Assembly: GCA_035936155.1 (NCBI GenBank)
Contig: DASYWJ010000034.1
Location: 66,586 to 130,585 of the forward strand
Length of the DNA: 64,000 nt
Direction of reading: 5' to 3'
Source: Tepidisphaeraceae bacterium
GTDB taxonomy: Bacteria > Planctomycetota > Phycisphaerae > Tepidisphaerales > Tepidisphaeraceae
Shown: positions 1 through 64,000 of the stretch, in pieces
How positions within the stretch are numbered: position 1 is the stretch's first letter
How the letters are laid out: each line of letters opens with the position of its first letter
The notes under the pieces: model-generated
The model's input: the letters and a program-made list of their open reading frames with translations, nothing else
Databases searched by the model: none
What the model was told of the DNA's origin: nothing
Program-made: the position numbers and the translations under genes

Positions 1-449
1 ACGAGGCAAGGCTGGCGATGTTGACCACCTTGCCCCCCACCTTCAGCGGCTCGTAGAACGATTGGCAGGCGCGGAGCATTCCGGTGAGGTTGATGTCGAT
101 CACCGCGTTCCAGTCGGCCTCGGTGATGTCCTTGGCCTGGTTGCGGAAGGTGACGCCGGCGGCGTTGATGAGGATCTCGACGTGACCGAACTCTTTCAGC
201 ACCGCATCGCGCAGCGCATCGATGCTGGGACGGTTGGTGACGTCAACGGAGGCGCGGAAGGCGCGGCGCTCGAGGGATTCGATGCGCTCGCACACGGGCT
301 CGGCGGCTTCGATATGGCGGCTGGCGGGGACGACATCCGCACCGCTCTGGGCAAGGCCAATGGCGATGGCCTTGCCCAGCCCCGAGGTCCCGCCGATGAC
401 GACGGCGACGCGGTCGGTGAGGTCGGTGATGTTGCGCGCGGTGGGCATG
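1..449 (-). CDS. Short-chain dehydrogenase/reductase (SDR) family oxidoreductase; 5' portion only, the 3' end lies beyond the window start
   Basis: Reverse-strand translation from the ATG at 449 reads MPTARNITDLTDRVAVVIGGTSGLGKAIAIGLAQSGADVV...NAAGVTFRN... It shows the classic TGxxxGxG Rossmann motif and the NAAG motif. It is absent from the ORF track because it runs off the edge. It sits 6 nt downstream of the GH2 stop, so the two are probably in an operon. Confidence 0.75.
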
Positions 450-455
450 GGGGGT

Positions 456-3452
456 TCAATTCGCCTTCGTCGGTTGAACCGGCAGCGGCGGCAGCGCGGG
501 GTTCGCGTCGATCGGCTGCGTCCCCTTCAGCAGTACCTCATGCGGGGGAACGGGTTGAAGGTTCTTCGTCGATTCCGGATCGGCCGCGGCGCGGTAGAGG
601 TTGTCGCGCACAAGACGGGCAGCGGGATCGATTTCGGCGCTGGCGGCGAGGTCCAGGTCGCAGATCCACAACCGCCCGCGGCCGAGCGGAATCTCGCTCA
701 TCACGACGCGATACTGGTCCGGCACCTTCTCAGCGGGAATGTACGAGTGAGCCGGGATGTATCGGATCAGTTCCCGCGCCCTGGCCCCGGGTTTGAGGCG
801 ATGGCTGGTGCCTGCGACGTAAGCGCGCCAGTCGTTCTTGCGCGCCCACCACTTGATGTCCATCGGCTGAAGATTCTCCGCCAGCTTCGTGCCCCGTGCG
901 GGGTACCAGTCGGCGAACTCGGCGAAGTCCGGCTTCTCTGGGGTGCCGCGGATGTCGAGGAGGTCGTCGGGGAAGAGCTTCAGGATTTCTTTGGAGGGGG
1001 AGAAGACGATCGCGGTCGCGCCGGATTCGATCTGCTGGCGCAGGTCACCGCCCTCCTTCAGTCCGTCGAGCGACTCATCTGCGTTTACAACGATGACGCC
1101 GTCCGAAGGCCGCTGCTCATCGGTGGGCCCTGGGAAGATCTCGATTGGATCGGTCGTGCCCGAGACGTGCTGCCCGTCGCGCGTCTTGAGCATCAGGATT
1201 AGCTCCGTGCGCCGGCGAGCCTCCCTGCCCGCGGGCAGTTTAAGCGTGACCGGAAACTTCTTCGTGGCGTAGTACGGAAGCTGCGCGACGTTGGCCAACT
1301 CCTGCGAGACGCTGCTCTCCCGGCCGATCGTGGCGATGAGACGCAGGTCCTTGAGGTCGCGGCCTTGCTCGTCGTCGTTGGTGATGTAGACGCTCGTCTC
1401 GATCGTGTCGCCAGCGAAGAACCGGCGCTGATGCGTCTCCAGCGCCAGGCCCACGGGCGCGAAGGCGTCCTTCACCGCCTCAAGCACCGGATAGGGCGTC
1501 GCCTCCGGAAGATAGCTGTGGCGGAACCAGCACTCGGCGGAAAAGAGCGAGAAGCCGGCCGTCTTGTCGCCGCGCTCGAAGCGAAGCTGCTCGGCCCAGC
1601 GCTTGGTCACCTCCGCGTGCTCGGCGAGGAAGATGGCGGGGTCATTGCCGGGGTAGGCGTACACGCCGACCCACGCCTGTGGGGTGACGAGATCGCGCGT
1701 GTAACGCAGGACGGGCAGGCCGGTGTCCAGATCCGGATAGCCCGATGACATTTCCTGACCGATCAGCGGGCGGTCCGGGTTGGCGCGATAACTCGACGTG
1801 TCCACGACAAACGGCGAATCGGCATACCACCCGCTGTACTTGTGCATGTCGTCGACGTCGCCGTCGTACATCCCTGCCGGCTTCAGCGTGGTCTCGTAGA
1901 ATTTTTCCTCTCGGACATAGTCGGAGGAGACCACGATCGGGTGGTTCGGCGCGAGCTGTTTCGTCTGTTTCGCGACGTCGGAGAGGATCTGCCACTTCTT
2001 GAGGTTCTCCTTGTCGCGCAGGAGCATCTCGTTGCCGACGGTGAAGATGAAAACGCTGGGGTGGTTGCGGCAGCGCTTGACCACGTCGGCGTTCTCCATC
2101 AGCCAATGCTGCACGATCTCCGACGGCGGCATGACCTCATGGCCGATCTGGTCGCTCCGCCCGGCAAACGCCCAGGGGCGGATGCCCTCGATGCTGACCG
2201 CCAGGCCGATCTCGTCGGCGGCGTCCAGCCAGGCCTCATTCCACGGCGTGCAATGCGTGCGCGTGGAGTCGATATTGGCATCGTGCAGCATCTGGATGAG
2301 CTTGCGCGGCAGCTGCGGGTCCCATGGGTTCTTACCGTACGGGAGCTGGTTGGCGCCGCGCATCCAGTACCGCTTGCCGTTGAGGTAGAGCTGGTTGCCC
2401 TTCACCTCGAAGGTGCGGAAGCCGACGTTGTGGATCCAGCGGTCGGAGTACGATCCATCCGGTTGTTCATCGAGGGTCACCTCCAATCGGTACAGATTCG
2501 GCTCGGCCGGCGTCCAGAGCTTGGGCTTGAGGGCCTCGAAGTGGACGTTGACGAGGTCTGTCGCGCTTGCGGCGCTGGCGATGCCTCCCACCTGCTCGGC
2601 GAGCTTCTCGTTCGTCTTCAGATCCGTCAGCGTGACTTTATACGTCCCCGCCGGCTGGCGGAGTGTGATCTGGATATCAGCGCCGCTCACCGTCGGCTGG
2701 AACCATACGTCATCGATCCGGTTGGGCCCGCGCACCACCAGCTTCACTGGCTGCCAGATGCCGTACAGGTCGTACGCGCGGTTGTCCTGGTTCGGCGTGA
2801 GGGGGCCGAACATGCCCTTGCTCATCGAAATCACTTTGGCCGCGGAAAGGTTCACCGTCACCGCTTCGCCGAGGTTCCCACTCGTCGGCGGGATCTTTTC
2901 CATGCTCACCCACATCGCCAGCGTGTTCCTGCCGGGCTTGAGGTGCGGCGTGAGGTCGTAGCTGAACCGGCTGAACATGCCGGCGTGCTGGCCCAGCTCG
3001 TGGCCGTTGATGAACGTGCGGCTGCGCATGGCGACACCGTCGAACTCGATCCACAGGTGCCGGCCCTTCGGCAACTGCGGGACCTCGATGTCCAGGCGAT
3101 ACCAGCCGTCGTCGCTCTTCTCGGTGTCGAAGCCAAGCTTGTCGAGCCGCTCCTGCTCCCATTTCTTGAAATCTTCGGAGTCGTCGAGCCACCATTGAAT
3201 GCGGCTGAGCATCTGCGGGACAGGGGCGGGGTGGTAGCCGGAGGGTTCGGTCGACGACTCGGGCTTCTCTCCGTCGTCCAGCGCGTAGGTCGGCTTGAAG
3301 AGCCACTGACCGGTGAGGTCGATGGTCGTGCCGGGGGTGAGCTTATCTTCGGCAAGCTTCACGCCCGCCAGCGTCGCTTGCGCGGACGCCGCGGCCGTAC
3401 ATAGCGCCGTCAGCAGGAACATGGCCAGCAGTATGCTCTGACTTTTCAACAT
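456..3452 (-). CDS. Secreted glycoside hydrolase family 2 (beta-galactosidase/beta-glucuronidase-like)
   Basis: The tracked ORF is 456..3581. The likely true start is the ATG at 3452 (MLKSQSILLAMFLLTALCTAAASAQA, a signal peptide), preceded by a GGAGG Shine-Dalgarno. The protein has a GH2 N-terminal sugar-binding domain (LWIEFDGVAMRSRTFINGHELG...) and a TIM barrel with VGNEM (acid/base) and HCTPWNE segments. Confidence 0.8.
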   Translation of the reverse strand: MLKSQSILLAMFLLTALCTAAASAQATLAGVKLAEDKLTPGTTIDLTGQWLFKPTYALDDGEKPESSTEPSGYHPAPVPQMLSRIQWWLDDSEDFKKWEQERLDKLGFDTEKSDDGWYRLDIEVPQLPKGRHLWIEFDGVAMRSRTFINGHELGQHAGMFSRFSYDLTPHLKPGRNTLAMWVSMEKIPPTSGNLGEAVTVNLSAAKVISMSKGMFGPLTPNQDNRAYDLYGIWQPVKLVVRGPNRIDDVWFQPTVSGADIQITLRQPAGTYKVTLTDLKTNEKLAEQVGGIASAASATDLVNVHFEALKPKLWTPAEPNLYRLEVTLDEQPDGSYSDRWIHNVGFRTFEVKGNQLYLNGKRYWMRGANQLPYGKNPWDPQLPRKLIQMLHDANIDSTRTHCTPWNEAWLDAADEIGLAVSIEGIRPWAFAGRSDQIGHEVMPPSEIVQHWLMENADVVKRCRNHPSVFIFTVGNEMLLRDKENLKKWQILSDVAKQTKQLAPNHPIVVSSDYVREEKFYETTLKPAGMYDGDVDDMHKYSGWYADSPFVVDTSSYRANPDRPLIGQEMSSGYPDLDTGLPVLRYTRDLVTPQAWVGVYAYPGNDPAIFLAEHAEVTKRWAEQLRFERGDKTAGFSLFSAECWFRHSYLPEATPYPVLEAVKDAFAPVGLALETHQRRFFAGDTIETSVYITNDDEQGRDLKDLRLIATIGRESSVSQELANVAQLPYYATKKFPVTLKLPAGREARRRTELILMLKTRDGQHVSGTTDPIEIFPGPTDEQRPSDGVIVVNADESLDGLKEGGDLRQQIESGATAIVFSPSKEILKLFPDDLLDIRGTPEKPDFAEFADWYPARGTKLAENLQPMDIKWWARKNDWRAYVAGTSHRLKPGARARELIRYIPAHSYIPAEKVPDQYRVVMSEIPLGRGRLWICDLDLAASAEIDPAARLVRDNLYRAAADPESTKNLQPVPPHEVLLKGTQPIDANPALPPLPVQPTKAN

Positions 3453-3460
3453 AGCCTCCG

Positions 3461-3568
3461 TCATTGTCATCCTGAGGTACATGGGTACTTGCGCAGCGGG
3501 TGATCCAAGGATCTCCACCATTCCAGTGCGCAGAACTTTTTCGGAGTACCTCAGTCTCAGGATGACAC
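3461..3568. repeat. REP/MITE-like palindromic element, copy 1. Terminal inverted arms are TGTCATCCTGAGGTAC and GGAGTACCTCAG(TCTCAG)GATGACA.
   Basis: The arms are near-perfect reverse complements flanking about 65 nt of unique sequence. The same arms recur at 14481-14557. The element lies between the gudD stop and the GH2 start. Confidence 0.7.
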
Positions 3569-3593
3569 CTTGCACTCTCACGCGCGGACGAGC

Positions 3594-4835
3594 TCAAAAC
3601 TTCATCTCCGGCACCCGCGCATCATTGGGGTCGGCCCAGCGGTTGTTCGGAATCGTCGGTGCCCAGCCGGGGCGGAGCGGGTCCTGGTCATAAGGATAGC
3701 CGTCGAGCTTCTTGTAAAGCTCCGCGTACTTTCCGAGCTTCTCGCGGTCGAGCTTCACGCCCAGCCCGGGACCGTTGGGCACTTTCATGCTGCCGTTCTC
3801 GTACACCATCTTGCCGCCCTCGATGATGTCGTCGACCAGCTGGTGATAATGCGCATCGGCGGCGAAGCTGAGGTTCGGGATGCACGCGCCCAGGTGAAGC
3901 ATCGTCGCGAGCTGAATCCCCAATTCGCCCGATGAATGCACCGCCACGCCCATCTGAAAAGTCTCGCACACGCCGGCCGCTTTGATGCACTGGCGGATGC
4001 CGCCCCAGAACGTCGTGTCGAGCAGGATGACATCGACGGCGGTGTCGAGCACGTTGGCCGAGAGCTGCTCGAAGCCGACGACGACGGTGTTGGTGGCGAC
4101 GGGGATGCGCACCATCTGCCGCACCCGCCGCATGCCGTTGATGCCGAAGACGGGGTCTTCGAAGTAGTCGTTATGCAGACCCTCGATGCCCTGTCCGAAG
4201 CGGATGGCCTGCTCGACGGACCACACGCCGTTTGGATCAACGCGGAAGCTGTCGCCGGGCAACGCCTTCGCCAGCGCGCGATAGCATTCCAGCTCGTACT
4301 CGGGATTGAACACGCCGGCCTTGAACTTATGGGCGCTGAACCCGTGCTTCTGCTTCAGCTCCTTCGCGTGGGCGACGAGCTGCTCGGGTGTGCGCACTTC
4401 TCCAGAGCGGTCGCCATTGGGGTATCGGAAGAACAGGTAGGACGCGAAGGGCACGCGGTCCTGGAGCTTCCCGCCGAGGATGTCGTAGACGGGGACGTTC
4501 CAGCGCTTGCCGAGGATGTCGAGGCAGGCGAACTCCAGCGCCGCCAGCACCTGCGTGCGGTTGTTGTAGAGCGAGGCCGTGGGGTTGGCGATGCGGAAGC
4601 GCATCTCCTCCATGTGAGCGGGGTTGTGGCCGAGGAGGTACTTTTTCATCGCACGGAAGGTAGCCTCCGCGCTCTCTCCCCCGCCGCCCATTTCGCCGAG
4701 GCCCGTAATGCCCTCGTCGGTATCCACTTCGACGACGGTGCGGACGAAACGTCCCCAGTGGCAGCCGTTCGCATGTCGCAGCGGCGCTTCGAGCGGGACG
4801 GTGACCGTGGTGGCCTTGATGTCGGTGATCTTCAT
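3594..4835 (-). CDS. gudD: D-glucarate dehydratase (enolase superfamily)
   Basis: Strong similarity to remembered E. coli GudD across the whole length ([21 protein letters not shown] and the C-terminal PGW...NNRW segment). The tracked ORF extends to 4889. I prefer the ATG at 4835 ([13 protein letters not shown]), which aligns with the E. coli N-terminus and leaves the upstream palindrome intergenic. Confidence 0.85.
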
Positions 4836-4854
4836 GCGTTTCGGAGCGGATGAA

Positions 4855-4955
4855 TTAGCCGCAGATGAACGCAGATTAACGCAGATCAATGCAAAGGCAA
4901 AAACACAGTTCTTCTCATTCCTGATCCGCGTTCATCTGCGTTCATCTGCGGCTAA
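4855..4955. promoter_or_regulatory. Large perfect palindrome made of iterated 10-bp motifs (CGCAGATNAA) in the gudD 5' region; putative operator or structured leader
   Basis: TTAGCCGCAGATGAACGCAGAT (4855-4876) is the exact reverse complement of ATCTGCGTTCATCTGCGGCTAA (4934-4955). Inner partial arms are AACGCAGATCA and TGATCCGCGTT. The loop is AT-rich, which is unusual for this genome. The right arm overlaps the TAG stop of the upstream GH10-like gene. Confidence 0.55.
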
Positions 4956-6724
4956 CTGCTCTTGGCGACGCCCCAGTCCTTCTGGATTCTGAGCAGCCGA
5001 TGGAAGCTTTCCTTCGGCGACATGTCCTTGTTCAGCAGCCCGCCGTGCGGCCAGAAGTGGCCGCCGACGTCGGCCAAGTCCCACCACTGCGCGACCTCGA
5101 TCTGTGGATGGCTGTAGCAAAGTGTAAACATTGCCTCGAGCCAGTCTGCCTGCAGCGTCTCGTTCCAGGCCTCGCCGTGCCAGGGCGGCGTTGCCGACTT
5201 GGGCCGCATGCTTTCGGGGTCCTGGCCCGGCTTGGCGCTGGTGGACATCTCGGTGATGTGGATCGGCTTGCCGATCACAAAATGGCGCTGGAGCATGCGG
5301 TCGATCTCGAACACGTCGTAACTTGGGTAGTACAGTTGCAGCCCAAGCGTCTCGAACTCCACGCCGTTGGCAAGGCAGTCCTGCGCAAACGTGAGCGGCG
5401 ACCAGCGACGCGAGCCGTCGCGGTTGCGGCGCACGGCATACTCGGCCCACTGGCAGCAGTGGTTGATCATGCGCTTGATCCGCGGGTGACCCTCGCGTGC
5501 CGCGCGGGTGACGGCTCGGGCCAGATCGAGAATCCGCTCGTGGTCCATGTGCCAGAGGTTGGCCTTGTCGTGCGCCTCGTTGAGGACCTCGACGTGGGGG
5601 ACGCGATCGCCGTACTTCTGGAGGAAATGAGCGCACGTCTGGCGGTTGATGTGCTCGTACAACTGCTTGACGCGCGGGTACGGCCAAGCGGGGTTGTACT
5701 CCCGGCGCGGCTCCGACTGCTCGCCGGTGGGAAGCGTCGTGGCGGGGAGTTCCACCGGCCGGATCCACTCCGGCATCGCGCCGCGGGCCATGTAACAGTA
5801 GCCAAAGCTCTTGGGCGTGATGCCCCGGGCGAGGCACCAGTCGATCGAGCCGTCCATCCGCGCGTAATCGACGTACGGCGGCTCGGGCGTTTTCCAAGTG
5901 TACCACGCGCCGGTGGCAAAATTGAACGCCTGCTCGACCGCCTCGTCGTAGGCGGGAAACTGCCCATACTTCGACACCATCACGCCAAAGCCGAAGTCCT
6001 TGCGCGGCTCGGGGAAGCGGGAGATGCGGTGCTTCGCCGCATTGAGCGCAAACGACTCGCCGGCGTGCATGGCGAGCGACAACGCCTCATACGCCGCCGC
6101 GGTGCTGCTCCCGGAAGACCTGCGACCTTGTTGGAGCCGCACCGCCGCGGCGTGAAGGCGTCGACTTGCAATTACATCGGCGCGCATGCCGGCGGTCGCC
6201 GCCGCACGGATCGCTTCGCGCACGCGGTGCAGGCGCGTCTTGGCGGCCTCGACGACGAAGTCGATCTCGCCAGGCTTGTGGTAACCCAGTCCCTCGTTGT
6301 CTGCGTAGACGTACACCTCGCCAAAGTCCGGGATCTTCAGCCGGCACACGACCTGGATCGGCTCATTGGCGATGGCGACCCGCACCCGCCCATCGGCGCG
6401 GATGATCGCCTGCGGGAGCGGGTCGTTGTTGAGGTCGCGTGCGTGGAGGAGCCGGGCGCGGTCCGGCGCGAGCGACGAGCCGTCGACTTCGGTGAGCATC
6501 ACGCGGAGGTACCCGCGATCCCCGCCGACGGTGGGCGCGTTCGCCTCTTCAGCACCGAGGCCGTGGGAGGGATCGAGATCGGTCTCGCCGGTGGGCTGCG
6601 TGGTCGGGAGGGTGGCGGTTGGCCTCTTGTCCTGCCGGCACCCCGCCAGCGCCGCTGCGGCGGCAGCGGTGCCGATCAAAAACGTACGACGCGCTAGTGG
6701 CTCGTTCATTGGTGCTCCGAACAT
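4952..6724 (-). CDS. Glycoside hydrolase family 10-like (xylanase-type TIM barrel) with Tat signal and lipoprotein Cys
   Basis: RRTFLIGTAAAAAALAGC is a twin-arginine signal plus lipobox. GH10-like motifs are present: FNFATGAWYTWKT, VEVLNEAHD (acid/base) and IHITEMSTS (nucleophile). An alternative start is the ATG at 6709. Confidence 0.65.
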   Translation of the reverse strand: MFGAPMNEPLARRTFLIGTAAAAAALAGCRQDKRPTATLPTTQPTGETDLDPSHGLGAEEANAPTVGGDRGYLRVMLTEVDGSSLAPDRARLLHARDLNNDPLPQAIIRADGRVRVAIANEPIQVVCRLKIPDFGEVYVYADNEGLGYHKPGEIDFVVEAAKTRLHRVREAIRAAATAGMRADVIASRRLHAAAVRLQQGRRSSGSSTAAAYEALSLAMHAGESFALNAAKHRISRFPEPRKDFGFGVMVSKYGQFPAYDEAVEQAFNFATGAWYTWKTPEPPYVDYARMDGSIDWCLARGITPKSFGYCYMARGAMPEWIRPVELPATTLPTGEQSEPRREYNPAWPYPRVKQLYEHINRQTCAHFLQKYGDRVPHVEVLNEAHDKANLWHMDHERILDLARAVTRAAREGHPRIKRMINHCCQWAEYAVRRNRDGSRRWSPLTFAQDCLANGVEFETLGLQLYYPSYDVFEIDRMLQRHFVIGKPIHITEMSTSAKPGQDPESMRPKSATPPWHGEAWNETLQADWLEAMFTLCYSHPQIEVAQWWDLADVGGHFWPHGGLLNKDMSPKESFHRLLRIQKDWGVAKSS

Positions 6725-6912
6725 TTACTCCCCCTCACCGGTATTCCGGAGAGAGGGTTGGGGAGAGAGGCAAGCGGCGCGGCAGACGAAGCATCGGTTG
6801 CGTCGAGAAAACGCCGATCTTCGACGCGAACGATCATCGTTTGTCCGAACGCACCCCGCCCCTCTCCCCTGCCCTCTCCCCGGAGTACCGGTGAGAGGGA
6901 GGACGCCAATCG

Positions 6913-9789
6913 CTAATCCAAATCTGTCTTCACCCCGCCCGTGCCCGTTGTTTCCGCAACCAGGCCGATCTTTGCGGCGCCGGAGTCTTTTGCAGTCTTC
7001 CAGTAGCGCAGCGTCAGGTCCATCGCCGCCTGCGTCACGTCTTCCTGTGTCTTGCCGGTGACGATCAGCTGCTCGCCCTGCTCATTGCTGCCGGGGGCGA
7101 GGCGGATGGTGGGCTTGTCGGCCTTGCCTTTGGAAACGTAGATGATGCCGCCGCGTTTTTTCACGTCGTCGGGCAAGTCGTTGGCCTGAAAGATGTCGAC
7201 TACGCGCCCGGTCGCCGATTCCAGCGTCTGATAGATGACCCACGCCGCCTCGAGCTCCATCACCGATGCCTCGACCGGATAAACCACCGCGATTGGTCGG
7301 TTGAAGTCGAAGTCGAGCGCATTGCTCTCGTAGGCTACTTCCGTGCTCGTCTGCGCGTCCATCTTCGGCGCCCCCGCGTAGCGCGCCTCCGCCCATCCGT
7401 AGCGCGACCCGTCGCCGCATTCAATCCGCAGGAACACGTGATAAAACCCCGGCTTGGCATCGTCCGGCAGCGAGATTGCCATCGGGTAGGTCTTTGATTC
7501 ACCCGGCTCTAATTCGAGCAGGAGCGTGACTCGCGGCGAATGAGCCATTGACGCCACGATGCCGGCAGCCGCCTCCGGCCGGGCGCTGCACTTGAGCGGA
7601 TTGTCGCTGTTGTTCGTGATCGTGAACTCGGCGACGCCGCCGCCGTCTTTGAGCTCGACGACCGGGCGGTTGATCCCGATCAGCCGCGTCGCGCCGGCGG
7701 GGTTTGAATAGGCCTGGATCAACTCCATCATCACCATCGCCTCCGGCTTGGGCCGGCGGCTGAGGTTGAGCAGCTCGTAGTGGCGGATGCCCTTGAGCGT
7801 CGTCGGGCTCATGGCCAGCCCGTCCTGGAACTGGAACTGATAGACGTCGGCGATGGCCCGCGTCTTGAGGATGTTCTCGAAGATCGGCCGGTAAATCTCC
7901 GCCCGCGCCTCGGGTGTCATGCGCGTGAGAAATCTCCAGTTCCACTCGGTGATCACCGGCGGCTTGTTCACCGTCGTCGCATAATCGGCGACGGCCAGCC
8001 CGAAATTCCTTCCGCTGTTGATATTGTCGAGCGAGTCCATGTACGCGTGCGCGCCGACGCGGTCGAACGGGACGCCCAGCGCATTGAGCCGGTCAAACGC
8101 ACCGGTGTTCGTGTGTGCCGTGAGGTGCACGGGCATGTCCGGCGCGACTTCTTTGATCGCCTTATACACGTCCTTCCAGTACTGCACGTCCGCGTCGAAG
8201 ATCTGGAAGATGAGGATTTCGTTGTCGATCTCGACGCCGTCGATCAGGTCGCGGTAGCGCTTGACGAACTTGGCCGTCTCCTCGGGCGAGGTTTTGATGT
8301 CGAGCAGCGCCTTGAGGCCGAGGTTTTTCAACTCCCCGAAGTAGAAGTCGAGGTAGTCATTGCGCTGCTGCTCGGTGAGATACGCTTTGCCGTCTGCATC
8401 GTTGTCCCAGAGCAGCTCGACGTGGTGCAGCCGGATCAGCTCGAATCCCATCGCCTTGGCGATTCGCAGGTCGCGCTTGATGTCGTCGGCGAAGCGCTTG
8501 TACTGCTTGACCGTCTCGGGCGCGAGCGGCCAATAGTAATCCTTGCTCATGCCCGGCTGCTTCAGGGTGACGAAGTTCTCCCCCAGCGTGGAGTACGGGA
8601 AGTAGTTCGTGCCGAAGCGCGTGAACGGAACCCCGAAGGACACCTTCGCGCCGTCTGAGGTCTTTTCCTGCGCGTTGTAGCCGGTGTAGGCGATGAAGTG
8701 CTGATCGGCGCGCTCTTCGCTGATGGGCACGCCGCTGAAGATCATGCGCGATCCGATCAGCAGCCCCTCCCCCGGCGGCGGGAGCACGTTGTGGTCCAAC
8801 CGGGAGAGGTGCTGGCGCAGGTTGGGGCGTGCGATTTCGCTGATCGAGTAAATCGTGTCGCCCTTTGCCTGAGCTTCCTGTGCGACCTGGGCGGTATTGG
8901 CGCCGATCCAGCGCGGGCCGACTTTGTCGGTCTTCTCGCGATGGACTGTGAACGATGGAGTGAAATCCTTCAGCCACAGGGCGGAAGATCCGGGGCTTGC
9001 GCCTGCGGCTGTGAAGGAGGTGTTGATCCAGTCGACCCCACGCTGGAAATACAGGTGCCGGCCCTGCCCGTGACGGAAGGGGCTGTATGCTTGGCCGGTA
9101 AAATCGGAGGTGCGGTTGTCATAGCAGAGCGTGCGCGCGTGAATGCTGGGCTGCTGCCAGCGGCAGATGACGGCGGCGTAGACATCCTCCGTCGGCGCCG
9201 ACTCATTCGTATAGCGCGCGCTCACGTCGAGAAATCCCGCCCGATACGCGCGCAGCTCGACGTCGAGCTTCAACCCCGATCCCGACGCCGAAGCCGACCA
9301 CGTCTCGAACACCGGTCCCTCGCCAGTCTTTCGGAACGACAGCGGCAGCGGAGAGAACCCGGCGGCGAAGTCGCCCTTCGTGTCCAGCGCCTTCATCTGC
9401 GTCTGCGGTCCGTTTGGGTCTATCGGCCGAACGATCACGCCCCATGCGAGTTCGCCGCGGTCCTTCCCGTCGAACGCGATGCGAACCGCATTTGCGTCCG
9501 GCTTCAGCTCCACCCGGCTGCGCATCCGCACGTTGGGCGGGATCTCCAGCGGCGCCTGCACCTTCGCGCCGGCCGGCGCCGACATCACAATCACCGCGTC
9601 ATCCCCCACCTGCTGCGCTGCCGTGGCGCTGTCGGTGAGTTTCACCCCGCGCACCTGCACCGGCATGTGGATGTCAAACGGCTGGTTGTTGACGATGTCG
9701 ATCTGCTGCGCCCATGCGGGAACGACGACGAGGGCAGTGATCCACGCGACGCACAGACCAACGGCAGCGAGCGGTTTTCGTTGGAGCAT
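6913..9789 (-). CDS. Large secreted glycoside hydrolase (GH5-like TIM barrel; family call tentative)
   Basis: The tracked ORF begins with TTG at 9819. The ATG at 9789 gives MLQRKPLAAVGLCVAWITALVVVPAWAQQ, a signal peptide. The central region has a TIM-barrel GH pattern with EIDNEI (acid) and PPVITEWNW (nucleophile). Confidence 0.55.
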   Translation of the reverse strand: MLQRKPLAAVGLCVAWITALVVVPAWAQQIDIVNNQPFDIHMPVQVRGVKLTDSATAAQQVGDDAVIVMSAPAGAKVQAPLEIPPNVRMRSRVELKPDANAVRIAFDGKDRGELAWGVIVRPIDPNGPQTQMKALDTKGDFAAGFSPLPLSFRKTGEGPVFETWSASASGSGLKLDVELRAYRAGFLDVSARYTNESAPTEDVYAAVICRWQQPSIHARTLCYDNRTSDFTGQAYSPFRHGQGRHLYFQRGVDWINTSFTAAGASPGSSALWLKDFTPSFTVHREKTDKVGPRWIGANTAQVAQEAQAKGDTIYSISEIARPNLRQHLSRLDHNVLPPPGEGLLIGSRMIFSGVPISEERADQHFIAYTGYNAQEKTSDGAKVSFGVPFTRFGTNYFPYSTLGENFVTLKQPGMSKDYYWPLAPETVKQYKRFADDIKRDLRIAKAMGFELIRLHHVELLWDNDADGKAYLTEQQRNDYLDFYFGELKNLGLKALLDIKTSPEETAKFVKRYRDLIDGVEIDNEILIFQIFDADVQYWKDVYKAIKEVAPDMPVHLTAHTNTGAFDRLNALGVPFDRVGAHAYMDSLDNINSGRNFGLAVADYATTVNKPPVITEWNWRFLTRMTPEARAEIYRPIFENILKTRAIADVYQFQFQDGLAMSPTTLKGIRHYELLNLSRRPKPEAMVMMELIQAYSNPAGATRLIGINRPVVELKDGGGVAEFTITNNSDNPLKCSARPEAAAGIVASMAHSPRVTLLLELEPGESKTYPMAISLPDDAKPGFYHVFLRIECGDGSRYGWAEARYAGAPKMDAQTSTEVAYESNALDFDFNRPIAVVYPVEASVMELEAAWVIYQTLESATGRVVDIFQANDLPDDVKKRGGIIYVSKGKADKPTIRLAPGSNEQGEQLIVTGKTQEDVTQAAMDLTLRYWKTAKDSGAAKIGLVAETTGTGGVKTDLD

Positions 9790-9901
9790 TCCGGAGGGAA
9801 TCCTCTCGGGCTGGAACAAAGCGATCGGTGCCGGCGAGTGTCCGGCACCGATCGGGAACAGTCAATGCGATCGACTGGCGGGGCGTTTGCCTGCGCCGGC
9901 G

Positions 9902-10768
9902 CTAGTCGAGCGGATAGGGGCCCCATCCCGATTCCGGCGCCCAGACGCCGCCCGTGCGCTCAGTCGAGCCGCCGAAGCGATCCATCGAGGCCCAGATCGT
10001 ACGGAAGTTCCGGTTGGACGCTTCAGGGGCGAAATTGGTCGTCAGGGCCGAGAGCCAAGGCATGAACACCGAGCGCGGCACCCAGACGGCCGACCCGTTC
10101 GCGTAGAGCACCTGCGCCCCCTGATTGTGCTTCAGCTTCAGCCGATCCGGCAATCCGTTGATCTCAGGGCCGTTGATGATGTCGGCAAAGATGGCCTTGT
10201 TCTTCATCTTGCTGAGCTTCGGAAGCTGTGGGAACGTGTGCGGCCTTCCCGGGCCCCCTTCCGGGGGATGGCCCCAATCCAGCTCAGGGCGGCAGCCGTA
10301 GCCGGATCGAACGGTGCCGGGGGCTGTTGCACCGGGCGCGTTGTCGAAATACGCGCGGAACGGCTCGACCTGCGTCTCGTATTTGTGCAGCAGACCGGTG
10401 TACGACGGGCAGAAGAAGATCCTTGGCTCGATCTTGCCGCGCGCGTCCTCGAACAGCTTTCCGAAGGTGGTGAACCGGCTACCACGGATGATGGAGTAGT
10501 TGAACTGACTCTGCTCCACCGTGTCGTCCTGGATTCCGTTGCTGATGAATCCCAGCGGTGCCGCGTCTCGGTGCTTGTGCGCGTACATGATCATCGTCAG
10601 GTGGATCTGGCGAAGGTTGCTGAGGCACGCTGTGCGATTGGCCGCCTCTCGCGCCTTCTGAAGTGCGGGGAGCAGCATGGCGATCAGCACCGCGATAATG
10701 CCAATCACCACGAGCAGCTCGACGAGCGTGAAAGCAAATCTGCGGGTTTGACGGGTCGCGTTACGCAT
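9902..10768 (-). CDS. DUF1559 protein with prepilin-type N-terminal cleavage/methylation domain (Planctomycete pseudopilin-like)
   Basis: The ATG at 10768 with an AGGAGG Shine-Dalgarno gives [55 protein letters not shown], the hallmark DUF1559 N-terminus. The tracked ORF 9902..10957 starts with TTG and has a junk N-extension. Confidence 0.85.
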
Positions 10769-11065
10769 GGACGCCTCCTGCGGTGAGTGTTGATTCGGTG
10801 CGCCCGTAGGTGCACCGCGGCAAAGTCGCGCGACGGCTGAACGGCTCTGGGGTACGGCATTCATGAATTGACAGTCGTTCCCGCCCAGGGCGGCATATGC
10901 CGATTGTATACAACAACCGGGGGTGAGCAAGGGAGTTTCTTGCAGAATCATCAACAATGACTTCGGAATTCTTGCAGATCATTCGCCACGAGTTCAACCG
11001 CCAAGCCGCGAGGTCCCGTTGCGTCTTGGCGAACCTCCGAGTGTAAAGCCGCGCCGGGGCCATTA

Positions 11066-12964
11066 TCACCCCTCGGCCTTGCGCCATGCGGCAAGGGTTG
11101 CGTCGAGGTTGGCGGGGGCTTCCATCATGTAAGCCGCGCCTTCCCGCCGGGCGATCCGCTCGAAACGGTCGATCATGCCGGCGTAGTCCGGGCCCGCGAA
11201 CGCCGACCCGCGCGAGAGCTGGACGTACAGGATTGGTAGCTCGGCCCGCTCGACCCGGTGAAGCAGCGCCTCATTCGAACCAGCCAGCTCCCGTCCGCGC
11301 GCGAAGATGGCGGCGGCGCGGTCGCAGAAGTCTTTCGTCAGAAAGGCGATGTCCATCGGGTAGCGGATTCCGCCCGGCGGCGATTGCAACGCCGCGGCGT
11401 GCGACTCCGCCTGTTCGCGCAGCAGCGCATCGTACTCCATCAGCGCCGGCGCGGCGGCGCCGTAATGGCCGAGGATGAAGTCTCGTTTCAGCGCATTCTC
11501 ATCCAGCGACGGGTCCCACATGAGCTTCGCGATCACCCAGGACTTCAGCTCATCCCGCTCCGCAGGCCCCTGATATCCGCCCTGAGTCATGACGCCTTCG
11601 GCTTTGTTGTCGATCCAGAAGCGGATGTTGCTCGCGATCACCCCGACGTTGGGCATCGGTGCGAGATAGTGGCTGAAGTTGACGTTGTAGTCCCATATGT
11701 ACAGTCGGTCGTGCACCTTTGACCACGACTTGGTCAACGCGGCGACGGGCAGTTGCTCGGCCGGCGTAAACGGCTTCGCCCACGCGCCCACCGTGTCGTT
11801 GCACAAGCGGATGGCGACGTTCTTTCGCGGGCGGATCGTTGTGGGTACGTAGATCGTCTCGAGGTAGGCGAGGGTGTCCACCACGACCTTCGGGTGCGCC
11901 CTCTCCACCGCTTCGGCAACCTGGTTCACGAGGTAAAGCTGGTTGGCCATGTCCGTCCCGCCCTCGGCGGTGCGCAGCTCGGTGCACCTGGGACAATGGC
12001 AGATCTGGTCGCCGGCATTGTCGTTCTTGGAGACGGAGACGATCTCGGCATCGGGATGGTTCTTGAGCGCCGCCAGCACGTTGGCGGTGACGATGCGCGC
12101 GACCTGTGGGTGCGTCGGGCACAGCTGCGCAGCGTAGCGATTGCCGCTGGCGTCCTGCGCGAAGTACTCGGGGTGTTCCTTGAAGTGCGGGTCGACAGGC
12201 AGCAGCGCGGCGTGCGTGTGGACGAACAACCCGCCATAGTCCATTCGGCCGCCGTGGTTTTCAGGCACATGCGCGTCCGGCGCATTGGTGCGGTTGCGCA
12301 GGGACCAGTCCGGGTCGAACGACACCTTGTAGAACGGGTCGCGGAGTTTCAGCTTTGGCGCGTAGGTCCGCGTGACGGGAGCAATGCTGAGCGTCTCTGA
12401 CCGAGGTAGCCGGAAACTGTCCTTCGCGTACCAGCGGCAGCCGAGGTCCTCCTCGAGCAGCGCGTAGACGGCATTAACGACGCCGCGCCCGGGACCGCCG
12501 CTGAGGATCAGTGTCTCACCGTTGACGGCGATGGTGTACTGTTCATCGGGCGCATCGGGATTGGTTGTGAGACGGATCGATTTCGCAACCGGCGACGCCG
12601 CGAGCGGCAGCTCGGCGCCGGTCATCTCCCTGATCCACTGTCGCAGATCGTCGGCAGCTTTTTTCTCCGGGCCCGTCGGCTTCTCGGGAAGTTCGATGCT
12701 GTAGAGCGGCTCTCCGTCGCGCACGAGCGTGAGCGAGGATGCCTCAACCCCCTTGGGCTTGAGCGTGTTGTGCCACTGCTCCGCAATGAGGAGGTGCGGG
12801 GTCACCAGCAGAGCCAGGAGCACGCCAACGCTCACCGTGACACGGGCGTCTCGCCCGCGCCGGTTGCATGGAGCGTCGGGAATCAATCGCTTTTCACCCT
12901 TCCGCTCAGTCAGCACGGGCGGGACGCCCGTGTCACGGTGAGAGTGGTCTGTCGTCTGCATCAT
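11066..12964 (-). CDS. Putative glycoside-hydrolase-like protein (DUF4838-like; family call tentative)
   Basis: The start ATG at 12964 overlaps the upstream stop as ATGA, preceded by GGAGGA. It gives MMQTTDHS... followed by a hydrophobic signal/anchor. A CHCPRC motif and overall length recall DUF4838 proteins. The family assignment is from memory only. Confidence 0.5.
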   Translation of the reverse strand: MMQTTDHSHRDTGVPPVLTERKGEKRLIPDAPCNRRGRDARVTVSVGVLLALLVTPHLLIAEQWHNTLKPKGVEASSLTLVRDGEPLYSIELPEKPTGPEKKAADDLRQWIREMTGAELPLAASPVAKSIRLTTNPDAPDEQYTIAVNGETLILSGGPGRGVVNAVYALLEEDLGCRWYAKDSFRLPRSETLSIAPVTRTYAPKLKLRDPFYKVSFDPDWSLRNRTNAPDAHVPENHGGRMDYGGLFVHTHAALLPVDPHFKEHPEYFAQDASGNRYAAQLCPTHPQVARIVTANVLAALKNHPDAEIVSVSKNDNAGDQICHCPRCTELRTAEGGTDMANQLYLVNQVAEAVERAHPKVVVDTLAYLETIYVPTTIRPRKNVAIRLCNDTVGAWAKPFTPAEQLPVAALTKSWSKVHDRLYIWDYNVNFSHYLAPMPNVGVIASNIRFWIDNKAEGVMTQGGYQGPAERDELKSWVIAKLMWDPSLDENALKRDFILGHYGAAAPALMEYDALLREQAESHAAALQSPPGGIRYPMDIAFLTKDFCDRAAAIFARGRELAGSNEALLHRVERAELPILYVQLSRGSAFAGPDYAGMIDRFERIARREGAAYMMEAPANLDATLAAWRKAEG

Positions 12965-14490
12965 TCGTCCTCCTCGGAGATTTTCCTCCCGGTCTGCCGC
13001 TCGTAATGGCCGCGGCGGGTGTCGATGATCCACTCCGCCAGCGCTGTCGGCGGTGCGTGCTGAATGAAAAGGCTCCACCGCGGGGTGTCGAAGATCGACT
13101 GGTAGTAGAGAAACAGCTCGTGGTGCAGGTGCATGTCGCGGACGATGCGAAACATCTTGTCCTCATCGACGTCGCCCGCGTCGAGCAGACGTCGGCAGGC
13201 GTCGAAATCATGGCGGAACTTCGCGAGGTACTCGTTCTCCAGCCGCTCGGCCTCAGCGATCCCCTGCTCCATCACCGCGAACTGCTCCGGCGTCATCTTC
13301 AACCGCTCGCGCGTGCTCTTCAGCGCCTGCTGCACGTGCGCGTCGATCTTGTCCGGCGGGACGGGCTGCCAGATCGGCTCGCCCTTCTCCTTCGCCGCCT
13401 CTTCCATGCGGCCGAAGATCGACCGACCAAAGAGGATGCCGAGCTGTTTCGCCGTCAGCACGTCGGCGAGCGGACCGGACGTGTACCAGCTCGTCTCGCG
13501 AATGTACTCCCATACCAGCAGCAGCTCGCGCACGCGCCGCAGGTGCTCGCGCAGCGCCGCGTCATTATCGCCGCCCTTCTTCACCAGCGCATCCATCTCC
13601 CGCAGCACCTTCACGAGTGGAACCTGGTATCGCTCCTTGATGAGCTTCTCGCGCACCGTCGTGTCGTAGAACTGGAACAGCCGCGCCTGCTCAGCGGTCA
13701 TTGCACCGTCTTTCGTGAACCGCGCGAGCCGACCGTTCTTCTCGAGCCACGGCTGCAGCGACTCCTCAGGAGGCAGCGCGTATACGCTCGGCGGCGGCGG
13801 GATGATCGGCGCGTGTCGCCGCGGCTTGCTCGGCGTCCCCTCGATCACCAGTTCCGGGCCTTTGCCGTCCCAGTGCTCCGATGAATGGAAGTAAACATGA
13901 TGTCCCCACTCCTTGGCCGGGTCCTGGACGATGACGAGAAGCCCGCCGTTGAACTGCGGCTCCGCCAGCCACCGTCGCACGAGATCGGGCGGGAGCGCAA
14001 ACTCCAGCCACTGCGCCCGATCCACCGGTGCCGTCGCATTGACGAGCGGCCGCTCACCGCCAATCAGCTCGGGGGCAGGACTGGTGCTGCGCGTGATTGC
14101 ATCGGGTTGTGGTGGTTCGCAGATTCCGGTCCCCTCTTGCCAGTTCGCCGACTGCCGCGTTACCTCGTACAGCGCAACGGGAATTTCCGCGCGCTGGATA
14201 AAGTCCTTCGGCTTGTAGAACCGCAGCTTGGCCGACGTCACGTGCTCAATCTGCGTGGCCCGAAGATCGAACCGTACGACAGAGACCGCATAATGCTCCG
14301 CATAGATCCCGCCCATCCGTCCTGCTTCCAGCAGCGGCCCGCCGCCGAAGTTCCAGTTCGCGAACTCGCCGTCGAGCAGCGCAGCATCATCCACGAATGC
14401 GGGGCCGGAGACGGTGAATGTTTCGCTGCGTACAACCGCGCCGAACATGCCCATGCACATCAGGACAATGATAAGCCGCGTCATTGTCAT
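12961..14490 (-). CDS. Secreted hypothetical protein
   Basis: MTMTRLIIVLMCMGMFGAVV is a signal peptide. Codon usage is GC3-rich. The stop overlaps the start of the downstream gene, suggesting translational coupling. The first four codons (MTMT) lie inside the palindromic repeat. Confidence 0.65.
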   Translation of the reverse strand: MTMTRLIIVLMCMGMFGAVVRSETFTVSGPAFVDDAALLDGEFANWNFGGGPLLEAGRMGGIYAEHYAVSVVRFDLRATQIEHVTSAKLRFYKPKDFIQRAEIPVALYEVTRQSANWQEGTGICEPPQPDAITRSTSPAPELIGGERPLVNATAPVDRAQWLEFALPPDLVRRWLAEPQFNGGLLVIVQDPAKEWGHHVYFHSSEHWDGKGPELVIEGTPSKPRRHAPIIPPPPSVYALPPEESLQPWLEKNGRLARFTKDGAMTAEQARLFQFYDTTVREKLIKERYQVPLVKVLREMDALVKKGGDNDAALREHLRRVRELLLVWEYIRETSWYTSGPLADVLTAKQLGILFGRSIFGRMEEAAKEKGEPIWQPVPPDKIDAHVQQALKSTRERLKMTPEQFAVMEQGIAEAERLENEYLAKFRHDFDACRRLLDAGDVDEDKMFRIVRDMHLHHELFLYYQSIFDTPRWSLFIQHAPPTALAEWIIDTRRGHYERQTGRKISEEDE

Positions 14491-14557
14491 CCTGAGGTAC
14501 TCCGACGAATCTCCCGCGTCGATCGCTTGAGACCCTTCGGAGTACCTCAGGATGACA
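14481..14557. repeat. REP/MITE-like palindromic element, copy 2. Arms TGTCATCCTGAGGTACTCC and GGAGTACCTCAGGATGACA form a perfect 19-bp inverted repeat.
   Basis: The arms are the same as at 3461-3568 but the interior is different (about 40 nt). The element overlaps the start codon of 12961..14490 and sits just downstream of the 14578..15900 stop. Confidence 0.7.
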
Positions 14558-14577
14558 GCGACCGAATCGATGCAGCA

Positions 14578-15900
14578 TTACCACCGATACAGTTCCCCAT
14601 CCCCCGCCGCGAGCTTCAGTTGTACCTTCCCGTCGGTCAGCGCGACCTCGCGCCACTCGCCCGTCTGCTTGTCGAGCAGTTGGAGCTTCTTCCCACCCGT
14701 TTCCAGCGTCACGGGAGCGGTCGTCTCATTGCGGTAGTCACGGTTCGCGAACATGGCGTAGCGCCTCTCGCCGGGGCCGTCGAACAGCCCGACCGTGATG
14801 TGCGGGCCGTCGAAGCGCACCGCGTCCTTCCCCGTGTTGATCGTGTCGCCATCCTGGCCCATCTGGATCACCGCCGTGCTCTTCGCCTTCAGCAGGTGTT
14901 TGCCGATCGCCTGCACATCGCGATTGATCCGCTTCACCTCCTCGTACTGGTGCGTACGCGTGCCGTCGAGGTTGATGATGGCCGTGCCCCAATCCTTGCC
15001 CGGCTGCCAGTAGGTGAAATACATGAACCCCTTCCCTCCGTACGCCAGCGTCTGCATTGCCTCGAAGCGCTTTTCGGCCTCGGTGGGCAAGCGGTAGTCG
15101 AAGTGGTTGATCAGCAGCGCGATCTGCCAGAACGGGACATTCGCCTTCAGCGCCTCGCGGCGCACCACCGCCAGGTTCGCGAAGAATCCCGGCCGATCGT
15201 ACTGGTTCATGAAGTGGTAATGGTCGTAGGAAAGGATCGCCGGCTTCACCTCCGCGAGCCAGCGCTGGATGTACTCATCATACGTCGCCGTCCCCAGCCC
15301 GTGCGGCGGGCAGTAGTTCGGGTAAAGATTGACGTAAGCCGGGTGAGTCGGGTCCTTCTCCGCGAGGTACGCGAACGTCTGCGCCAGCGCGGGGAACGCG
15401 CCGGCACCGGGCTCGTCACCGATGAAGTAGCCGGCGAACGCGGGATGATTCCCGTAGTCAGCAACGATCGCGTCGATGCGCTCTTTGCCTTCGCCATTGT
15501 CATCAAATCCCGTCGGCATGCGGTTGTCGTACAGGAATGCCTTGATGCCAACGGCCCGGCAGTAGTCCAGCGTGCGCAGGTTGTCCTCCCGTGTCGGCGT
15601 CCCCTGCTCCAGCCCCGGCATCGCGTGCGTGAATCCGGCGTCGGCGACCTCCTGATAGCGCTCCAGCGAAATGAACTTCACCGGCACGCCGCACCAGAAG
15701 CTGATGGGGAAGACATCCGGCTCCCACTTCGCGGTCGGCTGCGTCGCGGGAGTCGCGGGAGTCGCGGGAGTCGCGGGAGTCGCGGGAGTCGCGGGAGTCG
15801 CGGGAGTCGCGGGCTGCGCGGGCGTCCCGCCGGACAGCACTGACGTGACCATACTGAGCAGCAGTGTGCACAGGAGGAGCGATCTTCCATTCAAGCCCAT
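14578..15900 (-). CDS. Secreted putative glycosidase with a (PAT)n linker; family uncertain
   Basis: Signal peptide, then PAQPATPATPATPATPATPATPATQP, then a TIM-barrel-like body (FWCGVP..., YQEVADAGFTH..., FIGDEPG). Confidence 0.55.
   Translation of the reverse strand: MGLNGRSLLLCTLLLSMVTSVLSGGTPAQPATPATPATPATPATPATPATPATQPTAKWEPDVFPISFWCGVPVKFISLERYQEVADAGFTHAMPGLEQGTPTREDNLRTLDYCRAVGIKAFLYDNRMPTGFDDNGEGKERIDAIVADYGNHPAFAGYFIGDEPGAGAFPALAQTFAYLAEKDPTHPAYVNLYPNYCPPHGLGTATYDEYIQRWLAEVKPAILSYDHYHFMNQYDRPGFFANLAVVRREALKANVPFWQIALLINHFDYRLPTEAEKRFEAMQTLAYGGKGFMYFTYWQPGKDWGTAIINLDGTRTHQYEEVKRINRDVQAIGKHLLKAKSTAVIQMGQDGDTINTGKDAVRFDGPHITVGLFDGPGERRYAMFANRDYRNETTAPVTLETGGKKLQLLDKQTGEWREVALTDGKVQLKLAAGDGELYRW
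15743..15814. repeat. Tandem 9-bp coding repeat (GTCGCGGGA x about 8) encoding the PAT linker
   Basis: Read directly from the sequence: cgtcgcgggagtcgcgggagtcgcggga... Confidence 0.9.
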
Positions 15901-15960
15901 GTCCCTATAAACCGCCGCCGCGCCCGAATGTTGATGTGCAATGCCCCCTGTGGGGTATCA

Positions 15961-16797
15961 TCATGCCAGCGGCAAGAAGCCCTCGCGCGCTTCTGGAGTC
16001 GCGGCGGCGTCGAGGATGCGGCGGATGGTCAAGCTCTCTGCCCGGTCGATGTTCGGCTTACCGGCCTCAAAGAAATCGAGAGTGGCGGCGGCCGTGTCGA
16101 CGAACAGCTTACTCGTCTCGACCTCGATCAGCTTCGTGCCCTTCTCGTCCGTCACGGCGGCGGCGAATGGCGTGCCCTCGGCCGCGTAGACGTTTATTGT
16201 CGCGGTGCGGTCGCCGTCGAAGTCGATCAGGAGCTGTGAATACTTCCCGTCGCCGCGGCGCAGCAGCGATACGGCGCCCGGCCCCATCACGCTGACGACC
16301 ATCTCAACGGGGTGGATCGCGTATTCGCCGAATGAGCTGCCGCCACCCCAGGCGGTCATGTGCCGCACCTCGCGTCCCTTCGCGTGCGCCTGCACGTTCG
16401 TGTAGCGCAGCGCCGACGTCGTCTGCACGGGCACGTTGTGCTTGTCGGCCAGCTGAAAAAGCGTCTGCGCCGTCGCCAGGTCCGGCGCGAATGTCTTGTC
16501 GACGTACGTCGGCTTGCCGAACTGGAAGACGCGCTGGCAGAGCTCCAGGTGCTTGTCCGGGTTGGACGGCGCGAGGACCATGTAGCAGTCGACGGCGCCG
16601 TTGAGCTCCGTGGGGTCGTCGAAGTACGGCACATCGTTCTTCCGCGCCCAGGCGCGCCCTTCGTCCTCATCGAGCGGATGGCAGCCGGCGACGATCGCGC
16701 CGCGGTGCTTCAACTGGTTGCGGTAGCTCTTGAGAAAGATGTTGGCGTGGAAGTTGTCGAGCTTGTAGTCGACGAAGCCGATGCGCTTGCCAATCAA
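15961..16797 (-). CDS. Gfo/Idh/MocA family oxidoreductase (short form)
   Basis: N-terminal Rossmann-like region with [11 protein letters not shown] (equivalent to the EKPLA motif), followed by a C-terminal alpha/beta domain. Confidence 0.6.
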
Positions 16798-17650
16798 TGG
16801 AGACCTCGCCGTCAGAACGCGGACGCGCGACGATACACCGCGAGTGTTGTTGACGCCACCTCCGCTGGGCGTGGACTACGCTCAGGCGAAGCGGATCGTG
16901 CAGCTCTGCGACGACGCGGGCATCGCGCTGGCGGTGAACCAGAACATGCGCTTTGACCAGTCAATCCGTGCGTGCAAGGACCTCATCAGTCGCAACATCG
17001 TGGGCGAGCCGGTGCTCGCGACGATGGACATGCGCGCGATCCCGCACTGGATGCCATGGCAGCAGCGGTTGGGCTGGGTGACGCTGCGCACTATGAGCAT
17101 CCACCACCTGGACGCCTTCCGCTGCCTGTTCGGGGATCCCACGCGCGTGTTCTGCTCGACGCGCCCGGACCCGCGGACGAGCGAGAAGTTCGCCCACGAG
17201 GATGGGATTGCGCTGTACATCCTGGAGTACGACGCAACGGACCTGCGCTGCGCGAGCTGGGATGATGTGTGGGCCGGCCCGAGCGCCGAGGGCGCGGCCG
17301 CAGACGTTCGGCATCCGCTGGCGCGTCGGAGGGACCGAAGGCATGGCCCGCGGGACGATCGGCTGGCCGAGCTACCCGAAGCCCCGAGCACGATCGATTA
17401 CATCACAAAGCCGTTTGGGGCGATGGGAGCAGCCGCGGTGGGATGAGGTGTTGTCCCCGACGCCTTCGCCGGACCGATGGCGGAGCTGCTGATCGCGCTG
17501 GAAGAGCACCGCGAGCCAACTCCGCATTCGCGCAAGCCAACCAGGGCACGAAGTTCGGCATGGAGCAGACGAAGCGCATCGGCTTCGACACGGTCGACAT
17601 CTTCACCGACCCGCTCGACATCAATCACCGCGGGACGCGAAGATCTGCCA
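16781..17650 (+). pseudogene. N-terminally truncated, multiply frameshifted Gfo/Idh/MocA oxidoreductase remnant
   Basis: Frame 1 (16781..17446) begins inside the EKPL region ([38 protein letters not shown]) and lacks the Rossmann N-domain. C-terminal-like segments continue in two other frames: 17202..17492 ([19 protein letters not shown]) and 17477..17806 (MAELLIALEEHREPT). Confidence 0.5.
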
Positions 17651-17669
17651 GCTGCATCCTTGAGCCTGA

Positions 17670-20567
17670 TCACAGGCTGGTCAGTTCCTCGCCCGTGGTG
17701 TTGTCAAGAATGCTGTCCCTGGAGACCTCGTGGAAGAACCAGTCGCGGCCGCCGCCGCCGCGCATGCGATCGGTTGCGCCGTCGTTGCCAACCGTGGCCG
17801 CTGTGAGCACGTTGACGCCATTGAGGCCTCCGCCGTTGCGGAGATTGGCGATGCGGGTCGCGTTGGGATTGGCCGAGCCCCATTCGGCGGAGAGGGAGGC
17901 GAGCGCGTCGTTGTCAGCGTCATGCTGAGTGGTGCCGCCGATGAGGATGTCCTCGCCGTCTCCGCCCTTCAGTTCGTCGCCGCCCAGGCCGCCGATGAGG
18001 ATGTCGTTGCCGGAGCCGCCGGTGAGCGTGTCGAGAGCGGTTCCCCCGAGCAACACATCATTACCGGCGCCGCCGCCGAGCTGGTCCAGGCCGTTCTCAC
18101 CGCGGAGAATGTCATCGGCGCCTCCGCCGCGCAGCGTGTTGTTGCCGTTGCCGCCGTTGAGGATCAGCGGGATCATCACGTCGTCGGTTGCGATGATGCT
18201 GTCGTGGCCGTTCCTGCCGTTGATCGTGATGGAGGTTGTTTCCTCAATGCCGTAGTGGAGCACCAGGCCGTTGAACTCCAGGCCAACCATCTCGACCCCT
18301 TCTTCGTTGACAACCTTGTAGAGCCTCACGACATCGTCGCCATTGGTGAGGTCAACGACGGCGCGGCCCTGGTTGTCAAGGAGGGTCGACTTGAGGTAGA
18401 AGGTGGCGCCTGCCGAGCGCCGGCTGTCGTTGAAGCCGCTCTGCACCTGCTCGTAGGTCACGTTGCCTTCGACATCAATGACGACGTCAATGGGGCCTTC
18501 GGGGTCCTCGCCCCCGGTGGCAGCGCCGTAGCGGGCGGCGAAGGTCGTGCGCTGCTCGAAGGGGTCATTGCTTAAGCCGGCCACGAGAATCTTCTCGTTG
18601 TGCAGCGCTACGCCCAGCGCTGTATCCTGATACTGCCCCGACGCGTCGCCGGGCGCCATGTCGGTCTCCACGTGCGCGCCGCCGTTGAATGATGGATCCA
18701 GCGCCACGCCATTGAAGCGCGCCAGGACAACGTTGTCCGCGCTGGCGCCGGCGACCACCACCGTTCCGCTGCCCGGGTCATACGCCACGGCGTTGTAGCT
18801 CAGCCGGCCGTCGTCGAACTGTGGCAGGTTGTAGGTCTGGGCGTCGATGAGCAGGCCGTCGGCGGAAAACTCGGCGATGGCGCCGCGTGAGCCGAAGAAC
18901 GGGTCAGGCTCCAGCCGGAGGAATACCGGTTGGGAGGACTGGCCGACGGTGACGATTGTGCCGTCGGGTTTGACGGCGACGTCGTTCAGCACGTCGAACG
19001 TCTGCGAACCAAAGTCGAGCACGGCCAAGCCGTTGCCGCCGAAGGCAAAGTCACGGCCGCCGAAGGAGTCGAATCGGGCGATCACGAAATCGTCGCCCAA
19101 GGTGCCGGCCGCGATGATGTTCGCCGGGCCCTCGATCGCCGGCTGCAGCCCAATCGCGGAGCCGCGCGAGCCGCTCGCGAAAACCGTGCTGATGCCCGTC
19201 CCATCGTTGAAGTTCGGATCGAGCGTGCCCGTCGGCGTCAGCCGCATCACGAACATCGCCTGGTTTTCTGAGAAAAGTGCATGCGTGCCCACAATGGCGA
19301 TGATGCCGTCGCCATCGACGAGCACATCGCGCCCCTCGTCATCCTGGGTGTCGCTGAAGATGTCGAACGTGCGGAACCCGAATGCATCGTCCACCGCGCC
19401 GGTGCTATCAAGCCGGGCGACGGCGACATCCAGGTCGTTGCGCTGCGGGGACCTGGACTGCCCCACGATGATGACCCCGTCGCCGCCGTCGATAGCAACG
19501 CCGAACGCCTCATCGTCGCCGGCGGAGCCGATCTCGGCCACGCCGTCACCGGCGAAGGTATTGTCCCACGTGCCGTCGGAATTGTAGCGCGTGGCAACGA
19601 AGTCCTGACTTTCGGTGTCGGGAACGAACTTCGAGCCGACGAGGACCACGCGGCCCTGGGAATCGACGGCGGCCGCGGAGATTGCGGACCAGTCCGTGAC
19701 GGGCCCGGAGGTGAAGCCGCCTTCGTCGCCGTAGGTTGGATCAAGCTGCCCCGGGTCGACGCCAGCCTCCTGGAGCACGGCGTTCAAGGCCGCCGTTTGT
19801 GCCGCGGCGCGGGCGGGCGTGATGTCGATGCCGTCGACCGATGCCAGGTCGAAATCGCCCGCCCCGCCGTCGACGGTATCGACGTCGCTGTGCTTTGCGT
19901 ACAGTGCGTCGTTGCCGCCGCCGCCGAATAGCTTGTCGGAGCCCGTGTTGCCGATCAGTTCATCGCTGCCGTCGTTGCCGGTGATGGAATCATTTCCGCC
20001 CCCGCCGGCCAGGAAGTCCTGCACCGTTCCGCCGCTGCCGATCAGTGTGTCATTGCCGGCGGTGCCGAGCACTTCCTCGGCGTCGCAGTCGTCCCCCTCG
20101 GCGCCGTTGTTGCCGCCATCGGCGACGTTGTCGTTGAGGCTGACGCGGACGGCGGAGGTGCGCGCGGAGTAGCTGATGGTGTCGAGCCCCCCGTCGCCCG
20201 AGAAGTCATCGGCGCCGGCGCCACCCACCATCGTGTCGTTGCCGTTGCCGCCCGAGATGGTGGAGGGGATGCCGCTTCCGATATTGCCGGAGATGAAAAT
20301 GTAATCGTTCCCACCGCCGGCGTTGACGAAGATCTTGTTGAACTGTCCCGCGCTATTGCCGGAGACGAACGTCGTGCTGACTCCGGTGACGCTCACGCGT
20401 CCGTTGGAAAGCCGGTTGACGACGATTTCCTCTGAGCTGGACGAACCGTCGATCCGCAGAACATTTCCCGAGAGGATCGACGCGGTGGTGAGGAACCGGC
20501 GGACTTCGAGCGGCTGGAGTTCGAAGATGCCGGCGATATTGGCGCGCATGCGCTTAGTGGATTTCAT
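17670..20567 (-). CDS. Large RTX-like calcium-binding repeat protein (haemolysin-type GGxGxD repeats plus beta-propeller/delta-60-like repeats)
   Basis: Dozens of GGAGADDF, GGNGND and GGSGNDIL nonapeptide-type repeats at both ends; central DxDGxxD-rich repeats; no N-terminal signal peptide. Confidence 0.75.
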   Translation of the reverse strand: MKSTKRMRANIAGIFELQPLEVRRFLTTASILSGNVLRIDGSSSSEEIVVNRLSNGRVSVTGVSTTFVSGNSAGQFNKIFVNAGGGNDYIFISGNIGSGIPSTISGGNGNDTMVGGAGADDFSGDGGLDTISYSARTSAVRVSLNDNVADGGNNGAEGDDCDAEEVLGTAGNDTLIGSGGTVQDFLAGGGGNDSITGNDGSDELIGNTGSDKLFGGGGNDALYAKHSDVDTVDGGAGDFDLASVDGIDITPARAAAQTAALNAVLQEAGVDPGQLDPTYGDEGGFTSGPVTDWSAISAAAVDSQGRVVLVGSKFVPDTESQDFVATRYNSDGTWDNTFAGDGVAEIGSAGDDEAFGVAIDGGDGVIIVGQSRSPQRNDLDVAVARLDSTGAVDDAFGFRTFDIFSDTQDDEGRDVLVDGDGIIAIVGTHALFSENQAMFVMRLTPTGTLDPNFNDGTGISTVFASGSRGSAIGLQPAIEGPANIIAAGTLGDDFVIARFDSFGGRDFAFGGNGLAVLDFGSQTFDVLNDVAVKPDGTIVTVGQSSQPVFLRLEPDPFFGSRGAIAEFSADGLLIDAQTYNLPQFDDGRLSYNAVAYDPGSGTVVVAGASADNVVLARFNGVALDPSFNGGAHVETDMAPGDASGQYQDTALGVALHNEKILVAGLSNDPFEQRTTFAARYGAATGGEDPEGPIDVVIDVEGNVTYEQVQSGFNDSRRSAGATFYLKSTLLDNQGRAVVDLTNGDDVVRLYKVVNEEGVEMVGLEFNGLVLHYGIEETTSITINGRNGHDSIIATDDVMIPLILNGGNGNNTLRGGGADDILRGENGLDQLGGGAGNDVLLGGTALDTLTGGSGNDILIGGLGGDELKGGDGEDILIGGTTQHDADNDALASLSAEWGSANPNATRIANLRNGGGLNGVNVLTAATVGNDGATDRMRGGGGRDWFFHEVSRDSILDNTTGEELTSL

Positions 20568-20772
20568 GTTGTGCCCTTCCTCCGATGACGAGATGACTGT
20601 GGCGGGGTTGCCCTTCGGGGCAAGACGTTACAAAAACCGATCTGCAGACGCAAGGAATAACAAGAGAATTTGCGCCCAACCAGATGCGAAGCCACGCCTC
20701 ACAATAGCGCAGAATTCCCTACAGTGATATGGCTCACCGTCGAGGCAGTCCGGCGAGGTCGCGGGATCAGCC

Positions 20773-22152
20773 TCAGCGTGTCCTGCGCACCTTCTGATCG
20801 GCCGCGGGCTGGACACCGGCGGACTTTAGCTTGACCGGCTGGGCGGCCTTGACCGTCACGGCCGGCGCCGCCTGCACCTTGGTCGCAGATTTGACAGAAG
20901 CGGGGACCGCTTGTGACGTGGAGTCGGCGAAAATCCGGGCGGTGCCGAGCAGCATTCCTTCGCCGCCGCCGTTGGGCGTGATCGCTTCCGACGTGAAGCT
21001 CACCGTCTCCACTACGCGCTGCCCGCCTTGAAAGACGTCTACGGTCGCGGGCGTCGTCGCGCCTGAGATGTGCTGGGAACCAAAGAAGTAGCCCCCCTCG
21101 GGAAAGGTACCAGGCCAATATACGATTTCGATGCCGCCGTTGGGGCCTCCGCGATGGTCGAAACCAGTGCGCCCGCCATTGGGGATCACATTCAGCCCCC
21201 CTATCGGGTACACCGTGTTGCGGTCGGCGTCCTGCGCGTTGGGTGCGTGCGGGCTGAGGACCGCGAGGTTCAGGTCGGCGTTGTTGTCCCAGCGGAGCAC
21301 GAAGTTGAGTGAACCGGGGAGCACTGGAATGAGTTCGGCGTCGGTCGTGGGGTGCGTGCCGCCGCGGATGACCTTGATGCCCTTCTCGTAATCGTAGCCG
21401 ATCGTCGCGCCGCGCGAGAGGAGATTGGCGATCAATCCTGCTTCCGCGTCGGTCCGCGCCAAGGCCGCGCCGGGGTCGACGAACGCCTCGGCCAGTGATG
21501 CCTCAGCGGCGCTGTCGGCGTTTTCGTTGACCTTCAGCTTGCCCGCGCCCGGTCCGCCGAAGCGGATGCGCTTGCGCGCGTCACGGAATTCCGCCCGGCC
21601 CGTCAGGCTCACGGCCTGCGCGACGAACGGCCGCTGGTCGTACAGGCTCACCTTCGTTCCGCGAACGGCCAGTGTGCTGCTGGGGCTCGAGATCGTCGAC
21701 TCGTGCTCGCGCCCCGCCGCCTCGATGTCGTAGCGCGTCCGGCCGTAGCGCATGCCCAGGTTGGTCTTGAATTTCCCGTTGTCATTGACCGCCTGGAGCA
21801 CCTTGACCGTGCCGAGGCGGTCCAGCGTGATGGTCTGATCCGGTGGGATGGTGAATTGCACGGCGCTGCGCGGGCCGGTGCGGAATTCGGCGTTCTGGTC
21901 GAGCACCATCCCGACAGCGGCCTTCTGCCACGGCTGGCCCTCAGCCGTGCGGACCTGCACAACGCCCTCGACGCCCGTCACGGTCGCCTGGAGCGCTTCG
22001 GCGCTCTCTGCCGGTTGCGTGGCCGGCTGTGAGGGTGTCGCCGCCGGCTGCGTGGGCTGCAATGCCTGGGCAACAGAACCAGCGGCTGCGATAACAGCTA
22101 AGAATATGCCAATGCGGCGTAGCATCTGTCTGCCTCCGACGGTCTTTTTCAC
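20773..22152 (-). CDS. Secreted FecR-domain-like protein
   Basis: Signal peptide (MLRRIGIFLAVIAAAGSVAQA). FecR-like segment VEGVVQVRTAEGQPWQKAAVGMVLDQNAEFRTGPRSAVQFTIPPDQTITL. Lies 10 nt downstream of the lipoprotein gene. Confidence 0.55.
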   Translation of the reverse strand: MKKTVGGRQMLRRIGIFLAVIAAAGSVAQALQPTQPAATPSQPATQPAESAEALQATVTGVEGVVQVRTAEGQPWQKAAVGMVLDQNAEFRTGPRSAVQFTIPPDQTITLDRLGTVKVLQAVNDNGKFKTNLGMRYGRTRYDIEAAGREHESTISSPSSTLAVRGTKVSLYDQRPFVAQAVSLTGRAEFRDARKRIRFGGPGAGKLKVNENADSAAEASLAEAFVDPGAALARTDAEAGLIANLLSRGATIGYDYEKGIKVIRGGTHPTTDAELIPVLPGSLNFVLRWDNNADLNLAVLSPHAPNAQDADRNTVYPIGGLNVIPNGGRTGFDHRGGPNGGIEIVYWPGTFPEGGYFFGSQHISGATTPATVDVFQGGQRVVETVSFTSEAITPNGGGEGMLLGTARIFADSTSQAVPASVKSATKVQAAPAVTVKAAQPVKLKSAGVQPAADQKVRRTR

Positions 22153-22161
22153 GCAGGTCCG

Positions 22162-22761
22162 TCACTGCGGGGAGGGGCCGGTGAGTGCGTCCACCTGGCC
22201 CGGCAGAACCGCCGCCGGGACGTTGGCCGGGTTGCCGCGCTGATAATCTTCGATGCGGCCGATGATCCCGACGAATTCGAACCCGCTGAACGTCTGGTTG
22301 GGGCTACTGGGGGGATACACCCCTGCAAACATCAATTCCCGCACCGCGTACCGCGGCGAGACGCCGAAGATGCGGCTCGTCACGCCTCCGCTCAACCCCG
22401 TCAGCCGCATGATTGCGACCGCCAGCGTGCCTCGACTGACGGCGACATCCCCCGGATCATCGAAGCCCCTGGGCAGCATGTTGCGCGCGCGCAGCTTCTC
22501 GACGCGCGCCTGGTATCCGGCGGCGTCGTCCTCTCCGTCCATGTAGAGCAGCAGCCCATGGAATGAATCGTCGTTGCTCGTGAGGGATTTCTCGGTGAGC
22601 CGGTGCCAGAATTCCATCTGCGCATCGACCTCGCTGCCGCCGAACTGCGCTGTGAGCGAGTCGGGGACGGGGGTGGGGGAGGACTGACAACCTGCTCCGA
22701 GCAACAGGACGATGAGCGCTGCAATCAAGAGTGACGCGGGGAGTCCAGCGTCAAAACGCAT
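22162..22761 (-). CDS. Lipoprotein, hypothetical
   Basis: LLIAALIVLLLGAGCQSS is a signal peptide plus lipobox. The start overlaps the upstream OMP stop by 11 nt. Confidence 0.6.
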   Translation of the reverse strand: MRFDAGLPASLLIAALIVLLLGAGCQSSPTPVPDSLTAQFGGSEVDAQMEFWHRLTEKSLTSNDDSFHGLLLYMDGEDDAAGYQARVEKLRARNMLPRGFDDPGDVAVSRGTLAVAIMRLTGLSGGVTSRIFGVSPRYAVRELMFAGVYPPSSPNQTFSGFEFVGIIGRIEDYQRGNPANVPAAVLPGQVDALTGPSPQ

Positions 22762-24244
22762 AGGTCACCCCCGTATGAATGAAGTGACGGGGCTCATCAG
22801 ATTCAAACACGTCGTCATTCGGGAAGAAAAGCCCGTAGCGAATAGAGAGCGTGACGTCGCTGGTGATCTGCCAGTTGAGAAACACGTCCGGCTCCCAGCC
22901 CAGATAGCGCTCGCCCTCGGAGCCGGGGATCAGCGGCTCGTCGATGACCGCATCCGAATCCGTGCGGTAGAAGACGAACCAGTCGGCGCCGATCTGGATG
23001 CGCGATAAGACCCCGCCGCCGTCGGCGAAGGGAAAGGTGCTGGCCCCGACCCGGAAGCTGGTGAGGTTCGATACCTGCGGCGCGAAAGCGAGCCCGGTGT
23101 TGAGCAGTCCGAAGCCGTTGAACGCGTTGTCATCCGTGCCGGGGGTGTTGCCGCCGAATGTGTCAGATGTGCTGAGCACGCGATCGTCGTCGCCAGACGC
23201 GACGATGACCTCGCCCGTGAAGCGCGACCGGCGGACGTCGGCAAGCAGGTAATCGACGCGAAGGTTCGCGGCCCAGGCGTCGATGTCCTCCTTCGTCTGC
23301 GGAATCGGCTCGATGAAGAGGCTGTCGCCGGAAAAGCTGTTCGACAGGCCGCTGCCGCCCTCATGCACAAGCTCCACGCCATAGAGCCAGCGGTCCCCGA
23401 AGGACCCGGCCGAGCCGACGCCGAGGTAATGGCTGTCGTATTCGAATTCGGTCGAAACCGGCCCCTGCACGAGCGGGTCATCATCGTTGTAGTCGCGCTG
23501 CACGAGCCCGTAGACGTACGGCCGGTGCCGCCCGATCGCCTTGGAAAGCATCGCTCCGTAAAACCCGCGCCGCGTGTTGTGATCAAAGTTTGGCCGCGAG
23601 GCGTCGAAGTCGACCGTCCGCGTGGGCGTGACGCCCGCGATCAGCGACAGACCGATGTCCGTGCGCCACGACAGGTCTACCATCACGCCGTCGATGTCCT
23701 GGCTGAGCACGAGCCCGTTCGCCCAGTAGACGAGGTCGCGGCCGCCCTTGAAGACGACGTTGTAGTCGAGCTGCTCGCCCGCATATGCGGCGCGCGAGCG
23801 GGCGAGGTCGAAGCGGTAGTATCCGGCGTCGAGGTCCGGATCGATGCGCTCGTCGCCGCGGCCGTCGAAGCTGTCGCCGTCGTTGAAGTCGCGCCACCCG
23901 ACGCGCCCGCGCAGGAAGAACTCGTGCGCGCCGTCGATGTTCAACCGGAAATACGGGAACAGCTCGTACTGCCGCAGGACGTGGTTTTCATCGACGTTGT
24001 CGTCGAGCGAGAGGTATCCGAATGTCACGTAAGCCCCGTAGTCGATATACGTCCGCTGCCCCAGCGGCACGTCGGGGTTGATCTCGAGGATGGTGTCGCG
24101 GCGGATCTGCTCGAGTTGGCGCTGAAAGCGCTCCAGGTCCTGCTGCTGCGCATGGGAAATCGACGAGGCAGCGGCGCAGGCACAGAGGGCGAGCACGGCG
24201 AGGGCCAGTCGCCGGCGGCAGCAGCAGCGGTGCGTGGTAGCCAT
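22751..24244 (-). CDS. Outer-membrane beta-barrel protein (hypothetical)
   Basis: The ATG at 24244 gives MATTHRCCCRRRLALAVLALCACAAASSISHAQQ, a signal peptide. The protein is rich in alternating aromatic/Gly beta-strand patterns and ends in ...GVTYAF, the OMP C-terminal aromatic signature. Confidence 0.6.
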   Translation of the reverse strand: MATTHRCCCRRRLALAVLALCACAAASSISHAQQQDLERFQRQLEQIRRDTILEINPDVPLGQRTYIDYGAYVTFGYLSLDDNVDENHVLRQYELFPYFRLNIDGAHEFFLRGRVGWRDFNDGDSFDGRGDERIDPDLDAGYYRFDLARSRAAYAGEQLDYNVVFKGGRDLVYWANGLVLSQDIDGVMVDLSWRTDIGLSLIAGVTPTRTVDFDASRPNFDHNTRRGFYGAMLSKAIGRHRPYVYGLVQRDYNDDDPLVQGPVSTEFEYDSHYLGVGSAGSFGDRWLYGVELVHEGGSGLSNSFSGDSLFIEPIPQTKEDIDAWAANLRVDYLLADVRRSRFTGEVIVASGDDDRVLSTSDTFGGNTPGTDDNAFNGFGLLNTGLAFAPQVSNLTSFRVGASTFPFADGGGVLSRIQIGADWFVFYRTDSDAVIDEPLIPGSEGERYLGWEPDVFLNWQITSDVTLSIRYGLFFPNDDVFESDEPRHFIHTGVTYAF

Positions 24245-24338
24245 TCTTTGGCCGGGCATGCTGCGCGAGCGGACCGGGCTGTGCAAGTTTTTTCGCCAGA
24301 AGGAACAGCAGCACCTGCAAGGGCGCAACGGGAACGGG

Positions 24339-24818
24339 TCAGCCGTTCACGGGCGCGGCGCAGGAGTCGAGGACGCGGTCGATGGTGGCCCACAACCGTT
24401 CGACGGCGACGGGCTTGGTCAGGTGATGGAGAAAGCCGGCCTCGAGGCTCTTGCGGGCGTCCTCCGGCATGCCGTAACCGCTCAGCGCGATGGCAGGGAG
24501 CTTCGCCGGGCGAGAAGACAACTGGCGCACGAGATCGAGCCCGCTGCCGTCGGGCAGTCCAAGGTCGGAAATCAGCAGATCGAACCGCTCCGTCGCCACC
24601 GCGTGTGTCGCTTCGGCGAGCGTTGTGGCAACCGTGACGCTGTACCCGCGGCGGGCGAGCAGTCGGCGCATCATGGCGGCGGTATCGACATGATCCTCTA
24701 CCAGCAGGATGCGACAGGGCTGGAGCGGGGCCGAGGCCGGGGGACCGGCGGGAGCAACGACAGGCTGAATGGCGACGGCCGACGCGGAAGCGGCCGGTCC
24801 TTCGGCTTCAGAACACAC
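24339..24818 (-). CDS. Single-domain CheY-like response regulator
   Basis: Receiver domain ILLVEDHVDTAAMMRRLLARRGY...DLLISDLGLPDGSGLDLVRQL...LSGYG...LTKPV. I prefer the GTG at 24818 with a GGGAGG Shine-Dalgarno 9 nt upstream. The tracked ORF extends to 25193 through a low-complexity region and into the divergent gene. Confidence 0.65.
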   Translation of the reverse strand: MCSEAEGPAASASAVAIQPVVAPAGPPASAPLQPCRILLVEDHVDTAAMMRRLLARRGYSVTVATTLAEATHAVATERFDLLISDLGLPDGSGLDLVRQLSSRPAKLPAIALSGYGMPEDARKSLEAGFLHHLTKPVAVERLWATIDRVLDSCAAPVNG

Positions 24819-25032
24819 TGATGTGACCTCCCCGACGTGACCCGCCCCGGCGCCTCGACGCCGGCCGAGCCAACTAACCCGTTCCACGTACGCCGAAGCG
24901 CAACCGCCGGTTCGTGAAAATCGAAAGGTTTGGTGAAATCTGTTTGGCAGTGCATCGTCAGCGCCGGCATCGTGTGATTCGCGGCCCTCGCCGACCGTGC
25001 GGGGACGCGGAAAACCGTGTAAAACCTTCCCA

Positions 25033-27561
25033 ATGATTCGGGTCATCGGTCTGGTGTTGCTCGCGAGCAGCGGCGTGCTGGTCGCTATTGGATCCTCGCC
25101 AGAAACAACCGCCGCCACCACTTCGCCCGCATCACAGCCCGCGCCGACGCCGGTCCCCTTTCTGACGCCACAAGAGCAAGCCACGACATTCAACCTCCCG
25201 CCCGGCTTCCGCGCCGAAGTTGTCGCGAGCGAGCCGATGGTCGAGCACCCCGTGCACGTTGCCTTCGATCCCGATGGCCGGATGTGGGTCGCCGAGATGC
25301 GCGCCTACATGCCGGACACCGAAGGCTGGGGCGAGACCAGGCCGATTGGCCGCGTTTCGGTGCTCCAGGACGTCGACGGGGACGGGCGGATGGACCAATC
25401 GACCGTCTTTGCTGACGACCTCGTGCTCCCGCGCGCTGTGGGATTCGCGGGCGACGGCGTGCTGATCGCGTCGCCGCCGCACCTGTTCTTCTGCCGCGAC
25501 ACCGACGGCGACGGCAAAGCCGACGCGCGCCAGATGCTCCTCGATGATGCCGGCACCGTCGGCAACCCGGAGAATTCCTTCAACGGACTGCTCTACGGGT
25601 TGGACAACTGGATCTACAACGCGAACTACGAGCGGCGCATCCGCTACTCGGGCGAGGGAAAGTTTACATACTCGCCGGTCCCCGACCTCGGCCAGTTCGG
25701 CATCGGCCGTGATGATTACGGGCGGTTGTTTTTCAACACCAACAGCGACCACCTGCGCGGGTCGCTCGTTCCGCCGCACTACATGACGCGGAACCCGCAC
25801 AGCACCGGGACGCTGGCGAACACGCGGATTGCAACGGATCAGGCGGTGTTTCCCGTACACGCGGCGACGATCAACCGCGGCTACCGCCCCGAGTTCATCC
25901 ACCCTGACGGCCGCCTGAAGGCGTTCACCGCCGCATGCTCGCCGTGGATTTACCGTGGCGATTTGTTCCCCGACGAGTTTTACGGCAACGCGTTCGTCGC
26001 CGAGGCCACGTCCAACCTCGTCCGCCGCGCGGTGATCACGGAGAAGGACGCAGGGCTGTCGGCGAGGAACGCTTACGCCGATCGCGAGTTCATCGCGTCG
26101 GACTACGAGCGCTTCCGCCCCGTTAACTTCGCGACCGGGCCGGAGGGTGCGCTGTACGTCATCGACATGCACCACGGGCTGATCCAGCACAAGATCTCCA
26201 TCACCGAGTACGCGCGCGAGAACTACAAGGCGAAGAACCTGCACAAGCACCTGCGCACGGGACGCATCTTCCGCATCGTGCCGGACGACAAGCCGGTTCC
26301 GGTCGTGCGGCCGAACCTGAGCGAGGCAACGAGCGAGCAGCTCGTCGCGCACCTCAAACATCCCAACGGCTGGTGGCGCGACACCGCGCAGCGCTTGCTC
26401 GTCGAGCGGCAGGACCGCAGCGTCGTTCCGGCGCTACAGGAAATGGCTGCGAAAGCCGATTTGCCCGTTCATCGGCTGCACGCGCTGTGGACACTTGAGG
26501 GGATTCAGCTGCGCCCAGAGAACGTGCGAACCGCGCTCGCTGACGCCGACGAGAAGGTCCGCGCCAATGCGATCCGCCTCGCCGAGCTTTTCCTTGACCC
26601 GGTCCTCGACCAGCCGCTGCTCAGCGATGTGCTGAAGCTGAAGCATGACACGAGTGCCGACGTTCGGTTGCAGTTCGTGCTGACGATGTCCGGTATGGAG
26701 CAGGATTCCGCCGTCGCCGAGGTCCTTCGTGATCATGGCGGAAACTACATGCTCCGGGAGGCGGCGATCAGTGGGCTGGCGAAGCGCGAGATCGACTTTC
26801 TCGAGCGGCTGCTGACCGACAGCGCCGGGCAGACGCAGTCGGAGGCGCGGCACGACGTCTTCACCGACGTCGCTCGTGCCGTGACGCGCCGCTACAGCGC
26901 AGATGAGATGCTGCGTCTCGTGGAGCTCATCGGTTCACAACCGCTGGAGCGGCAGTGGCAGCAGCTTGCGATGCTCGAAGCCCTGCCGGCGGTGAGGAAG
27001 GACGACCTTGGCTCGGAAAAGCCGATCGACGTGCCCGCAAAGCCGGCGGCCATCGACGCGCTCGCGGCGTCGCAGCACAAGCAACTGGCGAGCGGCGCGA
27101 AGAAAATCGCCGCCCTGTTCCACTGGCCGGGCAAGCCGGTCCCCCCGCGGCCGAAGCCCGCGCCGCTCACTCTGCGGCAGCAGGAGCTGTTCGAGCTCGG
27201 CCGCGAGCAGTACGCGCTCGTCTGCGCGCAGTGCCACCAGCCGGACGGAATGGGCGCCGAGGGCAAGGCGCCGCGCCTGCGCAACAGCCCCTGGGTGCTT
27301 GGACCCGACAAGCGACTCATCCGCATCGTGCTTCACGGCATGCGCGGCCCGGTGAAAGTCGGCGACACGATCTGGAACCTGGACATGCCCTCGTGGGCCG
27401 CCATGACCGATGAGCAGATCGCCGGCGTGCTGACGTACATCAGGCGCGAATGGGGCCACGAGGCCCCCGCCGTCAGCGAGGCCGACGTGCATTCAATCCG
27501 CGACTGGAACCAGGCCCGCAAAGATGGTTGGACCGAAGCGGAACTGTTGCAGATCCGTTGA
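25033..27561 (+). CDS. PVC-type putative membrane-bound dehydrogenase with HEAT repeats and a C-terminal CxxCH cytochrome c domain
   Basis: Signal peptide MIRVIGLVLLASSGVLVAIG. An N-terminal dehydrogenase-like beta-propeller segment (FNLPPGFRAEVVASEPMVEHPVHVAFDPDGRMWVAEM) is typical of the Pirellula/Verrucomicrobium family. HEAT-like repeats follow, then CAQCH. Confidence 0.75.
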   Translation: MIRVIGLVLLASSGVLVAIGSSPETTAATTSPASQPAPTPVPFLTPQEQATTFNLPPGFRAEVVASEPMVEHPVHVAFDPDGRMWVAEMRAYMPDTEGWGETRPIGRVSVLQDVDGDGRMDQSTVFADDLVLPRAVGFAGDGVLIASPPHLFFCRDTDGDGKADARQMLLDDAGTVGNPENSFNGLLYGLDNWIYNANYERRIRYSGEGKFTYSPVPDLGQFGIGRDDYGRLFFNTNSDHLRGSLVPPHYMTRNPHSTGTLANTRIATDQAVFPVHAATINRGYRPEFIHPDGRLKAFTAACSPWIYRGDLFPDEFYGNAFVAEATSNLVRRAVITEKDAGLSARNAYADREFIASDYERFRPVNFATGPEGALYVIDMHHGLIQHKISITEYARENYKAKNLHKHLRTGRIFRIVPDDKPVPVVRPNLSEATSEQLVAHLKHPNGWWRDTAQRLLVERQDRSVVPALQEMAAKADLPVHRLHALWTLEGIQLRPENVRTALADADEKVRANAIRLAELFLDPVLDQPLLSDVLKLKHDTSADVRLQFVLTMSGMEQDSAVAEVLRDHGGNYMLREAAISGLAKREIDFLERLLTDSAGQTQSEARHDVFTDVARAVTRRYSADEMLRLVELIGSQPLERQWQQLAMLEALPAVRKDDLGSEKPIDVPAKPAAIDALAASQHKQLASGAKKIAALFHWPGKPVPPRPKPAPLTLRQQELFELGREQYALVCAQCHQPDGMGAEGKAPRLRNSPWVLGPDKRLIRIVLHGMRGPVKVGDTIWNLDMPSWAAMTDEQIAGVLTYIRREWGHEAPAVSEADVHSIRDWNQARKDGWTEAELLQIR

Positions 27562-28080
27562 CTCGCATTGCATTTCAATCGCGCGAAACGGACTGATTTT
27601 CCTTGACAGAAAGTGAACGCATGGCAGACTATACTCCGTTGGCTGAACCGCCGAAGCTGCGCCTGTTTGATTCATCCATCCTTCATACCCGAACGGCCTC
27701 GGCGGACCGGCAACGCGGAGTGAGAGAATCAGGTTGCGAGCGCCCCAGCAGGAGCGAACGCTCGCATTGGTCGGAGATGTTGTTTCGGGTTCCGCTAAGA
27801 CAACTGGTTGACCGACGCTGCTGAGCGCCTTGCGGTCGCGCACGCTACCTCCCAGAGGTCAGGCGCGTGATGTCGACGGGAGGATCTCCCGGCGCGAGCG
27901 GTCTCATAACCTTTTGAGCGTCTGTCAGGCGGATGGATCAAGGTTGAACTGTGCCGCAGCATTGGTTAAATCAGTGAGTTACGCGTCTCGCGCCGTCCCA
28001 CCTTTCGGCGCGATCGCCCACGACATCCGCCATCGCGCACTTGCCTTCCGACACGCGCGCGACGGCCGCGAGGAGACACC

Positions 28081-30333
28081 ATGGCAGCGAATTTCGCCTG
28101 GGGCATCGACGTCGGCAACCGCGCGTTAAAAGCCATTAAGCTCGTCCGCGACGGCGACGGCGTCCGCATTGAGGACTTCGAGGTCATCGAGCACGAGACC
28201 GTCCTCTCCCAGGCCGGCGACAACCGTGAAGCGATGATCCAGGCCGCCCTGTCCAACCTGGTGGCCCGCCACGCGTTCAAGGGCGGGGTGTGCGGCGTCG
28301 GCGTGAGCGGGCAGTCGAGCTTCGCGCGATTCATCAAGCTCCCGCCGGTCGAGCCAAAGAAGATCCCCGAGATCGTCCGGTTTGAGGCCATCCAGCAGAT
28401 CCCCTTCCCACTCGATGACGTCGAGTGGAGCTACCAGCTGTTCCAGAGCGAGACGAGCCCCGACGTCGAGGTCGGCATCTTCGCGATGCGCAAAGAGCTC
28501 GTGAACCAGCACATCAGCTACTTCATCGACCAGGAGCTGAATGTTCAGGTCGTGCAGATGAACCCCCTGGCCGTCTACAACGCGATGGCGTACGACGGGA
28601 AGATCAAGGGGACGACGATGATCGTCGATCTAGGGGCCGAGAACACCGACCTGATCATTGCCGACGAGGACACGATCTGGATGCGCTCGATCCCGATCGG
28701 CGGGAATAACTTCACCGAAGCGCTGGTCAAGAGCTTCAAGCTGAATTTCCAGAAGGCAGAGGAGCTGAAGCGCAACGCGGCCAGCAGCAAGTACGCGCGG
28801 CAGATCTTTCAGGCGATGCGGCCGATCTTTGCGGACCTGGTGGCAGAGGTACAGCGGTCCATCGGGTTCTACGCATCGGTGCACCGCGACTCGCGGATCA
28901 AGAAGATCATCGCGCTGGGCGGGACGTTCAAGCTCCCGGGGCTGCAGAAGTACCTCCAGCAGAACCTGCAGCTTGACGTCGAGCGCCTGGACCGGCTGGC
29001 AGCGGCCCCGCCGACCGACGGGAAGCTTGCGGCGGCGTTCAACGAAAACGCGCTGGCGATGGTGGGCGCCTACGGGCTGGCGCTGCAGGCGATGGGCGAG
29101 GGCAAGATCAGCAGCTCCCTGCTCCCAGCGCGCATCCGCCGCGAGAAGGCCTGGCAGGAGAAGACCAAGTGGTTCGCCGCCGCCGCGGCGCTGTTCGTCC
29201 TGGGGACGGCCATCCCGTACGGGAGCTGGTTCATCCACAAGATGCAGTACGACAACGAAAGCGCCGCCCGCGCGACCATTGCCAGCGTTCAGGCCACCGC
29301 CGCTGCGCTCGATACGGAGTGGCAGCAGATTCAGGACTCAGGCACTAATGACCGTCAGCGGATCATGAACATCCGCTCCCTGAGCGAGTATCGGGACCTC
29401 TGGCCGCAGCTGCTGGCCGACATCAACTCCGTGATTCCCAAAGGGGACCCCGCCACCCTGAAGCAGGTCCCGCGGAAAGAGCGGGAAGTGGTAAACGTGG
29501 AGAACATCATCACCCGGTATGAGCCGAACATCGGGGTGGCCGTTGCCGACCCGGACTTCAAGCGCTTCGCCGGTGTCGCCGGCTCCGGCGCCATGACGGG
29601 TAGCTTTGCCGCCCCCACCCCCGCGGCCGGGATGGGCATGGACCCGGGGATGATGGAAGACCCGGCGATGATGATGGAAGACCCGGCGATGATGGGGATG
29701 GGGATGGACATGGGGATGTCTCCCCAGCCCGTCGCGCCCGTCCCCGGCGCCGCCCCCGTCGCCGGCGGTGCAAGCACCGGGCACGGGTTCATCATCACGC
29801 TCACGGGCACGACGCCGCACGGGGATCCGGCCTCGCTGCTCACCGACACCGTCATCAAAGATCTGGGTGAGCTGTCGCTGGCCAAGCTGCCGAAGGGCAA
29901 GAAGTATTACATCGCCAAGGCGGAGATTGTCACGACAGCACCGCTGCGGGCCAACCAGGCGCGGATCACCGAGCTGCAGCGGGTGTTTCAGGCCGCCGAG
30001 GAGGCCAGAGGACTCGCTGCTCAACAGCAGCAGCAGCAGCAGCCATACCAGCGGGGACTGTACGATCCGGCGATGCAGCCGGAAATTGACATGGACCCCG
30101 CGATGAACGGGATCGGGGGCGTGGGACAGCCCGCGCTGGGCCCCAATGGCCAGCCTCTGGAAGACCCGCGGCCATTCCGGGATCGGCAGTTCCCCAGCGA
30201 GGACGTGCGGGACGACTCGGAGTTCTCGATCGTCTTCGCGGTCGTGCTCGACCCGAATGAGGCGCCGCCGGCGGATCCCAATGCCGCGCCGCTCGACCCG
30301 GCCGCAGACCCAACGGCTGCCGCAGTGCCGTAA
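28081..30333 (+). CDS. pilM: PilM-like actin-fold ATPase fused to a transmembrane segment and long periplasmic region (PilM-PilN / GspL-like fusion)
   Basis: N-terminal 350 aa align with PilM (GIDVGNRALKAIKL, VRFEAIQQIPFPLDDVEWSYQL, IVDLGAENTDLII). One TM helix (WFAAAAALFVLGTAIPYGSWFI) is followed by a 365-aa tail with a Met-rich DPAMM repeat and polyQ. A strong GAGGAG Shine-Dalgarno is present. Confidence 0.8.
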   Translation: MAANFAWGIDVGNRALKAIKLVRDGDGVRIEDFEVIEHETVLSQAGDNREAMIQAALSNLVARHAFKGGVCGVGVSGQSSFARFIKLPPVEPKKIPEIVRFEAIQQIPFPLDDVEWSYQLFQSETSPDVEVGIFAMRKELVNQHISYFIDQELNVQVVQMNPLAVYNAMAYDGKIKGTTMIVDLGAENTDLIIADEDTIWMRSIPIGGNNFTEALVKSFKLNFQKAEELKRNAASSKYARQIFQAMRPIFADLVAEVQRSIGFYASVHRDSRIKKIIALGGTFKLPGLQKYLQQNLQLDVERLDRLAAAPPTDGKLAAAFNENALAMVGAYGLALQAMGEGKISSSLLPARIRREKAWQEKTKWFAAAAALFVLGTAIPYGSWFIHKMQYDNESAARATIASVQATAAALDTEWQQIQDSGTNDRQRIMNIRSLSEYRDLWPQLLADINSVIPKGDPATLKQVPRKEREVVNVENIITRYEPNIGVAVADPDFKRFAGVAGSGAMTGSFAAPTPAAGMGMDPGMMEDPAMMMEDPAMMGMGMDMGMSPQPVAPVPGAAPVAGGASTGHGFIITLTGTTPHGDPASLLTDTVIKDLGELSLAKLPKGKKYYIAKAEIVTTAPLRANQARITELQRVFQAAEEARGLAAQQQQQQQPYQRGLYDPAMQPEIDMDPAMNGIGGVGQPALGPNGQPLEDPRPFRDRQFPSEDVRDDSEFSIVFAVVLDPNEAPPADPNAAPLDPAADPTAAAVP

Positions 30334-30416
30334 CGACCGTCGCGGCCACCGCGCAGGTCGGTGGGAGAGTGCAGCCCCACGCATCGCGTCCGTGGCTGTC
30401 AGCGAATAGAGGTATC

Positions 30417-31763
30417 ATGGACCTGATCAAGAAGAACATCGTCAGCGTGATTTGCGGCATCGTGGCGATCATCGCCATCGTCGCCTCATTCTTCCCGCTG
30501 GGCAGTTATGTCGAGGATCTGCAGGCGTCGCTTGACAAAAGCAAGGCCGCTTACACCGCCGTCGACACCCTGCGCACCAAGGAGCGCAACCTCCCCATCC
30601 TGAAGCTGGAAGAGACCACTCCCCAGCCGCTGGGCATGTTCCCCAGCAAGGACGTGATCGAGAAGGCTGCCAAGGTCGTGAAGGAAGTTGAGATGCAGAG
30701 TGTGCGGATGCGCAACGCCGCCGTCGCGATGAACAAGCGCGACGTCCTAGTCAAGGGGGTGCTGCCCAACCCCGCCCCGCCTTACGACATCCGCTTCCGC
30801 GAGCGCTACGTCCCGCTCGTCAAGCCCCCCATGGTTGGGACGCAGGTGACGGGCGAGCCGCCCCGGCTGCTGAAAGAGTTCGGGGGCGGCGTGCTCCCGC
30901 AGCCGGCGATGATCGACGCCGAAAAGCTCCGCCGCAGCAACGAGATCATGAACACCAAGGTCATGAAAGACCAGCGCGGGCAGGTGATCAACCAGCCGGA
31001 GATCACCCAGCTGCTCGCGGAGGCCGCGACCCAAGTGCCGCAGCAGATGCGCCAAGCGGTTGCGGAAAAGAGCCTGTTTTACGTCGAGGTGACGGCGCAG
31101 AACGGGGGCCCGACGCTCGACATGGCGCCGCTCATCGACACCGGCGGCCGACCCCCGCCAGCGGCCATCTGGTGGGCGCAGGTCATGCTCTGGATCCAGA
31201 CCGACGTGCTGGCGGCGATCAAGGAAGTGAATACGACCAAGCTGGAAAGTGGTCAGCCGCCCAAGAACCTGATCGAGGCGCCGGTGAAGCGGTTGGCGCG
31301 GATTCAGATCCCGCACGAGAACATGTTCGTGACGGCCGCGGGTCAGGCGCCGCCGGCGGGCGACCCCGCCGCCGCCGCCGACGCCGCTCTGCCCAAGGTC
31401 GTGCAGGCATCCCCGACCGGACGCGTCTCCAACGGAATGTACGACGTCGTGCACTTCCAGATTCACGCCGACATCGAAGTGGAGAAGATCCCCCTGGTGA
31501 TCCGCACGATCGCGCACAACCGGCTGATGAGCGTGTACCACGTCGAGGCCAAGGCCGTCGACGCGACGGCGGCGCAGCTGAACGGGTACTACTACGGAGA
31601 CAAGCCGGTGGCGCAGGTGACGATGTACTGCGAGGCATTGCTGCTGCGGCACTGGACCGTGCCGCTGATGCCCCAGCCGATCAAGCTGCAGCTGCAGATT
31701 CCCGATCCGGCGGCGCCCGGCGCGGCGCCGGCGGAACCGGCGCCCACGGCGCTGGCCCAGTGA
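30417..31763 (+). CDS. Bitopic membrane protein (PilO/GspM-like position), hypothetical
   Basis: The ATG at 30417 with a GAGGT Shine-Dalgarno gives MDLIKKNIVSVICGIVAIIAIVASFF, an N-terminal TM helix, then a 430-aa periplasmic region. Gene order suggests a pilus/T2SS assembly-platform component. Confidence 0.55.
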   Translation: MDLIKKNIVSVICGIVAIIAIVASFFPLGSYVEDLQASLDKSKAAYTAVDTLRTKERNLPILKLEETTPQPLGMFPSKDVIEKAAKVVKEVEMQSVRMRNAAVAMNKRDVLVKGVLPNPAPPYDIRFRERYVPLVKPPMVGTQVTGEPPRLLKEFGGGVLPQPAMIDAEKLRRSNEIMNTKVMKDQRGQVINQPEITQLLAEAATQVPQQMRQAVAEKSLFYVEVTAQNGGPTLDMAPLIDTGGRPPPAAIWWAQVMLWIQTDVLAAIKEVNTTKLESGQPPKNLIEAPVKRLARIQIPHENMFVTAAGQAPPAGDPAAAADAALPKVVQASPTGRVSNGMYDVVHFQIHADIEVEKIPLVIRTIAHNRLMSVYHVEAKAVDATAAQLNGYYYGDKPVAQVTMYCEALLLRHWTVPLMPQPIKLQLQIPDPAAPGAAPAEPAPTALAQ

Positions 31764-31880
31764 CCGGCCGCCGCCGGTAATGCGGAGCGGAAAACGGTCG
31801 CGCTGTTGAGCGGCCGCAACCAAAGCGGAGAGAGCGACGACCGCAAGACGAGCAGGACCTTCAACCAACGGGTTCGCACC

Positions 31881-33836
31881 ATGCAGAAAGTACTGGATCT
31901 CCTCGAGAAACACGTGCAGTGGGTGGCGCTCGGACTGGGCGCCGTGTGGCTGCTGCTCATGACGTGGTCCTATGTCATCACCCCGCCGGCCGAGGTGGAG
32001 ATCGGCAACAGGACGCTGACGGCGGGCAATGTCGATGAGTACACCGTCGAGAACGCCGTGCGCCCGCTGGAAGAGGCGATGAAGCCCAAAGAAGCGCCGC
32101 CGATGGTCGTCGACAACTTCGCCGAACGCTGGCTGGCGCGTATGAGCTGGGAAAACGTCGAGCCGATCCGGACGGCGGGACTGATCAGCAGCCATGGAGC
32201 GATTCCCGATAAGCTGCTCGAGCGTTCGCCGACGCCCGGCATGAGGATCGCGGAGGGGGGCGGGCAACCGCAAGGCGCCCAGGGGGCGCAACCCGTCGAG
32301 AAGGTAGCGACCCTCCCAACGCCGGCCCCCACGCCTGTGGCTTCCGACTGGCGCTTCGGGCGCTCGACGATCCTCAAGCCCCCGCCAATCGTGCCCGTTG
32401 GCCAGCCGCAGCCGCCGACCCCGCCTGTCCCCGAGGAAGTGGACAAGGACTGGATCACGCAATCGTTCAAGGTGAGCCTGCCCGCGATCGCTGAGCTGTT
32501 CAAGAAGCACCAGGTGCCACCCGCGCCGATCGGCATGACGGCGTTCCTCAAGGTCGAGATGGTCCGGCAGGAACTGCTCCCCGATGGCCAATGGGGCCAG
32601 GAGACAACGCTCCAGCCGCTCCCGCCGTTCGATCCCAACGCCATCCGCCCCCCGTGGCCCGCCAACGGAAACATCCACCAGGAAAACGCCTATCTCAACT
32701 GGGCGGTGCAGAATACCGGAGACATCATCCAGCCGGCTTTCTATCAGACGGTGGAGGGCAAGGGTGACATCTGGGAGCGCCCGGGCGAGCCCGCGCCACT
32801 CCCCGGTGGCGGCGCGTTTAACCCGGCGCAGTTCGCCGAAGGGCCGATTCCCCCGAACATTACGCCGGAGCAGCGGAAACAGATCATGGACTACCGGCGC
32901 CAGCAGGCGCTGCTGCGTCGTCAACAGCAGCAGCAGAACCGTCAGCCGCGCACGCCACGCGGGGGCCGCGGCGCGCCGGAAGACCCCGGCATGATGATGG
33001 AGGGGGACTTCGCGCCTATCGATTCGGATCGTCCCAAGTTCCTCCAGGTCCGCCCATACCCCCCGCGCCGTGGCTATCCGCCGGACATGTACGACCCGGC
33101 CATGATGGAAGATCCGGCCATGATGATGGAAGACGAGTTCATGATGGAGGGGATGCAGCCGCAGCAGCAGCAGATCATGGGCGTTGGCGTGCCGGATGTG
33201 GACTACCCCGCGGGGCTGTTCGACCCGGCGACGTGGCACCTCCCCGCGCCCACAGCGCCCGGCGCGCCGCCGCCCGTGAATCCTCGCCCGTCCGAGGTTT
33301 CGATCTGGGCACACGACGACACGGTCCAGCCGGGCAAGACGTATCGCTATAAGGCGCGATACATGATCAAAAACCCGCTGTACCAGCAGCCCGCCGTGGC
33401 GAAGGACGCCGCCGACGCCAAGGTCTTCGCGATTGAGAGCGAGTTCAGCCAGTGGGGCCCGGCCATCGAGGTTCCGCCGCTCACGAACTTCTTCATCGCC
33501 AATGTTCACCAGGGGCGAATCCGCTTCGATGTGTATCGCTGGGACAAGGGCCAGCAGCACCACACGACGGTGACGGTCGGGCCGGGTGACGTGATCGCCG
33601 CCGACGCCGGCGGCGTGGATTTCCGGACGGGTCACACCGTTGTCGACGTCCGCACGGATCTGAAGAGCCGTGATCCGGTGGTCTTCCTGGCCAACGCCGG
33701 GGGCCGGGCTGTGGTCCGCACGGCACGGGGCGACCGGGAGCACCCGGTCAACAAGAAGCTCAAGGAAGTGGTCGACGCCGCCAAAGCCGCGGCAGCTCAA
33801 CAAGCCGCCGCGGCCGGGGGGCTCCCCGTCCGTTAG
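31881..33836 (+). CDS. Bitopic membrane protein with Met-rich/polyQ disordered module and C-terminal beta-rich (PilP-like?) domain
   Basis: The tracked ORF starts with TTG at 31806. The ATG at 31881 gives MQKVLDLLEKHVQWVALGLGAVWLLLMTWSYVI (TM helix). The protein contains YDPAMMEDPAMMMEDEFMMEGMQPQQQQIMG. Confidence 0.55.
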   Translation: MQKVLDLLEKHVQWVALGLGAVWLLLMTWSYVITPPAEVEIGNRTLTAGNVDEYTVENAVRPLEEAMKPKEAPPMVVDNFAERWLARMSWENVEPIRTAGLISSHGAIPDKLLERSPTPGMRIAEGGGQPQGAQGAQPVEKVATLPTPAPTPVASDWRFGRSTILKPPPIVPVGQPQPPTPPVPEEVDKDWITQSFKVSLPAIAELFKKHQVPPAPIGMTAFLKVEMVRQELLPDGQWGQETTLQPLPPFDPNAIRPPWPANGNIHQENAYLNWAVQNTGDIIQPAFYQTVEGKGDIWERPGEPAPLPGGGAFNPAQFAEGPIPPNITPEQRKQIMDYRRQQALLRRQQQQQNRQPRTPRGGRGAPEDPGMMMEGDFAPIDSDRPKFLQVRPYPPRRGYPPDMYDPAMMEDPAMMMEDEFMMEGMQPQQQQIMGVGVPDVDYPAGLFDPATWHLPAPTAPGAPPPVNPRPSEVSIWAHDDTVQPGKTYRYKARYMIKNPLYQQPAVAKDAADAKVFAIESEFSQWGPAIEVPPLTNFFIANVHQGRIRFDVYRWDKGQQHHTTVTVGPGDVIAADAGGVDFRTGHTVVDVRTDLKSRDPVVFLANAGGRAVVRTARGDREHPVNKKLKEVVDAAKAAAAQQAAAAGGLPVR

Positions 33837-33911
33837 AAAGCGACCCGCTGCGCGGGAAGATTCAAACAGCAAGTTCCAAATCCCAAAGAAGCGGCAAGCG
33901 GAAAACGGGAA

Positions 33912-33950
33912 AAGCTCCAAACACCCGAGTTTGGAGCTTTCTCTTTTTAT
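33912..33950 (+). terminator. Rho-independent terminator downstream of the 28.1-33.8 kb operon
   Basis: AAGCTCCAAAC-acccga-GTTTGGAGCTT hairpin followed by TCTCTTTTTAT. Confidence 0.75.
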
Positions 33951-34020
33951 CTGGAGCATATTTGGAACTTGGATCCTGGTTCTTGGAACTTCCTGTGCAA
34001 AGGGCTAGCATTCGCCGGCC

Positions 34021-34803
34021 ATGAATCCCGCGAACACCCAGAGCACGCAGATCGATTCGGCCCAGAACGTGGTGATCCGGATCCGGCGGCAGGACGGACC
34101 GGGTCAGCCCCAGCGCTGGGAAGAATTTGCCGTCCCCCACCGCCCGAACCTCAACGTCATCGCCTGCCTCCAGTACATCGCCGCTCATCCGGTCACGAGA
34201 GACGGCACGCCCACGACCACGCCGGTCTGGGACAGCGGCTGCCTCGAAGAAGTGTGCGGCGCGTGCACGATGCTGATCAACGGCAAGACGCGGCAGAGCT
34301 GCTCGGCGTTGGTCGACAAGCTCGAGCAGCCGATCACGCTCGAGCCGATGAGCAAGTTCCCCCTGGTTCGCGACCTGTTCGTCGACCGCCAGCGGCTGTT
34401 CGATGACCTGAAGCGCGTGAAGGCGTGGGTCCCGATCGACGGCACGTACGACCTCGGCTCCGGCCCGCCTATTTCGCAGGAGTTGCAGGAGGAGCGATAC
34501 CCGCTCAGCCGCTGCATCAGCTGCGGCTGCTGCCTCGAGGCCTGCCCGCAGTACACCCCGACGAACCACTTCGTCGGCGCCGCCGTCATCAGCCAGGCGC
34601 AGCTGTTCAACACCCACCCGATCGGCAAGGCCTTGAAGTCGGAGCGCCTTGACACCCTGATGGAGCCCGGTGGCGTCGCCGACTGCGGCAAGGCGGGCAA
34701 CTGCGTCGAGGTCTGCCCAAAGGACATCCCCCTGCTCGAATCGATTGCGGCCGTCCAGCGCCAGGCCACGGTGTATTCGGTCAAGCGGTTTTTCACGAAG
34801 TGA
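34021..34803 (+). CDS. sdhB: Succinate dehydrogenase/fumarate reductase iron-sulfur subunit
   Basis: 2Fe-2S motif CLEEVCGACTMLING, 4Fe-4S motif CISCGCCLEACP and 3Fe-4S motif CGKAGNCVEVCP. Confidence 0.85.
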   Translation: MNPANTQSTQIDSAQNVVIRIRRQDGPGQPQRWEEFAVPHRPNLNVIACLQYIAAHPVTRDGTPTTTPVWDSGCLEEVCGACTMLINGKTRQSCSALVDKLEQPITLEPMSKFPLVRDLFVDRQRLFDDLKRVKAWVPIDGTYDLGSGPPISQELQEERYPLSRCISCGCCLEACPQYTPTNHFVGAAVISQAQLFNTHPIGKALKSERLDTLMEPGGVADCGKAGNCVEVCPKDIPLLESIAAVQRQATVYSVKRFFTK

Positions 34804-34929
34804 TGTGCAGCGGCGAGAGCGGGATGAAGATTAAGATTAGGAGCAAGATTAGGAGGACAAGGAGGCGCAGGACGCGATCATAATCCTGATCGTAATCTTT
34901 AATTCCTATCCTTGCTTCCTCGTTACCAT

Positions 34930-36150
34930 CCCATGCACCAACCCGATCCCAAGAAAATCGTCCTCGCCTACTCCGGCGGGCTGGATACATCGGTCATCCT
35001 TCCATGGTTGAAGGAGCGCTACCCCGGCGTGAAGCTCGTGGCTTTCGCCGCCGAGCTGGGGCAGGGCGACGAGCTGAAAGGCATCCAGGACAAGGCGTAC
35101 AAGAGCGGCGCGGACGAGGTCGTCGTGATGGACCTGCGCGAGGAGTTCGCGCGCGACTACTGCTTCCCGATGCTCCGCGCCCACGCGATCTACGAGCAGG
35201 ATTATCTGCTGGGCACCAGTATCGCGCGGCCGCTCATCGCCGCCAAGCAGGTAGAAGTTGCGCACCAGACCGGCGCGGATGCGGTGGGCCATGGCGCCAC
35301 GGGCAAGGGCAACGATCAGGTTCGCTTCGAGCTGACGTACATGGCGCTCGACCCGAACCTGAAGATCATTGCACCGTGGAAGGATATTCAATTTCAGCTG
35401 CGCGACCGCGAAAGCGCCGTCGATTACGCGCAGAAGCACGGCATCGCCATCCCCGTGTCGAAGAAGAAGATCTACAGCCAGGATCGCAACCTCTGGCACA
35501 TCAGCCACGAGGGGGCGGAGATCGAGCACCCCCACGCGGAGCCGAATTGGGAGGCGTGCTTGACGATGGTCGTCCCGCCGGAGAAGGCTCCGAACGACGC
35601 GGAGATCGTTTCAGTTGACTTCGAGCGCGGCAACCCGATTGCAGTAAACGGAAAAAAGCTCGCCCCGCACGAAGTCATTGCGGAGCTGAACCAGATCGGC
35701 GGTCGCCACGGCGTGGGCATCACCGTGCTGGCGGAGAACCGCCTCGTGGGGATGAAATCGCGCGGGGTGTACGAGACGCCCGGCGGGACAATACTCTACG
35801 AGGCCCACAAGGCGCTCGAGCAGATCTGCATCGAGCGCGACACGCACCACTTCAAGCAGCAGATCGGCCTGCGCTACGCGGAGCTGGTCTACAACGGCCA
35901 GTGGTTCCACCCGCTGCGCGAGGCGCTGCAGACGTTCATCGACCATACGAACGCGACGGTCACCGGCAACGCGAGGGTCCGGCTGTTCAAGGGCCGCGCG
36001 ATGCAGATCGGCGCGAAGAGCCCGCACACGCTGTACGACCCGCAGCTGGCCAGCTTCAGCATGGAAGGCTACGACGTGACGGCCGCGCGCGGATTCATCG
36101 ACCTGTTCGGGTTGCCGATGAAGGTCGCCAGCCAGGCAAAGAAGTGGTGA
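34930..36150 (+). CDS. argG: Argininosuccinate synthase
   Basis: LAYSGGLDTS PP-loop, GATGKGNDQVRFE, and near-full-length similarity to ArgG. The start is the ATG at 34930 (MHQPDPKKIVLAYSGG). Confidence 0.95.
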   Translation, partial: PMHQPDPKKIVLAYSGGLDTSVILPWLKERYPGVKLVAFAAELGQGDELKGIQDKAYKSGADEVVVMDLREEFARDYCFPMLRAHAIYEQDYLLGTSIARPLIAAKQVEVAHQTGADAVGHGATGKGNDQVRFELTYMALDPNLKIIAPWKDIQFQLRDRESAVDYAQKHGIAIPVSKKKIYSQDRNLWHISHEGAEIEHPHAEPNWEACLTMVVPPEKAPNDAEIVSVDFERGNPIAVNGKKLAPHEVIAELNQIGGRHGVGITVLAENRLVGMKSRGVYETPGGTILYEAHKALEQICIERDTHHFKQQIGLRYAELVYNGQWFHPLREALQTFIDHTNATVTGNARVRLFKGRAMQIGAKSPHTLYDPQLASFSMEGYDVTAARGFIDLFGLPMKVASQAKKW

Positions 36151-36548
36151 ACGACGGCGACGAGGGCGGATCGGAGGCGACGATCCACGCGCTGTTCGCG
36201 TCCGACCTCGCGCAGGACGTGCGCAGCGAGTTCAATGCGCGCCGCGACGAGGGGCTGAGCGCCGCCGACGCAACCGGCGCAGTCGTCGCCCACTTCCGCC
36301 ACCTGCTGGAGCGCGCGGAGGAAGGTCCGGTCGTCATCATCGCCATCGCGGTGCTGCAACTGCTCGAACGCGCCCCGACGGCGACCTTTCTCGACGCCGC
36401 GCTCGAGCTCCTGCGCGATGGACACGGATTCGCCACACGTGCAGGAGAGGACCTCTCGTTTCGCCGTAATCGCGAGCGCTTGCGTGAACAACTGATCGAG
36501 ATGCTGGAATCCGCGACGATCCTTCCCGAAGAGCCGGGAATGTCGTGA
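36147..36548 (+). CDS. Hypothetical protein, translationally coupled to argG (GTGA overlap)
   Basis: Strong GC3 bias and an amphipathic-helix-like composition. It has no ATG start; the first in-frame start is the GTG at 36147 overlapping the argG stop. A terminator hairpin follows. Confidence 0.45.
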   Translation: MNDGDEGGSEATIHALFASDLAQDVRSEFNARRDEGLSAADATGAVVAHFRHLLERAEEGPVVIIAIAVLQLLERAPTATFLDAALELLRDGHGFATRAGEDLSFRRNRERLREQLIEMLESATILPEEPGMS

Positions 36549-36556
36549 TATTCACC

Positions 36557-36603
36557 AACACATAGCCCCGGGCATACCCGGGGCTATGTGTTGGAGTCAT
36601 TGT
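36557..36603 (+). terminator. Rho-independent terminator (16-bp perfect stem, CATA loop, T-rich tail)
   Basis: AACACATAGCCCCGGG-cata-CCCGGGGCTATGTGTT followed by ggagtcattgttttc. Confidence 0.7.
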
Positions 36604-36717
36604 TTTCACGCGATATAGACGCGGATTCCCTTTATACTCGTCGCCGCCGGGGCCTTCCGTACAATTCACCGCGTACGATGGCCTTCACCTCACGCATGCA
36701 GCGTGGACGAGGTAGTG

Positions 36718-37563
36718 ATGACCGCCGCTTGGCTGCTCAGCTGGTGGAACCTGATCTTCATCGTGCCCTTCGGGCTCGCGATGGTGTATCTGGGTCTGTA
36801 CACCATGACCGGCCTGGGCGGCGACAACGACGCCGATGCCGATGCCGATGCGGATGCGGAGGCGCATGGCGATCTCGGCCATGATACCGATGCCGATGGG
36901 GATCATGGCGTGCACTCCGCGGAGATGCACCACGGTCATGCCGCAGCGCATGGCCATGAGCACGAGCAGGGACATGCCTCTGCCGCACAGCGCGAGCCGT
37001 CGATGCACGAGACGCTGCTGAACCTGGTGGGCGTCGGCCGGGCGCCGCTCGGAATTGTCCTGATGATTCTCCTGATGAGCTGGGGGTTCATCGGGTTCAG
37101 CATCAACCAGATCGTTCGTCCGATCGTGCCGGCGGACTGGATGGTGGCGCTGGCGTCGCTGCCACTGGCGGCATTTGGCAGCGTGGCCGTCACGGGGGGC
37201 ATCGCGCGGCTCGTCGCCCGGCTGCTCCCGACCACCACGACAACCGCTCATCGCCGCCGCGAGCTGTGCGGCTGCGTTGGTGAAGCGATGTACGAGATCA
37301 CCAGCAACTTCGGGATGGTCGCCGTCCGCGATCGCGACGGCAATCACTACCAGCTGCCCTGCCGCGTTTCCGCCGACCGCGGGCCCATCGCCAAGGGGGA
37401 GCCGGTGTTGCTCGTCCGCTACGACCCGGCGACGAAGATGTATGATGTCATCGCCGACGAACTCGGGCGCGCGGCGCGGGCCCTGAACCAGCCCGCGCCG
37501 GACGCGGCGGCGGTGGAGCGAACCATGGATTCAGCTCAGGAAAGGGACCGGGTGTCACAATGA
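36718..37563 (+). CDS. NfeD-like membrane protein (C-terminal OB-fold) with an Asp/His-rich insertion
   Basis: N-terminal TM helix, then DNDADADADADAEAHGDLGHDTDADGDHGVHSAEMHHGHAAAHGHEHEQGH, more TM helices and an OB-fold-like C-terminus (GMVAVRDRDGNHYQLPCR...GEPVLLVRYD). The stop overlaps the flotillin start as ATGA. An alternative GTG start is at 36703. Confidence 0.7.
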   Translation: MTAAWLLSWWNLIFIVPFGLAMVYLGLYTMTGLGGDNDADADADADAEAHGDLGHDTDADGDHGVHSAEMHHGHAAAHGHEHEQGHASAAQREPSMHETLLNLVGVGRAPLGIVLMILLMSWGFIGFSINQIVRPIVPADWMVALASLPLAAFGSVAVTGGIARLVARLLPTTTTTAHRRRELCGCVGEAMYEITSNFGMVAVRDRDGNHYQLPCRVSADRGPIAKGEPVLLVRYDPATKMYDVIADELGRAARALNQPAPDAAAVERTMDSAQERDRVSQ

Positions 37564-39494
37564 TCTTCGTGCTGTTCCTCATCGGTCTTGCGTTGGCCGT
37601 CGGACCGTACTTCCTTCCGCTCCTCGGGGTGGAGTTGGGGTTCGTGTCGCAGGTGCTGATCTCCGGCGCGGGGCTCGTCGTGCTCGCGCTGGTGGCGCTG
37701 ATCGCCGCCGTCAACCGGCTGTGGCGCAAGGCGTCGGCCAACATGGCGTTCGTACTCACCGGCGGAAAACAGGCGCGGGTGATCGTGGACGGCGGCGCGT
37801 TCGTCATCCCCGTAGTGCACCACGTGACGCCGGTTTCGCTGGAGACGATGCGCCTCAACGTCGAGCGCCGCGGCACCCACGCGCTGATCACCAAGGACAA
37901 CCTGCGCGTCGACCTCTCGGCCGAGTTCTACATCAAGGTGCAGGCCAACCAGGAGGACATCCTCCAGGCCGCTCGCTCGCTGGGCGGGCGCAGCGTCGAG
38001 CCGGGCGCAGTCAGCGAGCTGGTTCAGGAGAAGCTGGTGAGCGCCCTGCGCACCGTCGCGGCGACAAAGGACCTCGTCGAGCTGCACGCCAAGCGCGATG
38101 AGTTCGCCAGCGCCGTGCAGCAGATCGTCACCCACGACCTGGCCAGCAACGGCTTGACGCTGGAATCGGTCACGATCTCCGCCCTCGACCAGACCGATCC
38201 CACGCAGCTCCAGGAGCGCAACGTCTTCGACGCCCAGGGGCTGCGGAAAATCGCCGAGATCACCATGAAGGCGAAGGTGGAGCGCAACGAGATCGAGCAG
38301 GAGAGCTCGCGGATGGTCGTGCAGAAGAACGTCTCCACCCGCAAGCACGTGCTGGACCTGGAGCGCGAGCAGGCGGAGTTCGAGGCCGAGCAGCGCTCGA
38401 AAGTGGCCAATGTGCGAGCTCAGCGCGAGCGCGAGATCGCGGAGTTCAAGCTGGCGCAGGACGAGGCCATCAGCCGGCGCGACATCGAGAAGATGAAGCA
38501 GATCGAGACCGCCGAGGTCGAGCGGACGCTGGCGGTGGAGCAGGCGCAGGTGTCGAAGCAGGTGGCGCTGATCGCGACCATGAAGGAGCAGGAAACGGCG
38601 GAGATCCTCAAGAAGCAGGCGGTGGAAGTGGCCGAGCGGGCGAAGGAAGTGGCCATCGCGCAGAAGGAGCGCGAGCGCGCGGCAGCCCAGGCGCAGGCCC
38701 TGTCGGCCGAGGCGGAGCGCGAAAAGGCCAAGCAGCAGGTTACGACGGTCACGGTCACGAGCGAGGCCGATCGCGAGGCCGCGAAGAAGCTGATCGCTGC
38801 CCAGCAGCAGGTCAAGGAAAAGCAGATTCGCGACCAGACGGAGGCCGACGTGCTCGCGTACATGGCGGTGAAGCAGGCAGAAGCCGAACGCCAGGCTGCC
38901 GAGATGCAGTACGAAGCCCGGCTGCGCCTGGCCGAGGCCGACGCGGCGTCGCAATCGAAGAAGGCCGAGGGCGAACGCGCGATCAAGATGGTCGACGTGA
39001 ACGTCGAGCGCGAGCGCGTCAACGTCGAGCAGGCCCGCGTGGAAGTCGAGCGCGTCAGCCTGAGCAACAAGAGCGAGTTCGAGGAGGCCGCGCTGAAGTT
39101 CGAGCTGGACAAGCTCCGCATCGAGGCCGACAAGCAGGTACGCATCGCCGCCGCACAGGCGCTGGGCAACATGCTCTCCAAGGCCAACATGCAGATTTTC
39201 GGCGATCCAACGACGATGAGCCGCATGAGCGAGCAGTTCATGCGCGCCGCCAGCCTGGGCACCGCCGCGGATGGTTTGATGCGTTCGCTCCCGCCGGACG
39301 CGCAAAACATGCTCGAGCGCGTCGCATCGAGCGTGGGGGTGGCGCTGAAGCCCTCCGACGTGCCGCACGATGGCGCCAACGGCAACGGCGCCTCCGATCC
39401 ACCCGCAGCCTCGCCCGAGCGCAGCGACGACATCGAGCCGACGCCTGAAAGCAAGTCGGTGAAGCGCGTCTCGCGCGAGGACCGCTCAAACTGA
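37560..39494 (+). CDS. Flotillin / SPFH (band-7) family protein with long EA-rich coiled-coil
   Basis: N-terminal TM region, an SPFH domain (ITKDNLRVDLSAEFYIKV...) and about 300 aa of E/A/K/Q coiled-coil typical of flotillins (FloT/YqiK-like). Confidence 0.85.
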   Translation: MIFVLFLIGLALAVGPYFLPLLGVELGFVSQVLISGAGLVVLALVALIAAVNRLWRKASANMAFVLTGGKQARVIVDGGAFVIPVVHHVTPVSLETMRLNVERRGTHALITKDNLRVDLSAEFYIKVQANQEDILQAARSLGGRSVEPGAVSELVQEKLVSALRTVAATKDLVELHAKRDEFASAVQQIVTHDLASNGLTLESVTISALDQTDPTQLQERNVFDAQGLRKIAEITMKAKVERNEIEQESSRMVVQKNVSTRKHVLDLEREQAEFEAEQRSKVANVRAQREREIAEFKLAQDEAISRRDIEKMKQIETAEVERTLAVEQAQVSKQVALIATMKEQETAEILKKQAVEVAERAKEVAIAQKERERAAAQAQALSAEAEREKAKQQVTTVTVTSEADREAAKKLIAAQQQVKEKQIRDQTEADVLAYMAVKQAEAERQAAEMQYEARLRLAEADAASQSKKAEGERAIKMVDVNVERERVNVEQARVEVERVSLSNKSEFEEAALKFELDKLRIEADKQVRIAAAQALGNMLSKANMQIFGDPTTMSRMSEQFMRAASLGTAADGLMRSLPPDAQNMLERVASSVGVALKPSDVPHDGANGNGASDPPAASPERSDDIEPTPESKSVKRVSREDRSN

Positions 39495-39548
39495 CCGACC
39501 CTCTTGTCCCCTCCCCCTGTGCCCAGGGGGAGGGGGAAAGGCTAAGAC

Positions 39549-39974
39549 GTGTCCATCCGCGACGATCTGAACTACGGACTCGCCGCCTTTGGCATCCAGA
39601 TCCCGGAGCGCCTCGATCTCGATGCGAGGCTGACAAGGCTCACCGAGAAGCCGGCACAAAACACCGTCGCCCTCGTAACCGGCGCTGCGGTGCTTTTCTA
39701 CATCGCCGAGCGCGACCACAACCCGAAAGTCCGTGACCTCTACGATGCGCTCGTCTACTGCACGACCAACATCTCGGTCGGCTATTGCGACATCTTCGCG
39801 CAGACGCCTGTTGGAAAGCTGATCGGCAGCATGCTGATGACCATCGGCCCGTCGATGGCCGCGAAGACCCTCGATGGGCCAAAGCAACCCGAGGCCGACG
39901 AAACGCAGCGGCAAATCCTCGCCACCCTGCAGGAGATCGCCGCAAAGCTCGACGCGCCTGCCGTGGGCGAATAG
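39549..39974 (+). CDS. Minimal two-TM potassium-channel-like pore protein (KcsA-like fold) with atypical SVGYCD filter
   Basis: AERDHNPKVRDLYDALVYCTTNISVGYCDIFAQTPVGKLIGSMLMTIG aligns position-by-position with the KcsA segment AERGAPGAQLITYPRALWWSVETATTVGYGDLYPVTLWGRCVAVVVMVAG. The sequence reads as TM1 - pore helix - filter - TM2. Confidence 0.6.
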   Translation: MSIRDDLNYGLAAFGIQIPERLDLDARLTRLTEKPAQNTVALVTGAAVLFYIAERDHNPKVRDLYDALVYCTTNISVGYCDIFAQTPVGKLIGSMLMTIGPSMAAKTLDGPKQPEADETQRQILATLQEIAAKLDAPAVGE

Positions 39975-40002
39975 TCGCTCGCCGAGCGTCAATCAACGTG
40001 AT

Positions 40003-40953
40003 ATGACCGACGACACGCGCCCCGATCGCACGCCGCTGGTTCCCCCCGGGGGCATCGACCATCATTCTGCCGACATGACCGCGACGTTCGCCGCCGACGT
40101 CACACTCAAACAAGCGCAGGCGGCGCTGGGCCAGCGCGAGCACTGGCTTCCGATCGACGGCGACGAAGACCTGCCGCTCGGTCAGCTGATCGAGCAAAAC
40201 TCGACGGGGCCGCTGCGGCTGGGTTACGGCGCGTGGCGCGACCTGCTGCTGGGGGTGCAGTTTCAGGACGGCCACGGCAAGCTCATTACCGCCGGCGGTG
40301 CGACGGTAAAGAACGTCGCCGGCTACGACCTGACGAAATTCATGGTCGGTCAGCGCGGCGTTTTCGGACAAATCGTGACGCTGACGACGCGGACATACCG
40401 CCGCCCTGCCGTGGCCCTGCTCGCCCGCTTCCCCGCGCGGCAATCGATCATCAACGCCCTGCTCCCGACCGACCATCGCCCGCAGTGGGCGCTGCTCACC
40501 AGGGAGGCGCTGAACTGCGGATACCTCGGTGACGAGCAGTTCGGCGCGTTTCAGGAATCGGGACTGCGGCAGGCCGGCGCGCTGCACGTCGCCCGCCGCA
40601 CGCTTCGCGATGACATCGAGCACCGCGCCGGGCTGTGGTGCTGCTACAACGATCTGGCCCTTCGGACATCGGTTCCCCCGGCGCGCATTGCGGAGTTCGT
40701 ATCGCTCGCGAAGCTCAGCGCCTGGGTCGCCGACGCCGCGTTCGGAATCGTGATCTCCTCGCCCACGTCGGAAACCAGCATCGAAGCGGTGAATCGCGCG
40801 GCGATAAGAGTCGGCGGGACGCTGACGATCACGTACCCACGTCAATCCCGCTTCGAGGTGTCGACAACCGACACCGAACGGGGAATGATTGAACGTCTGA
40901 AGGACGCGTTCGACCCGGAGAACCGTCTGACCCCTTTGCCCTGGCGGAGTTGA
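40003..40953 (+). CDS. glcE: FAD-binding oxidoreductase, glycolate oxidase subunit GlcE-like
   Basis: ATVKNVAGYDLTKFMVGQRGVFGQIVTLTTRTYRRP matches the E. coli GlcE segment. The C-terminal LKDAFDPENRLTP matches LKQQLDPCGVFNP. Confidence 0.75.
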   Translation: MTDDTRPDRTPLVPPGGIDHHSADMTATFAADVTLKQAQAALGQREHWLPIDGDEDLPLGQLIEQNSTGPLRLGYGAWRDLLLGVQFQDGHGKLITAGGATVKNVAGYDLTKFMVGQRGVFGQIVTLTTRTYRRPAVALLARFPARQSIINALLPTDHRPQWALLTREALNCGYLGDEQFGAFQESGLRQAGALHVARRTLRDDIEHRAGLWCCYNDLALRTSVPPARIAEFVSLAKLSAWVADAAFGIVISSPTSETSIEAVNRAAIRVGGTLTITYPRQSRFEVSTTDTERGMIERLKDAFDPENRLTPLPWRS

Positions 40954-42383
40954 AATTTTTCGTGAGTAGCAGCGCCCCATCGCTCTCCGGATTAGAACCC
41001 GCGCTCGCGCTCGATCCGCGCACCTACCAGCGCGCGCTCTCGTGCGTGCACTGCGGCCTCTGTCTCCCCGCCTGCCCCACGTACACGGAAACCGGCCACG
41101 AAGCCGACAGCCCGCGCGGCCGCATCCAACTGATGCGCGGGCTTGCCGACGGGCGCATCGAAGCCACGCCGACCGTTAAACACCACCTGGACCTGTGCCT
41201 CGACTGCCGTGCCTGTGAGACCGCCTGCCCCAGCGGCGTCGTGTATCACGAATTGATCGAGGAGACGCGGGCGCGATTTGCTGAGGAGGAGCGGCTCACG
41301 CTGCAGGGGCGGTTGATGCGGTGGATCTTCTTCAACGTTTTCGTCCATCCGACGCGGCTGAAGCTCGCGCTCTTGCCGGCACGCGTGATGCAGAAGATCG
41401 GCGTGTATGGTTTCCTGCGAAAGGTCGGCCTGTTCAAGCTCCTGCCGTCGCAGCTCCGCAAGATGGAGCAGATGCTCCCCGGCGAAGGCAAGCTCTGGCC
41501 GAGGGCCTTGCCGGAGCGCACGCATAGCGCGGGACCCGCTTGCGGCGCCGCGCACCAACGCGTGTCGATCCGCGACGCCGCAAGCGCCCCCCATGCCACT
41601 GAGATCAAGACCGTCGGCTTCTTCGCCGGCTGCATCGGCAGCGTGATGTTCGAGAAAGTGAACCGCCAGGCGGTCGAGCTGCTCGTGGCGTCCGACGTCG
41701 ACGTGCTCGCCCCGCATGATCAGACCTGCTGCGGCGCAATCCACCACCACAACGGCGCCCACCGCCCCGCCGAGGAGATGGCCCGGCGCAACATCGACAC
41801 CTTCCTCCCCGAAGGAAGGCCGGGAGTGGACGCCATCGCCACGAATATCGCCGGCTGCGGCGCGATGCTGCGCGAGTATGACTTGCTCCTACGCGATGAT
41901 CCCGCCTACGCCGAGCGCGCGAAGGAATTCACGCGCCGTGTCCGCGACATCAGCGAAGTCCTCGTCGACGTGAAGCTGCCGGAGATGAAGCACGCTATTA
42001 ACGCGACCGTCACGTACCACGACGCCTGTCATCTCGCGCACGCACAGAAGGTCGTGACGCAACCGCGCGCGCTGCTCGCCAGGGTGCCGGGATTAAAACT
42101 CGTCCCGCTTCCCGAGAGCGACATGTGCTGCGGCGCCGCAGGCACGTACAACCTCCAGCACCCGCAGATGGCGAGCCAGCTCGCCGAGCGCAAGCTGAAC
42201 AACATCGCCACCACCGGCGCGAGCGTCTGCGTCACCGGCAACGTCGGCTGCGCAATGCAGATCCAGAGCGAAGGGCACGCCCGCGGGCGACACCTTAAGG
42301 TCCTCCATCCCGTCGAACTCCTTCACGCCGCGGCATTCGGCTCTTCGGATTGCGGCAGGAACACCTTTCTGGGCTCATCCTGA
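40950..42383 (+). CDS. glcF: Glycolate oxidase iron-sulfur subunit GlcF-like (2x4Fe-4S plus two CCG domains)
   Basis: CVHCGLCLPACPTY, DSPRGRI, CLDCRACETACPSGV, HDACHLAHAQK and MCCGAAGTYNL. The TTG or GTG start overlaps the glcE stop. Confidence 0.85.
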   Translation: MKFFVSSSAPSLSGLEPALALDPRTYQRALSCVHCGLCLPACPTYTETGHEADSPRGRIQLMRGLADGRIEATPTVKHHLDLCLDCRACETACPSGVVYHELIEETRARFAEEERLTLQGRLMRWIFFNVFVHPTRLKLALLPARVMQKIGVYGFLRKVGLFKLLPSQLRKMEQMLPGEGKLWPRALPERTHSAGPACGAAHQRVSIRDAASAPHATEIKTVGFFAGCIGSVMFEKVNRQAVELLVASDVDVLAPHDQTCCGAIHHHNGAHRPAEEMARRNIDTFLPEGRPGVDAIATNIAGCGAMLREYDLLLRDDPAYAERAKEFTRRVRDISEVLVDVKLPEMKHAINATVTYHDACHLAHAQKVVTQPRALLARVPGLKLVPLPESDMCCGAAGTYNLQHPQMASQLAERKLNNIATTGASVCVTGNVGCAMQIQSEGHARGRHLKVLHPVELLHAAAFGSSDCGRNTFLGSS

Positions 42384-42396
42384 ATCTCAGGGATGA
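42375..42396 (+). terminator. Short hairpin overlapping the glcF stop (TCATCCTGA-atc-TCAGGGATGA); possible bidirectional terminator between convergent genes
   Basis: Read from the sequence. The arms resemble the CATCCTGAGG core of the REP-like element. Confidence 0.4.
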
Positions 42397-42406
42397 CTTC
42401 CAGGCG

Positions 42407-44715
42407 CTACTTTGCTCGACGGAATCTAACCGACCCGCTCGAGAGGTCCGATGATTCCACCTTCAACCGCTCGCCGACTGCGATCCAGCCATCGACGGCG
42501 GCTCGTTCCACCGCAAACGGGAACCGCACCTCCACGCTCGTATTCGCAACCAGCACCCACTCGCCCCGGTCTTCCATGAGCGAAGCGGCGACGTCCAGGT
42601 GAACGGTGTCGCCCACCTGCACGTCGTATATGACAAACTCCTCGCCTACCGCCGGCTTTATGCCTGCCACCTTCAGGTCCTTGAAGTCCGTCTGCGCGGC
42701 GATCGTGCCGGTCTGGTCGCCGGCGACAATGCGCTTGCCATCGAGGAAGCGGGTCGATCGCCCGTACTCAAACCCGAACACAAGCGGCGCGGTCGATGTG
42801 AAGGTGTTGTCTTCCTTCATTGCCTCCGCGCGGCCGCGGCCGAGGGTCAGGGCCGCGTCCCGAACCGTCACGTCGCCGTTCGTGCCGATGTTCGCAATGC
42901 GGTACAGCGAGCCGTGCGAATAGGCGGGGTTACTGATACGGACGGCGGAGCCGATGGCGGACAGGGGCAGCGTCGGCGTCACTTGAAAAGCTCCGGCGTC
43001 ATCGTCGATGGCACCAATCCTGCTCGTGTGCTGGTTGGACGCGAATTCGAGCACAAAGCCGTCCACCGCCAGTTTCGTCCCGCCATGGAGCATGAGAGCG
43101 GCGACATCGCCGCTGCGGCGGCGGACCACGGCAACGCCGGCATCGAGACCGGGGAGGTTCGTCGGATCGATGGGCGCGCCGCGGGCGTCAAGGATCAGGT
43201 CCTCGCGGTTGTCCGCGCGCGCCTTGATGGCGGCAATCCGCTTGCCCTGCCACACCGGTTCGGCCGTCACCGCGGGAGCATCGGCCGCGAACGGCTCGAG
43301 CACCGCCGCGTAGCGCGAGCGGATCGGCTCCTTCGATTGCGGCTCACCGTGTCGCGCAATGATGAAATTCATCCGCTCCGTTCCCGTCAGGGTGGGTCCA
43401 AGCGCCGCGATCACCTGCTGCGGGAGTTGGGGGAGCATTGTCAGTCGCAGCCCGAACCGATCACCCCTCTCATGCCACCGCCAAGTCGCCGACCACGGGT
43501 CGCCCCCGGTGGCACTTTTCACATCGTGGAGAAAGGCGTAGCCGTTACCCGGCGGCGGATACCACCCACGCTCGTCGGTCACTTCATCTTGTACGCCCGG
43601 CATTGCTGCGATCATGCCGTTGACGGTCAGCCGCTCGCCCCAGGAGTGACCTTTCTTGTTGAACGACGCGCCGCGCCACTTCGGGTCGAGGGCGGCGAGC
43701 GTCCAGACGCCGTCCTGCGGCTGCGGCTCGACGCCATCCATAGTGAACGTGCCGTGCTCGCCGGGCGGGTTCGCGTGCATCGAGTAGTCGTGGAGGCGGC
43801 CGCCGTCGATGTCGAACAGGTCGACGAAGTACGACTGCGTCGGCCAGAGGTCGATTTGCACGATCATGCGCCGCAAATCGCGGACGCCGTCGGCCGGGGG
43901 GTGCATGCCGTTCATCGACGCTTCGGCCAGTGCGACGCCGGGGAACTCGTGAAACCGCTCGACCGTTCCGCCGGGGCCGATGCGAAACAGGCGATCGGGA
44001 TTCGTCTCGTCCTGATTGATCACGACGGTGTTGTGCGCGATCCCGCGGCCTGCCCAGCCGAGGTGAACGTGGTTGCCGAAGATGCCGTAGCCGATGTCGC
44101 CAGAGAGCGCCCGGCGGTTGGCGAAAAGCAGGAGGCCGAGCAGATCGTCATGCCCGTGCGGCATGGTCGGCCCAACGCGCATCACCGCGCCACGGCGGTG
44201 CTCGTCTTCACCGTCGGTCGACAACGAACGCGTTCCACGTCCCGCGGAGCCAGAACCGCCGCCCGTTGACCACGACGCCGTCGCCCGTGTCGTGGTAAGG
44301 CGCCTCGGGGTCGTTGAGGTCGAACTTCGTCTGGCAGTGTGGGCAGACCAGCACGAGCGGCCGATCGAGGTCCGCCACCGCGTTGCCGAAGCGGCCCCAC
44401 GACTTGCCGCAATCGGTATTCGGGCACCCCGCCGAGCCGTACGAAAACGTCGCCCCGGGTTTCGGCAGGACGTTGCGGATCCATTCATCCGATCGCGCAA
44501 GCCATTCGTCCGCGATGTTCAGGGCGCGCTCGCGATACGCCTTCGCCCACGGTTCCGTCGACGCCCGCTCCCGCGCGCGGAGGGATGTCGGCCTGCTCGA
44601 CGAACAGCCCGATCAGCGGCGTCGGCGCCGGCGGCGCATCGGCGGCGCGTGTCACGGCGGACGACAGCAACAACACGATCAGGAGGGAAACGATGAGCAG
44701 GCAACGGCACGACAT
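42407..44715 (-). pseudogene. Heparinase II/III-like (polysaccharide lyase-like) gene split across three reading frames
   Basis: The signal peptide ORF (MSCRCLLIVSLLIVLLLSSAVTRAADA, 44715..44485) is in frame X. A natural-looking segment (WAKAYRERALNIADEW...CPNTDCGKSWGRF...VVVNGRRFWLRGTWNAFVVDRR*) is in frame Y. The body from about 44240 (GEDEHRRGAVMRVGPTMPHGHDDLLGLLLFANRRALSGDIGYG...HNTVVINQDE) is in frame Z, carrying the HxHxD / NTVV heparinase-II/III C-domain signatures. Confidence 0.5.
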
Positions 44716-44718
44716 CGA

Positions 44719-46059
44719 TCAGATGACCTCGACCTTCAGCGCCTGGTTGACGTCCGCGGTGAACCGGCGGCAGGCTTCGGCTACGGGAATCCTGCCGAGC
44801 CATGCGTCATCGAAATGATCTGCGGCCTGGCCGAACTCGGCGAACTGGGCAGGATATGGCGCGATGCGGCCATACCCGATTGCATCGAGGAAGTAGTGGT
44901 CATGTTTGGGGGTCGCGGGATTGGTCGGATTGAGCACCTCGGCCTCGGCGCTTTTGCGGTGGACGGGCAGCGCATTTCCGCCGGCGAGATTGATCGCGGC
45001 GCCCGCGGGGCCGGCGATGTACTTCAGGAACTGCCAGCACTCCTCCGGATGCTTCGTCGACTTCAAGATGCAGTTGCCGCCCCAGATGAATGTCGTCGCC
45101 AGTTCTTTGCCGCGCGGCATGGGCGCGCAGTCCCAGCGAAATGGCAGCCCCTTGCGGTTCACGCTGGCCATGAACTTCTTGTAGACGTAGCGGCTCTCAG
45201 CGATCAGCCCGAGGCGGCGCGTTGCGAACAGGTCCTGTCCATTCTGGCCGAGGTTCTCGCCGGGGATCGGGGAGACGTGGTGCTTCAGGGACAGGTCAGC
45301 GAAGAACTGCATTCCTCCAATCGACGCCGGCGTATCCATCAGGCAGCGGGACATGTTCGGCGTAAAGATGTCGCCGCCGTTCATCCAGACCCACGCAGGC
45401 CATCGATTGTACGCGGGGCGGAACTGCTCGCCTCCCGTGCCGGTGAAGTTCATCAGCGCGAAGTAATCGATGTCGCCGTCCTGGTCCGTGTCGCGTGTGA
45501 GCCGATGGCAGGTCTCGAGGAACTCGTCCCACGTCCAGCCCTCGCGCGGGTAGGGGATTTTGTAGTCGTCGAAGCGGTCCTGGTTGTAGAGCATCACGAT
45601 CGGCGAGAGGTCGCTGGGCAGGCCCAGGAGCGCGCGATTGTAGCGCATGCCGTTGACGACGGGCGCGTAGAGCTCGCTGAGAAACTCGCCGCCGTCGGCG
45701 CGGAGGAATGGATCGAGCGAAAGGCACACATCCTTTGTCGCATAGAGCGGGAAATTCGCCTGCGTAACGTGAAAAACGTCTGGCGGGATTCCCCCCGCGA
45801 TCATCGTCAGGAGTTTGGTCTCGTACCCCGCGTCACCGAGGCTCGTGATCTGGCGGATGCGGATGTTCGGGTGGGTTGCTTCGAAGCCGGCGATCAGCTT
45901 CTTGTAGAGGGCGAGGAATTCGGGGGTCGCGTAGTTGAGGAAGGTGAGGGTGATTTTGCCGGGTTCGTCGGCGGGCGTGGCGTCGCAGCCGATGGCGGCG
46001 GCGGAGATCGTCGCGGCGGCGCCTTGGAGGAAGGTTCGACGGGTGAGAGCAGCGCGCAT
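44719..46059 (-). CDS. ABC-transporter extracellular solute-binding protein (family 1, sugar-type) with Tat/lipoprotein signal
   Basis: MRAALTRRTFLQGAAATISAAAIGC, then an SBP-like fold. No permease or ATPase genes are adjacent. Confidence 0.7.
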   Translation of the reverse strand: MRAALTRRTFLQGAAATISAAAIGCDATPADEPGKITLTFLNYATPEFLALYKKLIAGFEATHPNIRIRQITSLGDAGYETKLLTMIAGGIPPDVFHVTQANFPLYATKDVCLSLDPFLRADGGEFLSELYAPVVNGMRYNRALLGLPSDLSPIVMLYNQDRFDDYKIPYPREGWTWDEFLETCHRLTRDTDQDGDIDYFALMNFTGTGGEQFRPAYNRWPAWVWMNGGDIFTPNMSRCLMDTPASIGGMQFFADLSLKHHVSPIPGENLGQNGQDLFATRRLGLIAESRYVYKKFMASVNRKGLPFRWDCAPMPRGKELATTFIWGGNCILKSTKHPEECWQFLKYIAGPAGAAINLAGGNALPVHRKSAEAEVLNPTNPATPKHDHYFLDAIGYGRIAPYPAQFAEFGQAADHFDDAWLGRIPVAEACRRFTADVNQALKVEVI

Positions 46060-46169
46060 CGTCGTTTGAACCTGGCACGATGAGGCGATGCGGGGGTGAC
46101 TGGTTGGGGACACAACCACTCCGACTCCGTCACGCCCTGATGTTGTCACCCCAGCACCACGAAGCTTCG

Positions 46170-46583
46170 CTACCGCCCGCTGCCGGCCTTCTCGCGGACC
46201 GGCTGGGTGAGGAAGAAGCGGCCGATGCAGGCTTCGAACTCCTCGCCCTCGTCGGTACGCATTGTGTAGCTGCCTTCCATCGTCCCCCAGGGCGTCTTCA
46301 GCGGACAGAAACTTTGGTATTTGAACGCCTCGCCCGGCTCCAGGCGCGGAGTCTGGCCGACGACCCCGTCGCCATCGACTTCTTCACGTCGGCCGAGGCC
46401 GTCGATGATCAGCCAGCGGCGGCGGAGCAGCTGCACAGGGACGTCGCCGTAGTTGGCGATCACGATGTTGTAGCCGAAGAAGAACTTTCGGTCCTCCGGA
46501 TCGGACTGGTCCGGAAGGAAAAACGCAGTGGCCCCGACGCGAACGCCGCGGGTCGTGGTGTCGGACATCTCGGGGGTGGCCAT
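46170..46583 (-). CDS. apaG: ApaG (DUF525) protein
   Basis: PVQLLRRRWLIIDGLGRREEVDGDGVVGQTPRLEPGEAFKYQSFCPLKTPWGTMEGSYTM aligns closely with E. coli ApaG ([60 protein letters not shown]). Confidence 0.85.
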   Translation of the reverse strand: MATPEMSDTTTRGVRVGATAFFLPDQSDPEDRKFFFGYNIVIANYGDVPVQLLRRRWLIIDGLGRREEVDGDGVVGQTPRLEPGEAFKYQSFCPLKTPWGTMEGSYTMRTDEGEEFEACIGRFFLTQPVREKAGSGR

Positions 46584-46724
46584 GATGCCTATATCATACG
46601 TCGTGCACGCGAGTGAAGCGACGATTGGCAGTAGCGTCCGCACGGAAAAGCCGCGGGCAGCGCGGTTGAGGACGGTGCTGGTACGTGTGCATCTCGCGCG
46701 GGTGCGACTGCGGCGGGCGGAGCT

Positions 46725-47963
46725 TTAACTCGCTACGACCCGGCTCATGGTAAAGATGGGCAGGAGCAGCGCCAGCGCCACGCCGCCGATGATCAGACCC
46801 ATGATGATAATCATCGCCGGTTCGATGTATCGGGTCAGCTCGGCGATCTGCTCCTTCAGTTCCTGCTCGGCATAGCCGGAGACCTGCTCCATGACCATCC
46901 CCAGCTTGCCACCCTTCTCGCCGCTGTGGAGCATCTGCGAGATGCCGCGGGGAACGAGCGGGCTTGCAAACAGCGGCTCGGACAACTGTTTGCCCGCCTG
47001 GATCTGCTCGGACACCTTCCCCCAGAGCTCACGATAGTACGTGTTGCCGCACAAGTCCTGCGCGGTCTGGACAGCGTCCACGAGATTGACACCCGCCCCC
47101 GCCATCGTGCCGACCATGCGCAGCGTCCTGGCCAGGTGCAGCTTGCGGTACATCTTGCCGAGCAACGGGACGTTGATCTGGATCCAGTGGCCGACGCGCG
47201 CACCGCCCTCGGTCGTAAAATACAGGTACGCCAGCACCCCCGCCGTTGAGAGCCCCGCGATCAGGGCCATCCAATGGCCGACGAGAAAGCCGCTCATGCC
47301 CATCAGAACCTTTGTGGGCATGGGGAGAGCGGCGCCCTTGCCCTCATAGATGCTCGTGAACTTCGGGAGGACGAATGCGAGAAGGAATATGGTCGTGGTG
47401 GTCGCAAACGCGAGCATGATGCCGGGGTATGTCAGCGCGCCCTTCACCTTGCGGAGGATCTCGGCTTCATCCTTGAGGTAGGTGTTCGCGCGGATGAGCA
47501 GCTTCGACATCATTCCGCTCTTCTCGCTCGCCTTGATCAGCGCAACGTAAAGCCGCGGGAAGCTCCGCGGGTGCCGAGCCAGCGAGGCGCTGAAGTCGGC
47601 GCCGCCCTGCACCTGACGGGCGACGTCTTCGACCAGCCTCTTGACGTTCGGACGCTGTGTCTGGCTGGCGATGCAGTCCAGCGCTTCGCTGAGCGTGACG
47701 CCCGTCTCGACCATGATGGCCAGTTGTGTGGAGAACTGGATGACGTCATCGCGCGAGATCTTGATGTTGGGCGCCGCCACCCCGGTGTTCCCGCCCCCCG
47801 TCCCGCCGGACGCGGCGTCGGGGTCGTTCGTCAGATTCACCGCCGTCGGGTACCTGCCCTCCGCGCGCAGCGCCTGGGATGCCTCGGCCACGGAGGCGGC
47901 GGCGATTGTCCCATTCACAAGGGCGCCGGAACTGTCGCGGGCTGAGTAGGCGTATGTGGGCAT
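46725..47963 (-). CDS. pilC: Type IV pilus assembly platform protein PilC / GspF family
   Basis: Two GspF repeats with three TM helices. The start is the ATG at 47963 (MPTYAYSARD). Confidence 0.85.
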   Translation of the reverse strand: MPTYAYSARDSSGALVNGTIAAASVAEASQALRAEGRYPTAVNLTNDPDAASGGTGGGNTGVAAPNIKISRDDVIQFSTQLAIMVETGVTLSEALDCIASQTQRPNVKRLVEDVARQVQGGADFSASLARHPRSFPRLYVALIKASEKSGMMSKLLIRANTYLKDEAEILRKVKGALTYPGIMLAFATTTTIFLLAFVLPKFTSIYEGKGAALPMPTKVLMGMSGFLVGHWMALIAGLSTAGVLAYLYFTTEGGARVGHWIQINVPLLGKMYRKLHLARTLRMVGTMAGAGVNLVDAVQTAQDLCGNTYYRELWGKVSEQIQAGKQLSEPLFASPLVPRGISQMLHSGEKGGKLGMVMEQVSGYAEQELKEQIAELTRYIEPAMIIIMGLIIGGVALALLLPIFTMSRVVAS

Positions 47964-48029
47964 TATCGTAGGTCCGAGCATGGGCCTCTCGCCCATGTTG
48001 TTCTTCAGTGCACGGGCGAGACGCCAATG

Positions 48030-49739
48030 CTACGTAGTCGCTCGATAAACCTCTTCCAGTGTCGTAATCCCCGCCTTTACCTTTTCCATCCCGTCGACCC
48101 GCAGGGTCTTCATGCCCGAGTCCCTGGCCATCTGTCGAATCTCGATGAGGTTAGCGCCCTGGCTAATGCGGTCGACCATCGGGTCATCAGGGACGAACAG
48201 CTCGTAGATGCCGATCCGGCCGACATAGCCGAGATTGCGGCAGCGCGAGCAACCCTTGGGGCGGTAGAGGGTTTCGACTTCGCCAGCCAAACGCTCCATC
48301 TGTCGCTTCTCGTTGGGAGATGGCTCGTAGGGTTCGCGGCAATTCTGGCAGAGCTTGCGGACGAGCCGCTGCGCCAGCACGCCGGCTACCGTCGCGCCGA
48401 CGAGATACGGCTCGATGCCGAGGTTGAACAGCCGGGTGATCGCGCCGGGGGCGTCGTTCGTGTGCAGCGTGCTGAGGACGAGGTGCCCTGTCAGCGCTGC
48501 CTGCGTGGCAAGCTTGGCGGTTTCGGCGTCGCGGATCTCGCCGACCATCATGATGTCGGGATCCTGACGCAAAAGCGCCCGCAGCGCGTTGGGAAAACCG
48601 AACCCCGCCCTCTCGTTCACCTGGAACTGGTTCACGCCGTTGAGCGCGTACTCCACGGGGTCCTCGACCGTGCAGATGTTCGTGTCATCGGCGTTGAGCT
48701 CCTGAAGGACGGCATAAAGGGTGGTGCTCTTGCCGCTCCCGGTCGGGCCCGTGACGAGCACGATCCCGTTGGGCAGGCTGATCAGCTTGCGCCACTGCTT
48801 GAGCGTATCGTAGCCGAAGCCGAGCTTCTCGAGGTTGACCGACGCCTTGTCGTTGTCGATCACGCGGACGACGACCTTTTCGCCGTGCTTGCCCGGCATC
48901 GTGCCGACGCGCAGGTCGATCGGGCGCTTGTCCATCATCACGTGAATGCCGCCGTCCTGCGGGAGGCGCCGCTCGGAGATGTCGAGGCCCGCCATGATTT
49001 TGATGCGGCTCGTGACCGCCGCGGCCATCTGGTGCGGCGGGCGGAGCTTTTCCGTCAGCCTTCCGTCGATGCGATACCGCACGCGCAGGTATCCGTCGCC
49101 GGGCTCGACGTGGATGTCGCTGGCGCCTTCCTTGACGGCATTGAAGATCACGTAGTTGACGAGCTTGATGACGGGCGAGTCTCCCGCAGCCATCTCCAGA
49201 TTCGCGATGTCCTGCACCTTGGCAGTCGTCTCGATCAGCGCGAAGTCTTCGGGCTGGACCTCCTCGATGATGTCGTCGATGACGAACACCTTATCGCTCG
49301 GAAGGTACGCCTGAAGCGTCGCCTTGATGTCGCGCGTTGTCGCGGCCACCACCTGCACCTGGTACCCGCTGAGGCGCTCGATCTCCTCGAGCAGGAACAC
49401 ATTCGCCGGCTCGGGCACGGCAACGGTGAGCACGCCCTCGATGAGGAACAGCGGGAGGACCTGGTGCTTCTCGAGGAATTCCTTCGGAAGGACCGAGATG
49501 ACTTTGGGGTCCGCGATCTTCGGGCTCACCCGCGCGTAGGGCACGCCGTACGCCTGCGCCAGCGCCTCGGTGATCTGGTCTTCCGAGCAGATACGGAGCT
49601 CCACGAGGACTTCCCCGAGCAGCTTCTGGTGATTGCTGCGCTTCTGCTCCTCCAGCGCGCGATCAAGCTGCTCGGGCTTGACCAGCCCCTTCGCAAGCAG
49701 GAGCTGGCCGAGAGGTTTTCGTTGCAGTGTGGCGATCAT
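48030..49739 (-). CDS. pilB: Type IV pilus extension ATPase PilB / GspE family
   Basis: N-terminal GSPII_E N domain, Walker A GPTGSGKSTT, Asp box, Walker B and a tetracysteine C-terminus (CQNCREPY...CSRC). The start is the ATG at 49739 (MIATLQRKPLGQLLLAKGLV). The tracked ORF has an 81-aa junk extension. Confidence 0.9.
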   Translation of the reverse strand: MIATLQRKPLGQLLLAKGLVKPEQLDRALEEQKRSNHQKLLGEVLVELRICSEDQITEALAQAYGVPYARVSPKIADPKVISVLPKEFLEKHQVLPLFLIEGVLTVAVPEPANVFLLEEIERLSGYQVQVVAATTRDIKATLQAYLPSDKVFVIDDIIEEVQPEDFALIETTAKVQDIANLEMAAGDSPVIKLVNYVIFNAVKEGASDIHVEPGDGYLRVRYRIDGRLTEKLRPPHQMAAAVTSRIKIMAGLDISERRLPQDGGIHVMMDKRPIDLRVGTMPGKHGEKVVVRVIDNDKASVNLEKLGFGYDTLKQWRKLISLPNGIVLVTGPTGSGKSTTLYAVLQELNADDTNICTVEDPVEYALNGVNQFQVNERAGFGFPNALRALLRQDPDIMMVGEIRDAETAKLATQAALTGHLVLSTLHTNDAPGAITRLFNLGIEPYLVGATVAGVLAQRLVRKLCQNCREPYEPSPNEKRQMERLAGEVETLYRPKGCSRCRNLGYVGRIGIYELFVPDDPMVDRISQGANLIEIRQMARDSGMKTLRVDGMEKVKAGITTLEEVYRATT

Positions 49740-49744
49740 GAGCA

Positions 49745-49817
49745 GTTGCTGGTTGTAGTTGTCAATTGCTAGTGAAATGCGGGTTGCTGCTCTGCACTGG
49801 CAACGGCAACCAGCAAC
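49745..49817. promoter_or_regulatory. Nested inverted/direct GGTTGC/GCAACC repeats upstream of pilB; putative operator
   Basis: GTTGCTGGTTG (49745-55) is the reverse complement of CAACCAGCAAC (49807-17). Additional GGGTTGCTG and GGCAACGGCAACC copies lie between them. Confidence 0.4.
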
Positions 49818-49831
49818 TAACAACTCTTTCC

Positions 49832-50170
49832 TCACCTCATTGTTTTCAGCGCCGCCGCCAGGTCGGGTTGACACTCGAACCGGTGTTCCAGCCGCGTGAT
49901 CTCGAGGATCTTGCGGACGTTCTCGTCGAGATTCACCAGCTTCACCTGACCGAACAGCTCTTCGGCCTTGCGCTTGATCCACAGCAGGGTCTCGAGCCCC
50001 TCGCTGTCAACAAATCCGGCTTTTTCGAAGTCGATGACGAAGTTGACGATCTGCTTTGCGTCGATGTGCTGCTCGACGGCCTGGCGCGCCTGGGCGCTGT
50101 TCTCGGCAACAAGGTCGCCGGCCGGAGCGATCACGCAGACCTGGTTGTACTCTTCGTACTTGATCGCCAT
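49832..50170 (-). CDS. STAS-domain anti-sigma-factor antagonist (SpoIIAA-like)
   Basis: MAIKYEEYNQVCVIAPAGDLVAEN... The conserved phosphorylatable segment FVDSEGLETL is present. Confidence 0.8.
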   Translation of the reverse strand: MAIKYEEYNQVCVIAPAGDLVAENSAQARQAVEQHIDAKQIVNFVIDFEKAGFVDSEGLETLLWIKRKAEELFGQVKLVNLDENVRKILEITRLEHRFECQPDLAAALKTMR

Positions 50171-50179
50171 GGTCAACAC

Positions 50180-50266
50180 TGTGACGGGGTGAGCGGGTGA
50201 CGGGGTGACGGAGTAAAGGCACCTTGATTCCTACTCCGTCACCCCGTCACTCCCTACTCCGTCACC
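50180..50266. terminator. Inverted array of GTGACGGGG / CCCCGTCAC heptamer-like repeats forming a long hairpin between the HD-GYP and STAS genes
   Basis: gtgacggggtgagcgggtgacggggtgacggagta...tactccgtcaccccgtcactccctactccgtcacc. Confidence 0.45.
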
Positions 50267-50270
50267 TCCT

Positions 50271-52010
50271 CTACGCCACCCGCAGCGTCGGGGTCATTTC
50301 GGCCAGCCGCTTGGTCTGTTCCTGGTGATTGCGGATCAGCTCGCGAAGCTTGTCGCAGCTGATCTGCAGGAAGGCCTCGCTCATCCGCGGGTCAAAATGA
50401 GTACCCGAGCAGCGGCGCATCTCCGCCAGCGCCACCTCCAGCGGCAGCGCCTTGCGATACGTGCGGCTGGAAGTCATCGCATCGAAGCTGTCGGCAAGGC
50501 AGATGATGCGGCCCATGAGTGGGATGTCCTCACCGGCGAGCCCGCCTGGATAGCCCTTGCCGTCATACCGTTCGTGGTGGTGCAGCACGCCGGGGATGAT
50601 GTCCCGGATCTGCTTGATGTCCTGGAGGATGCGTGCCCCGATCTCCGGGTGCTTCTTGATCTGCTCGAACTCCTCGGGCGTAAGCCGGCCCGTCTTCTGC
50701 AGCACCACTTCGGGAACCCCGATCTTGCCGACGTCGTGCAGCAGCCCTGCCATGTACACGCGCTCGACTTCGTACTCGCTGAGCCTGGCCTGTTGGGCCA
50801 GGTGCCGGCTGAGCAGCGCGACGCGCTCGGAATGACCGCAGGTGTACGCGTCCTTTGCGTCAACGGCGCTCGTAAGGCTGTGCAACAGCCCCATCATCAG
50901 CCCGTGCACGTCCTCGAACAGATTGGCATTTTCCAGGTAGATCGCCGACTCGTTGGCGATGGAACTGAGCAGCTTACTGTCGACGGAGTCGAACTCCCCG
51001 CCCGTTGTCTTGTCGATGCCGAACAGCACGCCGAGCACCTGGTCCTGCCGCATGAGCGGGACCGCGATCAACTGCTTGGCGTACTCGGCGAGCCAGAGGA
51101 AATATTTATCGCGATGCAGGTCGTTGATGAGCAGCGGGCTCTTTTTCTCGCTGAGTAGGCGCGTCAGCTCGCTGGCCAACCGGTGCACCTTGCCCGGCGG
51201 GAGACTGAGGCTCCCATAGAGCACGGGCTCGGTCTGATGAACGCCGCCGGCGAGCGAGACGCCCATACCGCGGACGTTCATCACGCCCATGACATCAACA
51301 CATGTGCCTTTGAAGAAGTCGCCGGCGCGGCGATTGATCTTCATACCGCCACTGATCTGGTAGATGAGGCTCAGCTCTTCGTAGGTATTGGCCAATTGCC
51401 CGGAGAGGGAATCCAGCTCCTGCTCGAGGCTCGCCAGGCGCATCTGGTCGCGGATCATCCCGTGCAGCAGCCGCGCTTGGCGGAGAATCGTCTCGTCGTT
51501 GTAGGTTGAAAGCGTCTCGGCCTGCTGGTTCAGCCAGATCCCATCAATGCCCAGCCGCGAGCACACGCGCACAACGTCCTCGCCCAGGCGGAATGCGGTG
51601 CTCTTGCCCGCGAGCAGCAGCACGCCGGCGATGGCGCGCTTTTCGACGTACGGAAACGCCGTGAGCGTGACGCCCGGCAGCACGTTCCACAGCTCGACCG
51701 TCGAGCCGGCGCCAAGTGCGGCGACTTTGTGGCGGAGCCCCTGGTCGACGGCGTCGGCGTATTGGATCATGGGGAGGACGAACCGCTGGAAGAAGAGCCC
51801 TCCGCTGGCATCGTGGTACGCAACGGAGCCGTCGGGGCGCAGCATCAGGAGGAACAGCCCGCCCGGCCGGAACCGAGCCGCGAGGCTGTCCAGCACCGCG
51901 TTCGGCAGCGCTGGGGCGACGCGGACCGTGGCGCCGGGCATGCCATCTTTCGCGATGGCGCCGGGGCCCGCAGCGGCGGCGGCGACTGGCTTCTCCGTCA
52001 ACTTCAACAT
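50271..52010 (-). CDS. HD-GYP domain phosphodiesterase (c-di-GMP) with N-terminal GAF-like sensor region
   Basis: LLHDVGKIGVPE and HHHERYDGKGYPGGL are HD-GYP signatures. The start is the ATG at 52010 (MLKLTEKP). Confidence 0.8.
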   Translation of the reverse strand: MLKLTEKPVAAAAAGPGAIAKDGMPGATVRVAPALPNAVLDSLAARFRPGGLFLLMLRPDGSVAYHDASGGLFFQRFVLPMIQYADAVDQGLRHKVAALGAGSTVELWNVLPGVTLTAFPYVEKRAIAGVLLLAGKSTAFRLGEDVVRVCSRLGIDGIWLNQQAETLSTYNDETILRQARLLHGMIRDQMRLASLEQELDSLSGQLANTYEELSLIYQISGGMKINRRAGDFFKGTCVDVMGVMNVRGMGVSLAGGVHQTEPVLYGSLSLPPGKVHRLASELTRLLSEKKSPLLINDLHRDKYFLWLAEYAKQLIAVPLMRQDQVLGVLFGIDKTTGGEFDSVDSKLLSSIANESAIYLENANLFEDVHGLMMGLLHSLTSAVDAKDAYTCGHSERVALLSRHLAQQARLSEYEVERVYMAGLLHDVGKIGVPEVVLQKTGRLTPEEFEQIKKHPEIGARILQDIKQIRDIIPGVLHHHERYDGKGYPGGLAGEDIPLMGRIICLADSFDAMTSSRTYRKALPLEVALAEMRRCSGTHFDPRMSEAFLQISCDKLRELIRNHQEQTKRLAEMTPTLRVA

Positions 52011-52049
52011 CTGACTTTCCTCGCGATGCCCCAGCACGACCAAGCCCGC

Positions 52050-52430
52050 TCAGGCAGCGGCGCCCGATAAAACTTCCTCGACCGTGGCCAGCAGGTGCCG
52101 CGGACTGAATGGCTTGCTCAGCATCCGCAGAATGCCGCTTTGTTCCGTATCCGCAGGCTCCAACTCATACCCACGCGCCGTCAGCATGATTGCCGGAATG
52201 TTTGCCGTCACCGAATCCTGCTTCAGCCGACGGCACAGCTCGATGCCCGACATCTGCGGCATGTGATAGTCGGTAATGAGCAGGTCCGGCTTCTCCTGCT
52301 GTGCGATCTCCAGCGCTTCCTGCCCGTCGCGCGCTGTCAGGACGCGGTAGCCGGCGTTCTTCAGCTTCAACGACACGACGTGCAGGATGTGACTTTCGTC
52401 GTCGGCGACCAGGATGGTTCGTTCGTTCAT
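52050..52430 (-). CDS. Single-domain CheY-like response regulator
   Basis: ILVADDESHILHVVSLKLKNAGYRVLTARDGQEALEI...DLLITDYHMPQMSGIEL...MLTARG...LSKPF. Confidence 0.9.
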   Translation of the reverse strand: MNERTILVADDESHILHVVSLKLKNAGYRVLTARDGQEALEIAQQEKPDLLITDYHMPQMSGIELCRRLKQDSVTANIPAIMLTARGYELEPADTEQSGILRMLSKPFSPRHLLATVEEVLSGAAA

Positions 52431-52524
52431 TTTGCTCTCCACGCCCCACTCGCTTGTTCTTTGTGGGTCAAGGTTGGCGGTTCCATCAGATCACAACCTC
52501 AAACCTCAGCCCCTCCGACAACAC

Positions 52525-53970
52525 TCACTCGCACAAGTCCATTTCAAAGCCGAACGAACTGCCCTTCCCGGCCTGGCTTTCCACGAAAATCCTTCCCTTG
52601 TGGACGGTCTCGACAATGTGCTTCACCAGCGACAACCCCAGCCCGGTGCCCTTGGCCATCCGGTTGTTCGCCTCTGCCCTGTAGAACTTATCGAACACAA
52701 ATGGCAGGTCCTTGGGTGGAATCCCGACGCCTGTATCAGAAATGCGGGTGGTGATCTTTTTCTTTGCCTCGTCAACGTGTGTTAGGACGGCAATCTCACC
52801 GCCCTCGGGCGTGTACTTCACCGCGTTGCTCAGCAGGTTCAGCACCGCCTGGTACAGCATGTCGCGGTCGGCAAGGGTCTGATAAAAAATGGGCGGGAGC
52901 TGGTCCTTTACCGTGATCTGCTTTGCCTTGGCCTGCGGCGCGATCACTTCGAGCGCCTCTTTCAGAATTACGGCCAGGCTCTGCGGCTGCTTGTTGATCT
53001 TCACCAGCCCCGACTCGATGCGGCTGATGTTCAGGATGTTATCGATCAGGCGCGACAGCCGGTTGGCCTCGTTCTGGATGACGTCGTAAAACTCGCGCAT
53101 GGTCTTCTCGTCGTCGGCCTCGCCGTCGATGAGCATCTCGACGTAAGCCTTGATGCTGGCCAGCGGGGTGCGGAGCTCGTGCGAGACGTTGGAGACGAAG
53201 TCATTCTTCATCTCCGCCACCTCCTTCTCCTTGGTCATGTCGTGAAGCACGGCGACGACGCCCGCCGGCATCTCCCGCTGGTCGGTGACGCACGAAAGCG
53301 TGATCTTGAACGTGCGGTCGCCGAGCCCTGTCCTGACCATGTGCTCGACAATGCGGCGCCCGCCCCGCGTGTCGCTTTGCCGCATTTCGCGGATCATCTC
53401 GATCACCTTTTCATCCGAGAGGACGCGCTCGAGCGGCATGCGGCCGACGCTTTCCAGTTCGAAGCCGAACGTGCGGGCGGCAGACTCGTTGGCCAGCACG
53501 AGGTCATCGAACGGATCGGTCACAAGCACGGCATCGGAAATGCTGTAGATGATGGCCTCGGCGTGCTGCCGTTGGGCGGTGGCGACCTTGAGCTGGATCT
53601 CCGTTTCCTTGACCTTCAGCGCCGCGTCCGAGATCGACTGCTCGGTGCACTCCAGCAGCTCGTTGAGCGTGCGCGCCAGGGCCAGCATCTCCGCGTGCGA
53701 TTCCTCGACGCGGGTAAGCTTGCGCGTCTCGTTCATGCGCTGGAGCTCGCGGACAAGCCGCCGCCGCGCGGTCCGCAGCGACGCGACCATCAGCAAGCCG
53801 CTGGCCGCGCCCAGGATGTAAAAAGTGGGCTCCAGAACCTGGTGCAGCTGGGGATCGCGCTCGTACCGCAGCGCGTTCGCCAGGTCATATCCCGAGCACA
53901 CCGCGCCAACGGCGCAGAACAGCACCGTCAGGAGGAAGAGGATCTGTCCCCGGTGCACCCGCATTTCCAT
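52525..53970 (-). CDS. Membrane sensor histidine kinase (2 TM, PAS, HisKA, HATPase_c)
   Basis: H-box NDFVSNVSHELRTPLASI, N-box, and G-boxes GTGLGLSLVKHIVE. A PAS-like segment sits upstream. The start is ATG 53970 or 53964. Confidence 0.85.
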   Translation of the reverse strand: MEMRVHRGQILFLLTVLFCAVGAVCSGYDLANALRYERDPQLHQVLEPTFYILGAASGLLMVASLRTARRRLVRELQRMNETRKLTRVEESHAEMLALARTLNELLECTEQSISDAALKVKETEIQLKVATAQRQHAEAIIYSISDAVLVTDPFDDLVLANESAARTFGFELESVGRMPLERVLSDEKVIEMIREMRQSDTRGGRRIVEHMVRTGLGDRTFKITLSCVTDQREMPAGVVAVLHDMTKEKEVAEMKNDFVSNVSHELRTPLASIKAYVEMLIDGEADDEKTMREFYDVIQNEANRLSRLIDNILNISRIESGLVKINKQPQSLAVILKEALEVIAPQAKAKQITVKDQLPPIFYQTLADRDMLYQAVLNLLSNAVKYTPEGGEIAVLTHVDEAKKKITTRISDTGVGIPPKDLPFVFDKFYRAEANNRMAKGTGLGLSLVKHIVETVHKGRIFVESQAGKGSSFGFEMDLCE

Positions 53971-53989
53971 TCGACTTCCGCCAGGGCAC

Positions 53990-54025
53990 ATCTTGTGACG
54001 CGTGAGAGGTGACGCGTCACAAGAT
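53990..54025. promoter_or_regulatory. Perfect 14-bp inverted repeat ATCTTGTGACGCGT-N8-ACGCGTCACAAGAT just upstream of the kinase start and downstream of the TPR gene stop
   Basis: Read from the sequence. It could be the terminator of the pilF-like operon, an operator for the kinase operon, or both. Confidence 0.5.
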
Positions 54026-54077
54026 GAAGCACCGAACCTGTTGTCACGTCTCAGGCGTCACGCGCCATCGAGCTCGC

Positions 54078-55253
54078 CTACTCATTCAGGTTCACCGAGG
54101 CCATGAACCTGGCCGCCATTTCGTCATTCGGCTTCAGCCGCAGGGCCTTGCTGTAGTACTGGATCGCCTGGTCCGGCTTGCCGAGGCGTTCCAGGACGTA
54201 TCCGACCATGCACAGGCTGACCGTATCGCCCTCGTCCAGCGCGCTGGCCTTTCGGAACGCCGGCAGCGCGTCGGCGAGCCGGTTCTGGCGAAGCCGCATG
54301 TAGCCGAGCATCAGGTGCGCTTCGCTGTTGTCGGGCGCAATGGCCAGTGCCTTGTGGAGCGAGACTTCGGCACGCTTAGTATCATTGAGCTGGATGGCCG
54401 CTTTGGCATGGCTGAGCCACACGCCGGCCGACGCCGGATCGCGCTGCGTTGCCGTCTCCAGCGTCGCCCGCGCCTCGCGGTATTGTCCCAGCTGCAGCTG
54501 GCACTCGCCCAGTGCCGCCAGCAGGTCGGCGCGGTCGGCGTAATCGCCCTTCTTCATCAACCGGTTGAGCGCATCAGCGGACTCGCGGTATTGGCCGGCG
54601 TAGAACATCGCCAGCGCGAGGTGCTCGCGGATCACCAGGTCGTCCGTGGCGAGGATGCTTGCCTGGCGGAGCATGTCGACGCCTTCCTTGTAGCGGCGCT
54701 GCTGGACGAGCAGCTGCCCGAGGGCATCGCGGATCGTGGCGCTATGCTCGAAATAGGTGACTTTGGATTGGAGCAGCGACAGCGCCTGCTCCGGCTGATC
54801 CATCAGGACGAGCATCTCCGCCCGCGCCATGATGTATGCCAGCTCCGCCGGCGCCTTTTCGCTCGCAGACTTGTAAAAATCGGAGGCCGTCTCCGGTTTC
54901 TGCCACCGCTGGTAGATCACGCCAGCGAGGTAGTCGGCTTCGGCGTTCTTCGGCGCCACGGCGCGGGCCATCCTCAGCTCCGCCTCGGCCTGTTCCAGGC
55001 GCCCCTGCTCGATCGCAAGTTTAGCCGAGAGAATGCGCAGCCCCGGGTTTTGTGGGTCCATCCCCAGCGCTTCCTCGGTGGTTTGGCGGCTCTTGTCGAA
55101 GTTGCCGGTGGCGTATTGATCGCGGGCGAGGCTGAAGAGAACATTCGCGCGGGCCTGGTTCCATTCCTTCTTCGCCTGTTCCTTCTGCTTGTTCTTCATC
55201 GGGCTGCACCCGACGACGAGCAGGACAGCAGCGAGGAAAGCAGCGCATTGCAT
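54078..55253 (-). CDS. TPR-repeat lipoprotein (PilF/PilW-like pilus biogenesis factor)
   Basis: MQCAAFLAAVLLVVGCS is a lipoprotein signal. About 9 TPR units follow. It sits next to the secretin gene. Confidence 0.65.
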   Translation of the reverse strand: MQCAAFLAAVLLVVGCSPMKNKQKEQAKKEWNQARANVLFSLARDQYATGNFDKSRQTTEEALGMDPQNPGLRILSAKLAIEQGRLEQAEAELRMARAVAPKNAEADYLAGVIYQRWQKPETASDFYKSASEKAPAELAYIMARAEMLVLMDQPEQALSLLQSKVTYFEHSATIRDALGQLLVQQRRYKEGVDMLRQASILATDDLVIREHLALAMFYAGQYRESADALNRLMKKGDYADRADLLAALGECQLQLGQYREARATLETATQRDPASAGVWLSHAKAAIQLNDTKRAEVSLHKALAIAPDNSEAHLMLGYMRLRQNRLADALPAFRKASALDEGDTVSLCMVGYVLERLGKPDQAIQYYSKALRLKPNDEMAARFMASVNLNE

Positions 55254-55429
55254 AGCACGTCCCATTGATCATCTCCGGTGAAAGCGGTGGTCCACCCACT
55301 TCTTCGGCGAGAAGCTGGGGGGAGTTGATCAGTTGTGCCGGATCGCCGCGGAGCGTGTTATCGGAAATGGAAACGGCCGCGCGTGACACAGATCACGCGC
55401 GGCCGTTCATTGATATTGAAGCTTGCGTC

Positions 55430-57550
55430 TTACTTGGACTCAAGCTCGATAAAGGCCTGGCCCTCGACCTCTTCAATCGGCAGCTCGGTCACAGCACTGT
55501 CCGACTCGGCCGCGGGCTGGGTCGCCGGGGCCGCAGCGAACTCGCCTTCGACCTCTTCGGCATAGCCCTGCATCAGCTCTTCGGTTACCTCTGCGACGGT
55601 GGGCTGGGTCGTCGGCGCCTCAGCCACAAGAGGCTGGGTCGTCGGCGCCGCAGCCGCGATGGGCTGAGTCGCCGGCGCCGCCGAGATCGTCACGTCGCGC
55701 GGTCGCGTCGTCGGCCTCGTTGTGGTCGTGACCGGGACAACGTCCTCAAGCATCATGCGGCGGACGAAGCTCCGAACTGAGCTGCCATCGGAGGTCGTGA
55801 CTTCCCGACCCGTCAGCTCCTGCTTCATCTCGATCGCCTCGATCATCTTCGGATTGAGGTTCGTAGCGCAGTTCAGGTGCCACAGAGCCGTCTTGCGGTT
55901 GGGGCGGTCCTTGGTCATTTCGCGTTTGGCCGACTCAAAGGCCGACTCAGCGAGGCGCTCGCGGCCGAACCACATCATGCCACGCCGGGTGCCGACGCGG
56001 AGCTGTTCGATGCGCTTCAGCTCCTCTTCCGACAGCGCGTGCATCGTGACTTCGTCCTTCACGATGTGCGGGGTCAGCAGGACGATCACCTCTTCGCGAA
56101 CCGTGCGGTCCCGCGTCGAACGGAAGGCCGCCCCGATGAGCGGAATGTTCCCGAGGAACGGAACCTGGCTGCGGTTGGCCGTGCTGCTCTCGCGGAACAG
56201 ACCGCCGATCACCAGCGTGTGCCCGTCCTTCAGCATCACGTTGCTCGTGATCTCGGTCGTGCTCTTGCTGGGCAGGCCGTTGGCCTTCACTTCACCGGCC
56301 GAATCCTCCGGGTGGATTTCCATTCGAATGTACCCGTCGGCGGCGATGTAGGGGCGGAAGATCAGCCGGGTACCGGTCTTGAGCGTCTCGACAGTTTCCG
56401 AGGTGGTGGTTTCCGTCGTGATCGTCGTCTTGTAGCCGTCTTCGTTACCCACGAAGACCTCGCCCTTTTGCTTGTTGAGCGTGAGGATCTTGGGGTTGGC
56501 GAGGATCGTCGTGTCCGTCGTCTGCTCCAGGGCCTTGAGGAACACTCCGATGTTGTTGCTCACGAACCCGAGGCGTAAGCCGCCATTGGGGACGTTGTTG
56601 GTGAAGCCGGTGTCGCCGCCGCCATACCCGTTATCGAGCACATTGCCCGCATCCGGGTTGTTGATGATGCCGCCGCCGACCGCGTCGCCGGGGCTGCTGC
56701 CAACGGCATTGACGCCGTTGAAGTCGACGCCGCCCAGCACGGAGAAATCGATGCCGAAGGCGTTGTCCTCATTGAGCACGGCGCGGCAGATCACGGCTTC
56801 CAGGAGGATCTGCTGCGGGCGCTTGTCGATCTCGTCCAGGATCATCTTGACGCGATCGAGGTTCTCCGGATAGTCGGTGACGACAAGCATGTCGTCGGTC
56901 GCGTGGTCGTTGCCGCCCAGGCCCGAAATGCCGCTCTCGATGCCCGACAGAGCCGGCGTCGTCACGACGCTCTGGCCTGCGGCGCTCATGACCGGCTTGA
57001 TCATGTTCTGCGCATTCAGTGCCGGCGTGTAGTACACGCGGAAGACGCGCGTCTGCATGCGCAGCTCAGCCTTCTCAATCTCGGCCAGTTCCTTGGTGGT
57101 GTAGACGTAGATGAAGTTGCCCTTCTCGCGATAGGCGTAGCCGTTGGCGTGAAGGATGGCGTCGAGGGCCTCGCGGACGGTGACGTCGTAGAGGTTGGCG
57201 GTGACGGAGCCGCGAACGTCCTTACTGGGGAGAATGTTCTTCTGCGTCTGCAGCGAGAGCATGCGCAGGACTTCAACGAGATTCGCGTCGTTGACATGAA
57301 TCTCGACGACGCCGGCGTCACTGACGCTGACTTCGCTGCTGCTGACGCTCTGTCCCTCGCCGGCGGCGGGTGCGGCAGGCTGAGTCGCCGGGGCGGCAAA
57401 CGGGTCCGATTCCTCAAGCACCTTCACGTCGGTGGTGCTGTCGGGGGCCGGCATTGCCCGTTCCCCCGCGAGCGCCACGCTCGCCTGATTGGAATAAACG
57501 GACGATGCAGCCAAAAAAAGAAGCCCTGCGGTCTTGGTCCACGTGCGCAT
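55430..57550 (-). CDS. pilQ: Type IV pilus secretin PilQ (GspD/secretin family) with repeat-rich C-terminal extension
   Basis: Signal peptide and N-domains. Secretin core (VVTDYPENLDRVKMILDEID...GGLFRESSTANRSQVPFLGNIPLIGAAFRS...VLLTPHIV). C-terminal APATQP / APTTQP repeats are encoded by a 33-bp tandem repeat at about 55600-55700. Confidence 0.9.
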   Translation of the reverse strand: MRTWTKTAGLLFLAASSVYSNQASVALAGERAMPAPDSTTDVKVLEESDPFAAPATQPAAPAAGEGQSVSSSEVSVSDAGVVEIHVNDANLVEVLRMLSLQTQKNILPSKDVRGSVTANLYDVTVREALDAILHANGYAYREKGNFIYVYTTKELAEIEKAELRMQTRVFRVYYTPALNAQNMIKPVMSAAGQSVVTTPALSGIESGISGLGGNDHATDDMLVVTDYPENLDRVKMILDEIDKRPQQILLEAVICRAVLNEDNAFGIDFSVLGGVDFNGVNAVGSSPGDAVGGGIINNPDAGNVLDNGYGGGDTGFTNNVPNGGLRLGFVSNNIGVFLKALEQTTDTTILANPKILTLNKQKGEVFVGNEDGYKTTITTETTTSETVETLKTGTRLIFRPYIAADGYIRMEIHPEDSAGEVKANGLPSKSTTEITSNVMLKDGHTLVIGGLFRESSTANRSQVPFLGNIPLIGAAFRSTRDRTVREEVIVLLTPHIVKDEVTMHALSEEELKRIEQLRVGTRRGMMWFGRERLAESAFESAKREMTKDRPNRKTALWHLNCATNLNPKMIEAIEMKQELTGREVTTSDGSSVRSFVRRMMLEDVVPVTTTTRPTTRPRDVTISAAPATQPIAAAAPTTQPLVAEAPTTQPTVAEVTEELMQGYAEEVEGEFAAAPATQPAAESDSAVTELPIEEVEGQAFIELESK

Positions 57551-57649
57551 TGTTTTCTCCTCGTGCTGACCGGCCGCACATACCGTCTCGGCAGGTCTCG
57601 CGGGAGGGAACGCTCGTGGCGCCCTCCACAGTGTTTTCGGGCATCGTCG

Positions 57650-58285
57650 CTACTTCATCGGTATCTCGAGCTTGATGCCCTCGCGCTCGATGATGATCCG
57701 CCGTGCCTCGATCTTGGAGACACGGAACCCGGCGACGACACTTCCTTCGCCCACCATCTCTCCGTCGATGACCACCTTTGGCGAGGCGCCCATGACGATC
57801 GTCTGCAACTGCATTCTGCCGGCATCGCGCACCGCGTTGTCGATGCGAATCTGCCGCTGCTTATTCTGATCGGCTCGAGAGGAGAGCGACTTTGCCAACT
57901 CCTCCCAGAATCCTTCCTCAACCCGGCTTACCGGGGCCACCGGACGACCCCCGGCGTGGGCGTAGTGGTCGAGCGGGATGGTAAAGAGGTTTCTGACAAT
58001 CGGGCTGACCGGGGCCGCGCGCCACTCGGCCAGCGCCGCGGCGCTGGTTGCGCTGATCACCGTCCCGCGTCCCGCCGTGCCGACCCGCGCGAGTACTTCG
58101 TTATCGGACGCCGCCGCCGTTGCGGCGCCGGCGCCCTGCGGCCCCCCGCCGTCCTTCATCGCCATGCGCAACCACATCGTGCCCAGCACGGCCACAAGCA
58201 CCACCAGGACGACCGCCTTCTTCGGGTCCGCCTTGGCTGCTTCCAGCAGCTTCGCCATCGCGTTGCTCGTGTGGGGGGCGGGCAT
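57650..58285 (-). CDS. pilP: PilP-like pilus assembly protein
   Basis: The ATG at 58285 overlaps the pilO stop as TGATG, preceded by GGAGAGG. An N-terminal hydrophobic segment is followed by a C-terminal beta domain (VVIDGEMVGEGSVVAGFRVSKIEARRIIIEREG). Confidence 0.6.
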   Translation of the reverse strand: MPAPHTSNAMAKLLEAAKADPKKAVVLVVLVAVLGTMWLRMAMKDGGGPQGAGAATAAASDNEVLARVGTAGRGTVISATSAAALAEWRAAPVSPIVRNLFTIPLDHYAHAGGRPVAPVSRVEEGFWEELAKSLSSRADQNKQRQIRIDNAVRDAGRMQLQTIVMGASPKVVIDGEMVGEGSVVAGFRVSKIEARRIIIEREGIKLEIPMK

Positions 58286-58839
58286 CACCTCTCCGTGTAG
58301 TAGATGTTCATCGAGAGGCTCACGTCGACGACGCCGGAGCCCGGCCTTTTGGTCCGCATGCTCAGGTCGCGGACGCGCGTCAACCGCTGCATCTGCTCCA
58401 TCTGCCGCAGGAACGAAAAGACGCTGAGGAAGTCGCCCTCGAACTTCACATGGATCGGGAACTCGACAAACAGGTCGTTCGGCTTGGCCCCGGTCGGGAT
58501 GATGTGGCAATCGCGCAGCCCCGCCTGGTCGCGCAGCAGCGTGATGTCGTTGAGGAACTGTCCCCACTCGACCTGCCGCGGCAGCTGCTTGTCGAACCGC
58601 GCCAGCCGTCGGTGCAGCTCGTCGACTTCGAGCTGGAGCGTATTGCGGATTGATGTCTCACGGCGGTTAGATTCGATTTCGCGCGTTTTGAGATCAATCT
58701 GCGCCCGCAGCTCATGCTGTCGAGCCGTGCCGGGGCGGTACACGAACAGGTAAAACGCCGCGCACAGCACGATGAAGAATGACCCCAAGACCCACTGGGC
58801 CCGCGCACACCAACCAGCTTGGCTCTGTAACGTCCGCAT
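58285..58839 (-). CDS. pilO: Type IV pilus assembly protein PilO
   Basis: N-terminal TM helix, coiled-coil, and a C-terminal segment ending ...VDVSLSMNIYY. Confidence 0.7.
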   Translation of the reverse strand: MRTLQSQAGWCARAQWVLGSFFIVLCAAFYLFVYRPGTARQHELRAQIDLKTREIESNRRETSIRNTLQLEVDELHRRLARFDKQLPRQVEWGQFLNDITLLRDQAGLRDCHIIPTGAKPNDLFVEFPIHVKFEGDFLSVFSFLRQMEQMQRLTRVRDLSMRTKRPGSGVVDVSLSMNIYYTER

Positions 58840-58850
58840 GTCCGTGCCTG

Positions 58851-59501
58851 TTAAGCCCCCGCCAGGTCGTTGAGGTTCATCGAGAAGTACACTTCAAACT
58901 CGCGCATCACCCGGCCGTCATCCACGCGGGGCTTGGACCCGGTCATGCGGACGTCTTCGAAGAACGGCTTGCCGGTGAGCCGCGTGAGAAAGTCAGCGAC
59001 CTCGACGTCGGTCGGGGCGATGCCTGTCACCCGCACGATCAGCCGGCGGTCGACCGAGGGTTCCTTGTCCTGGGCCGCGCGAGCGCCGGCGAGCGTGATG
59101 GGGTGCGTCTCCTCCGTGAGCAGCGACAGCTCAAGCAGCGCGGTGCTCCTGGGCATCACCTCATCAAGCGTCGCGAGCAGCCGCGCGGCCTCGGTATGCG
59201 TTCCCACCTTCGACAGCACCTTCGACTGCTCGACCAGCTTCTTCCGCAGCGTCATCAGCTCTTCGACGACCTTCAGCTCGCTCCGCGATGCGCTCAGCTC
59301 CGCCTCGCGGGTGCGCAGCGTCGCCTCCTCGCGGCGAATGTTTCGACCGGACTGCATCATCCAGAGCCCCAGTGCGAGCATGACGATGACCGTCATCCAC
59401 GCCTGCAGCATGACATAGCGGCGGCGGCGGCGGACCTGCGGGTACCAGCGAGGCAGGAATTCAACTTCACGCACGGGCCACCTCCTGCGGCGGAGGCGCA
59501 A
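58851..59501 (-). CDS. pilN: Type IV pilus assembly protein PilN
   Basis: A PilN-like N-terminus (FLPRWYPQVRRRRRY) precedes a TM helix, then coiled-coil and a periplasmic domain. Confidence 0.7.
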   Translation of the reverse strand: MRLRRRRWPVREVEFLPRWYPQVRRRRRYVMLQAWMTVIVMLALGLWMMQSGRNIRREEATLRTREAELSASRSELKVVEELMTLRKKLVEQSKVLSKVGTHTEAARLLATLDEVMPRSTALLELSLLTEETHPITLAGARAAQDKEPSVDRRLIVRVTGIAPTDVEVADFLTRLTGKPFFEDVRMTGSKPRVDDGRVMREFEVYFSMNLNDLAGA

Positions 59502-60783
59502 CGGGCGGGCGGCGCGTTGCGGCGGTGGCGGCGCGCTCGGCGGCGATTGCGGTTGCCCCTGCGGGTGAGCCGGCGGACGTGGCGCTCACGGCGGCGTTCA
59601 GGTCGACCACTTCGCCTTTGGGCGCCAGCGGGATCAGGTCCTCGCGCAGCGCAAACGGATCACGCGGCTTCCCATCGCGCGCGCCGAACGTGCCCATCGC
59701 CTGACGCAATCCCAGGCCCAGCGCCAGCGACCACTCGGACATCGTCCCGCGGCGCTCCGAGGCTTTCATGCGGCTCGTGTCGACGCTGAACAGGGGACGG
59801 CTCGCCTCCACGGGGATCGGCAGCGCGGTGTTCAGCACGCTGTGCAGCTGGGGGTCGCACGCCTCGCCTCCCACCAGTCGCACCTTCTCCGGCCGCTGGC
59901 CCCGGAACGTGACGGAGAAGTAGCGGAGGCACAATGAGATTTCGCGGCCGAGGTCTTCCATCGCACTTCGGCCGGCGTCGAAGACGGCTTGACGGACCGG
60001 ATCGCTCTTGGCGGCCTCGATCGGATCGAGCGGCCCCGCTTCGGCGAGCCGGCGCCGCAGCGCCCGTGCCTCGTCAAATGTGATCCCGAGCTTCGCGCTC
60101 ACCGCTTCGTGCATGTGACGCGATCCGATCTCGATGGGTTTGAGAAAGCTGATCTCGCGCCCGCGCCCGATGATCACCTGGCTCCGCCGCGCGCCCACGT
60201 CCACCAGGACGTGCACATCGGCCTCATCCTCGCGCCGGCGGATAAACCGCTCGATTGTGCGGTACAGGGCGAACGGCTCCACATCGAGCGATGCGATTAC
60301 GGCTCCGCTGCAATGCAGCTGCTCGACAAAATCATTGACGTCCGCATTACGAGCGGCGAGCACGATCAGCTCCTGGCGCACGTCCGCCCCCTGGCGGACC
60401 TCGCCGGCCATGCAGTGCTCGACGTGCGCCTGGTCGGTGTCGAAGGGAAAAATGTTGCGCGCCTCGAACTCGATGGCGGCGGCAAGCTCGTGCGGCGGAA
60501 TCATCGGCAGCCGCAGGTTCTTCACGTGGACGATCTCCCGGGGGAGCGACGTGATCACCTGGCGGCCGATGAACCCGCCCTGCCGAAGCATCTTGCGGAT
60601 CATGTCGACGGCCAGCGGCATCCGAAGCTGCGGCTGCGCCCGCACGTCCTCGGGGAGCTGCTGCCGCGCCGCCGCGATCACCGAGAGCGACTGCCCCACC
60701 GTTTCGAGCTGCAGCATCTTGATGCTGTCAAACCCGATATCGAGGCCGATCGGCTGAATTTGGGACCGTGTGAGTCGAATCAT
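59467..60783 (-). CDS. pilM: Type IV pilus assembly protein PilM (actin-like ATPase), second paralog in the window
   Basis: The ATG at 60783 gives MIRLTRSQIQPIGLDIGFDSIKMLQLE. EFEARNIFPFDTDQAHVEHCMAGEV matches the PilM signature. The C-terminal extension overlaps the pilN start. Confidence 0.85.
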   Translation of the reverse strand: MIRLTRSQIQPIGLDIGFDSIKMLQLETVGQSLSVIAAARQQLPEDVRAQPQLRMPLAVDMIRKMLRQGGFIGRQVITSLPREIVHVKNLRLPMIPPHELAAAIEFEARNIFPFDTDQAHVEHCMAGEVRQGADVRQELIVLAARNADVNDFVEQLHCSGAVIASLDVEPFALYRTIERFIRRREDEADVHVLVDVGARRSQVIIGRGREISFLKPIEIGSRHMHEAVSAKLGITFDEARALRRRLAEAGPLDPIEAAKSDPVRQAVFDAGRSAMEDLGREISLCLRYFSVTFRGQRPEKVRLVGGEACDPQLHSVLNTALPIPVEASRPLFSVDTSRMKASERRGTMSEWSLALGLGLRQAMGTFGARDGKPRDPFALREDLIPLAPKGEVVDLNAAVSATSAGSPAGATAIAAERAATAATRRPPVAPPPQEVARA

Positions 60784-60858
60784 GACGCGCGACGCCCTTT
60801 GCCCGCCCCGCAAAGGCGAGTGCCTCCCGGCCCGCAACCAACTGCGGGTGTGCACCGG

Positions 60859-61455
60859 CTATTCGGTGACGGTGATCTCTCCCGTGTACCGTTCGATCGT
60901 GACCGTGATCGTGCGCACGCCGCACTGCAGCACGATCGTCCCGTCGAGCATCTCGTTGGTGTTGTTATGGTCGTAGCGATAGACGAGCGGCGTCCCAAGC
61001 TCGTCGAACGTCAGGGTCTGCGCCGGGCTGTAGGTGATGTCGACGCCGTTAAACACAGCCGACTGGATCCGCACGTCCGACATCCGTGAGCCGCCCGCCG
61101 GGCCCAGCTTCGTGATGAACGGGTCCTTCGTGATGGGATTCTGGATTACGCTGTCGAGACCTGCGGGCCCGGCTCGATCCATGAGGCGGTAATTCTCGGC
61201 ATCGGCATCGAACTTGACGTAGATTTGCTTCTGCTGCGAAATGGCGAGGTTCTGCGCGTAAATCAGGTCGGAAATGAGAACACGGGCGGCGGCGCGGACT
61301 TTGAGGTCATCGCGCGAGCCGATCTGCGGGGCAATGATCGCGCTGGCGATCCCAAGGATCACCACCACCATCAGGATCTCGATCAGCGTGAACCCGCGCG
61401 ACTGACGTGAGGCGCGAGCCACTGCGAGCTTGCGATGCGTGTGAAGCGTAAACAT
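60859..61455 (-). CDS. Prepilin-type N-terminal cleavage/methylation domain protein (pseudopilin / minor pilin)
   Basis: RGFTLIEILMVVVILGIASAIIAPQ. The start is ambiguous: ATG 61455 gives a 21-aa leader, and a later alternative start is possible. Confidence 0.75.
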   Translation of the reverse strand: MFTLHTHRKLAVARASRQSRGFTLIEILMVVVILGIASAIIAPQIGSRDDLKVRAAARVLISDLIYAQNLAISQQKQIYVKFDADAENYRLMDRAGPAGLDSVIQNPITKDPFITKLGPAGGSRMSDVRIQSAVFNGVDITYSPAQTLTFDELGTPLVYRYDHNNTNEMLDGTIVLQCGVRTITVTIERYTGEITVTE

Positions 61456-61537
61456 GCTCACCTTCTGTTCACGAGCAACGCGCACCCGCGACGCCGCGCT
61501 TTCCCGCCCGTCGCCGGGACGTCCGGCGACGCGGCCG

Positions 61538-61801
61538 CTATTTGCCCTTGGCGGGGGCTTCCTTAGCTTCATCGGGCGTTGTAACACGCACCTGAAGCTC
61601 GCCCCTGAGCAACTGGATTATCTGATCCAGCTTCGCATTGGTCTCCCGCTGCGCCTCGACCATCTGCAGCCGCTGCGTGCCGGGGTCGATCGCCTGTGCA
61701 TTGGCGGATGGGAGCTGGTTGCCGGCGTTACCGGACCAGAGGCTCGCCAGCGTCAATCCCTGCAACACCACCACAGCCACGAGTAGTTTCGACGAATTCA
61801 T
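61538..61801 (-). CDS. Small secreted hypothetical protein
   Basis: MNSSKLLVAVVVLQGLTLASLWSG is a signal peptide, followed by an 60-aa charged helix. Confidence 0.45.
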   Translation of the reverse strand: MNSSKLLVAVVVLQGLTLASLWSGNAGNQLPSANAQAIDPGTQRLQMVEAQRETNAKLDQIIQLLRGELQVRVTTPDEAKEAPAKGK

Positions 61802-61834
61802 GTCACACATTCCTTTCGAATCACCTGGAAAAGG

Positions 61835-63097
61835 TTATTGGGCTTGCCACTGGAGCGTCTTGACGCTGATGGCCGTTCGGCCGACATCGCTGAAATCGGG
61901 GATGCTGGCCAGGGCGCGGTTGTGCCACACGCGGACGTAGGAGTCCAGCAGCGAGGGGAACAGGGGCGATGTGCCGCCAACGAGCATCGCCCCTTCCACC
62001 TCGAGTGTGGGCAGGAGGCCCGACGCATCAAGGCGGCCGGCGGTGTACATGAGCCCCTCGACCCGCGCCTTGGGCGCCAGCGTGAGTACGCCGCCGAACT
62101 TCACATTGCCCCCGACCACCAGCGCCGGAAAACCGGGCGCGGCGCGAATGCGCACATTGTCGCCGACGATCTGGAGGTTCCCGTAGACGATCAGCGTGCC
62201 GCGGAACTCGACGTCGGAATTAATCGTGAGATCGCCCGGGGCGTAGTAGACGCCGGCGGGGTTCGTGGGCGTAGCTTCAAAGAGCTGTGCCGAGCCGCCC
62301 AGGCCGAGCAGCCCCCCTCGGCCCAGTTGGGTCTGTGTGAGGGCAGTCGCTTCGTTGAACGTCCCGGCGGGCAGCTCGTACGTCCGGTAGCTGCGGATCT
62401 CGTCGAACTTCGGGATGACCCTCGGCAAGGCCGGCGGCGCCTGCCAGCCAAGCGTAGGCAACACGCTTGTGAGGGTTGCTTTGCGCCGAATGCCCCTACC
62501 GACAACCGCACCGCCCGATCGGATGCTCAACCCGCCGTTGCTGTACGCGTCGCCCTCGATGCGCATGTACTGCCCATAGTTGACGTCATAGGAGGTGAGC
62601 ACGGCGTGGTCGAAGCGGTATTCCGCGTTCACGCGGGACCTCGCCAGTACGCAGCGCTCCAGCGCCCCGCCCGGCGCGCGGCCGACGGATTCGATCTGAT
62701 ACTCCCAGCGGTTTGCCTCACTCACACGAGTCACGGCCACCTTCACCTGCCCAATGGATGGCGAGCCCAGGTCGATGAACTGTCCTCCCGTGCCCGTCCA
62801 GAAGCGGCGGTCGCGGTCGTACTGTTCCGTGTTCGGGTAGGTCGCTGGATAGCCCGGTGCCTTGTCGGGGTTCTGTAGGTAGTACAGCGCGATATGCACG
62901 CCGCTCTCGGCGATGCCCTGTGCGCTGACCGCGGCGGCGGCGTTGCTGCTGGCCTGCTTGGTGATTGCCGCGCTGGAGAGCATCGCGTAGCCCAGCACCG
63001 CGGCCATGATCACCACACCAAGCACGAGCAGCATGGCCACGCCGCGGCGGCGGCAGCGCCGCCCGGACAGTGGGTGAGGCATAGTGGCATGGTTCAT
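61835..63097 (-). CDS. Bitopic membrane protein, putative minor pilin/GspK-like pilus tip component
   Basis: RRRGVAMLLVLGVVIMAAVLGYAMLSSAAI is a pseudopilin-like hydrophobic N-terminus without the canonical GF/E motif. A large beta-rich periplasmic domain follows. It sits between two pseudopilin genes. Confidence 0.5.
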   Translation of the reverse strand: MNHATMPHPLSGRRCRRRGVAMLLVLGVVIMAAVLGYAMLSSAAITKQASSNAAAAVSAQGIAESGVHIALYYLQNPDKAPGYPATYPNTEQYDRDRRFWTGTGGQFIDLGSPSIGQVKVAVTRVSEANRWEYQIESVGRAPGGALERCVLARSRVNAEYRFDHAVLTSYDVNYGQYMRIEGDAYSNGGLSIRSGGAVVGRGIRRKATLTSVLPTLGWQAPPALPRVIPKFDEIRSYRTYELPAGTFNEATALTQTQLGRGGLLGLGGSAQLFEATPTNPAGVYYAPGDLTINSDVEFRGTLIVYGNLQIVGDNVRIRAAPGFPALVVGGNVKFGGVLTLAPKARVEGLMYTAGRLDASGLLPTLEVEGAMLVGGTSPLFPSLLDSYVRVWHNRALASIPDFSDVGRTAISVKTLQWQAQ

Positions 63098-63153
63098 ACG
63101 GAGCTCCGGAACACACCATACAATTCAAACACCGGCCGAGGCGTCGCGGCTGG

Positions 63154-63888
63154 CTAGTTGTCCCGCGCCCGAGGGGAGGCGGTCCCATATTCAACGGTTT
63201 GGCCATTGGCTCCGTTGAACTTCAGCCGGAACTCGAACATGGGGCGCTGCAGCGCGGTCGTGGGGTTGATGAGGTTGAACTGCGCCCCAAGCACGTTGCG
63301 CGTGATCGCGTATTTCTTCACGTGCTTCAGCGCCTTGTAGTCGTTGATCGCATTCGCGTCGCTGAGCATCGTCTTCGGGAAAGGACCGTTGTTGACGGTG
63401 CGCGTCACGGCGTCAGGAAACTCGACCTCCCAGACGACCAGGCACTTCGTCGGCTCCTCGTACTCCAGCAGTTGCGTCTCCTCGAGCTGCATCCGGCCGT
63501 CCCCGTCGGGATCGTCGCGCCACAAAAGGATGGCGGCGCCGGGGGCGGTTTTGGGGTCGCTGACGCTGCCAGGCCGCCATTCCCCCGTGGCCTTCGCCTT
63601 TTGCATCTTGTCCTGGACGCGGAGCATGGTCCGGGCAATCGTGAGGCTGGACGTGTGGGTGGCCTCGCCGAGCTGCCACCCGCGCGTGACGGCCGACGCC
63701 AGCGCCGCCGCCGCCCCGCCGATGATGGCCAGCAGCAGCAGCCCGATGATCAGCTCCGCCAGCGTGAACCCCACCGGCGCGCAGCGGCGGCGGCGAGGTG
63801 AGGGCGGATGTTGTTGGGAAAGGTTCTTCACGTCGCGTGCGCTCCTGCGGGGGCTGCTCAACTTAGAGCTCCTAACAAAACCTGTCAT
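63154..63888 (-). CDS. Prepilin-type N-terminal domain protein (pseudopilin)
   Basis: VGFTLAELIIGLLLLAIIGGAAA. The true start is probably downstream of the tracked M at 63888, which overlaps the transposase fragment. Confidence 0.7.
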   Translation of the reverse strand: MTGFVRSSKLSSPRRSARDVKNLSQQHPPSPRRRRCAPVGFTLAELIIGLLLLAIIGGAAAALASAVTRGWQLGEATHTSSLTIARTMLRVQDKMQKAKATGEWRPGSVSDPKTAPGAAILLWRDDPDGDGRMQLEETQLLEYEEPTKCLVVWEVEFPDAVTRTVNNGPFPKTMLSDANAINDYKALKHVKKYAITRNVLGAQFNLINPTTALQRPMFEFRLKFNGANGQTVEYGTASPRARDN

Positions 63889-64000
63889 GCAAGCAGTTCA
63901 GACAGATCAATGCACAGGCCAAGGCGACGAACGCCTCGTGGATGTCGTCACGCCGGTCGTAGCGGAGCTTGAGGTGCCGATTCTGGTGCACCCAGCTCTC
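63872..64000 (-). mobile_element. C-terminal fragment of an IS5-family (DDE_Tnp_1-type) transposase; the gene continues beyond the window end
   Basis: Reverse-strand translation ...ESWVHQNRHLKLRYDRRDDIHEAFVALACALICLNCLHDRFC* matches the conserved C-terminal R-x-RYD...EAF...LAcaLIcL tail of IS5/IS4-type transposases. This call is from memory. Confidence 0.45.

Follow-up and report, generated by a model that had tools for sequence, protein, structure and literature searches.

In an array of co-directional minus-strand genes from a Tepidisphaeraceae bacterium, two small palindromic elements lie immediately ahead of genes for secreted proteins, and on the minus strand both read CCTCAGG-ATG-ACA-ATG-ACG and are open into the downstream ORFs. 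This arrangement raises the question of whether the repeat is a device that provides start codons to its neighbours, as the initial annotation proposed, or a repeat of another kind whose end happens to resemble a start. Throughout, the window is the whole stretch of DNA that was analysed (64 kb), and the source genome was sampled through this window only, which holds two loci.

That the two loci share a repeat, as had been claimed, is confirmed by the 16-mer TGTCATCCTGAGGTAC, which occurs exactly at 3465-3480 and 14485-14500 on the plus strand and at 14542-14557 on the minus strand, giving three matches in the window against 0.22 expected; none of 100 shuffles gave three. Chance palindromes were ruled out by these 16-mer shuffles and by fold z-scores.

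Copy 2, 73 nt long (14485-14557), forms an almost perfect palindrome whose arms measure about 29 nt (14485-14513 and 14529-14557), and its minus-strand RNA folds at -58.3 kcal/mol (z = -11.5). REP unit A (14485-14513, plus strand; repeat-unit covariance model R1, 34.5 bits, E = 9e-6) contains the exact 16-mer and is made up of a TGTC tag followed by ATCCTGAGG, TACT, CCGACGAAT and a tail; in the minus-strand mRNA it forms the 3' arm of the hairpin. REP unit B (14529-14557, minus strand; R1, 47.4 bits, E = 1e-8) is near the family consensus, and the spacer between the two (14514-14528) is predicted by the fold to form a small apical stem-loop, spacers being different among family copies. Outside unit A lies a duplicated head, CGTCAT (14479-14484), which is ATGACG on the minus strand; the same gCGTCAT-TGTCAT head is present in six other distinct metagenomic copies. 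The 509-aa ORF downstream is identical to the NCBI entry 'DNRLRE domain-containing protein [Tepidisphaeraceae bacterium]' of 507 aa (P0001, 100% identity), whose annotated start codon is the ATG at 14482-14484 on the minus strand, and a second ATG, that of the inner head, is at 14488-14490 on the same strand. In the predicted fold the 3' arm includes AGGAUGACA with the annotated AUG directly after it, at the foot of the stem, and an AGGA lies inside the stem, 5 nt upstream of the annotated start at 14484. On the other side, the TAA stop codon of a 440-aa ORF (14578-14580, minus strand) is 20 nt before the hairpin.

In the 5' part of this 440-aa ORF (15716-15832) a 9-nt unit, GTCGCGGGA, is repeated in tandem about ten times, which would encode a tripeptide repeat near the N-terminus of the protein. 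Elsewhere in the window, two neighbouring plus-strand genes share a repeated coding motif, GACCCGGCGATGATGGAAGA (Asp-Pro-Ala-Met-Met-Glu-like), at 29620-29716 and 33075-33147.

Copy 1 spans 3465-3567; both loci had been placed correctly at the outset, and the limits of this one were off by about 1 nt. Its pairing is confined to an outer stem of 12-16 bp (z ~ -4), and the wider region gives z = -1.1. The left REP unit (3465-3514, plus strand) is decayed: TGTCATCCTGAGGTAC is intact, the unit is broken after GGTAC, and about 22 nt of extra sequence precede CCAAGGATCTCC, with no full unit seen by R1. Pairwise alignment to the consensus shows that the second unit (3539-3567, minus strand) carries a 6-nt tandem duplication (CTGAGA then CTGAGG) and a decayed 3' half-stem, and R1 gives a partial match at 3540-3553 (18 bits, E = 0.04). 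A census of the window by R1 with filters off returned just the two units of copy 2 and this partial unit. The interiors of the two copies, described initially as unrelated, both hold the rest of the same unit (CCAAGGATCTCC and CGACGAATCTCC), and the central spacers alone differ. Copy 1 also has the duplicated head CGTCAT (3459-3464); its minus-strand reading, ATGACG, shares the frame of the GH2 ORF, but the head is probably an untranslated leader. Upstream, an enolase-superfamily (MR/MLE) gene has its stop codon (3594-3596, minus strand) 26 nt before the element.

A further palindrome at 42375-42396 had been regarded as a shorter relative, but is an independent small hairpin, unrelated to the REP. 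It gave no match to the repeat-unit covariance model even at E <= 10, and what it shares with the element is a 9-mer at chance level; TCATCCTGAG, with at most one mismatch, has nine hits in the window against 3.95 expected, four of the nine being within the two elements. This hairpin (-16 kcal/mol, z ~ -2.6) lies within the 23-nt gap of the convergent ORFs 40950-42383 (plus strand) and 42407-44500 (minus strand), and may serve as a bidirectional 3'-end structure.

Other intergenic palindromes were seen in the window, and at least five gaps of the minus-strand array (450-16000) hold a long hairpin of some family. The palindrome at 4855-4955 (TTAGCCGCAGATGAACGCAGATTAACGCAGATCA ... TGATCCGCGTTCATCTGCGTTCATCTGCGGCTAA; 34-nt arms, 94% complementary), in the gap separating the enolase-family gene from its minus-strand neighbour, is of a different family with internal CGCAGAT motifs. 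A third, at 6725-6900 (CCCCCTCACCGGTATTCCGGAGAGAGGG ... CCCTCTCCCCGGAGTACCGGTGAGAGGG), has an arm matching a locus of a Tepidisphaeraceae MAG (L053:7407-7451) at 95.6% identity over 45 nt, so that it belongs to a shared repeat family, and a fourth, at 12828-12945 (CACCGTGACACGGGCGTCTCGCCCG ...; 33-nt arms, 91% complementary), lies just past the stop of the DNRLRE-domain gene (12961).

Relatives of the element were sought with the 18-mer core GTCATCCTGAGGTACTCC in one genome per species. The core was found in at least 120 stretches, nearly all of them, among the matches listed, from MAGs of Tepidisphaeraceae, Tepidisphaerales and Phycisphaerae, with a few from Thermoguttaceae and scattered ones from other phyla. 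The idea that only two copies might exist thus fails, as many copies of the family are present in related genomes. A tolerant search of the listed loci gave 99 inverted pairs with tags facing outward and 53 solo arms, some of which are at contig ends or have diverged partners; the dimers are 67-110 nt long, most frequently 75-76, 81 or 87 nt, and their median fold is -59.8 kcal/mol. The family consensus is YGTCATCCTGAGGTACTCCGAAGGATCTgGC - spacer - GCcAGATCCTTCGGAGTACCTCAGGATGACR.

Each arm of the consensus is a stem-loop of its own, with a YGTC tag, the half-stem ATCCT-GA-GG, a TACT loop, the half-stem CC-GA-AGGAT and a tail. Ahead of GTCAT, 82 arms have C, 81 have T and 5 have G, A being absent, and the window copies have the TGTC tag with the extra CGTCAT outside it. 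In the stem, ATCCTGAGG pairs with CCGAAGGAT; pairs 5-26 (AU) and 6-25 (UA) are near-invariant, 7-24 and 9-22 co-vary, and a tandem G-A/A-G mismatch (positions 10-11 and 20-21) interrupts the 9 bp. Covariation is evident in the combinations TCCT/AGGA (195), TGCT/AGCA (14), TCCC/GGGA (8) and TTCC/GGAA (4), and in 59 distinct units double-sided changes occupy 20 cells against 3.1 in shuffles (0 of 500 shuffles as high), with 97% of cells paired against 16-64% in slid-partner controls. The TACT loop has the variants TACG, TATT and TGCT, and longer loops occur in related metagenomic units, while the tail is CTG in 79 cases, CTC in 31, CTA in 29, CTT in 16 and CCA in 3. The sense RNA is the more stable in 29 cases and the antisense in 26; there is no transcribed-strand bias in RNA stability, and therefore no positive evidence of selection at the RNA level. 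At the Rfam gathering score no family was found in the window, and elements in related loci gave sub-threshold miRNA-hairpin noise; a full-text search for GTCATCCTGAG returned unrelated primers only. The element is considered, with a probability of roughly 0.85, to be an inverted HH dimer of a CGTC-tagged REP, a known kind of repeat in a new host lineage.

Two side observations concern the distribution and context of these units. An identical 26-nt unit (0 mismatches) is present in MAGs of Saccharibacteria, Paceibacterota, Armatimonadota and Thermoguttaceae (L001:6103-6128, L030:2969-2994, L066:33-58, L035, L080, L086 and L092), where contamination is possible, usually beside a different partner (e.g. 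TGTCATTCTGAGC...GAAGAAT) and with AT-rich flanks. This suggests a unit shared across phyla, or a conserved factor that recognises it, and raises the question of which conserved factor recognises or spreads a repeat that has no known transposase. In MAG DASRRM (SMAG_U4852; L010, L017, L027, L060, L084, L093 and L115), the REP dimer is nested in a longer imperfect inverted repeat (TTTCAGGTTGAT.GAGCGGGCAA ... TTGCGC.G.CGCGCC.CCAA.CT), so that a larger composite element carries it.

The resemblance of the element's end to a start codon follows from its anatomy, as reverse-complementing the tag and the first two stem bases yields ATGAC(A/G) (YGTC-AT read as AT-GACR), and every unit therefore has an outward-facing ATG. 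The Met-Thr-Met-Thr reading derives from the recurrent doubled head CGTCAT-TGTCAT; being the reverse complement of a conserved end, it points to an ordinary selfish or structural repeat and not to a dedicated start-codon device. The explanation that has to be weighed against this is that the element evolved, or was retained, as a translational control device that supplies and then sequesters the start codon and SD-like AGGA/GGAG of secreted-enzyme genes. Such a device would account for both window copies being in frame and open into ORFs, whereas in the wider family most duplicated heads run into stops. A metagenome scan for GTCATTGTCATCCTGAGG gave 72 stretches, mostly REP units of many loop types, among which six distinct heads are of the Tepidisphaerales type with C before each; a long coding-like ORF follows about 8 of some 70 distinct duplicated heads, and most of the rest reach a stop within 5-30 codons.

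The frame relation is likewise at chance. Gene starts are faced by 68 element ends, which divide 19, 22 and 27 among the three frames, so that 28% are in frame (p = 0.37 against one third), and at 8 of the 68 the ORF is open back to the head ATG; a cruder GC3-based frame test gave 14:15:17, and codon-model gene calls led to the same conclusion. With 19 of 68 in frame, the supply of a start codon cannot be upheld as a property of the element.

The placement of the copies also disagrees with a control device. All 82 classifiable copies in the listed loci are intergenic by codon-model gene calls, with 55 in co-directional, 15 in convergent and 12 in divergent gaps (background gaps, 271, 72 and 85). 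For the 53 co-directional copies with measured distances, the median gap is 39 nt to the upstream stop and 109 nt to the downstream start (Wilcoxon p = 6e-4), which places them near upstream stops and not near downstream starts. In the window, copies 1 and 2 are 26 and 20 nt past the upstream stops (3594-3596 and 14578-14580) within a co-directional array, and so are almost certainly transcribed; no sigma-70-like promoter or U-tract terminator was found at either.

At copy 1 and at locus L028, comparison of related proteins places the start beyond the element. The GH2 homologue P0047 (MCVKISSLLMTLIVAGLHTVVSAQAT) was aligned with the window protein (MLKSQSILLAMFLLTALCTAAASAQAT), and the signal peptide of the closest homologue, MCVKISSLLMTLIVAGLHTVVSA followed by QAT, corresponds to MLKSQSILLAMFLLTALCTAAASA followed by QAT in the window. 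This alignment places the probable initiation region at 3447-3459 on the minus strand, with GGAGG at 3455-3459 and ATG at 3450-3452 or TTG at 3447-3449, and the GH2 start is therefore ATG 3452 (or TTG 3449), 12-18 nt downstream of copy 1. At L028, where every one of three GT2 paralogues follows an element, comparing the paralogues likewise puts the start downstream of the in-frame head ATG. The possibility that true starts lie past the element is thus realised at copy 1, where the proposed start-codon supply fails; at copy 2 the annotated start at 14484 abuts the element, and the proposal is plausible there. As a separate observation, the L028 paralogues are tandem genes of glycosyltransferase family 2 (L028:4120-6290; 303-313 aa) with an 87-nt REP dimer between each, and the repeats may mark or mediate the tandem gene duplication.

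At copy 2 the annotated start against the hairpin and the AGGA within the stem speak for a control device, and this copy can be compared with orthologous loci. In L121 and L194 (70-71% aa identity) both flanking genes are kept and the element is absent, and therefore the copy 2 element is lineage-specific. The upstream gene in these loci matches that of the window (...KLAAGDGELYRW*) and is followed without intergenic space, its stop overlapping the downstream start (ATGGTAG or ATGGTGA). From these sequences, copy 2 appears to have split a gene pair that in relatives shows translational coupling. The window arrangement could not be derived cleanly from L121 or L194, as some 20 nt separating stop from element are unexplained and divergence in the signal-peptide region is too great. 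The ancestral ATG has become GTG in the window and is out of frame, so the copy 2 gene depends on an ATG at the element edge, a point in favour of a control device; the two head ATGs are the only ones that leave a plausible signal peptide, and NCBI takes the second (14484). The N-terminus of the L194 orthologue is MVTRL and that of the window protein M(TM)TRL, and both share Thr-Arg-Leu, so that the Thr codon at the least seems ancestral and doubt is confined to the Met; this counts against the element as the source of the whole start. Given the family-wide evidence, a control device is considered very unlikely. The link to start codons arises as a by-product inherent in the tag sequence, with at most incidental use at copy 2, where the supply of a start is plausibly a one-off accident.

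A related proposal concerns how the doubled head arose. Where the window has ATGACA-ATGACG-CGG-CTT at copy 2, L194 has GTGACA-CGA-CTC, and C precedes GTCAT in 8 of 8 Tepidisphaerales-type duplicated heads, with GC in 6 of 8. On the basis of this one orthologue comparison and the eight heads, gCGTCAT/TGTCAT could record insertion beside a sequence that mimics the tag, as in IS200/IS605 target choice, with ATGACG starts serving as opposite-strand look-alikes that draw REP dimers to gene starts; this is thought unlikely. If it were true, overlapping coupled genes could be split by dimers, which might now and then also contribute a fresh AUG and SD.

The repeat had been called REP-like and not a MITE, and that distinction stands. 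A classical MITE would be a deletion derivative of an IS whose 16-29 nt terminal inverted repeats are recognised by a mobilising DDE transposase, and the inverted termini, small size (72-110 nt), high copy number and variable interiors of the element are what such an origin would give. Its arms, however, fold independently with their own covariation and occur as 53 solo arms, and target-site duplications are absent, direct repeats of k = 2-8 equalling the shuffled expectation in 83 copies at three boundary offsets. Nor was a transposase ORF found between or beside copies in the loci scanned: ORFs bracketed by adjacent copies are MurE-, GT2-, HemA-, FeoB- and UbiA-like housekeeping genes. A MITE origin is accordingly given very little credence. 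Three six-frame regex scans of the window and more than 190 loci (1.26 Mb), with crude motifs (HUH plus Y..NP; class-3 NHVH ... YV..EQ), also found no Y1/RAYT-like ORF. Since a mobilising enzyme was not found, the case for mobility is made by copy number and by presence or absence at orthologous loci of about 70% identity. That the hairpins are intrinsic (Rho-independent) terminators merely sharing sequence is very unlikely, for although they are strong, GC-rich and 20-40 nt past stop codons, the stem has no U-tract, a terminator scan was empty at 3300-3750 and 14300-14750, the gene downstream of copy 2 has no room for a promoter of its own, and the sequence is found in either orientation and also in divergent gaps.

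The HH-dimer reading can be set out as follows. Both window loci are most probably HH dimers of a CGTC-tagged REP, REPIN-like in that the two inverted units, facing each other across a variable spacer of 15-60 nt, can pair into one long hairpin. The family has probably spread as non-coding DNA through the intergenic gaps of Tepidisphaerales and Phycisphaerae genomes, copy 2 probably being a fairly young insertion and copy 1 an old, decaying one. By folding and by analogy with other REPs, the hairpin may form a structural barrier at the 3' end of the upstream cistron or a site where that end is processed. The copy 2 hairpin may also hide the downstream ribosome-binding region and hinder ribosome loading, which would replace the ancestral translational coupling, so that mRNA protection and RBS occlusion are both candidate effects of the structure. 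Met-Thr(-Met-Thr) enters an ORF only where the frame happens to fit.

These points bear on annotation and on gene regulation in the group. In GC-rich genomes the frame is often open across the repeat, and therefore callers that take the longest ORF add spurious 'MT...' or 'MTMT...' N-termini; spurious repeat peptides (VILRYSEGS or SEYLRMT) added in this way to real proteins corrupt signal-peptide predictions. At copy 2, a REP dimer parts genes that in relatives overlap, and a change in how the pair is co-expressed is to be expected.

Among known systems, MITEs such as Correia/NEMIS and ERIC are co-transcribed, and can create or mask expression signals and be RNase III substrates. The present family is like them in being made of small palindromic intergenic repeats co-transcribed with their neighbours, and unlike them in that target-site duplication is absent and the arms are self-folding REP units instead of simple transposase-binding terminal repeats. 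REPINs and their RAYT transposases, reportedly the subject of work by Bertels and Rainey in 2011, Nunvar in 2010 and Ton-Hoang in 2012, are closer, with two inverted REP units that form one long hairpin and a dispersed intergenic distribution. REPINs occur in tens to hundreds of copies per genome with decaying singletons, to which the family here is likened; some of these REPIN/RAYT features are described in two papers (PMC3733652; PMC6006769). The family is unlike REPIN/RAYT in its tag, which is YGTC and not GT[AG]G, and in that a unit-flanked Y1 (HUH) gene was not seen in the 1.26 Mb sampled.

The closest match is to CGTC-tagged REPs, which are defined by CGTC at one end (frequently TGTC), a stem of 8-9 bp opening with A-T, a 4-5 nt loop and a 3-nt CCA tail (Di Nocera, De Gregorio & Rocco 2013, BMC Genomics 14:522; PMC3733652). 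They are described as mostly HH dimers with tags outside, spacers of 20-100 bp and no transposase, lying close to upstream stop codons, and the superfamily includes Neisseria dRS3 and Rickettsia RPE-4 and RPE-6 (PMC3733652). The article also states that most REPs found at annotated N-termini are extragenic and that the ends of GTAG REPs frequently supply TAG stops (PMC3733652). By this published description the present element is like them in its unpaired YGTC tag, its 9-bp stem with A-T/T-A first, its 4-nt loop and probable 3-nt tail, and also in its HH dimers, its intergenic position near the upstream stop and the lack of any transposase found; that target-site duplications are absent likewise agrees with the published account of CGTC REPs. 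The occasional overlap with annotated ORF N-termini, probably untranslated, is a further likeness. It is unlike them in its CTN tail in place of CCA, its tandem G-A stem mismatch and its head-duplicated variant CGTCAT-TGTCAT. The hosts given in the article for CGTC repeats are Proteobacteria, Chlorobi, Bacteroidetes, Spirochaetes and Thermotogae, with Planctomycetes absent from those named there (PMC3733652), whereas the host here belongs to Planctomycetota (Phycisphaerae, Tepidisphaerales). The element is not a new kind of system, and its presence here would extend the host range of the CGTC-tagged REP superfamily to Planctomycetota.

Follow-up and report, generated by a model that had tools for sequence, protein, structure and literature searches.

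Lineage-specific low-complexity tracts matched between subunits of a candidate three-protein pilus scaffold in Phycisphaerae

Introduction

A three-gene pilus-scaffold operon of a soil planctomycete, with the order gene 1 - gene 2 - gene 3, raises the question of why two of its products should carry the same Met-rich DPAMM(M)ED peptide. The operon lies in a 64-kb stretch of DNA that was analyzed as a whole and is hereafter called the window. An initial annotation, made from the letters of the window, had singled out this peptide and the polyQ runs close to it; it had ascribed the likeness of the two genes to a recent exchange of DNA and had compared the Met clusters to Cu(I)/Ag(I) ligands. We asked what the tracts are, how their similarity is maintained and what they might do.

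Results

A conserved three-gene cassette with a PilM component

Gene 1 is characterized by an N-terminal PilM domain: residues 8-336 match Pfam PilM_2 (PF11104) with E 3.6e-39 and 135.1 bits (cut-off 27); the protein scores 147.8 bits against TIGR01175, above the cut-off of 133; and Foldseek places its fold on P. aeruginosa PilM (5eou_B; E 5e-25, TM-target 0.79) and on 2ych_A (E 5.8e-22). It is thus a PilM protein, both by profile scores above the curated cut-offs and by an actin-like fold that superposes on solved PilM structures. In the AF2 model this domain is followed by a TM or other helix at about aa 350-375, a coiled coil (384-451) and an α/β domain (472-723). The protein is 100% identical to a Tepidisphaeraceae MAG protein at NCBI. 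Gene 2 has no Pfam, NCBIfam or PDB-sequence match; M17 of its ORF is nearly invariant in the family alignment (A3), and its genuine start codon is probably the ATG of 30417. From the N-terminus onward, gene 3 has a TM helix, then an α/β domain, a disordered linker and, at the C-terminal end, a β-rich region, which possibly holds a GspC-HR/PilP-like module predicted as a small β-sandwich. Alignment profiles of genes 2 and 3 retrieved noise only from the PDB sequences. The coordinates of these genes and of the features discussed below are collected in Table 1.

All three genes, at adequate length, are present in 57 of the 78 species-level Phycisphaerae loci, and their order is kept in every one of the 57. 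Among the carriers of the cassette are complete genomes: Fontivita pretiosa NZ_CP191258, OY969903.1, CP054190.1 and JADJXS01. Hence, the two genes with Met tracts are not adjacent, as had been thought, but are separated by the third gene of the cassette (30369/30417-31763). The flanking genes, which include those for a cytochrome c/DUF7133 protein, a response regulator, SdhB-like and ArgG proteins and others, differ between loci, and no conserved flank was seen. The scanned neighbors contain no secretin, ATPase or pilin genes, which sets the cassette apart from type IVa pilus and T2SS loci. Most likely, the three products form an inner-membrane scaffold of Phycisphaerae, with gene 1 supplying PilM and a PilN/PilO-like part, gene 2 a component of no recognized family and gene 3 a possibly PilP/GspC-like component.

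This arrangement resembles the PilM-PilN-PilO-PilP subcomplex of type IVa pili and its T2SS counterpart GspL-GspM-GspC in the cytoplasmic actin-like PilM domain of gene 1 and in partners that are bitopic membrane proteins with periplasmic α/β domains; one component may in addition have a small β-sandwich, a predicted fold comparable to GspC HR and PilP. PilP has a disordered segment ahead of its HR-like domain, and the linker of gene 3 would precede the candidate module in like manner. The cassette differs in having PilM and its membrane partner joined in one protein, and in its gene 3, which is anchored by a TM helix, exceeds PilP greatly in size and has additional domains; moreover, profile searches found no sequence similarity of genes 2 and 3 to PilO, PilP or GspC. 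The GspC HR domain and PilP are themselves structural homologs (PMC3169554).

The best NCBIfam match of gene 1 (E 1.4e-73) is the Amuc_1101 family (NF045709) of the Akkermansia Amuc_1098-1102 pili-like cluster, which comes from the same superphylum as the host (PVC). We rejected gene 1 as an Amuc_1101 equivalog: it reaches 248.7 bits against a cut-off of 650, with aa 48-452 aligned to positions 49-461 of the 608-residue model. The C-terminal 300 aa of gene 1, which carry the tracts, are not covered by this match, and genes 2 and 3 are without a match to any Amuc family in NCBIfam.

Table 1. Features of the cassette, with positions in the window
Feature	Position	Strand	Basis
Gene 1: PilM fused to TM helix and periplasmic PilN/PilO-like part, 750 aa	28081..30333	+	Pfam, TIGR, Foldseek, AF2
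Gene 1, predicted disordered loop inside periplasmic domain, aa 500-565	29578..29775	+	AF2
Gene 1, Met tract A, GMGMDPGMMEDPAMMMEDPAMMGMGMDMGMS, aa 517-547	29629..29721	+	sequence
Gene 1, perfect 21-nt tandem duplication, 2.2 copies, making MMEDPAM x2	29649..29694	+	TRF
Gene 1, second predicted disordered insert, aa 646-684	30016..30132	+	AF2 pLDDT below 50
Gene 1, polyQ (CAG)6, QQQQQQQ	30022-30042	+	TRF (CAG)6.3
Gene 1, Met tract B, LYDPAMQPEIDMDPAMNG, within second insert	30058-30111	+	sequence
Gene 2: bitopic membrane protein	30369..31763	+	between genes 1 and 3 in 57/57 loci
Gene 3: bitopic periplasmic protein, 651 aa; start is the ATG agreeing with homologs	31881..33836	+	AF2, alignments
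Gene 3, RRQQQQQNRQ, end of conserved Arg/Gln-rich helix	32916..32945	+	AF2 helix aa 329-353
Gene 3, predicted disordered interdomain linker, aa 356-432	32946..33176	+	AF2
Gene 3, Met tract 1, EDPGMMMEGDF	32979..33011	+	kept as DP[GA]MMxEG in close orthologs
Gene 3, Met tract 2, YDPAMMEDPAMMMEDEFMMEGMQPQQQQIMG, aa 404-434	33090..33182	+	sequence

Met-rich tracts in predicted disordered segments of two subunits

Genes 1 and 3 do share a specific module, as the initial annotation had proposed: the longest peptide common to them is an exact match of 11 residues, MMEDPAMMMED, while shuffles in blocks of 15 or 30 residues yield a mean of 4.6 aa and a maximum of 7. The accompanying estimate of about 90% nucleotide identity over about 45 nt is borne out by blastn, which aligns 29641-29682 with 33093-33134 at 38/42 (90.5%); the gene 1 string quoted for it was right save for its third codon, which is GGG (Gly) and not GCG. 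Both genes have the polyQ runs reported for them, as well as the YDPAM motif (30061-30075 in gene 1 and 33090-33104 in gene 3). A Met tract had been correctly located in each protein, but there are two in each: tract B of gene 1 and tract 1 of gene 3 have to be added.

The disorder prediction that had been suggested gave AF2 pLDDT below 50 for all four Met tracts, and the Met/Gln tracts all fall inside segments that AF2 predicts as disordered. The loop of gene 1, with pLDDT 29-37, is bordered by strands with pLDDT above 87, and its tract A has 13 Met per 30 aa; in close orthologs the loop is 58-68 aa long, with 5-14 Met and no His or Cys. The linker of gene 3 is the most variable region of the gene 3 alignment (A1) and has pLDDT below 50 at aa 360-381, 383-385, 388-411 and 413-430; in close orthologs its tract 2 spans 31-39 aa, with 5-10 Met and again no His or Cys.

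The initial annotation had also considered that such tracts might be ubiquitous filler. In the window they are not: only genes 1 and 3 have segments with 6 or more Met per 30 aa, and the same is true of in-gene DP[AG]M, with one more match in a frame antisense to gene 1. Among 1.84 billion representatives, phmmer found a single match to the 30-aa tract A (P0211), which is a protein with 11 MEDPAAF repeats and probably unrelated; hence, nothing similar is common, and the search is otherwise uninformative on ubiquity. In the JGI metagenomes, a collection that contains few close relatives, a DNA pattern for MEDPAMM recovered 51 loci, of which just one (L102) is a gene 3 homolog; the others are mostly single occurrences in unrelated proteins, and a small number are Met-rich tracts of no relation. 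Thus, the heptapeptide is no filler, but it is not unique either. In the literature we found nothing on Met-rich tracts in PilM or in Planctomycetes, nor for Amuc_1101.

Similarity at the level of the peptide rather than the codon

The likeness of the two modules had been read as recent module transfer or gene conversion, and this reading fails the test that the initial annotation had set for it. When both peptides are back-translated with the codon usage of the window, 36.7 of 42 positions are expected to be identical, against the 38 observed (P=0.30); close nucleotide agreement between Met-rich modules cannot be taken as a sign of DNA exchange, Met being specified by one codon only. The flanks of the module, taken over 30-60 nt, are 20-43% identical between genes 1 and 3. 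Further, tracts of the MEDPAMM type recur at the same positions in orthologs 62-84% identical to either gene and, now and then, in those about 35% identical, which makes the sharing old. On these three counts (identity as codon usage predicts, unrelated flanks and presence of the motif in orthologs) a recent gene-conversion tract was rejected. When 35 genomes are pooled, identical codons under shared peptides number 165/381 against 157.5 expected (z=0.81), a set that includes identical runs of 16 aa with random codon matching. Since synonymous codons agree no better than expected, it is the peptide that is kept similar.

A broader form of copying would be neutral concerted evolution, whereby slippage, combined with occasional conversion or unequal recombination, spreads short functionless repeat units among cassette genes lying within 4 kb; we grant it a small chance. 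Slippage is active here: the tandem duplication in gene 1 (TRF period 21, 100% matches) is perfect and shows recent replication slippage within gene 1. Moreover, an EDEF unit otherwise found in gene 3 appears in gene 1 of one relative (L130), with GAT CCG GCC codons that match gene 3. Glu in the EDPAMM units is specified by the minority codon GAA in 9/9 cases, but unrelated high-GC genes likewise favor GAA in the context ATG-GAR-GAY-CC (20:8 among proteins with MEDPAMM), so that shared GAA codons were discarded as a sign of conversion; their preference possibly stems from avoidance of Shine-Dalgarno-like GGAGGA upstream of in-frame ATGs. The Ala codon tracks the gene and not the genome, being GCC in gene 3 of three genomes and GCG in gene 1 of 2/3, and the single-locus and pooled codon tests and the unrelated flanks also speak against copying. 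Even if units were copied, the persistence of the motif across orthologs at 62-84% identity would need purifying selection on the peptide. Rare, old conversion followed by such selection would give the same pattern as co-variation at the peptide level.

Co-variation of tract motifs across genomes

The main pattern, which the initial annotation missed, is a family-wide co-variation of tract motifs among the cassette proteins. The motif differs by lineage and is common to genes 1 and 3 of one genome: MEDPAMM in the window, and PGMPGM, GFGGPP, GGGKGG or GYGGPP elsewhere, with at least eight distinct motifs shared within genomes; in Fontivita the motif is, for example, PPPFPG/GPGFP. Genes 1 and 3 have 2.4 distinct 5-mers in common per genome when paired within genomes and 0.76 when paired between genomes (permutation P<1e-4); per 1000 positions, 5-mer sharing amounts to 6.6 within genomes, 1.5 between genomes and 0.54 with other ORFs of the same locus. 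At low-complexity positions, sharing with gene 1 rises to 40 per 1000 for gene 3 and 41 for gene 2, against 1.4 for other ORFs, a control that draws on crude ORF calls in some 16 kb of flanking DNA per genome. Tract sharing within genomes is thus about 4-fold over that between genomes and about 30-fold over that with the low-complexity segments of neighboring ORFs. Shared 6-mers number 75, whereas block shuffles that keep the local composition leave 9.3 +/- 3.6.

Close relatives change in parallel in both genes, with MMEDEFMM in L130, MEGE[YF]M in L131 and MEEGMM in L132; and two proteins (P0129 and P0024), apparently from one contig since both go with a longest contig of 33,401 bp, have WDDPAM. 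Gene 2 of the window is without a Met tract; in at least four genomes (L009, L042, L069 and L070) gene 2 bears the shared motif of its genome. The Met and aromatic contents of the tracts co-vary between genes 1 and 3 as well (Spearman 0.53 and 0.56, not corrected for phylogeny).

It is conceivable, though quite doubtful in our estimate, that this sharing is not specific to the cassette and that genome-wide mutational bias or envelope chemistry lets the periplasmic linkers of each organism drift toward one common composition and motif. As GC content predicts, the Gly, Pro and Ala contents of the tracts co-vary too (Spearman 0.5-0.57, not corrected for phylogeny), and the control covers short flanks only. 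However, the low-complexity segments of neighboring ORFs share 5-mers with gene 1 at the far lower rate given above; most of the sharing is lost in the composition-preserving shuffles; the 64 kb of the window have no further Met-rich tract; and drift by itself would hardly arrive at exact runs such as GGPPGGFGGPP or PGMPGMPGMPGMPGMP.

Metal binding and oxidation as proposed alternative functions

The comparison with Cu(I)/Ag(I) ligands such as those of CusF, CopA/PcoA and PcoC implies that the Met clusters serve as a metal sponge or sensor on the pilus scaffold. The tracts share with SilE/PcoE, the N-terminal region of PcoB, the Met-rich insert of CueO and the Mets motifs of Ctr1 a periplasmic location, disorder and clustered Met; many MxM/MxxM spacings are present, e.g. 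GMGMDMGM, and the extracytoplasmic GMGMDPGMMEDPAMMMEDPAMMGMGMDMGM, which follows the TM helix in the disordered loop, is clustered in this way. Disordered, Met-containing periplasmic metal binders are indeed known, but the motif of SilE, MxxHxxxxxHxxM (PMC5008109), and that of the PcoB N-terminal region, HAGHHMHH (PMC12509749), combine His with Met, whereas His and Cys are absent from the 17 tracts of the clade. Those binders are encoded in metal-resistance operons; the cassette is not, and no cop, cus, pco or sil genes are found among its neighbors. The Met positions are unconserved, with counts of 5-14 among close relatives, and orthologs from other lineages have Met-free GFGGPP, GGGKGG or GYGGPP tracts at the same sites. 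The absence of His and Cys and of nearby copper genes, and the unconserved chemistry, make Cu/Ag binding by the tracts unlikely; as this function would also leave the match between genes 1 and 3 unexplained, we regard it as highly improbable as the account of the tracts.

A redox role, in which Met-to-sulfoxide oxidation in the periplasm would relax the tracts and modulate the working of the machine, or in which the tracts would act as an oxidant sink, is suggested by analogy with Met-rich prion-like domains: the tracts are likewise Met-rich, predicted to be disordered and set beside Gln runs, and oxidants reach them in the periplasm. As Met is confined to some lineages, with Phe, Tyr or no hydrophobic residue in others, and the cassette has no linked msrP/msrQ or other redox genes, we give this role a very slim chance.

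Discussion

The reading to which we give an even chance is that the DPAMM(M)ED tracts are the clade-specific form of fast-evolving, disordered, low-complexity segments, which stay alike through contact with each other or with a common partner. With moderate confidence, we take it that they neither arose by recent gene conversion nor serve as a dedicated site for Cu/Ag. The tracts sit in the periplasmic parts of the scaffold, in a loop of gene 1 and in the interdomain linker of gene 3, and lengthen through replication slippage; selection would hold them alike because they touch one another in the assembled ring or bind one shared partner. Such a contact could be a fuzzy sticker-and-spacer interface, by analogy with the disordered PilP N-terminus that docks on PilN/PilO; in this clade Met would be the hydrophobic sticker, and Asp, Glu, Pro and Gly the spacers. 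Association of the tracts is supported indirectly, by the co-variation of their motifs between subunits. For the canonical systems, we found no description in the literature of subunit-matched, lineage-specific repeats in disordered segments.

On the AF2 models, the tracts combine predicted disorder, Met or aromatic stickers and Gln/Gly/Pro spacers, and would in this sense class as prion-like. Their likeness to Met-rich prion-like domains and to cohesive FG/GY domains extends to stickers that are Met here and Phe or Tyr in other lineages, to Gly/Pro/Gln spacers and to adjoining polyQ, but it is one of motif type, with no alignable sequence. Such domains belong to eukaryotes and are found in the cytoplasm or nucleus, whereas the cassette tracts are much shorter, at about 30 aa, are strongly acidic and lie in periplasmic domains of a membrane machine. 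A passage of PMC9312190 describes how H2O2 reverses the self-association of the Met-rich domain of yeast ataxin-2/Pbp1 and how Msr enzymes restore it; a census of human Met-rich prion-like domains is given in the same source (PMC9312190).

A more speculative extension, in our view rather improbable as it stands, is that the matched tracts of two or three ring-forming subunits form a cohesive phase, FG-nucleoporin-like or condensate-like, within the periplasmic cage of a PVC-type pilus or secretion machine. The sticker would be chosen per lineage (Met, Phe or Tyr), and the need of the tracts to remain mutually compatible would account for their co-variation. In lineages with Met, periplasmic Met oxidation could switch the phase; alternatively, the phase could work in the manner of the SRP54 methionine bristles and screen the hydrophobic N-terminal helix of pilins as they are extracted from the membrane.

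The disordered linkers of envelope-spanning machines are usually regarded as passive spacers. Repeats that vary by lineage and yet match between subunits without shared codons offer a comparative signature of a co-evolving low-complexity interface in the periplasm. If this is confirmed, fuzzy interfaces of uncultured bacteria could be found from sequence only, contacts of the PilP/PilN type could be replaceable by sticker-spacer tracts, and the Phycisphaerae cassette would offer a tractable bacterial system for the rules of compatibility between low-complexity domains.

The PilM fusion and its partners

The first gene of the cassette (gene 1) encodes a bona fide PilM (PF11104, E 3.6e-39; TIGR01175 score above the cut-off; Foldseek matches to the P. 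aeruginosa and T. thermophilus PilM), whose best NCBIfam match is the Amuc_1101 family, at a score far under the cut-off. In its AF2 model, a TM helix links the PilM domain with a coiled coil and an alpha/beta domain, the latter broken by two disordered inserts: the first with a Met-rich tract, tract A (aa 500-565), and the second with polyQ and a further such tract, tract B (aa 646-684). Gene 2 encodes a bitopic membrane protein; family and profile searches detected no family for it or for gene 3. Its listed GTG start is probably too far upstream: its homologues start 16 codons further on, at an ATG (MDLIKKN...), and in the gene 2 alignment (A3) M17 is near-invariant.

In the AF2 model of gene 3 (pLDDT 76.6), an N-terminal TM helix is followed by a domain at aa 140-355, a disordered linker and a beta-rich C-terminal region. 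The linker, with pLDDT < 50 over most of aa 360-430, holds both Met tracts of this protein; the disorder prediction proposed in the initial annotation places the tracts of both proteins in predicted disorder. A PilP/GspC-like match of gene 3 was not reproduced by Foldseek, and we therefore hold this assignment as probable, not established. The cytoplasmic N-terminus of gene 3 (aa 1-15, MQKVxxFLEKHVQW) is near-invariant in the family, with M1, E9 and W14 invariant in 32 sequences. In canonical systems, the PilN N-terminus docks on PilM; by analogy, the gene 3 peptide could dock on the PilM domain.

A scan of species-representative genomes yielded 78 Phycisphaerae loci, and the order gene 1 - gene 2 - gene 3 was found in 57/57 loci with all three genes at adequate length. 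As the surrounding genes vary from locus to locus, the cassette is an autonomous unit; no further pilus or secretion genes were found among its scanned neighbours. Its proteins represent a variant of the known PilMNOP/GspLMC scaffold. Those of genes 1 and 3 have 100% identical counterparts in an NCBI Tepidisphaeraceae MAG (Phycisphaerae, Planctomycetota). An ORF of 1070 aa opposite genes 2 and 3 (Met 0.2%, Arg/Gly/Leu-rich) was rejected as a high-GC artefact (window GC 64.6%), which naive longest-ORF calling picks over the real genes. Upstream lie envelope genes with no visible relation to the cassette: those for a 965-aa RTX/beta-propeller protein, a FecR-like protein and an alginate-export-like outer-membrane barrel. 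Downstream, a YqiJ_N-like membrane protein gene shares 4 nt with the start of a gene for a 644-aa SPFH/Band-7 (flotillin-like) protein. The YqiJ_N-like gene encodes an Asp/Ala/His-rich tract (GGDNDADADADADAEAHGDLGHDTDADGDHGVHSAEMHHGHAAAHGHEHEQGH), a stronger candidate for metal binding than are the Met tracts.

Positions of features in the window
Feature	Position (nt)	Strand
Envelope genes	17670-24328	-
Gene 1	28081-30333	+
Gene 1 Met-rich peptide (aa 517-547)	29629-29721	
Module aligned by blastn, gene 1	29641-29682	
21-nt tandem duplication	29649-29694	
MEDPAMM Glu sites, gene 1	29656-29700	
(CAG)6, pure run	30025-30043	
Second, smaller Met tract, gene 1	30058-30111	
Gene 2 (listed or probable start)	30369/30417-31763	
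Antisense ORF (rejected)	30747-33959	-
Gene 3	31881-33836	+
Gene 3 N-terminal peptide	31881-31925	
Second, smaller Met tract, gene 3	32979-33011	
Gene 3 Met-rich peptide (aa 404-434)	33090-33182	
Module aligned by blastn, gene 3	33093-33134	
MEDPAMM Glu sites, gene 3	33108-33134	
(GCA)6 run	33155-33173	
YqiJ_N-like gene	36703-37563	+
SPFH/Band-7 gene	37560-39494	+

Peptide resemblance and DNA copying

The initial annotation had noted Met-rich peptides in gene 1 and gene 3, with a module about 90% identical over about 45 nt. Both peptides lie where it placed them, blastn finds 38/42 equal bases, and polyQ runs and YDPAM occur in both genes. Two details needed correction: the first gene 1 unit is DPGMM (GGG) and not DPAMM, and the genes are not adjacent, gene 2 sitting between them. 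The longest exact peptide common to the two proteins has 11 residues (MMEDPAMMMED), as against a mean of 4.6 and a maximum of 7 on shuffling in 15- or 30-residue blocks; their resemblance therefore exceeds local composition.

The nucleotide identity itself is not informative. Met, with its single codon, accounts for 5/14 codons of the aligned module, and when both peptides are back-translated at random by the window's codon usage, 36.7/42 bases are equal on average, with >= 38 in 30% of trials, while the flanks (30-60 nt either side) are 20-43% identical. The recent module transfer or gene conversion that had been read into this identity does not survive these figures. The minority codon GAA encodes Glu in all EDPAMM units (9/9), in both genes and across three related genomes, among them L130 and L131, although 78% of the Glu codons here are GAG. 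The same preference is seen in unrelated high-GC metagenomic genes encoding MEDPAMM (20 GAA, 8 GAG), and hence it is a context effect rather than a mark of copying; its cause may be avoidance of a Shine-Dalgarno-like GGAGGA lying a few bases before in-frame ATGs. The perfect tandem duplication in gene 1 (2.2 copies, 100% match) is recent, and shows slippage within one gene, not transfer between genes. This duplication and the (CAG)6 and (GCA)6 runs probably differ in length between strains; among orthologues, the Met tracts vary in length (58-68 aa in gene 1 and 31-39 aa in gene 3, between anchor residues).

For a wider codon test, the longest exact gene 1/gene 3 peptide matches from 35 genomes were picked on amino acids only. 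Of 381 degenerate positions, 165 had identical codons, where the codon usage of each locus predicts 157.5 (z=0.81), and even the 16-residue identical runs of L013 (PGMPGMPGMPGMPGMP) match at chance level. Within the window clade, the unit's Ala codon tracks the gene and not the genome (GCC in gene 3 of three genomes; GCG in gene 1 of 2/3). Taken together, recent gene conversion is not what keeps the tracts alike; it is at the protein level that their resemblance is kept or re-created over and over. Neutral concerted evolution is unlikely. Rare ancient conversions may have occurred, but would still need purifying selection on the peptide.

Motif sharing within genomes

Orthologues of gene 1 and gene 3 at 62-84% identity have MEDPAMM-type tracts at the same positions (5-14 and 5-10 Met, respectively), and the shared motif is thus older than these species. 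Distant gene 3 homologues (P0076, P0079, P0080, annotated as Sedimentisphaerales, P0081 and P0087) are without the mid-protein tract and have a C-terminal tail ...EYEDYGDEYYMEDMMMEGMGG; the MMMEGM motif therefore sits elsewhere within the gene 3 family. Unrelated Met-rich tracts were also encountered: a 164-aa protein with 11 tandem MEDPAAF units (P0211), small proteins with MEDPAMMGMQAQQQPQQQQ (L103, L107), a eukaryotic ubiquilin/STI1-like tract (L108), a KMExPxMMD repeat protein (L126) and a tract encoded in L128.

The disordered segments are hypervariable across genomes, yet gene 1 and gene 3 of one genome share a motif, the window's close relatives (L130-L132) shifting in parallel in both; in L009, L042, L069 and L070, gene 2 has it as well.

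Motifs common to gene 1 and gene 3
Locus or protein pair	Motif
This window	MEDPAMM
L130	MMEDEFMM
L131	MEGE[YF]M
L132	MEEGMM
P0129 / P0024 (apparently one contig, as the longest contig measures 33,401 bp for both)	WDDPAM
L013, L014, L009	PGMPGM
L024	GPMGP
L070	GFGGPPGG
L042, L057	GYGGPP
L069, L074	GGGKGG
L017	PTGVIGG
L007 (Fontivita pretiosa)	PPPFPG / GPGFP

Distinct shared 5-mers average 2.4 within and 0.76 between genomes (permutation P<1e-4), and 75 shared 6-mers are seen against 9.3 +/- 3.6 in block shuffles keeping local composition. Tract composition also co-varies between the two genes (Spearman 0.53 for Met, 0.56 for aromatic residues). A tract style common to the whole genome, rather than specific to the cassette, is decidedly unlikely: per 1000 positions, gene 1 shares 6.6 5-mers with gene 3, 1.5 between genomes and 0.54 with other ORFs of the same locus, and in low-entropy segments only, 40 with gene 3, 41 with gene 2 and 1.4 with other ORFs. 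These statistics are solid, with other ORFs of the same locus as the non-cassette control; the cause is inferred.

A possible role for the tracts

The Met-rich module by itself is a clade-specific low-complexity tract. Binding of Cu(I)/Ag(I), suggested in the initial annotation, is the least probable role considered. No His or Cys occurs in any of the orthologue tracts, whereas His and Met occur together in the motifs of SilE and PcoB (PMC5008109, PMC12509749); no metal-homeostasis genes were found among the scanned neighbours; Met positions vary, the same sites are Met-free in other lineages, and metal binding leaves the gene 1/gene 3 match unexplained. A Met-based redox switch or sink for oxidants, for which Met-rich prion-like domains offer a comparison (PMC9312190), is very unlikely too.

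The tracts expand by slippage and co-vary specifically among the cassette proteins, and the models place them, disordered, on the periplasmic side of the TM helices. In the literature, we found no account of lineage-specific repeats that the subunits of a single envelope machine share without a codon match. A precedent for an interface exists in canonical type IVa pili, where the disordered PilP N-terminus docks on PilN/PilO. We give about even chances to the tracts forming, or adding to, a contact between the subunits or with one common partner. Such an interface would be of a fuzzy sticker-and-spacer type, in which Met would serve as the hydrophobic sticker in the window clade, and Phe or Tyr in other clades, with Gly, Pro, Asp, Glu and Gln as spacers.

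Follow-up and report, generated by a model that had tools for sequence, protein, structure and literature searches.

Locus organization

The analyzed window (the whole stretch of 64,000 nt) comes from a Tepidisphaeraceae MAG (Planctomycetota) and carries three consecutive genes on the forward strand, encoding a short NfeD, a flotillin-type SPFH protein, and a small pore-only protein. The features of the locus, in window coordinates, are as follows.

36555-36594, + strand: terminator-like hairpin (18-bp perfect stem, 4-nt loop, T-rich tail)
36703, + strand: alternative in-frame GTG start of nfeD
36718-37563, + strand: short NfeD of the YqiJ/YuaF type, 281 aa (ATG 36718, TGA 37561-37563)
37560-37563, + strand: ATGA overlap of the nfeD stop and the flotillin start
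37560-39494, + strand: flotillin-type SPFH protein, 644 aa (ATG 37560-37562, stop 39492-39494)
39495-39548, + strand: flotillin-channel spacer, 54 nt
39508-39535, + strand: perfect 12-bp GC hairpin CCCCTCCCCCTG tgcc CAGGGGGAGGGG inside the spacer, no T-run
39549-39974, + strand: pore-only K-channel-like protein, 141 aa, Ion_trans_2 (GTG 39549, stop 39972-39974)
39774-39791, + strand: selectivity-filter codons S76-V-G-Y-C80-D81, as read from the sequence, with family-wide variation at the C80 position

The hairpin at 36555-36594 closes off the gene upstream and delimits the nfeD-flotillin unit on its 5' side. The initial annotation had described the ATGA overlap, taken as translational coupling of nfeD and flotillin, and a 141-aa gene on the same strand 54 nt past flotillin; the coordinates hold, as do the statements on the sequence. 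Housekeeping genes surround the locus (argG, a gene for a succinate-dehydrogenase-like Fe-S protein, and glcE/glcF-like genes). A sigma-70 promoter scan of the locus found none, such scans being uninformative for Planctomycetota, and an Rfam scan of 36400-40100 yielded no family at the gathering score; the sub-threshold matches there are attributable to chance (Pab91, 25 bits vs. 71; sX6, 17 vs. 40).

Identity of the NfeD and flotillin proteins

The window NfeD matches YqiJ_N (Pfam PF21001; 6.6e-6, 26.7 bits vs. a cutoff of 23), hence an N-terminal multi-TM region is present; YqiJ_N is also matched in the NfeD orthologues of loci L104 and L167. The N-terminal TM segments are followed by an Asp/His-rich loop (residues 36-88, nt 36823-36981) and a C-terminal OB-fold-like domain. 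A profile of 16 NfeD orthologues matches the soluble domain of B. subtilis YuaF (2K14) with modest significance (E=0.0024; profile positions 169-244 against 2K14 residues 10-81), and the Pfam NfeD domain gave no match in the window protein at E<=0.1.

The window flotillin consists of a hydrophobic N-terminal anchor, a Band_7 domain (Pfam, 7.1e-21, residues 61-246), and a long E/A/K/Q-rich coiled-coil region. The NCBIfam FloT model matches it partially (residues 68-448; 7.2e-18, 64.9 bits, the equivalog cutoff being 700). Pfam Flot (PF15975) was not detected in the window protein and is found in its L167 counterpart (6.9e-21); a PDB sequence search with the window flotillin gave no match. The earlier assignment to an NfeD2/FloT-type pair is supported in that YqiJ_N, Band_7, the partial FloT match, and the 2K14 profile match indicate a YuaF/YqiJ-type NfeD with a flotillin-type SPFH protein.

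The short nfeD lies directly 5' of the SPFH gene, and related loci preserve this order. A short NfeD of the same build (N-terminal TM segments, C-terminal OB-fold) occurs in YuaF-YuaG (NfeD2-FloT) of B. subtilis and YqiJ-YqiK of E. coli, likewise encoded immediately 5' of, and overlapping, a flotillin-type SPFH gene; an SPFH2-type flotillin operon (nfeD and flotillin) is described in PMC2636767. The accessible descriptions of YuaF-YuaG and YqiJ-YqiK mention no channel gene, whereas at the present locus and over 100 related ones a third, pore-only gene is conserved.

Fold and family of the small protein

The small protein is identical to the database record 'ion channel [Tepidisphaeraceae bacterium]' (P0001). 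Word-indexed homologues number 348 at E<=1e-3, with identity of 56-100% among the 120 listed; a search of 1.84 billion cluster representatives gave only 637 matches at E<=1e-3, of which 199 reach E<=1e-10, and all listed ones are short. Because of these 348 homologues and 199 representatives, the 141-aa ORF is, judged by its sequence, a genuine gene.

Ion_trans_2 is matched at residues 41-102 (Pfam; 1.9e-6, 28.1 bits vs. a cutoff of 22.5), and a PDB profile search with the small protein retrieves the KvAP pore at 2.3e-7. The AF2 monomer, of moderate confidence (pLDDT 72.5), has its predicted helices in the K-channel order.

Residues 3-14 and 24-33: N-terminal helices (AF2)
Residues 35-54: TM1 (AF2)
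Residues 64-77: pore helix (AF2)
Residues 87-108: TM2, with invariant Gly-Pro at 100-101 (AF2, alignment)
Residues 114-135: amphipathic C-terminal helix (AF2)

All 50 of the 50 listed Foldseek matches of this model are K-channel pores, with weak E-values (>= 0.017); KcsA (7mjt_C) superimposes at rmsd 2.8 A over 75 columns. The domain match, the KvAP profile match, the AF2 model, and Foldseek agree on the K-channel-type pore fold that had been proposed for the third gene. The accompanying claim of a residue-by-residue alignment with KcsA stands for the fold and must be restricted at the residue level, given the GYC filter (see below) and a pore helix one residue shorter than that of KvAP in the KvAP alignment.

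Invariant columns of the family are E, N, D, V-G-Y, T, G, and G-P; the motif DLNYGLAAFG within the first N-terminal helix (residues 3-14) is invariant, and the C-terminal 'LDxIL' helix is conserved. By sequence comparison, these are small and distinct pore-only proteins of roughly 100-250 aa that share the K-channel TM1/pore helix/filter/TM2 fold and form a branch of their own within the K-channel pore superfamily. The order TM1, short turret, pore helix, filter, TM2 is common to KcsA, the KvAP pore module, and viral Kcv; Kcv resembles the small protein in its very small size, its short inner helix, and the absence of a sensor domain. The family differs from the minimal 2-TM K+ channels in its shorter pore helix (seen in the window protein), in the invariant Gly-Pro hinge, past which TM2 ends after ~8 residues (sequence and alignments), in the conserved cytoplasmic N-terminal and 'LDxIL' helices, and in the linkage of its gene to nfeD and flotillin.

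Selectivity filter

Minimal 2-TM K+ channels have the filter T-x-G-Y/F-G-D, whereas the motif of this family is S-V-G-Y-x-[D/N], with A, S, G, C, D, H, or T at x, mostly GY[A/S/C]. The window filter is SVGYCD rather than TVGYGD; Cys replaces the second Gly of GYG, and the T/S-x-G-Y/F-G signature is absent. Canonical SVGYGD is in the minority, both among close matches with the motif (14 of 114) and among representatives with the motif (13/117). The term K-channel in the initial annotation implies a GYG filter, which the window protein lacks; with such a filter and such variation in the family, K+ selectivity should not be assumed. Non-canonical filters can shift selectivity unpredictably (PMC11513965); a literature search for KcsA G79A found none.

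Because most members lack the second Gly, with even Asp or His in its place, and the pore helix is shortened, the small protein may conduct no ions at all. The corresponding alternative, which we consider rather unlikely, is a non-conducting hub, i.e., a tetrameric membrane anchor, nucleator, or lipid/stress sensor that would organize the flotillin/NfeD (and PspA) assembly after ion conduction was lost. Besides the unconserved second Gly and the pore helix, conservation in Tepidisphaerales is consistent with a hub: it peaks at the cytoplasmic DLNYGLAAFG, above the last position of the filter. A precedent is provided by the flotillin-associated rhodopsins (FArhodopsins), also divergent members of an ion-transport family, with key residues altered and probably without the retinal cofactor, whose genes are conserved beside that of flotillin; they differ in belonging to the 7-TM rhodopsin family and in their taxa, SAR11 and others (PMC10308929). 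However, even very distant members preserve, without change or nearly so, S-V-G-Y with the D/N after it, the D-A of the pore helix, and the Gly-Pro hinge of TM2, which fits purifying selection on an ion pathway and is hard to explain for an anchor. Since the second Gly varies freely (A/S/C/D/H/T) while S-V-G-Y and the hinge are invariant, the family would be a natural experiment on the contribution of the outer filter site to selectivity and gating.

Conservation of gene linkage

The linkage recurs in over 100 related loci, which represent at least two phyla (Planctomycetota and Myxococcota, plus unassigned metagenome contigs). A partner gene (flotillin and/or NfeD) lies beside the channel gene in 62 of the 71 related loci (87%) that have at least 2.5 kb on both sides. 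In Tepidisphaerales/Phycisphaerae, flotillin is directly 5' of the channel gene in every locus with enough upstream DNA, and nfeD precedes flotillin wherever nfeD is detected. Myxococcota show the order channel-nfeD-flotillin (23 loci), a divergent arrangement with nfeD and flotillin on one side and the channel gene on the other, nfeD being proximal (13 loci), or nfeD-flotillin-channel; here the tightest neighbour of the channel is NfeD, not flotillin. Metagenome clades with other filter variants have nfeD-flotillin-channel, with pspA optionally before the channel gene. As the flanking genes vary between loci, it is the module itself that is kept.

Nine well-flanked loci have no partner nearby (L022, L043, L054, L055, L066, L072, L074, L082, L169). 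Seven of them (L043, L054, L055, L066, L072, L074, L082) make up one Myxococcota subclade lacking scaffold genes in the vicinity; in L169, the neighbour is an HSP70+DUF3731 gene. L111 has no partner upstream and is neighboured by sulfatase and creatininase genes. Such loci show that linkage in cis is not obligatory. Iterated HMM searches also reported nfeD in L055, L066, and L074; these matches were false, caused by an Asp/Ala-rich low-complexity loop, and were dropped from the tally. Matches of the flotillin coiled coil that overlapped PspA genes were filtered out.

Hence, the adjacency extends far beyond a single strain, contrary to the uniqueness that would have undermined the initial proposal. 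The initial annotation had also called the arrangement not recognized as described; no description of the linkage was found in the searchable literature on flotillin/NfeD/YqiJK/SPFH with potassium channel, Ion_trans_2, or selectivity filter.

Intergenic spacer and possible co-transcription

The flotillin-channel spacer folds with z = -2.9 relative to dinucleotide shuffles, and z < -2 is observed in 14 of 21 Tepidisphaerales spacers. Its GC hairpin is a candidate partial terminator, mRNA stabiliser, or translational element. On the 3' side, the channel gene is separated from a glcE-like gene by a 29-nt gap without a terminator, and therefore may here be co-transcribed with the glcE/glcF-like genes. 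The latter were rejected as members of the module, being 3' of the channel gene only in the nearest relatives (L001) and not in L003 and others. The 'hard-wired operon' proposed initially thus stands as adjacency; 'hard-wired' is too strong, given the spacer hairpin, the structured state of most orthologous spacers, terminator-like T-runs in some of them, and possible read-on into the glcE/glcF-like genes.

These observations are also what one would expect of an ordinary small K+ channel, serving K+ homeostasis independently, transcribed by itself or together with the genes downstream, and adjacent to flotillin by inherited synteny: a structured hairpin parts the two genes here and in most Tepidisphaerales loci, at times resembling an intrinsic terminator, the following gene is close, and databases annotate such proteins merely as 'ion channel' or 'voltage-gated potassium channel'. 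Nevertheless, we regard this explanation as distinctly improbable. The adjacency survives three gene orders, two phyla (25-36% flotillin identity), and several filter clades, while other flanking genes change; by a rough estimate from a few flotillin genes per 5-12 Mb, a flotillin gene would occur within 6 kb of a given gene by chance in well under 1% of cases, vs. 87% observed. In other clades the coupling is tight: a 4-nt overlap joins pspA to the channel gene in L086, and in L167 the channel gene lies 4 nt from flotillin.

PspA, envelope stress, and defence

A short PspA/IM30 gene is present in about 40 related metagenome loci; in many distant relatives, pspA lies between flotillin and channel and/or after the channel gene. 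No PspA-like ORF was found in 30001-46000 of the window. The combination of PspA, band-7/flotillin, and YqiJ/YuaF is an operon theme of PSP neighbourhoods (PMC11237479); distant relatives of the locus match it, whereas the window itself lacks pspA. No pore-only Ion_trans_2 partner is listed there, the sole channel case being an RCK-gated Ion_trans_2+TrkA protein in a polyamine operon (PMC11237479). Through the recurrent PspA/IM30 genes, the module is linked with the biology of envelope stress.

SPFH and PspA modules respond to envelope stress (PMC11237479), and a sensor-less, probably gate-less pore, as the sequence suggests, would be toxic if unrestrained. Both points would suit a defence or toxin-like effector, i.e., a membrane-depolarising pore restrained by the scaffold and freed on phage infection or another insult, as in abortive infection. 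This is very unlikely: PADLOC models match none of the three proteins at E<=0.01, the locus lies amid the housekeeping genes listed above, and within Tepidisphaerales its stable order and 50-90% identity suggest vertical inheritance rather than a mobile island.

Proposed function of the module

Our preferred reading, in which belief and doubt are evenly balanced, is that the three genes form a conserved functional module, where the small protein is a sensor-less, probably gate-less cation pore and the dedicated partner of flotillin/NfeD, sometimes also of PspA. It would assemble as a tetramer like other 2-TM channel subunits, with both termini cytoplasmic. No sensor domain is predicted, and probably no substantial inner bundle-crossing gate, because TM2 ends so soon after the hinge. 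The S-V-G-Y-x-D/N filter would keep the inner K+ sites and alter the outer one; because of the latter, a weakly selective cation pore is likelier than a strict K+ channel. Unaccompanied, such a pore would leak, and we propose that it works only as a dedicated client of a cytoplasmic flotillin/NfeD scaffold, of which the short PspA/IM30 protein may be a further part in many relatives. Contact sites for the scaffold would be the conserved cytoplasmic N-terminal helix and the C-terminal helix of the pore protein, and the scaffold would confine, stabilise, or occlude the pore; membrane stress would lead to release or opening, and cations would move. The spacer hairpin may hold channel output below that of the scaffold protein, since the latter is needed in many copies.

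Both flotillin and the OB domain of NfeD are oriented toward the cytoplasm and interact with one another, and client membrane proteins are held by flotillin (PMC11222466); for E. coli YbbK-YbbJ, cages of SPFH and NfeD proteins have been reported, according to a citation in PMC13086221. A more specific version of the preferred reading, tentative and on balance doubtful, is that pore-only S-V-G-Y-x-D/N proteins supply the built-in membrane core for a class of flotillin/NfeD (and PspA) assemblies, whose scaffold cage sequesters or plugs a gate-less cation pore that opens on membrane stress. If so, this would be the first genetically defined prokaryotic complex of an SPFH protein with an ion channel, stomatin-type channel regulation would be an ancient mechanism born in bacteria, and bacterial flotillins would have a dedicated client.

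Stomatin-family proteins regulate channels in eukaryotes: MEC-2 acts with MEC-4/10, stomatin with ASIC, podocin with TRPC6, and STOML3 with Piezo. The module proposed here shares their concept, in which a channel is modulated by an SPFH scaffold at the cytoplasmic leaflet. The eukaryotic partners are not known to be genetically linked and belong to other channel families, whereas here the link is genomic and the partner is a K-channel-type pore. For the archaeal stomatin/NfeD, a role in 'ion channel aperture' has been speculated (Yokoyama & Matsui 2005, as cited in PMC13086221).

The channel gene encodes a simple membrane protein that is amenable to assay, and it has remained next to nfeD/flotillin despite rearrangements in at least two phyla; it thus offers a ready-made hypothesis for a dedicated client. 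The targets of bacterial flotillins and NfeD proteins remain a matter of debate, and proteomics is the usual route to their clients; here, the relation between scaffold and channel would be testable with a three-gene construct.

Organization of the locus

The window (~65% G+C) is part of a Tepidisphaeraceae MAG (Planctomycetota, Phycisphaerae) and contains the following features.

36555–36594, 18-bp terminator-like hairpin closing the upstream gene
36718–37563, + strand, nfeD, alternative GTG start at 36703 (Pfam YqiJ_N, 6.6e-6)
37560–39494, + strand, flotillin gene, its ATG overlapping the nfeD stop as ATGA (Pfam Band_7, 7.1e-21)
39508–39535, perfect 12-bp GC hairpin inside the flotillin–channel spacer, no T-run, unique in the window
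39549 (GTG) to 39974, + strand, small channel-like gene, 141 aa (Pfam Ion_trans_2, 1.9e-6)
40004–40953, glcE-like gene (FAD_binding_4), starting 29 nt past the channel stop
40950–42383, glcF-like gene (CCG, 4Fe-4S), following the glcE-like gene

The three-gene arrangement described in the initial annotation holds as written, with its coordinates, ATGA overlap, flotillin–channel gap of exactly 54 nt, and gene identities, since the genes lie at these positions and all three Pfam matches exceed the gathering scores. The NfeD–flotillin pair is already textbook, and databases already list the small protein as an ion channel (the NCBI record "ion channel [Tepidisphaeraceae bacterium]" is 100% identical to it).

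For the soluble OB-fold domain of Bacillus subtilis YuaF a structure is available (2K14), and a profile of 16 NfeD orthologues matches across it (E=0.0024). The short NfeD partners YuaF and YqiJ go with flotillin-type SPFH2 proteins, YuaG/FloT and YqiK, respectively (PMC2636767). The second gene's product combines a hydrophobic anchor at the N-terminus with a Band_7 domain and an extended coiled coil rich in E/A; its alignment with the NCBIfam FloT model scores 64.9 bits, far under the equivalog cutoff of 700, and the protein is classified by sequence as flotillin-type, not as a FloT orthologue. The first loop of NfeD (residues 36–88, 36823–36981) consists of low-complexity sequence rich in Asp and His (DNDADADADADAEAHGDLGHDTDADGDHG...HHGHAAAHGHEHEQGH). 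This is a family trait, D/A/G/H-rich loops being seen in all orthologues of the NfeD alignment (A2); such loops may bind cations or metals, and their composition caused false HMM matches in loci L055, L066, and L074.

The small protein and its family

Close homologues of the small protein are 134–202 aa long. Twenty of them, aligned as A1, have in common DLNYGLAAFG, an invariant motif at the N-terminus, followed by a short TM1; a turret, AE(R)xxNPKV; a pore helix, DAxxYC(S/T)T, followed by the filter and IFAxTPxGK; and TM2 with an invariant Gly-Pro, followed by an amphipathic C-terminal helix. With the A1 profile, the KvAP pore is matched at 2.3e-7, and the single gap of that alignment falls in the pore helix. 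The AF2 monomer (mean pLDDT 72.5) has helices at residues 3–14, 24–33, 35–54, 64–77, 87–108, and 114–135, and in the Foldseek comparison with PDB all 50 of the 50 matches listed are K-channel pore domains (KCNQ2, Kv4, MlotiK1, KcsA), although with E-values no better than 0.017; KcsA (7mjt_C) superimposes at an rmsd of 2.8 Å over 75 columns. Assignment of the predicted fold to the K-channel pore is sound.

Compared with a textbook channel, the small protein differs in its filter, S-V-G-Y-C-D, in the short TM2 after the hinge, and in having no sensor domain. TM2 turns polar ~8 residues past the hinge Gly-Pro (GPSMAAKTLDGPKQ), which makes a substantial inner bundle-crossing gate unlikely.

Searched exhaustively by HMM, a set of 1.84 billion representatives contains only 637 proteins at E≤1e-3, of which 199 reach E≤1e-10; among the matches listed, family members are short. 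The family motif is S-V-G-Y-x-[D/N], where x is A, S, G, C, D, H, or T, the canonical GYG being a minority. Invariance extends to the most distant channel set (A3) for S-V-G-Y, the pore-helix D-A, a Thr and a Gly that come after the filter, and the Gly-Pro of TM2. These sequence features set the proteins apart as a pore-only family of their own, defined by an S-V-G-Y-x-D/N filter and, judged by the searchable literature, new. A recent survey covering the filters of K2P and further K channels found cysteine in UNC-58 alone, and selectivity effects of non-canonical filters are hard to predict (PMC11513965). Hence the initial label of a "K-channel-like pore" is justified, but the name "K+ channel" is not yet, as the filter (GYC here) is non-canonical and such filters can shift selectivity unpredictably.

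Conservation of the gene linkage

In the species-level genome collection, the family occurs in Tepidisphaerales/Phycisphaerae and in Myxococcota (Polyangiaceae, Labilithrix, Sandaracinaceae), with L. luteola DSM 27648 (Labilithrix; NZ_CP012333.1, locus L031) as a cultured carrier. Linkage in the fetched loci was assessed by tblastn and iterated HMM searches. In planctomycetes, the channel gene follows the flotillin gene on the same strand in every locus with enough upstream DNA, nfeD precedes wherever detected, and flotillin identity is 66–89%. In Myxococcota, flotillin identity is merely 25–36%, and three arrangements are seen: nfeD–flotillin–channel (about 6 loci); channel–nfeD–flotillin (23 loci; channel and nfeD alignments 32–90 nt apart); and a divergent one, with the channel gene pointing away from nfeD–flotillin (13 loci). 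Where other genes are inserted, the channel gene keeps nfeD as its neighbour, and the flotillin gene shifts a few kb off. Seeded with the most divergent clades (filters GYA, GYH, and GYD), the metagenome scan gives nfeD–flotillin–channel wherever at least 2.4 kb of upstream DNA is available, with one exception (L111); locus L167 has YqiJ_N, Flot (PF15975), and Ion_trans_2 in that order, with a 4-nt gap before the last.

The tally was restricted to the 71 of 171 loci with at least 2.5 kb on both sides, and three low-complexity false positives were removed from the partner genes. Flotillin and/or nfeD is found in the flank of 62 loci (87%), and the other flanking genes vary between loci; by a rough estimate, the probability of chance adjacency is well under 1%. 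Conservation reaches beyond the related genomes to which the initial annotation had pointed: the adjacency, whose restriction to this strain was named there as a refuting condition, is kept in Planctomycetota, Myxococcota, and the metagenome clades, and the linkage of the channel with flotillin/NfeD is conserved and survives rearrangement.

Genes for short PspA/IM30 proteins (143–154 aa; Pfam 2e-18 to 3e-9, over the gathering score) are seen in about 40 metagenome loci of distant family members (among L087–L166), between the flotillin and channel genes and/or directly 3' of the latter. Examples of pspA are as follows.

L086, 640–1092, overlapping the channel start by 4 nt
L102, 3833–4261
L146, 1832–2293 and 2917–3345

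These genes tie the module to the operons of PspA, band-7/flotillin, and YqiJ/YuaF described in PMC11237479, whose text and supplement mention no pore-only channel and one RCK-gated case (Ion_trans_2+TrkA, in a polyamine operon). In the window itself pspA is absent. Modules of flotillin/NfeD (and PspA) have in the channel gene a third, conserved component; the searchable literature holds no description of this flotillin/NfeD–channel linkage, which to that extent is new.

The intergenic spacer

Flotillin–channel spacers of Tepidisphaerales are 45–333 nt long and unrelated in sequence; in 14 of 21 loci they fold at z < -2 relative to dinucleotide shuffles (median z = -3.0). The palindrome CCCTCTCCC...GGGAGAGGG occurs in L001, L005, L018, and L024; T-runs follow the hairpin in L011, L017, and L020, and a few spacers resemble intrinsic terminators. 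The hairpin may govern how much scaffold is expressed relative to channel; attenuated read-through, as can reasonably be inferred, would yield less channel than scaffold. The 29 nt between the channel stop and the glcE-like gene hold no terminator, and the glcE/glcF-like genes may be co-transcribed with the channel here; L001, a near relative, has them after the channel as well, but L003 and other loci do not. The genomic link to flotillin is robust, but given the spacer hairpins and this non-conserved downstream neighbour, the "hard-wired" operonic link of the initial annotation goes too far, and strict co-transcription is only a possibility. A K+ channel that acts independently and stays nearby through synteny would agree with the hairpin but does not fit linkage across multiple gene orders and phyla, and is improbable.

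Possible function

Control of a channel by prokaryotic stomatin/NfeD is an old speculation (Yokoyama and Matsui, 2005), which, as cited in PMC13086221, named no channel; the pore-only family supplies a candidate. The NfeD OB domain and flotillin both face the cytoplasm, bind one another, and retain client membrane proteins (PMC11222466); PMC13086221 cites Tan et al. (2024) for cages built by SPFH/NfeD pairs. The data here show the gene identities, the fold, the family signature, and the linkage that outlasts rearrangement. Beyond these, the small protein could form a tetrameric pore with both termini cytoplasmic, lacking a sensor and probably an inner gate, and serve the flotillin/NfeD (and PspA) scaffold as its dedicated client. 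The scaffold would confine, stabilise, or occlude the pore via the conserved terminal helices and, under membrane stress, let cations flow through it. We infer this joint reading with evenly balanced confidence. Its main rival, rather unlikely, is that the small protein would conduct no ions and act instead as a structural hub or sensor, analogous to the flotillin-associated rhodopsins (PMC10308929). A role as a defence effector finds no PADLOC support, and the gene context is housekeeping; we consider it very improbable.

Individual loci

Scaffold genes are absent nearby in L169 and L111, among others: in L169 (filter SVGYDD) the channel gene is convergent with a 919-aa HSP70+DUF3731 gene (6521–9280, - strand), and in L111 it is flanked by a sulfatase and a creatininase gene. 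Locus L022 (6001–6345; Archangium sp. MAG, binned to Myxococcota) encodes a planctomycete-type channel (SVGYGD, 54% identical, same C-terminal helix), with both flotillin and NfeD absent within 6 kb of it; the contig may be mis-binned, or the gene may have been transferred horizontally. In L021, a second flotillin-like ORF (7036–7428) lies ~640 nt 3' of the channel gene, at the contig end. In L026 (Polyangiaceae), a 427-aa ORF (6345–7628) lies between the channel gene and nfeD, and its N-terminus resembles a Ser/Thr protein kinase (…GRYRILDPIGAGGMGAIYEA…), making it a candidate kinase.
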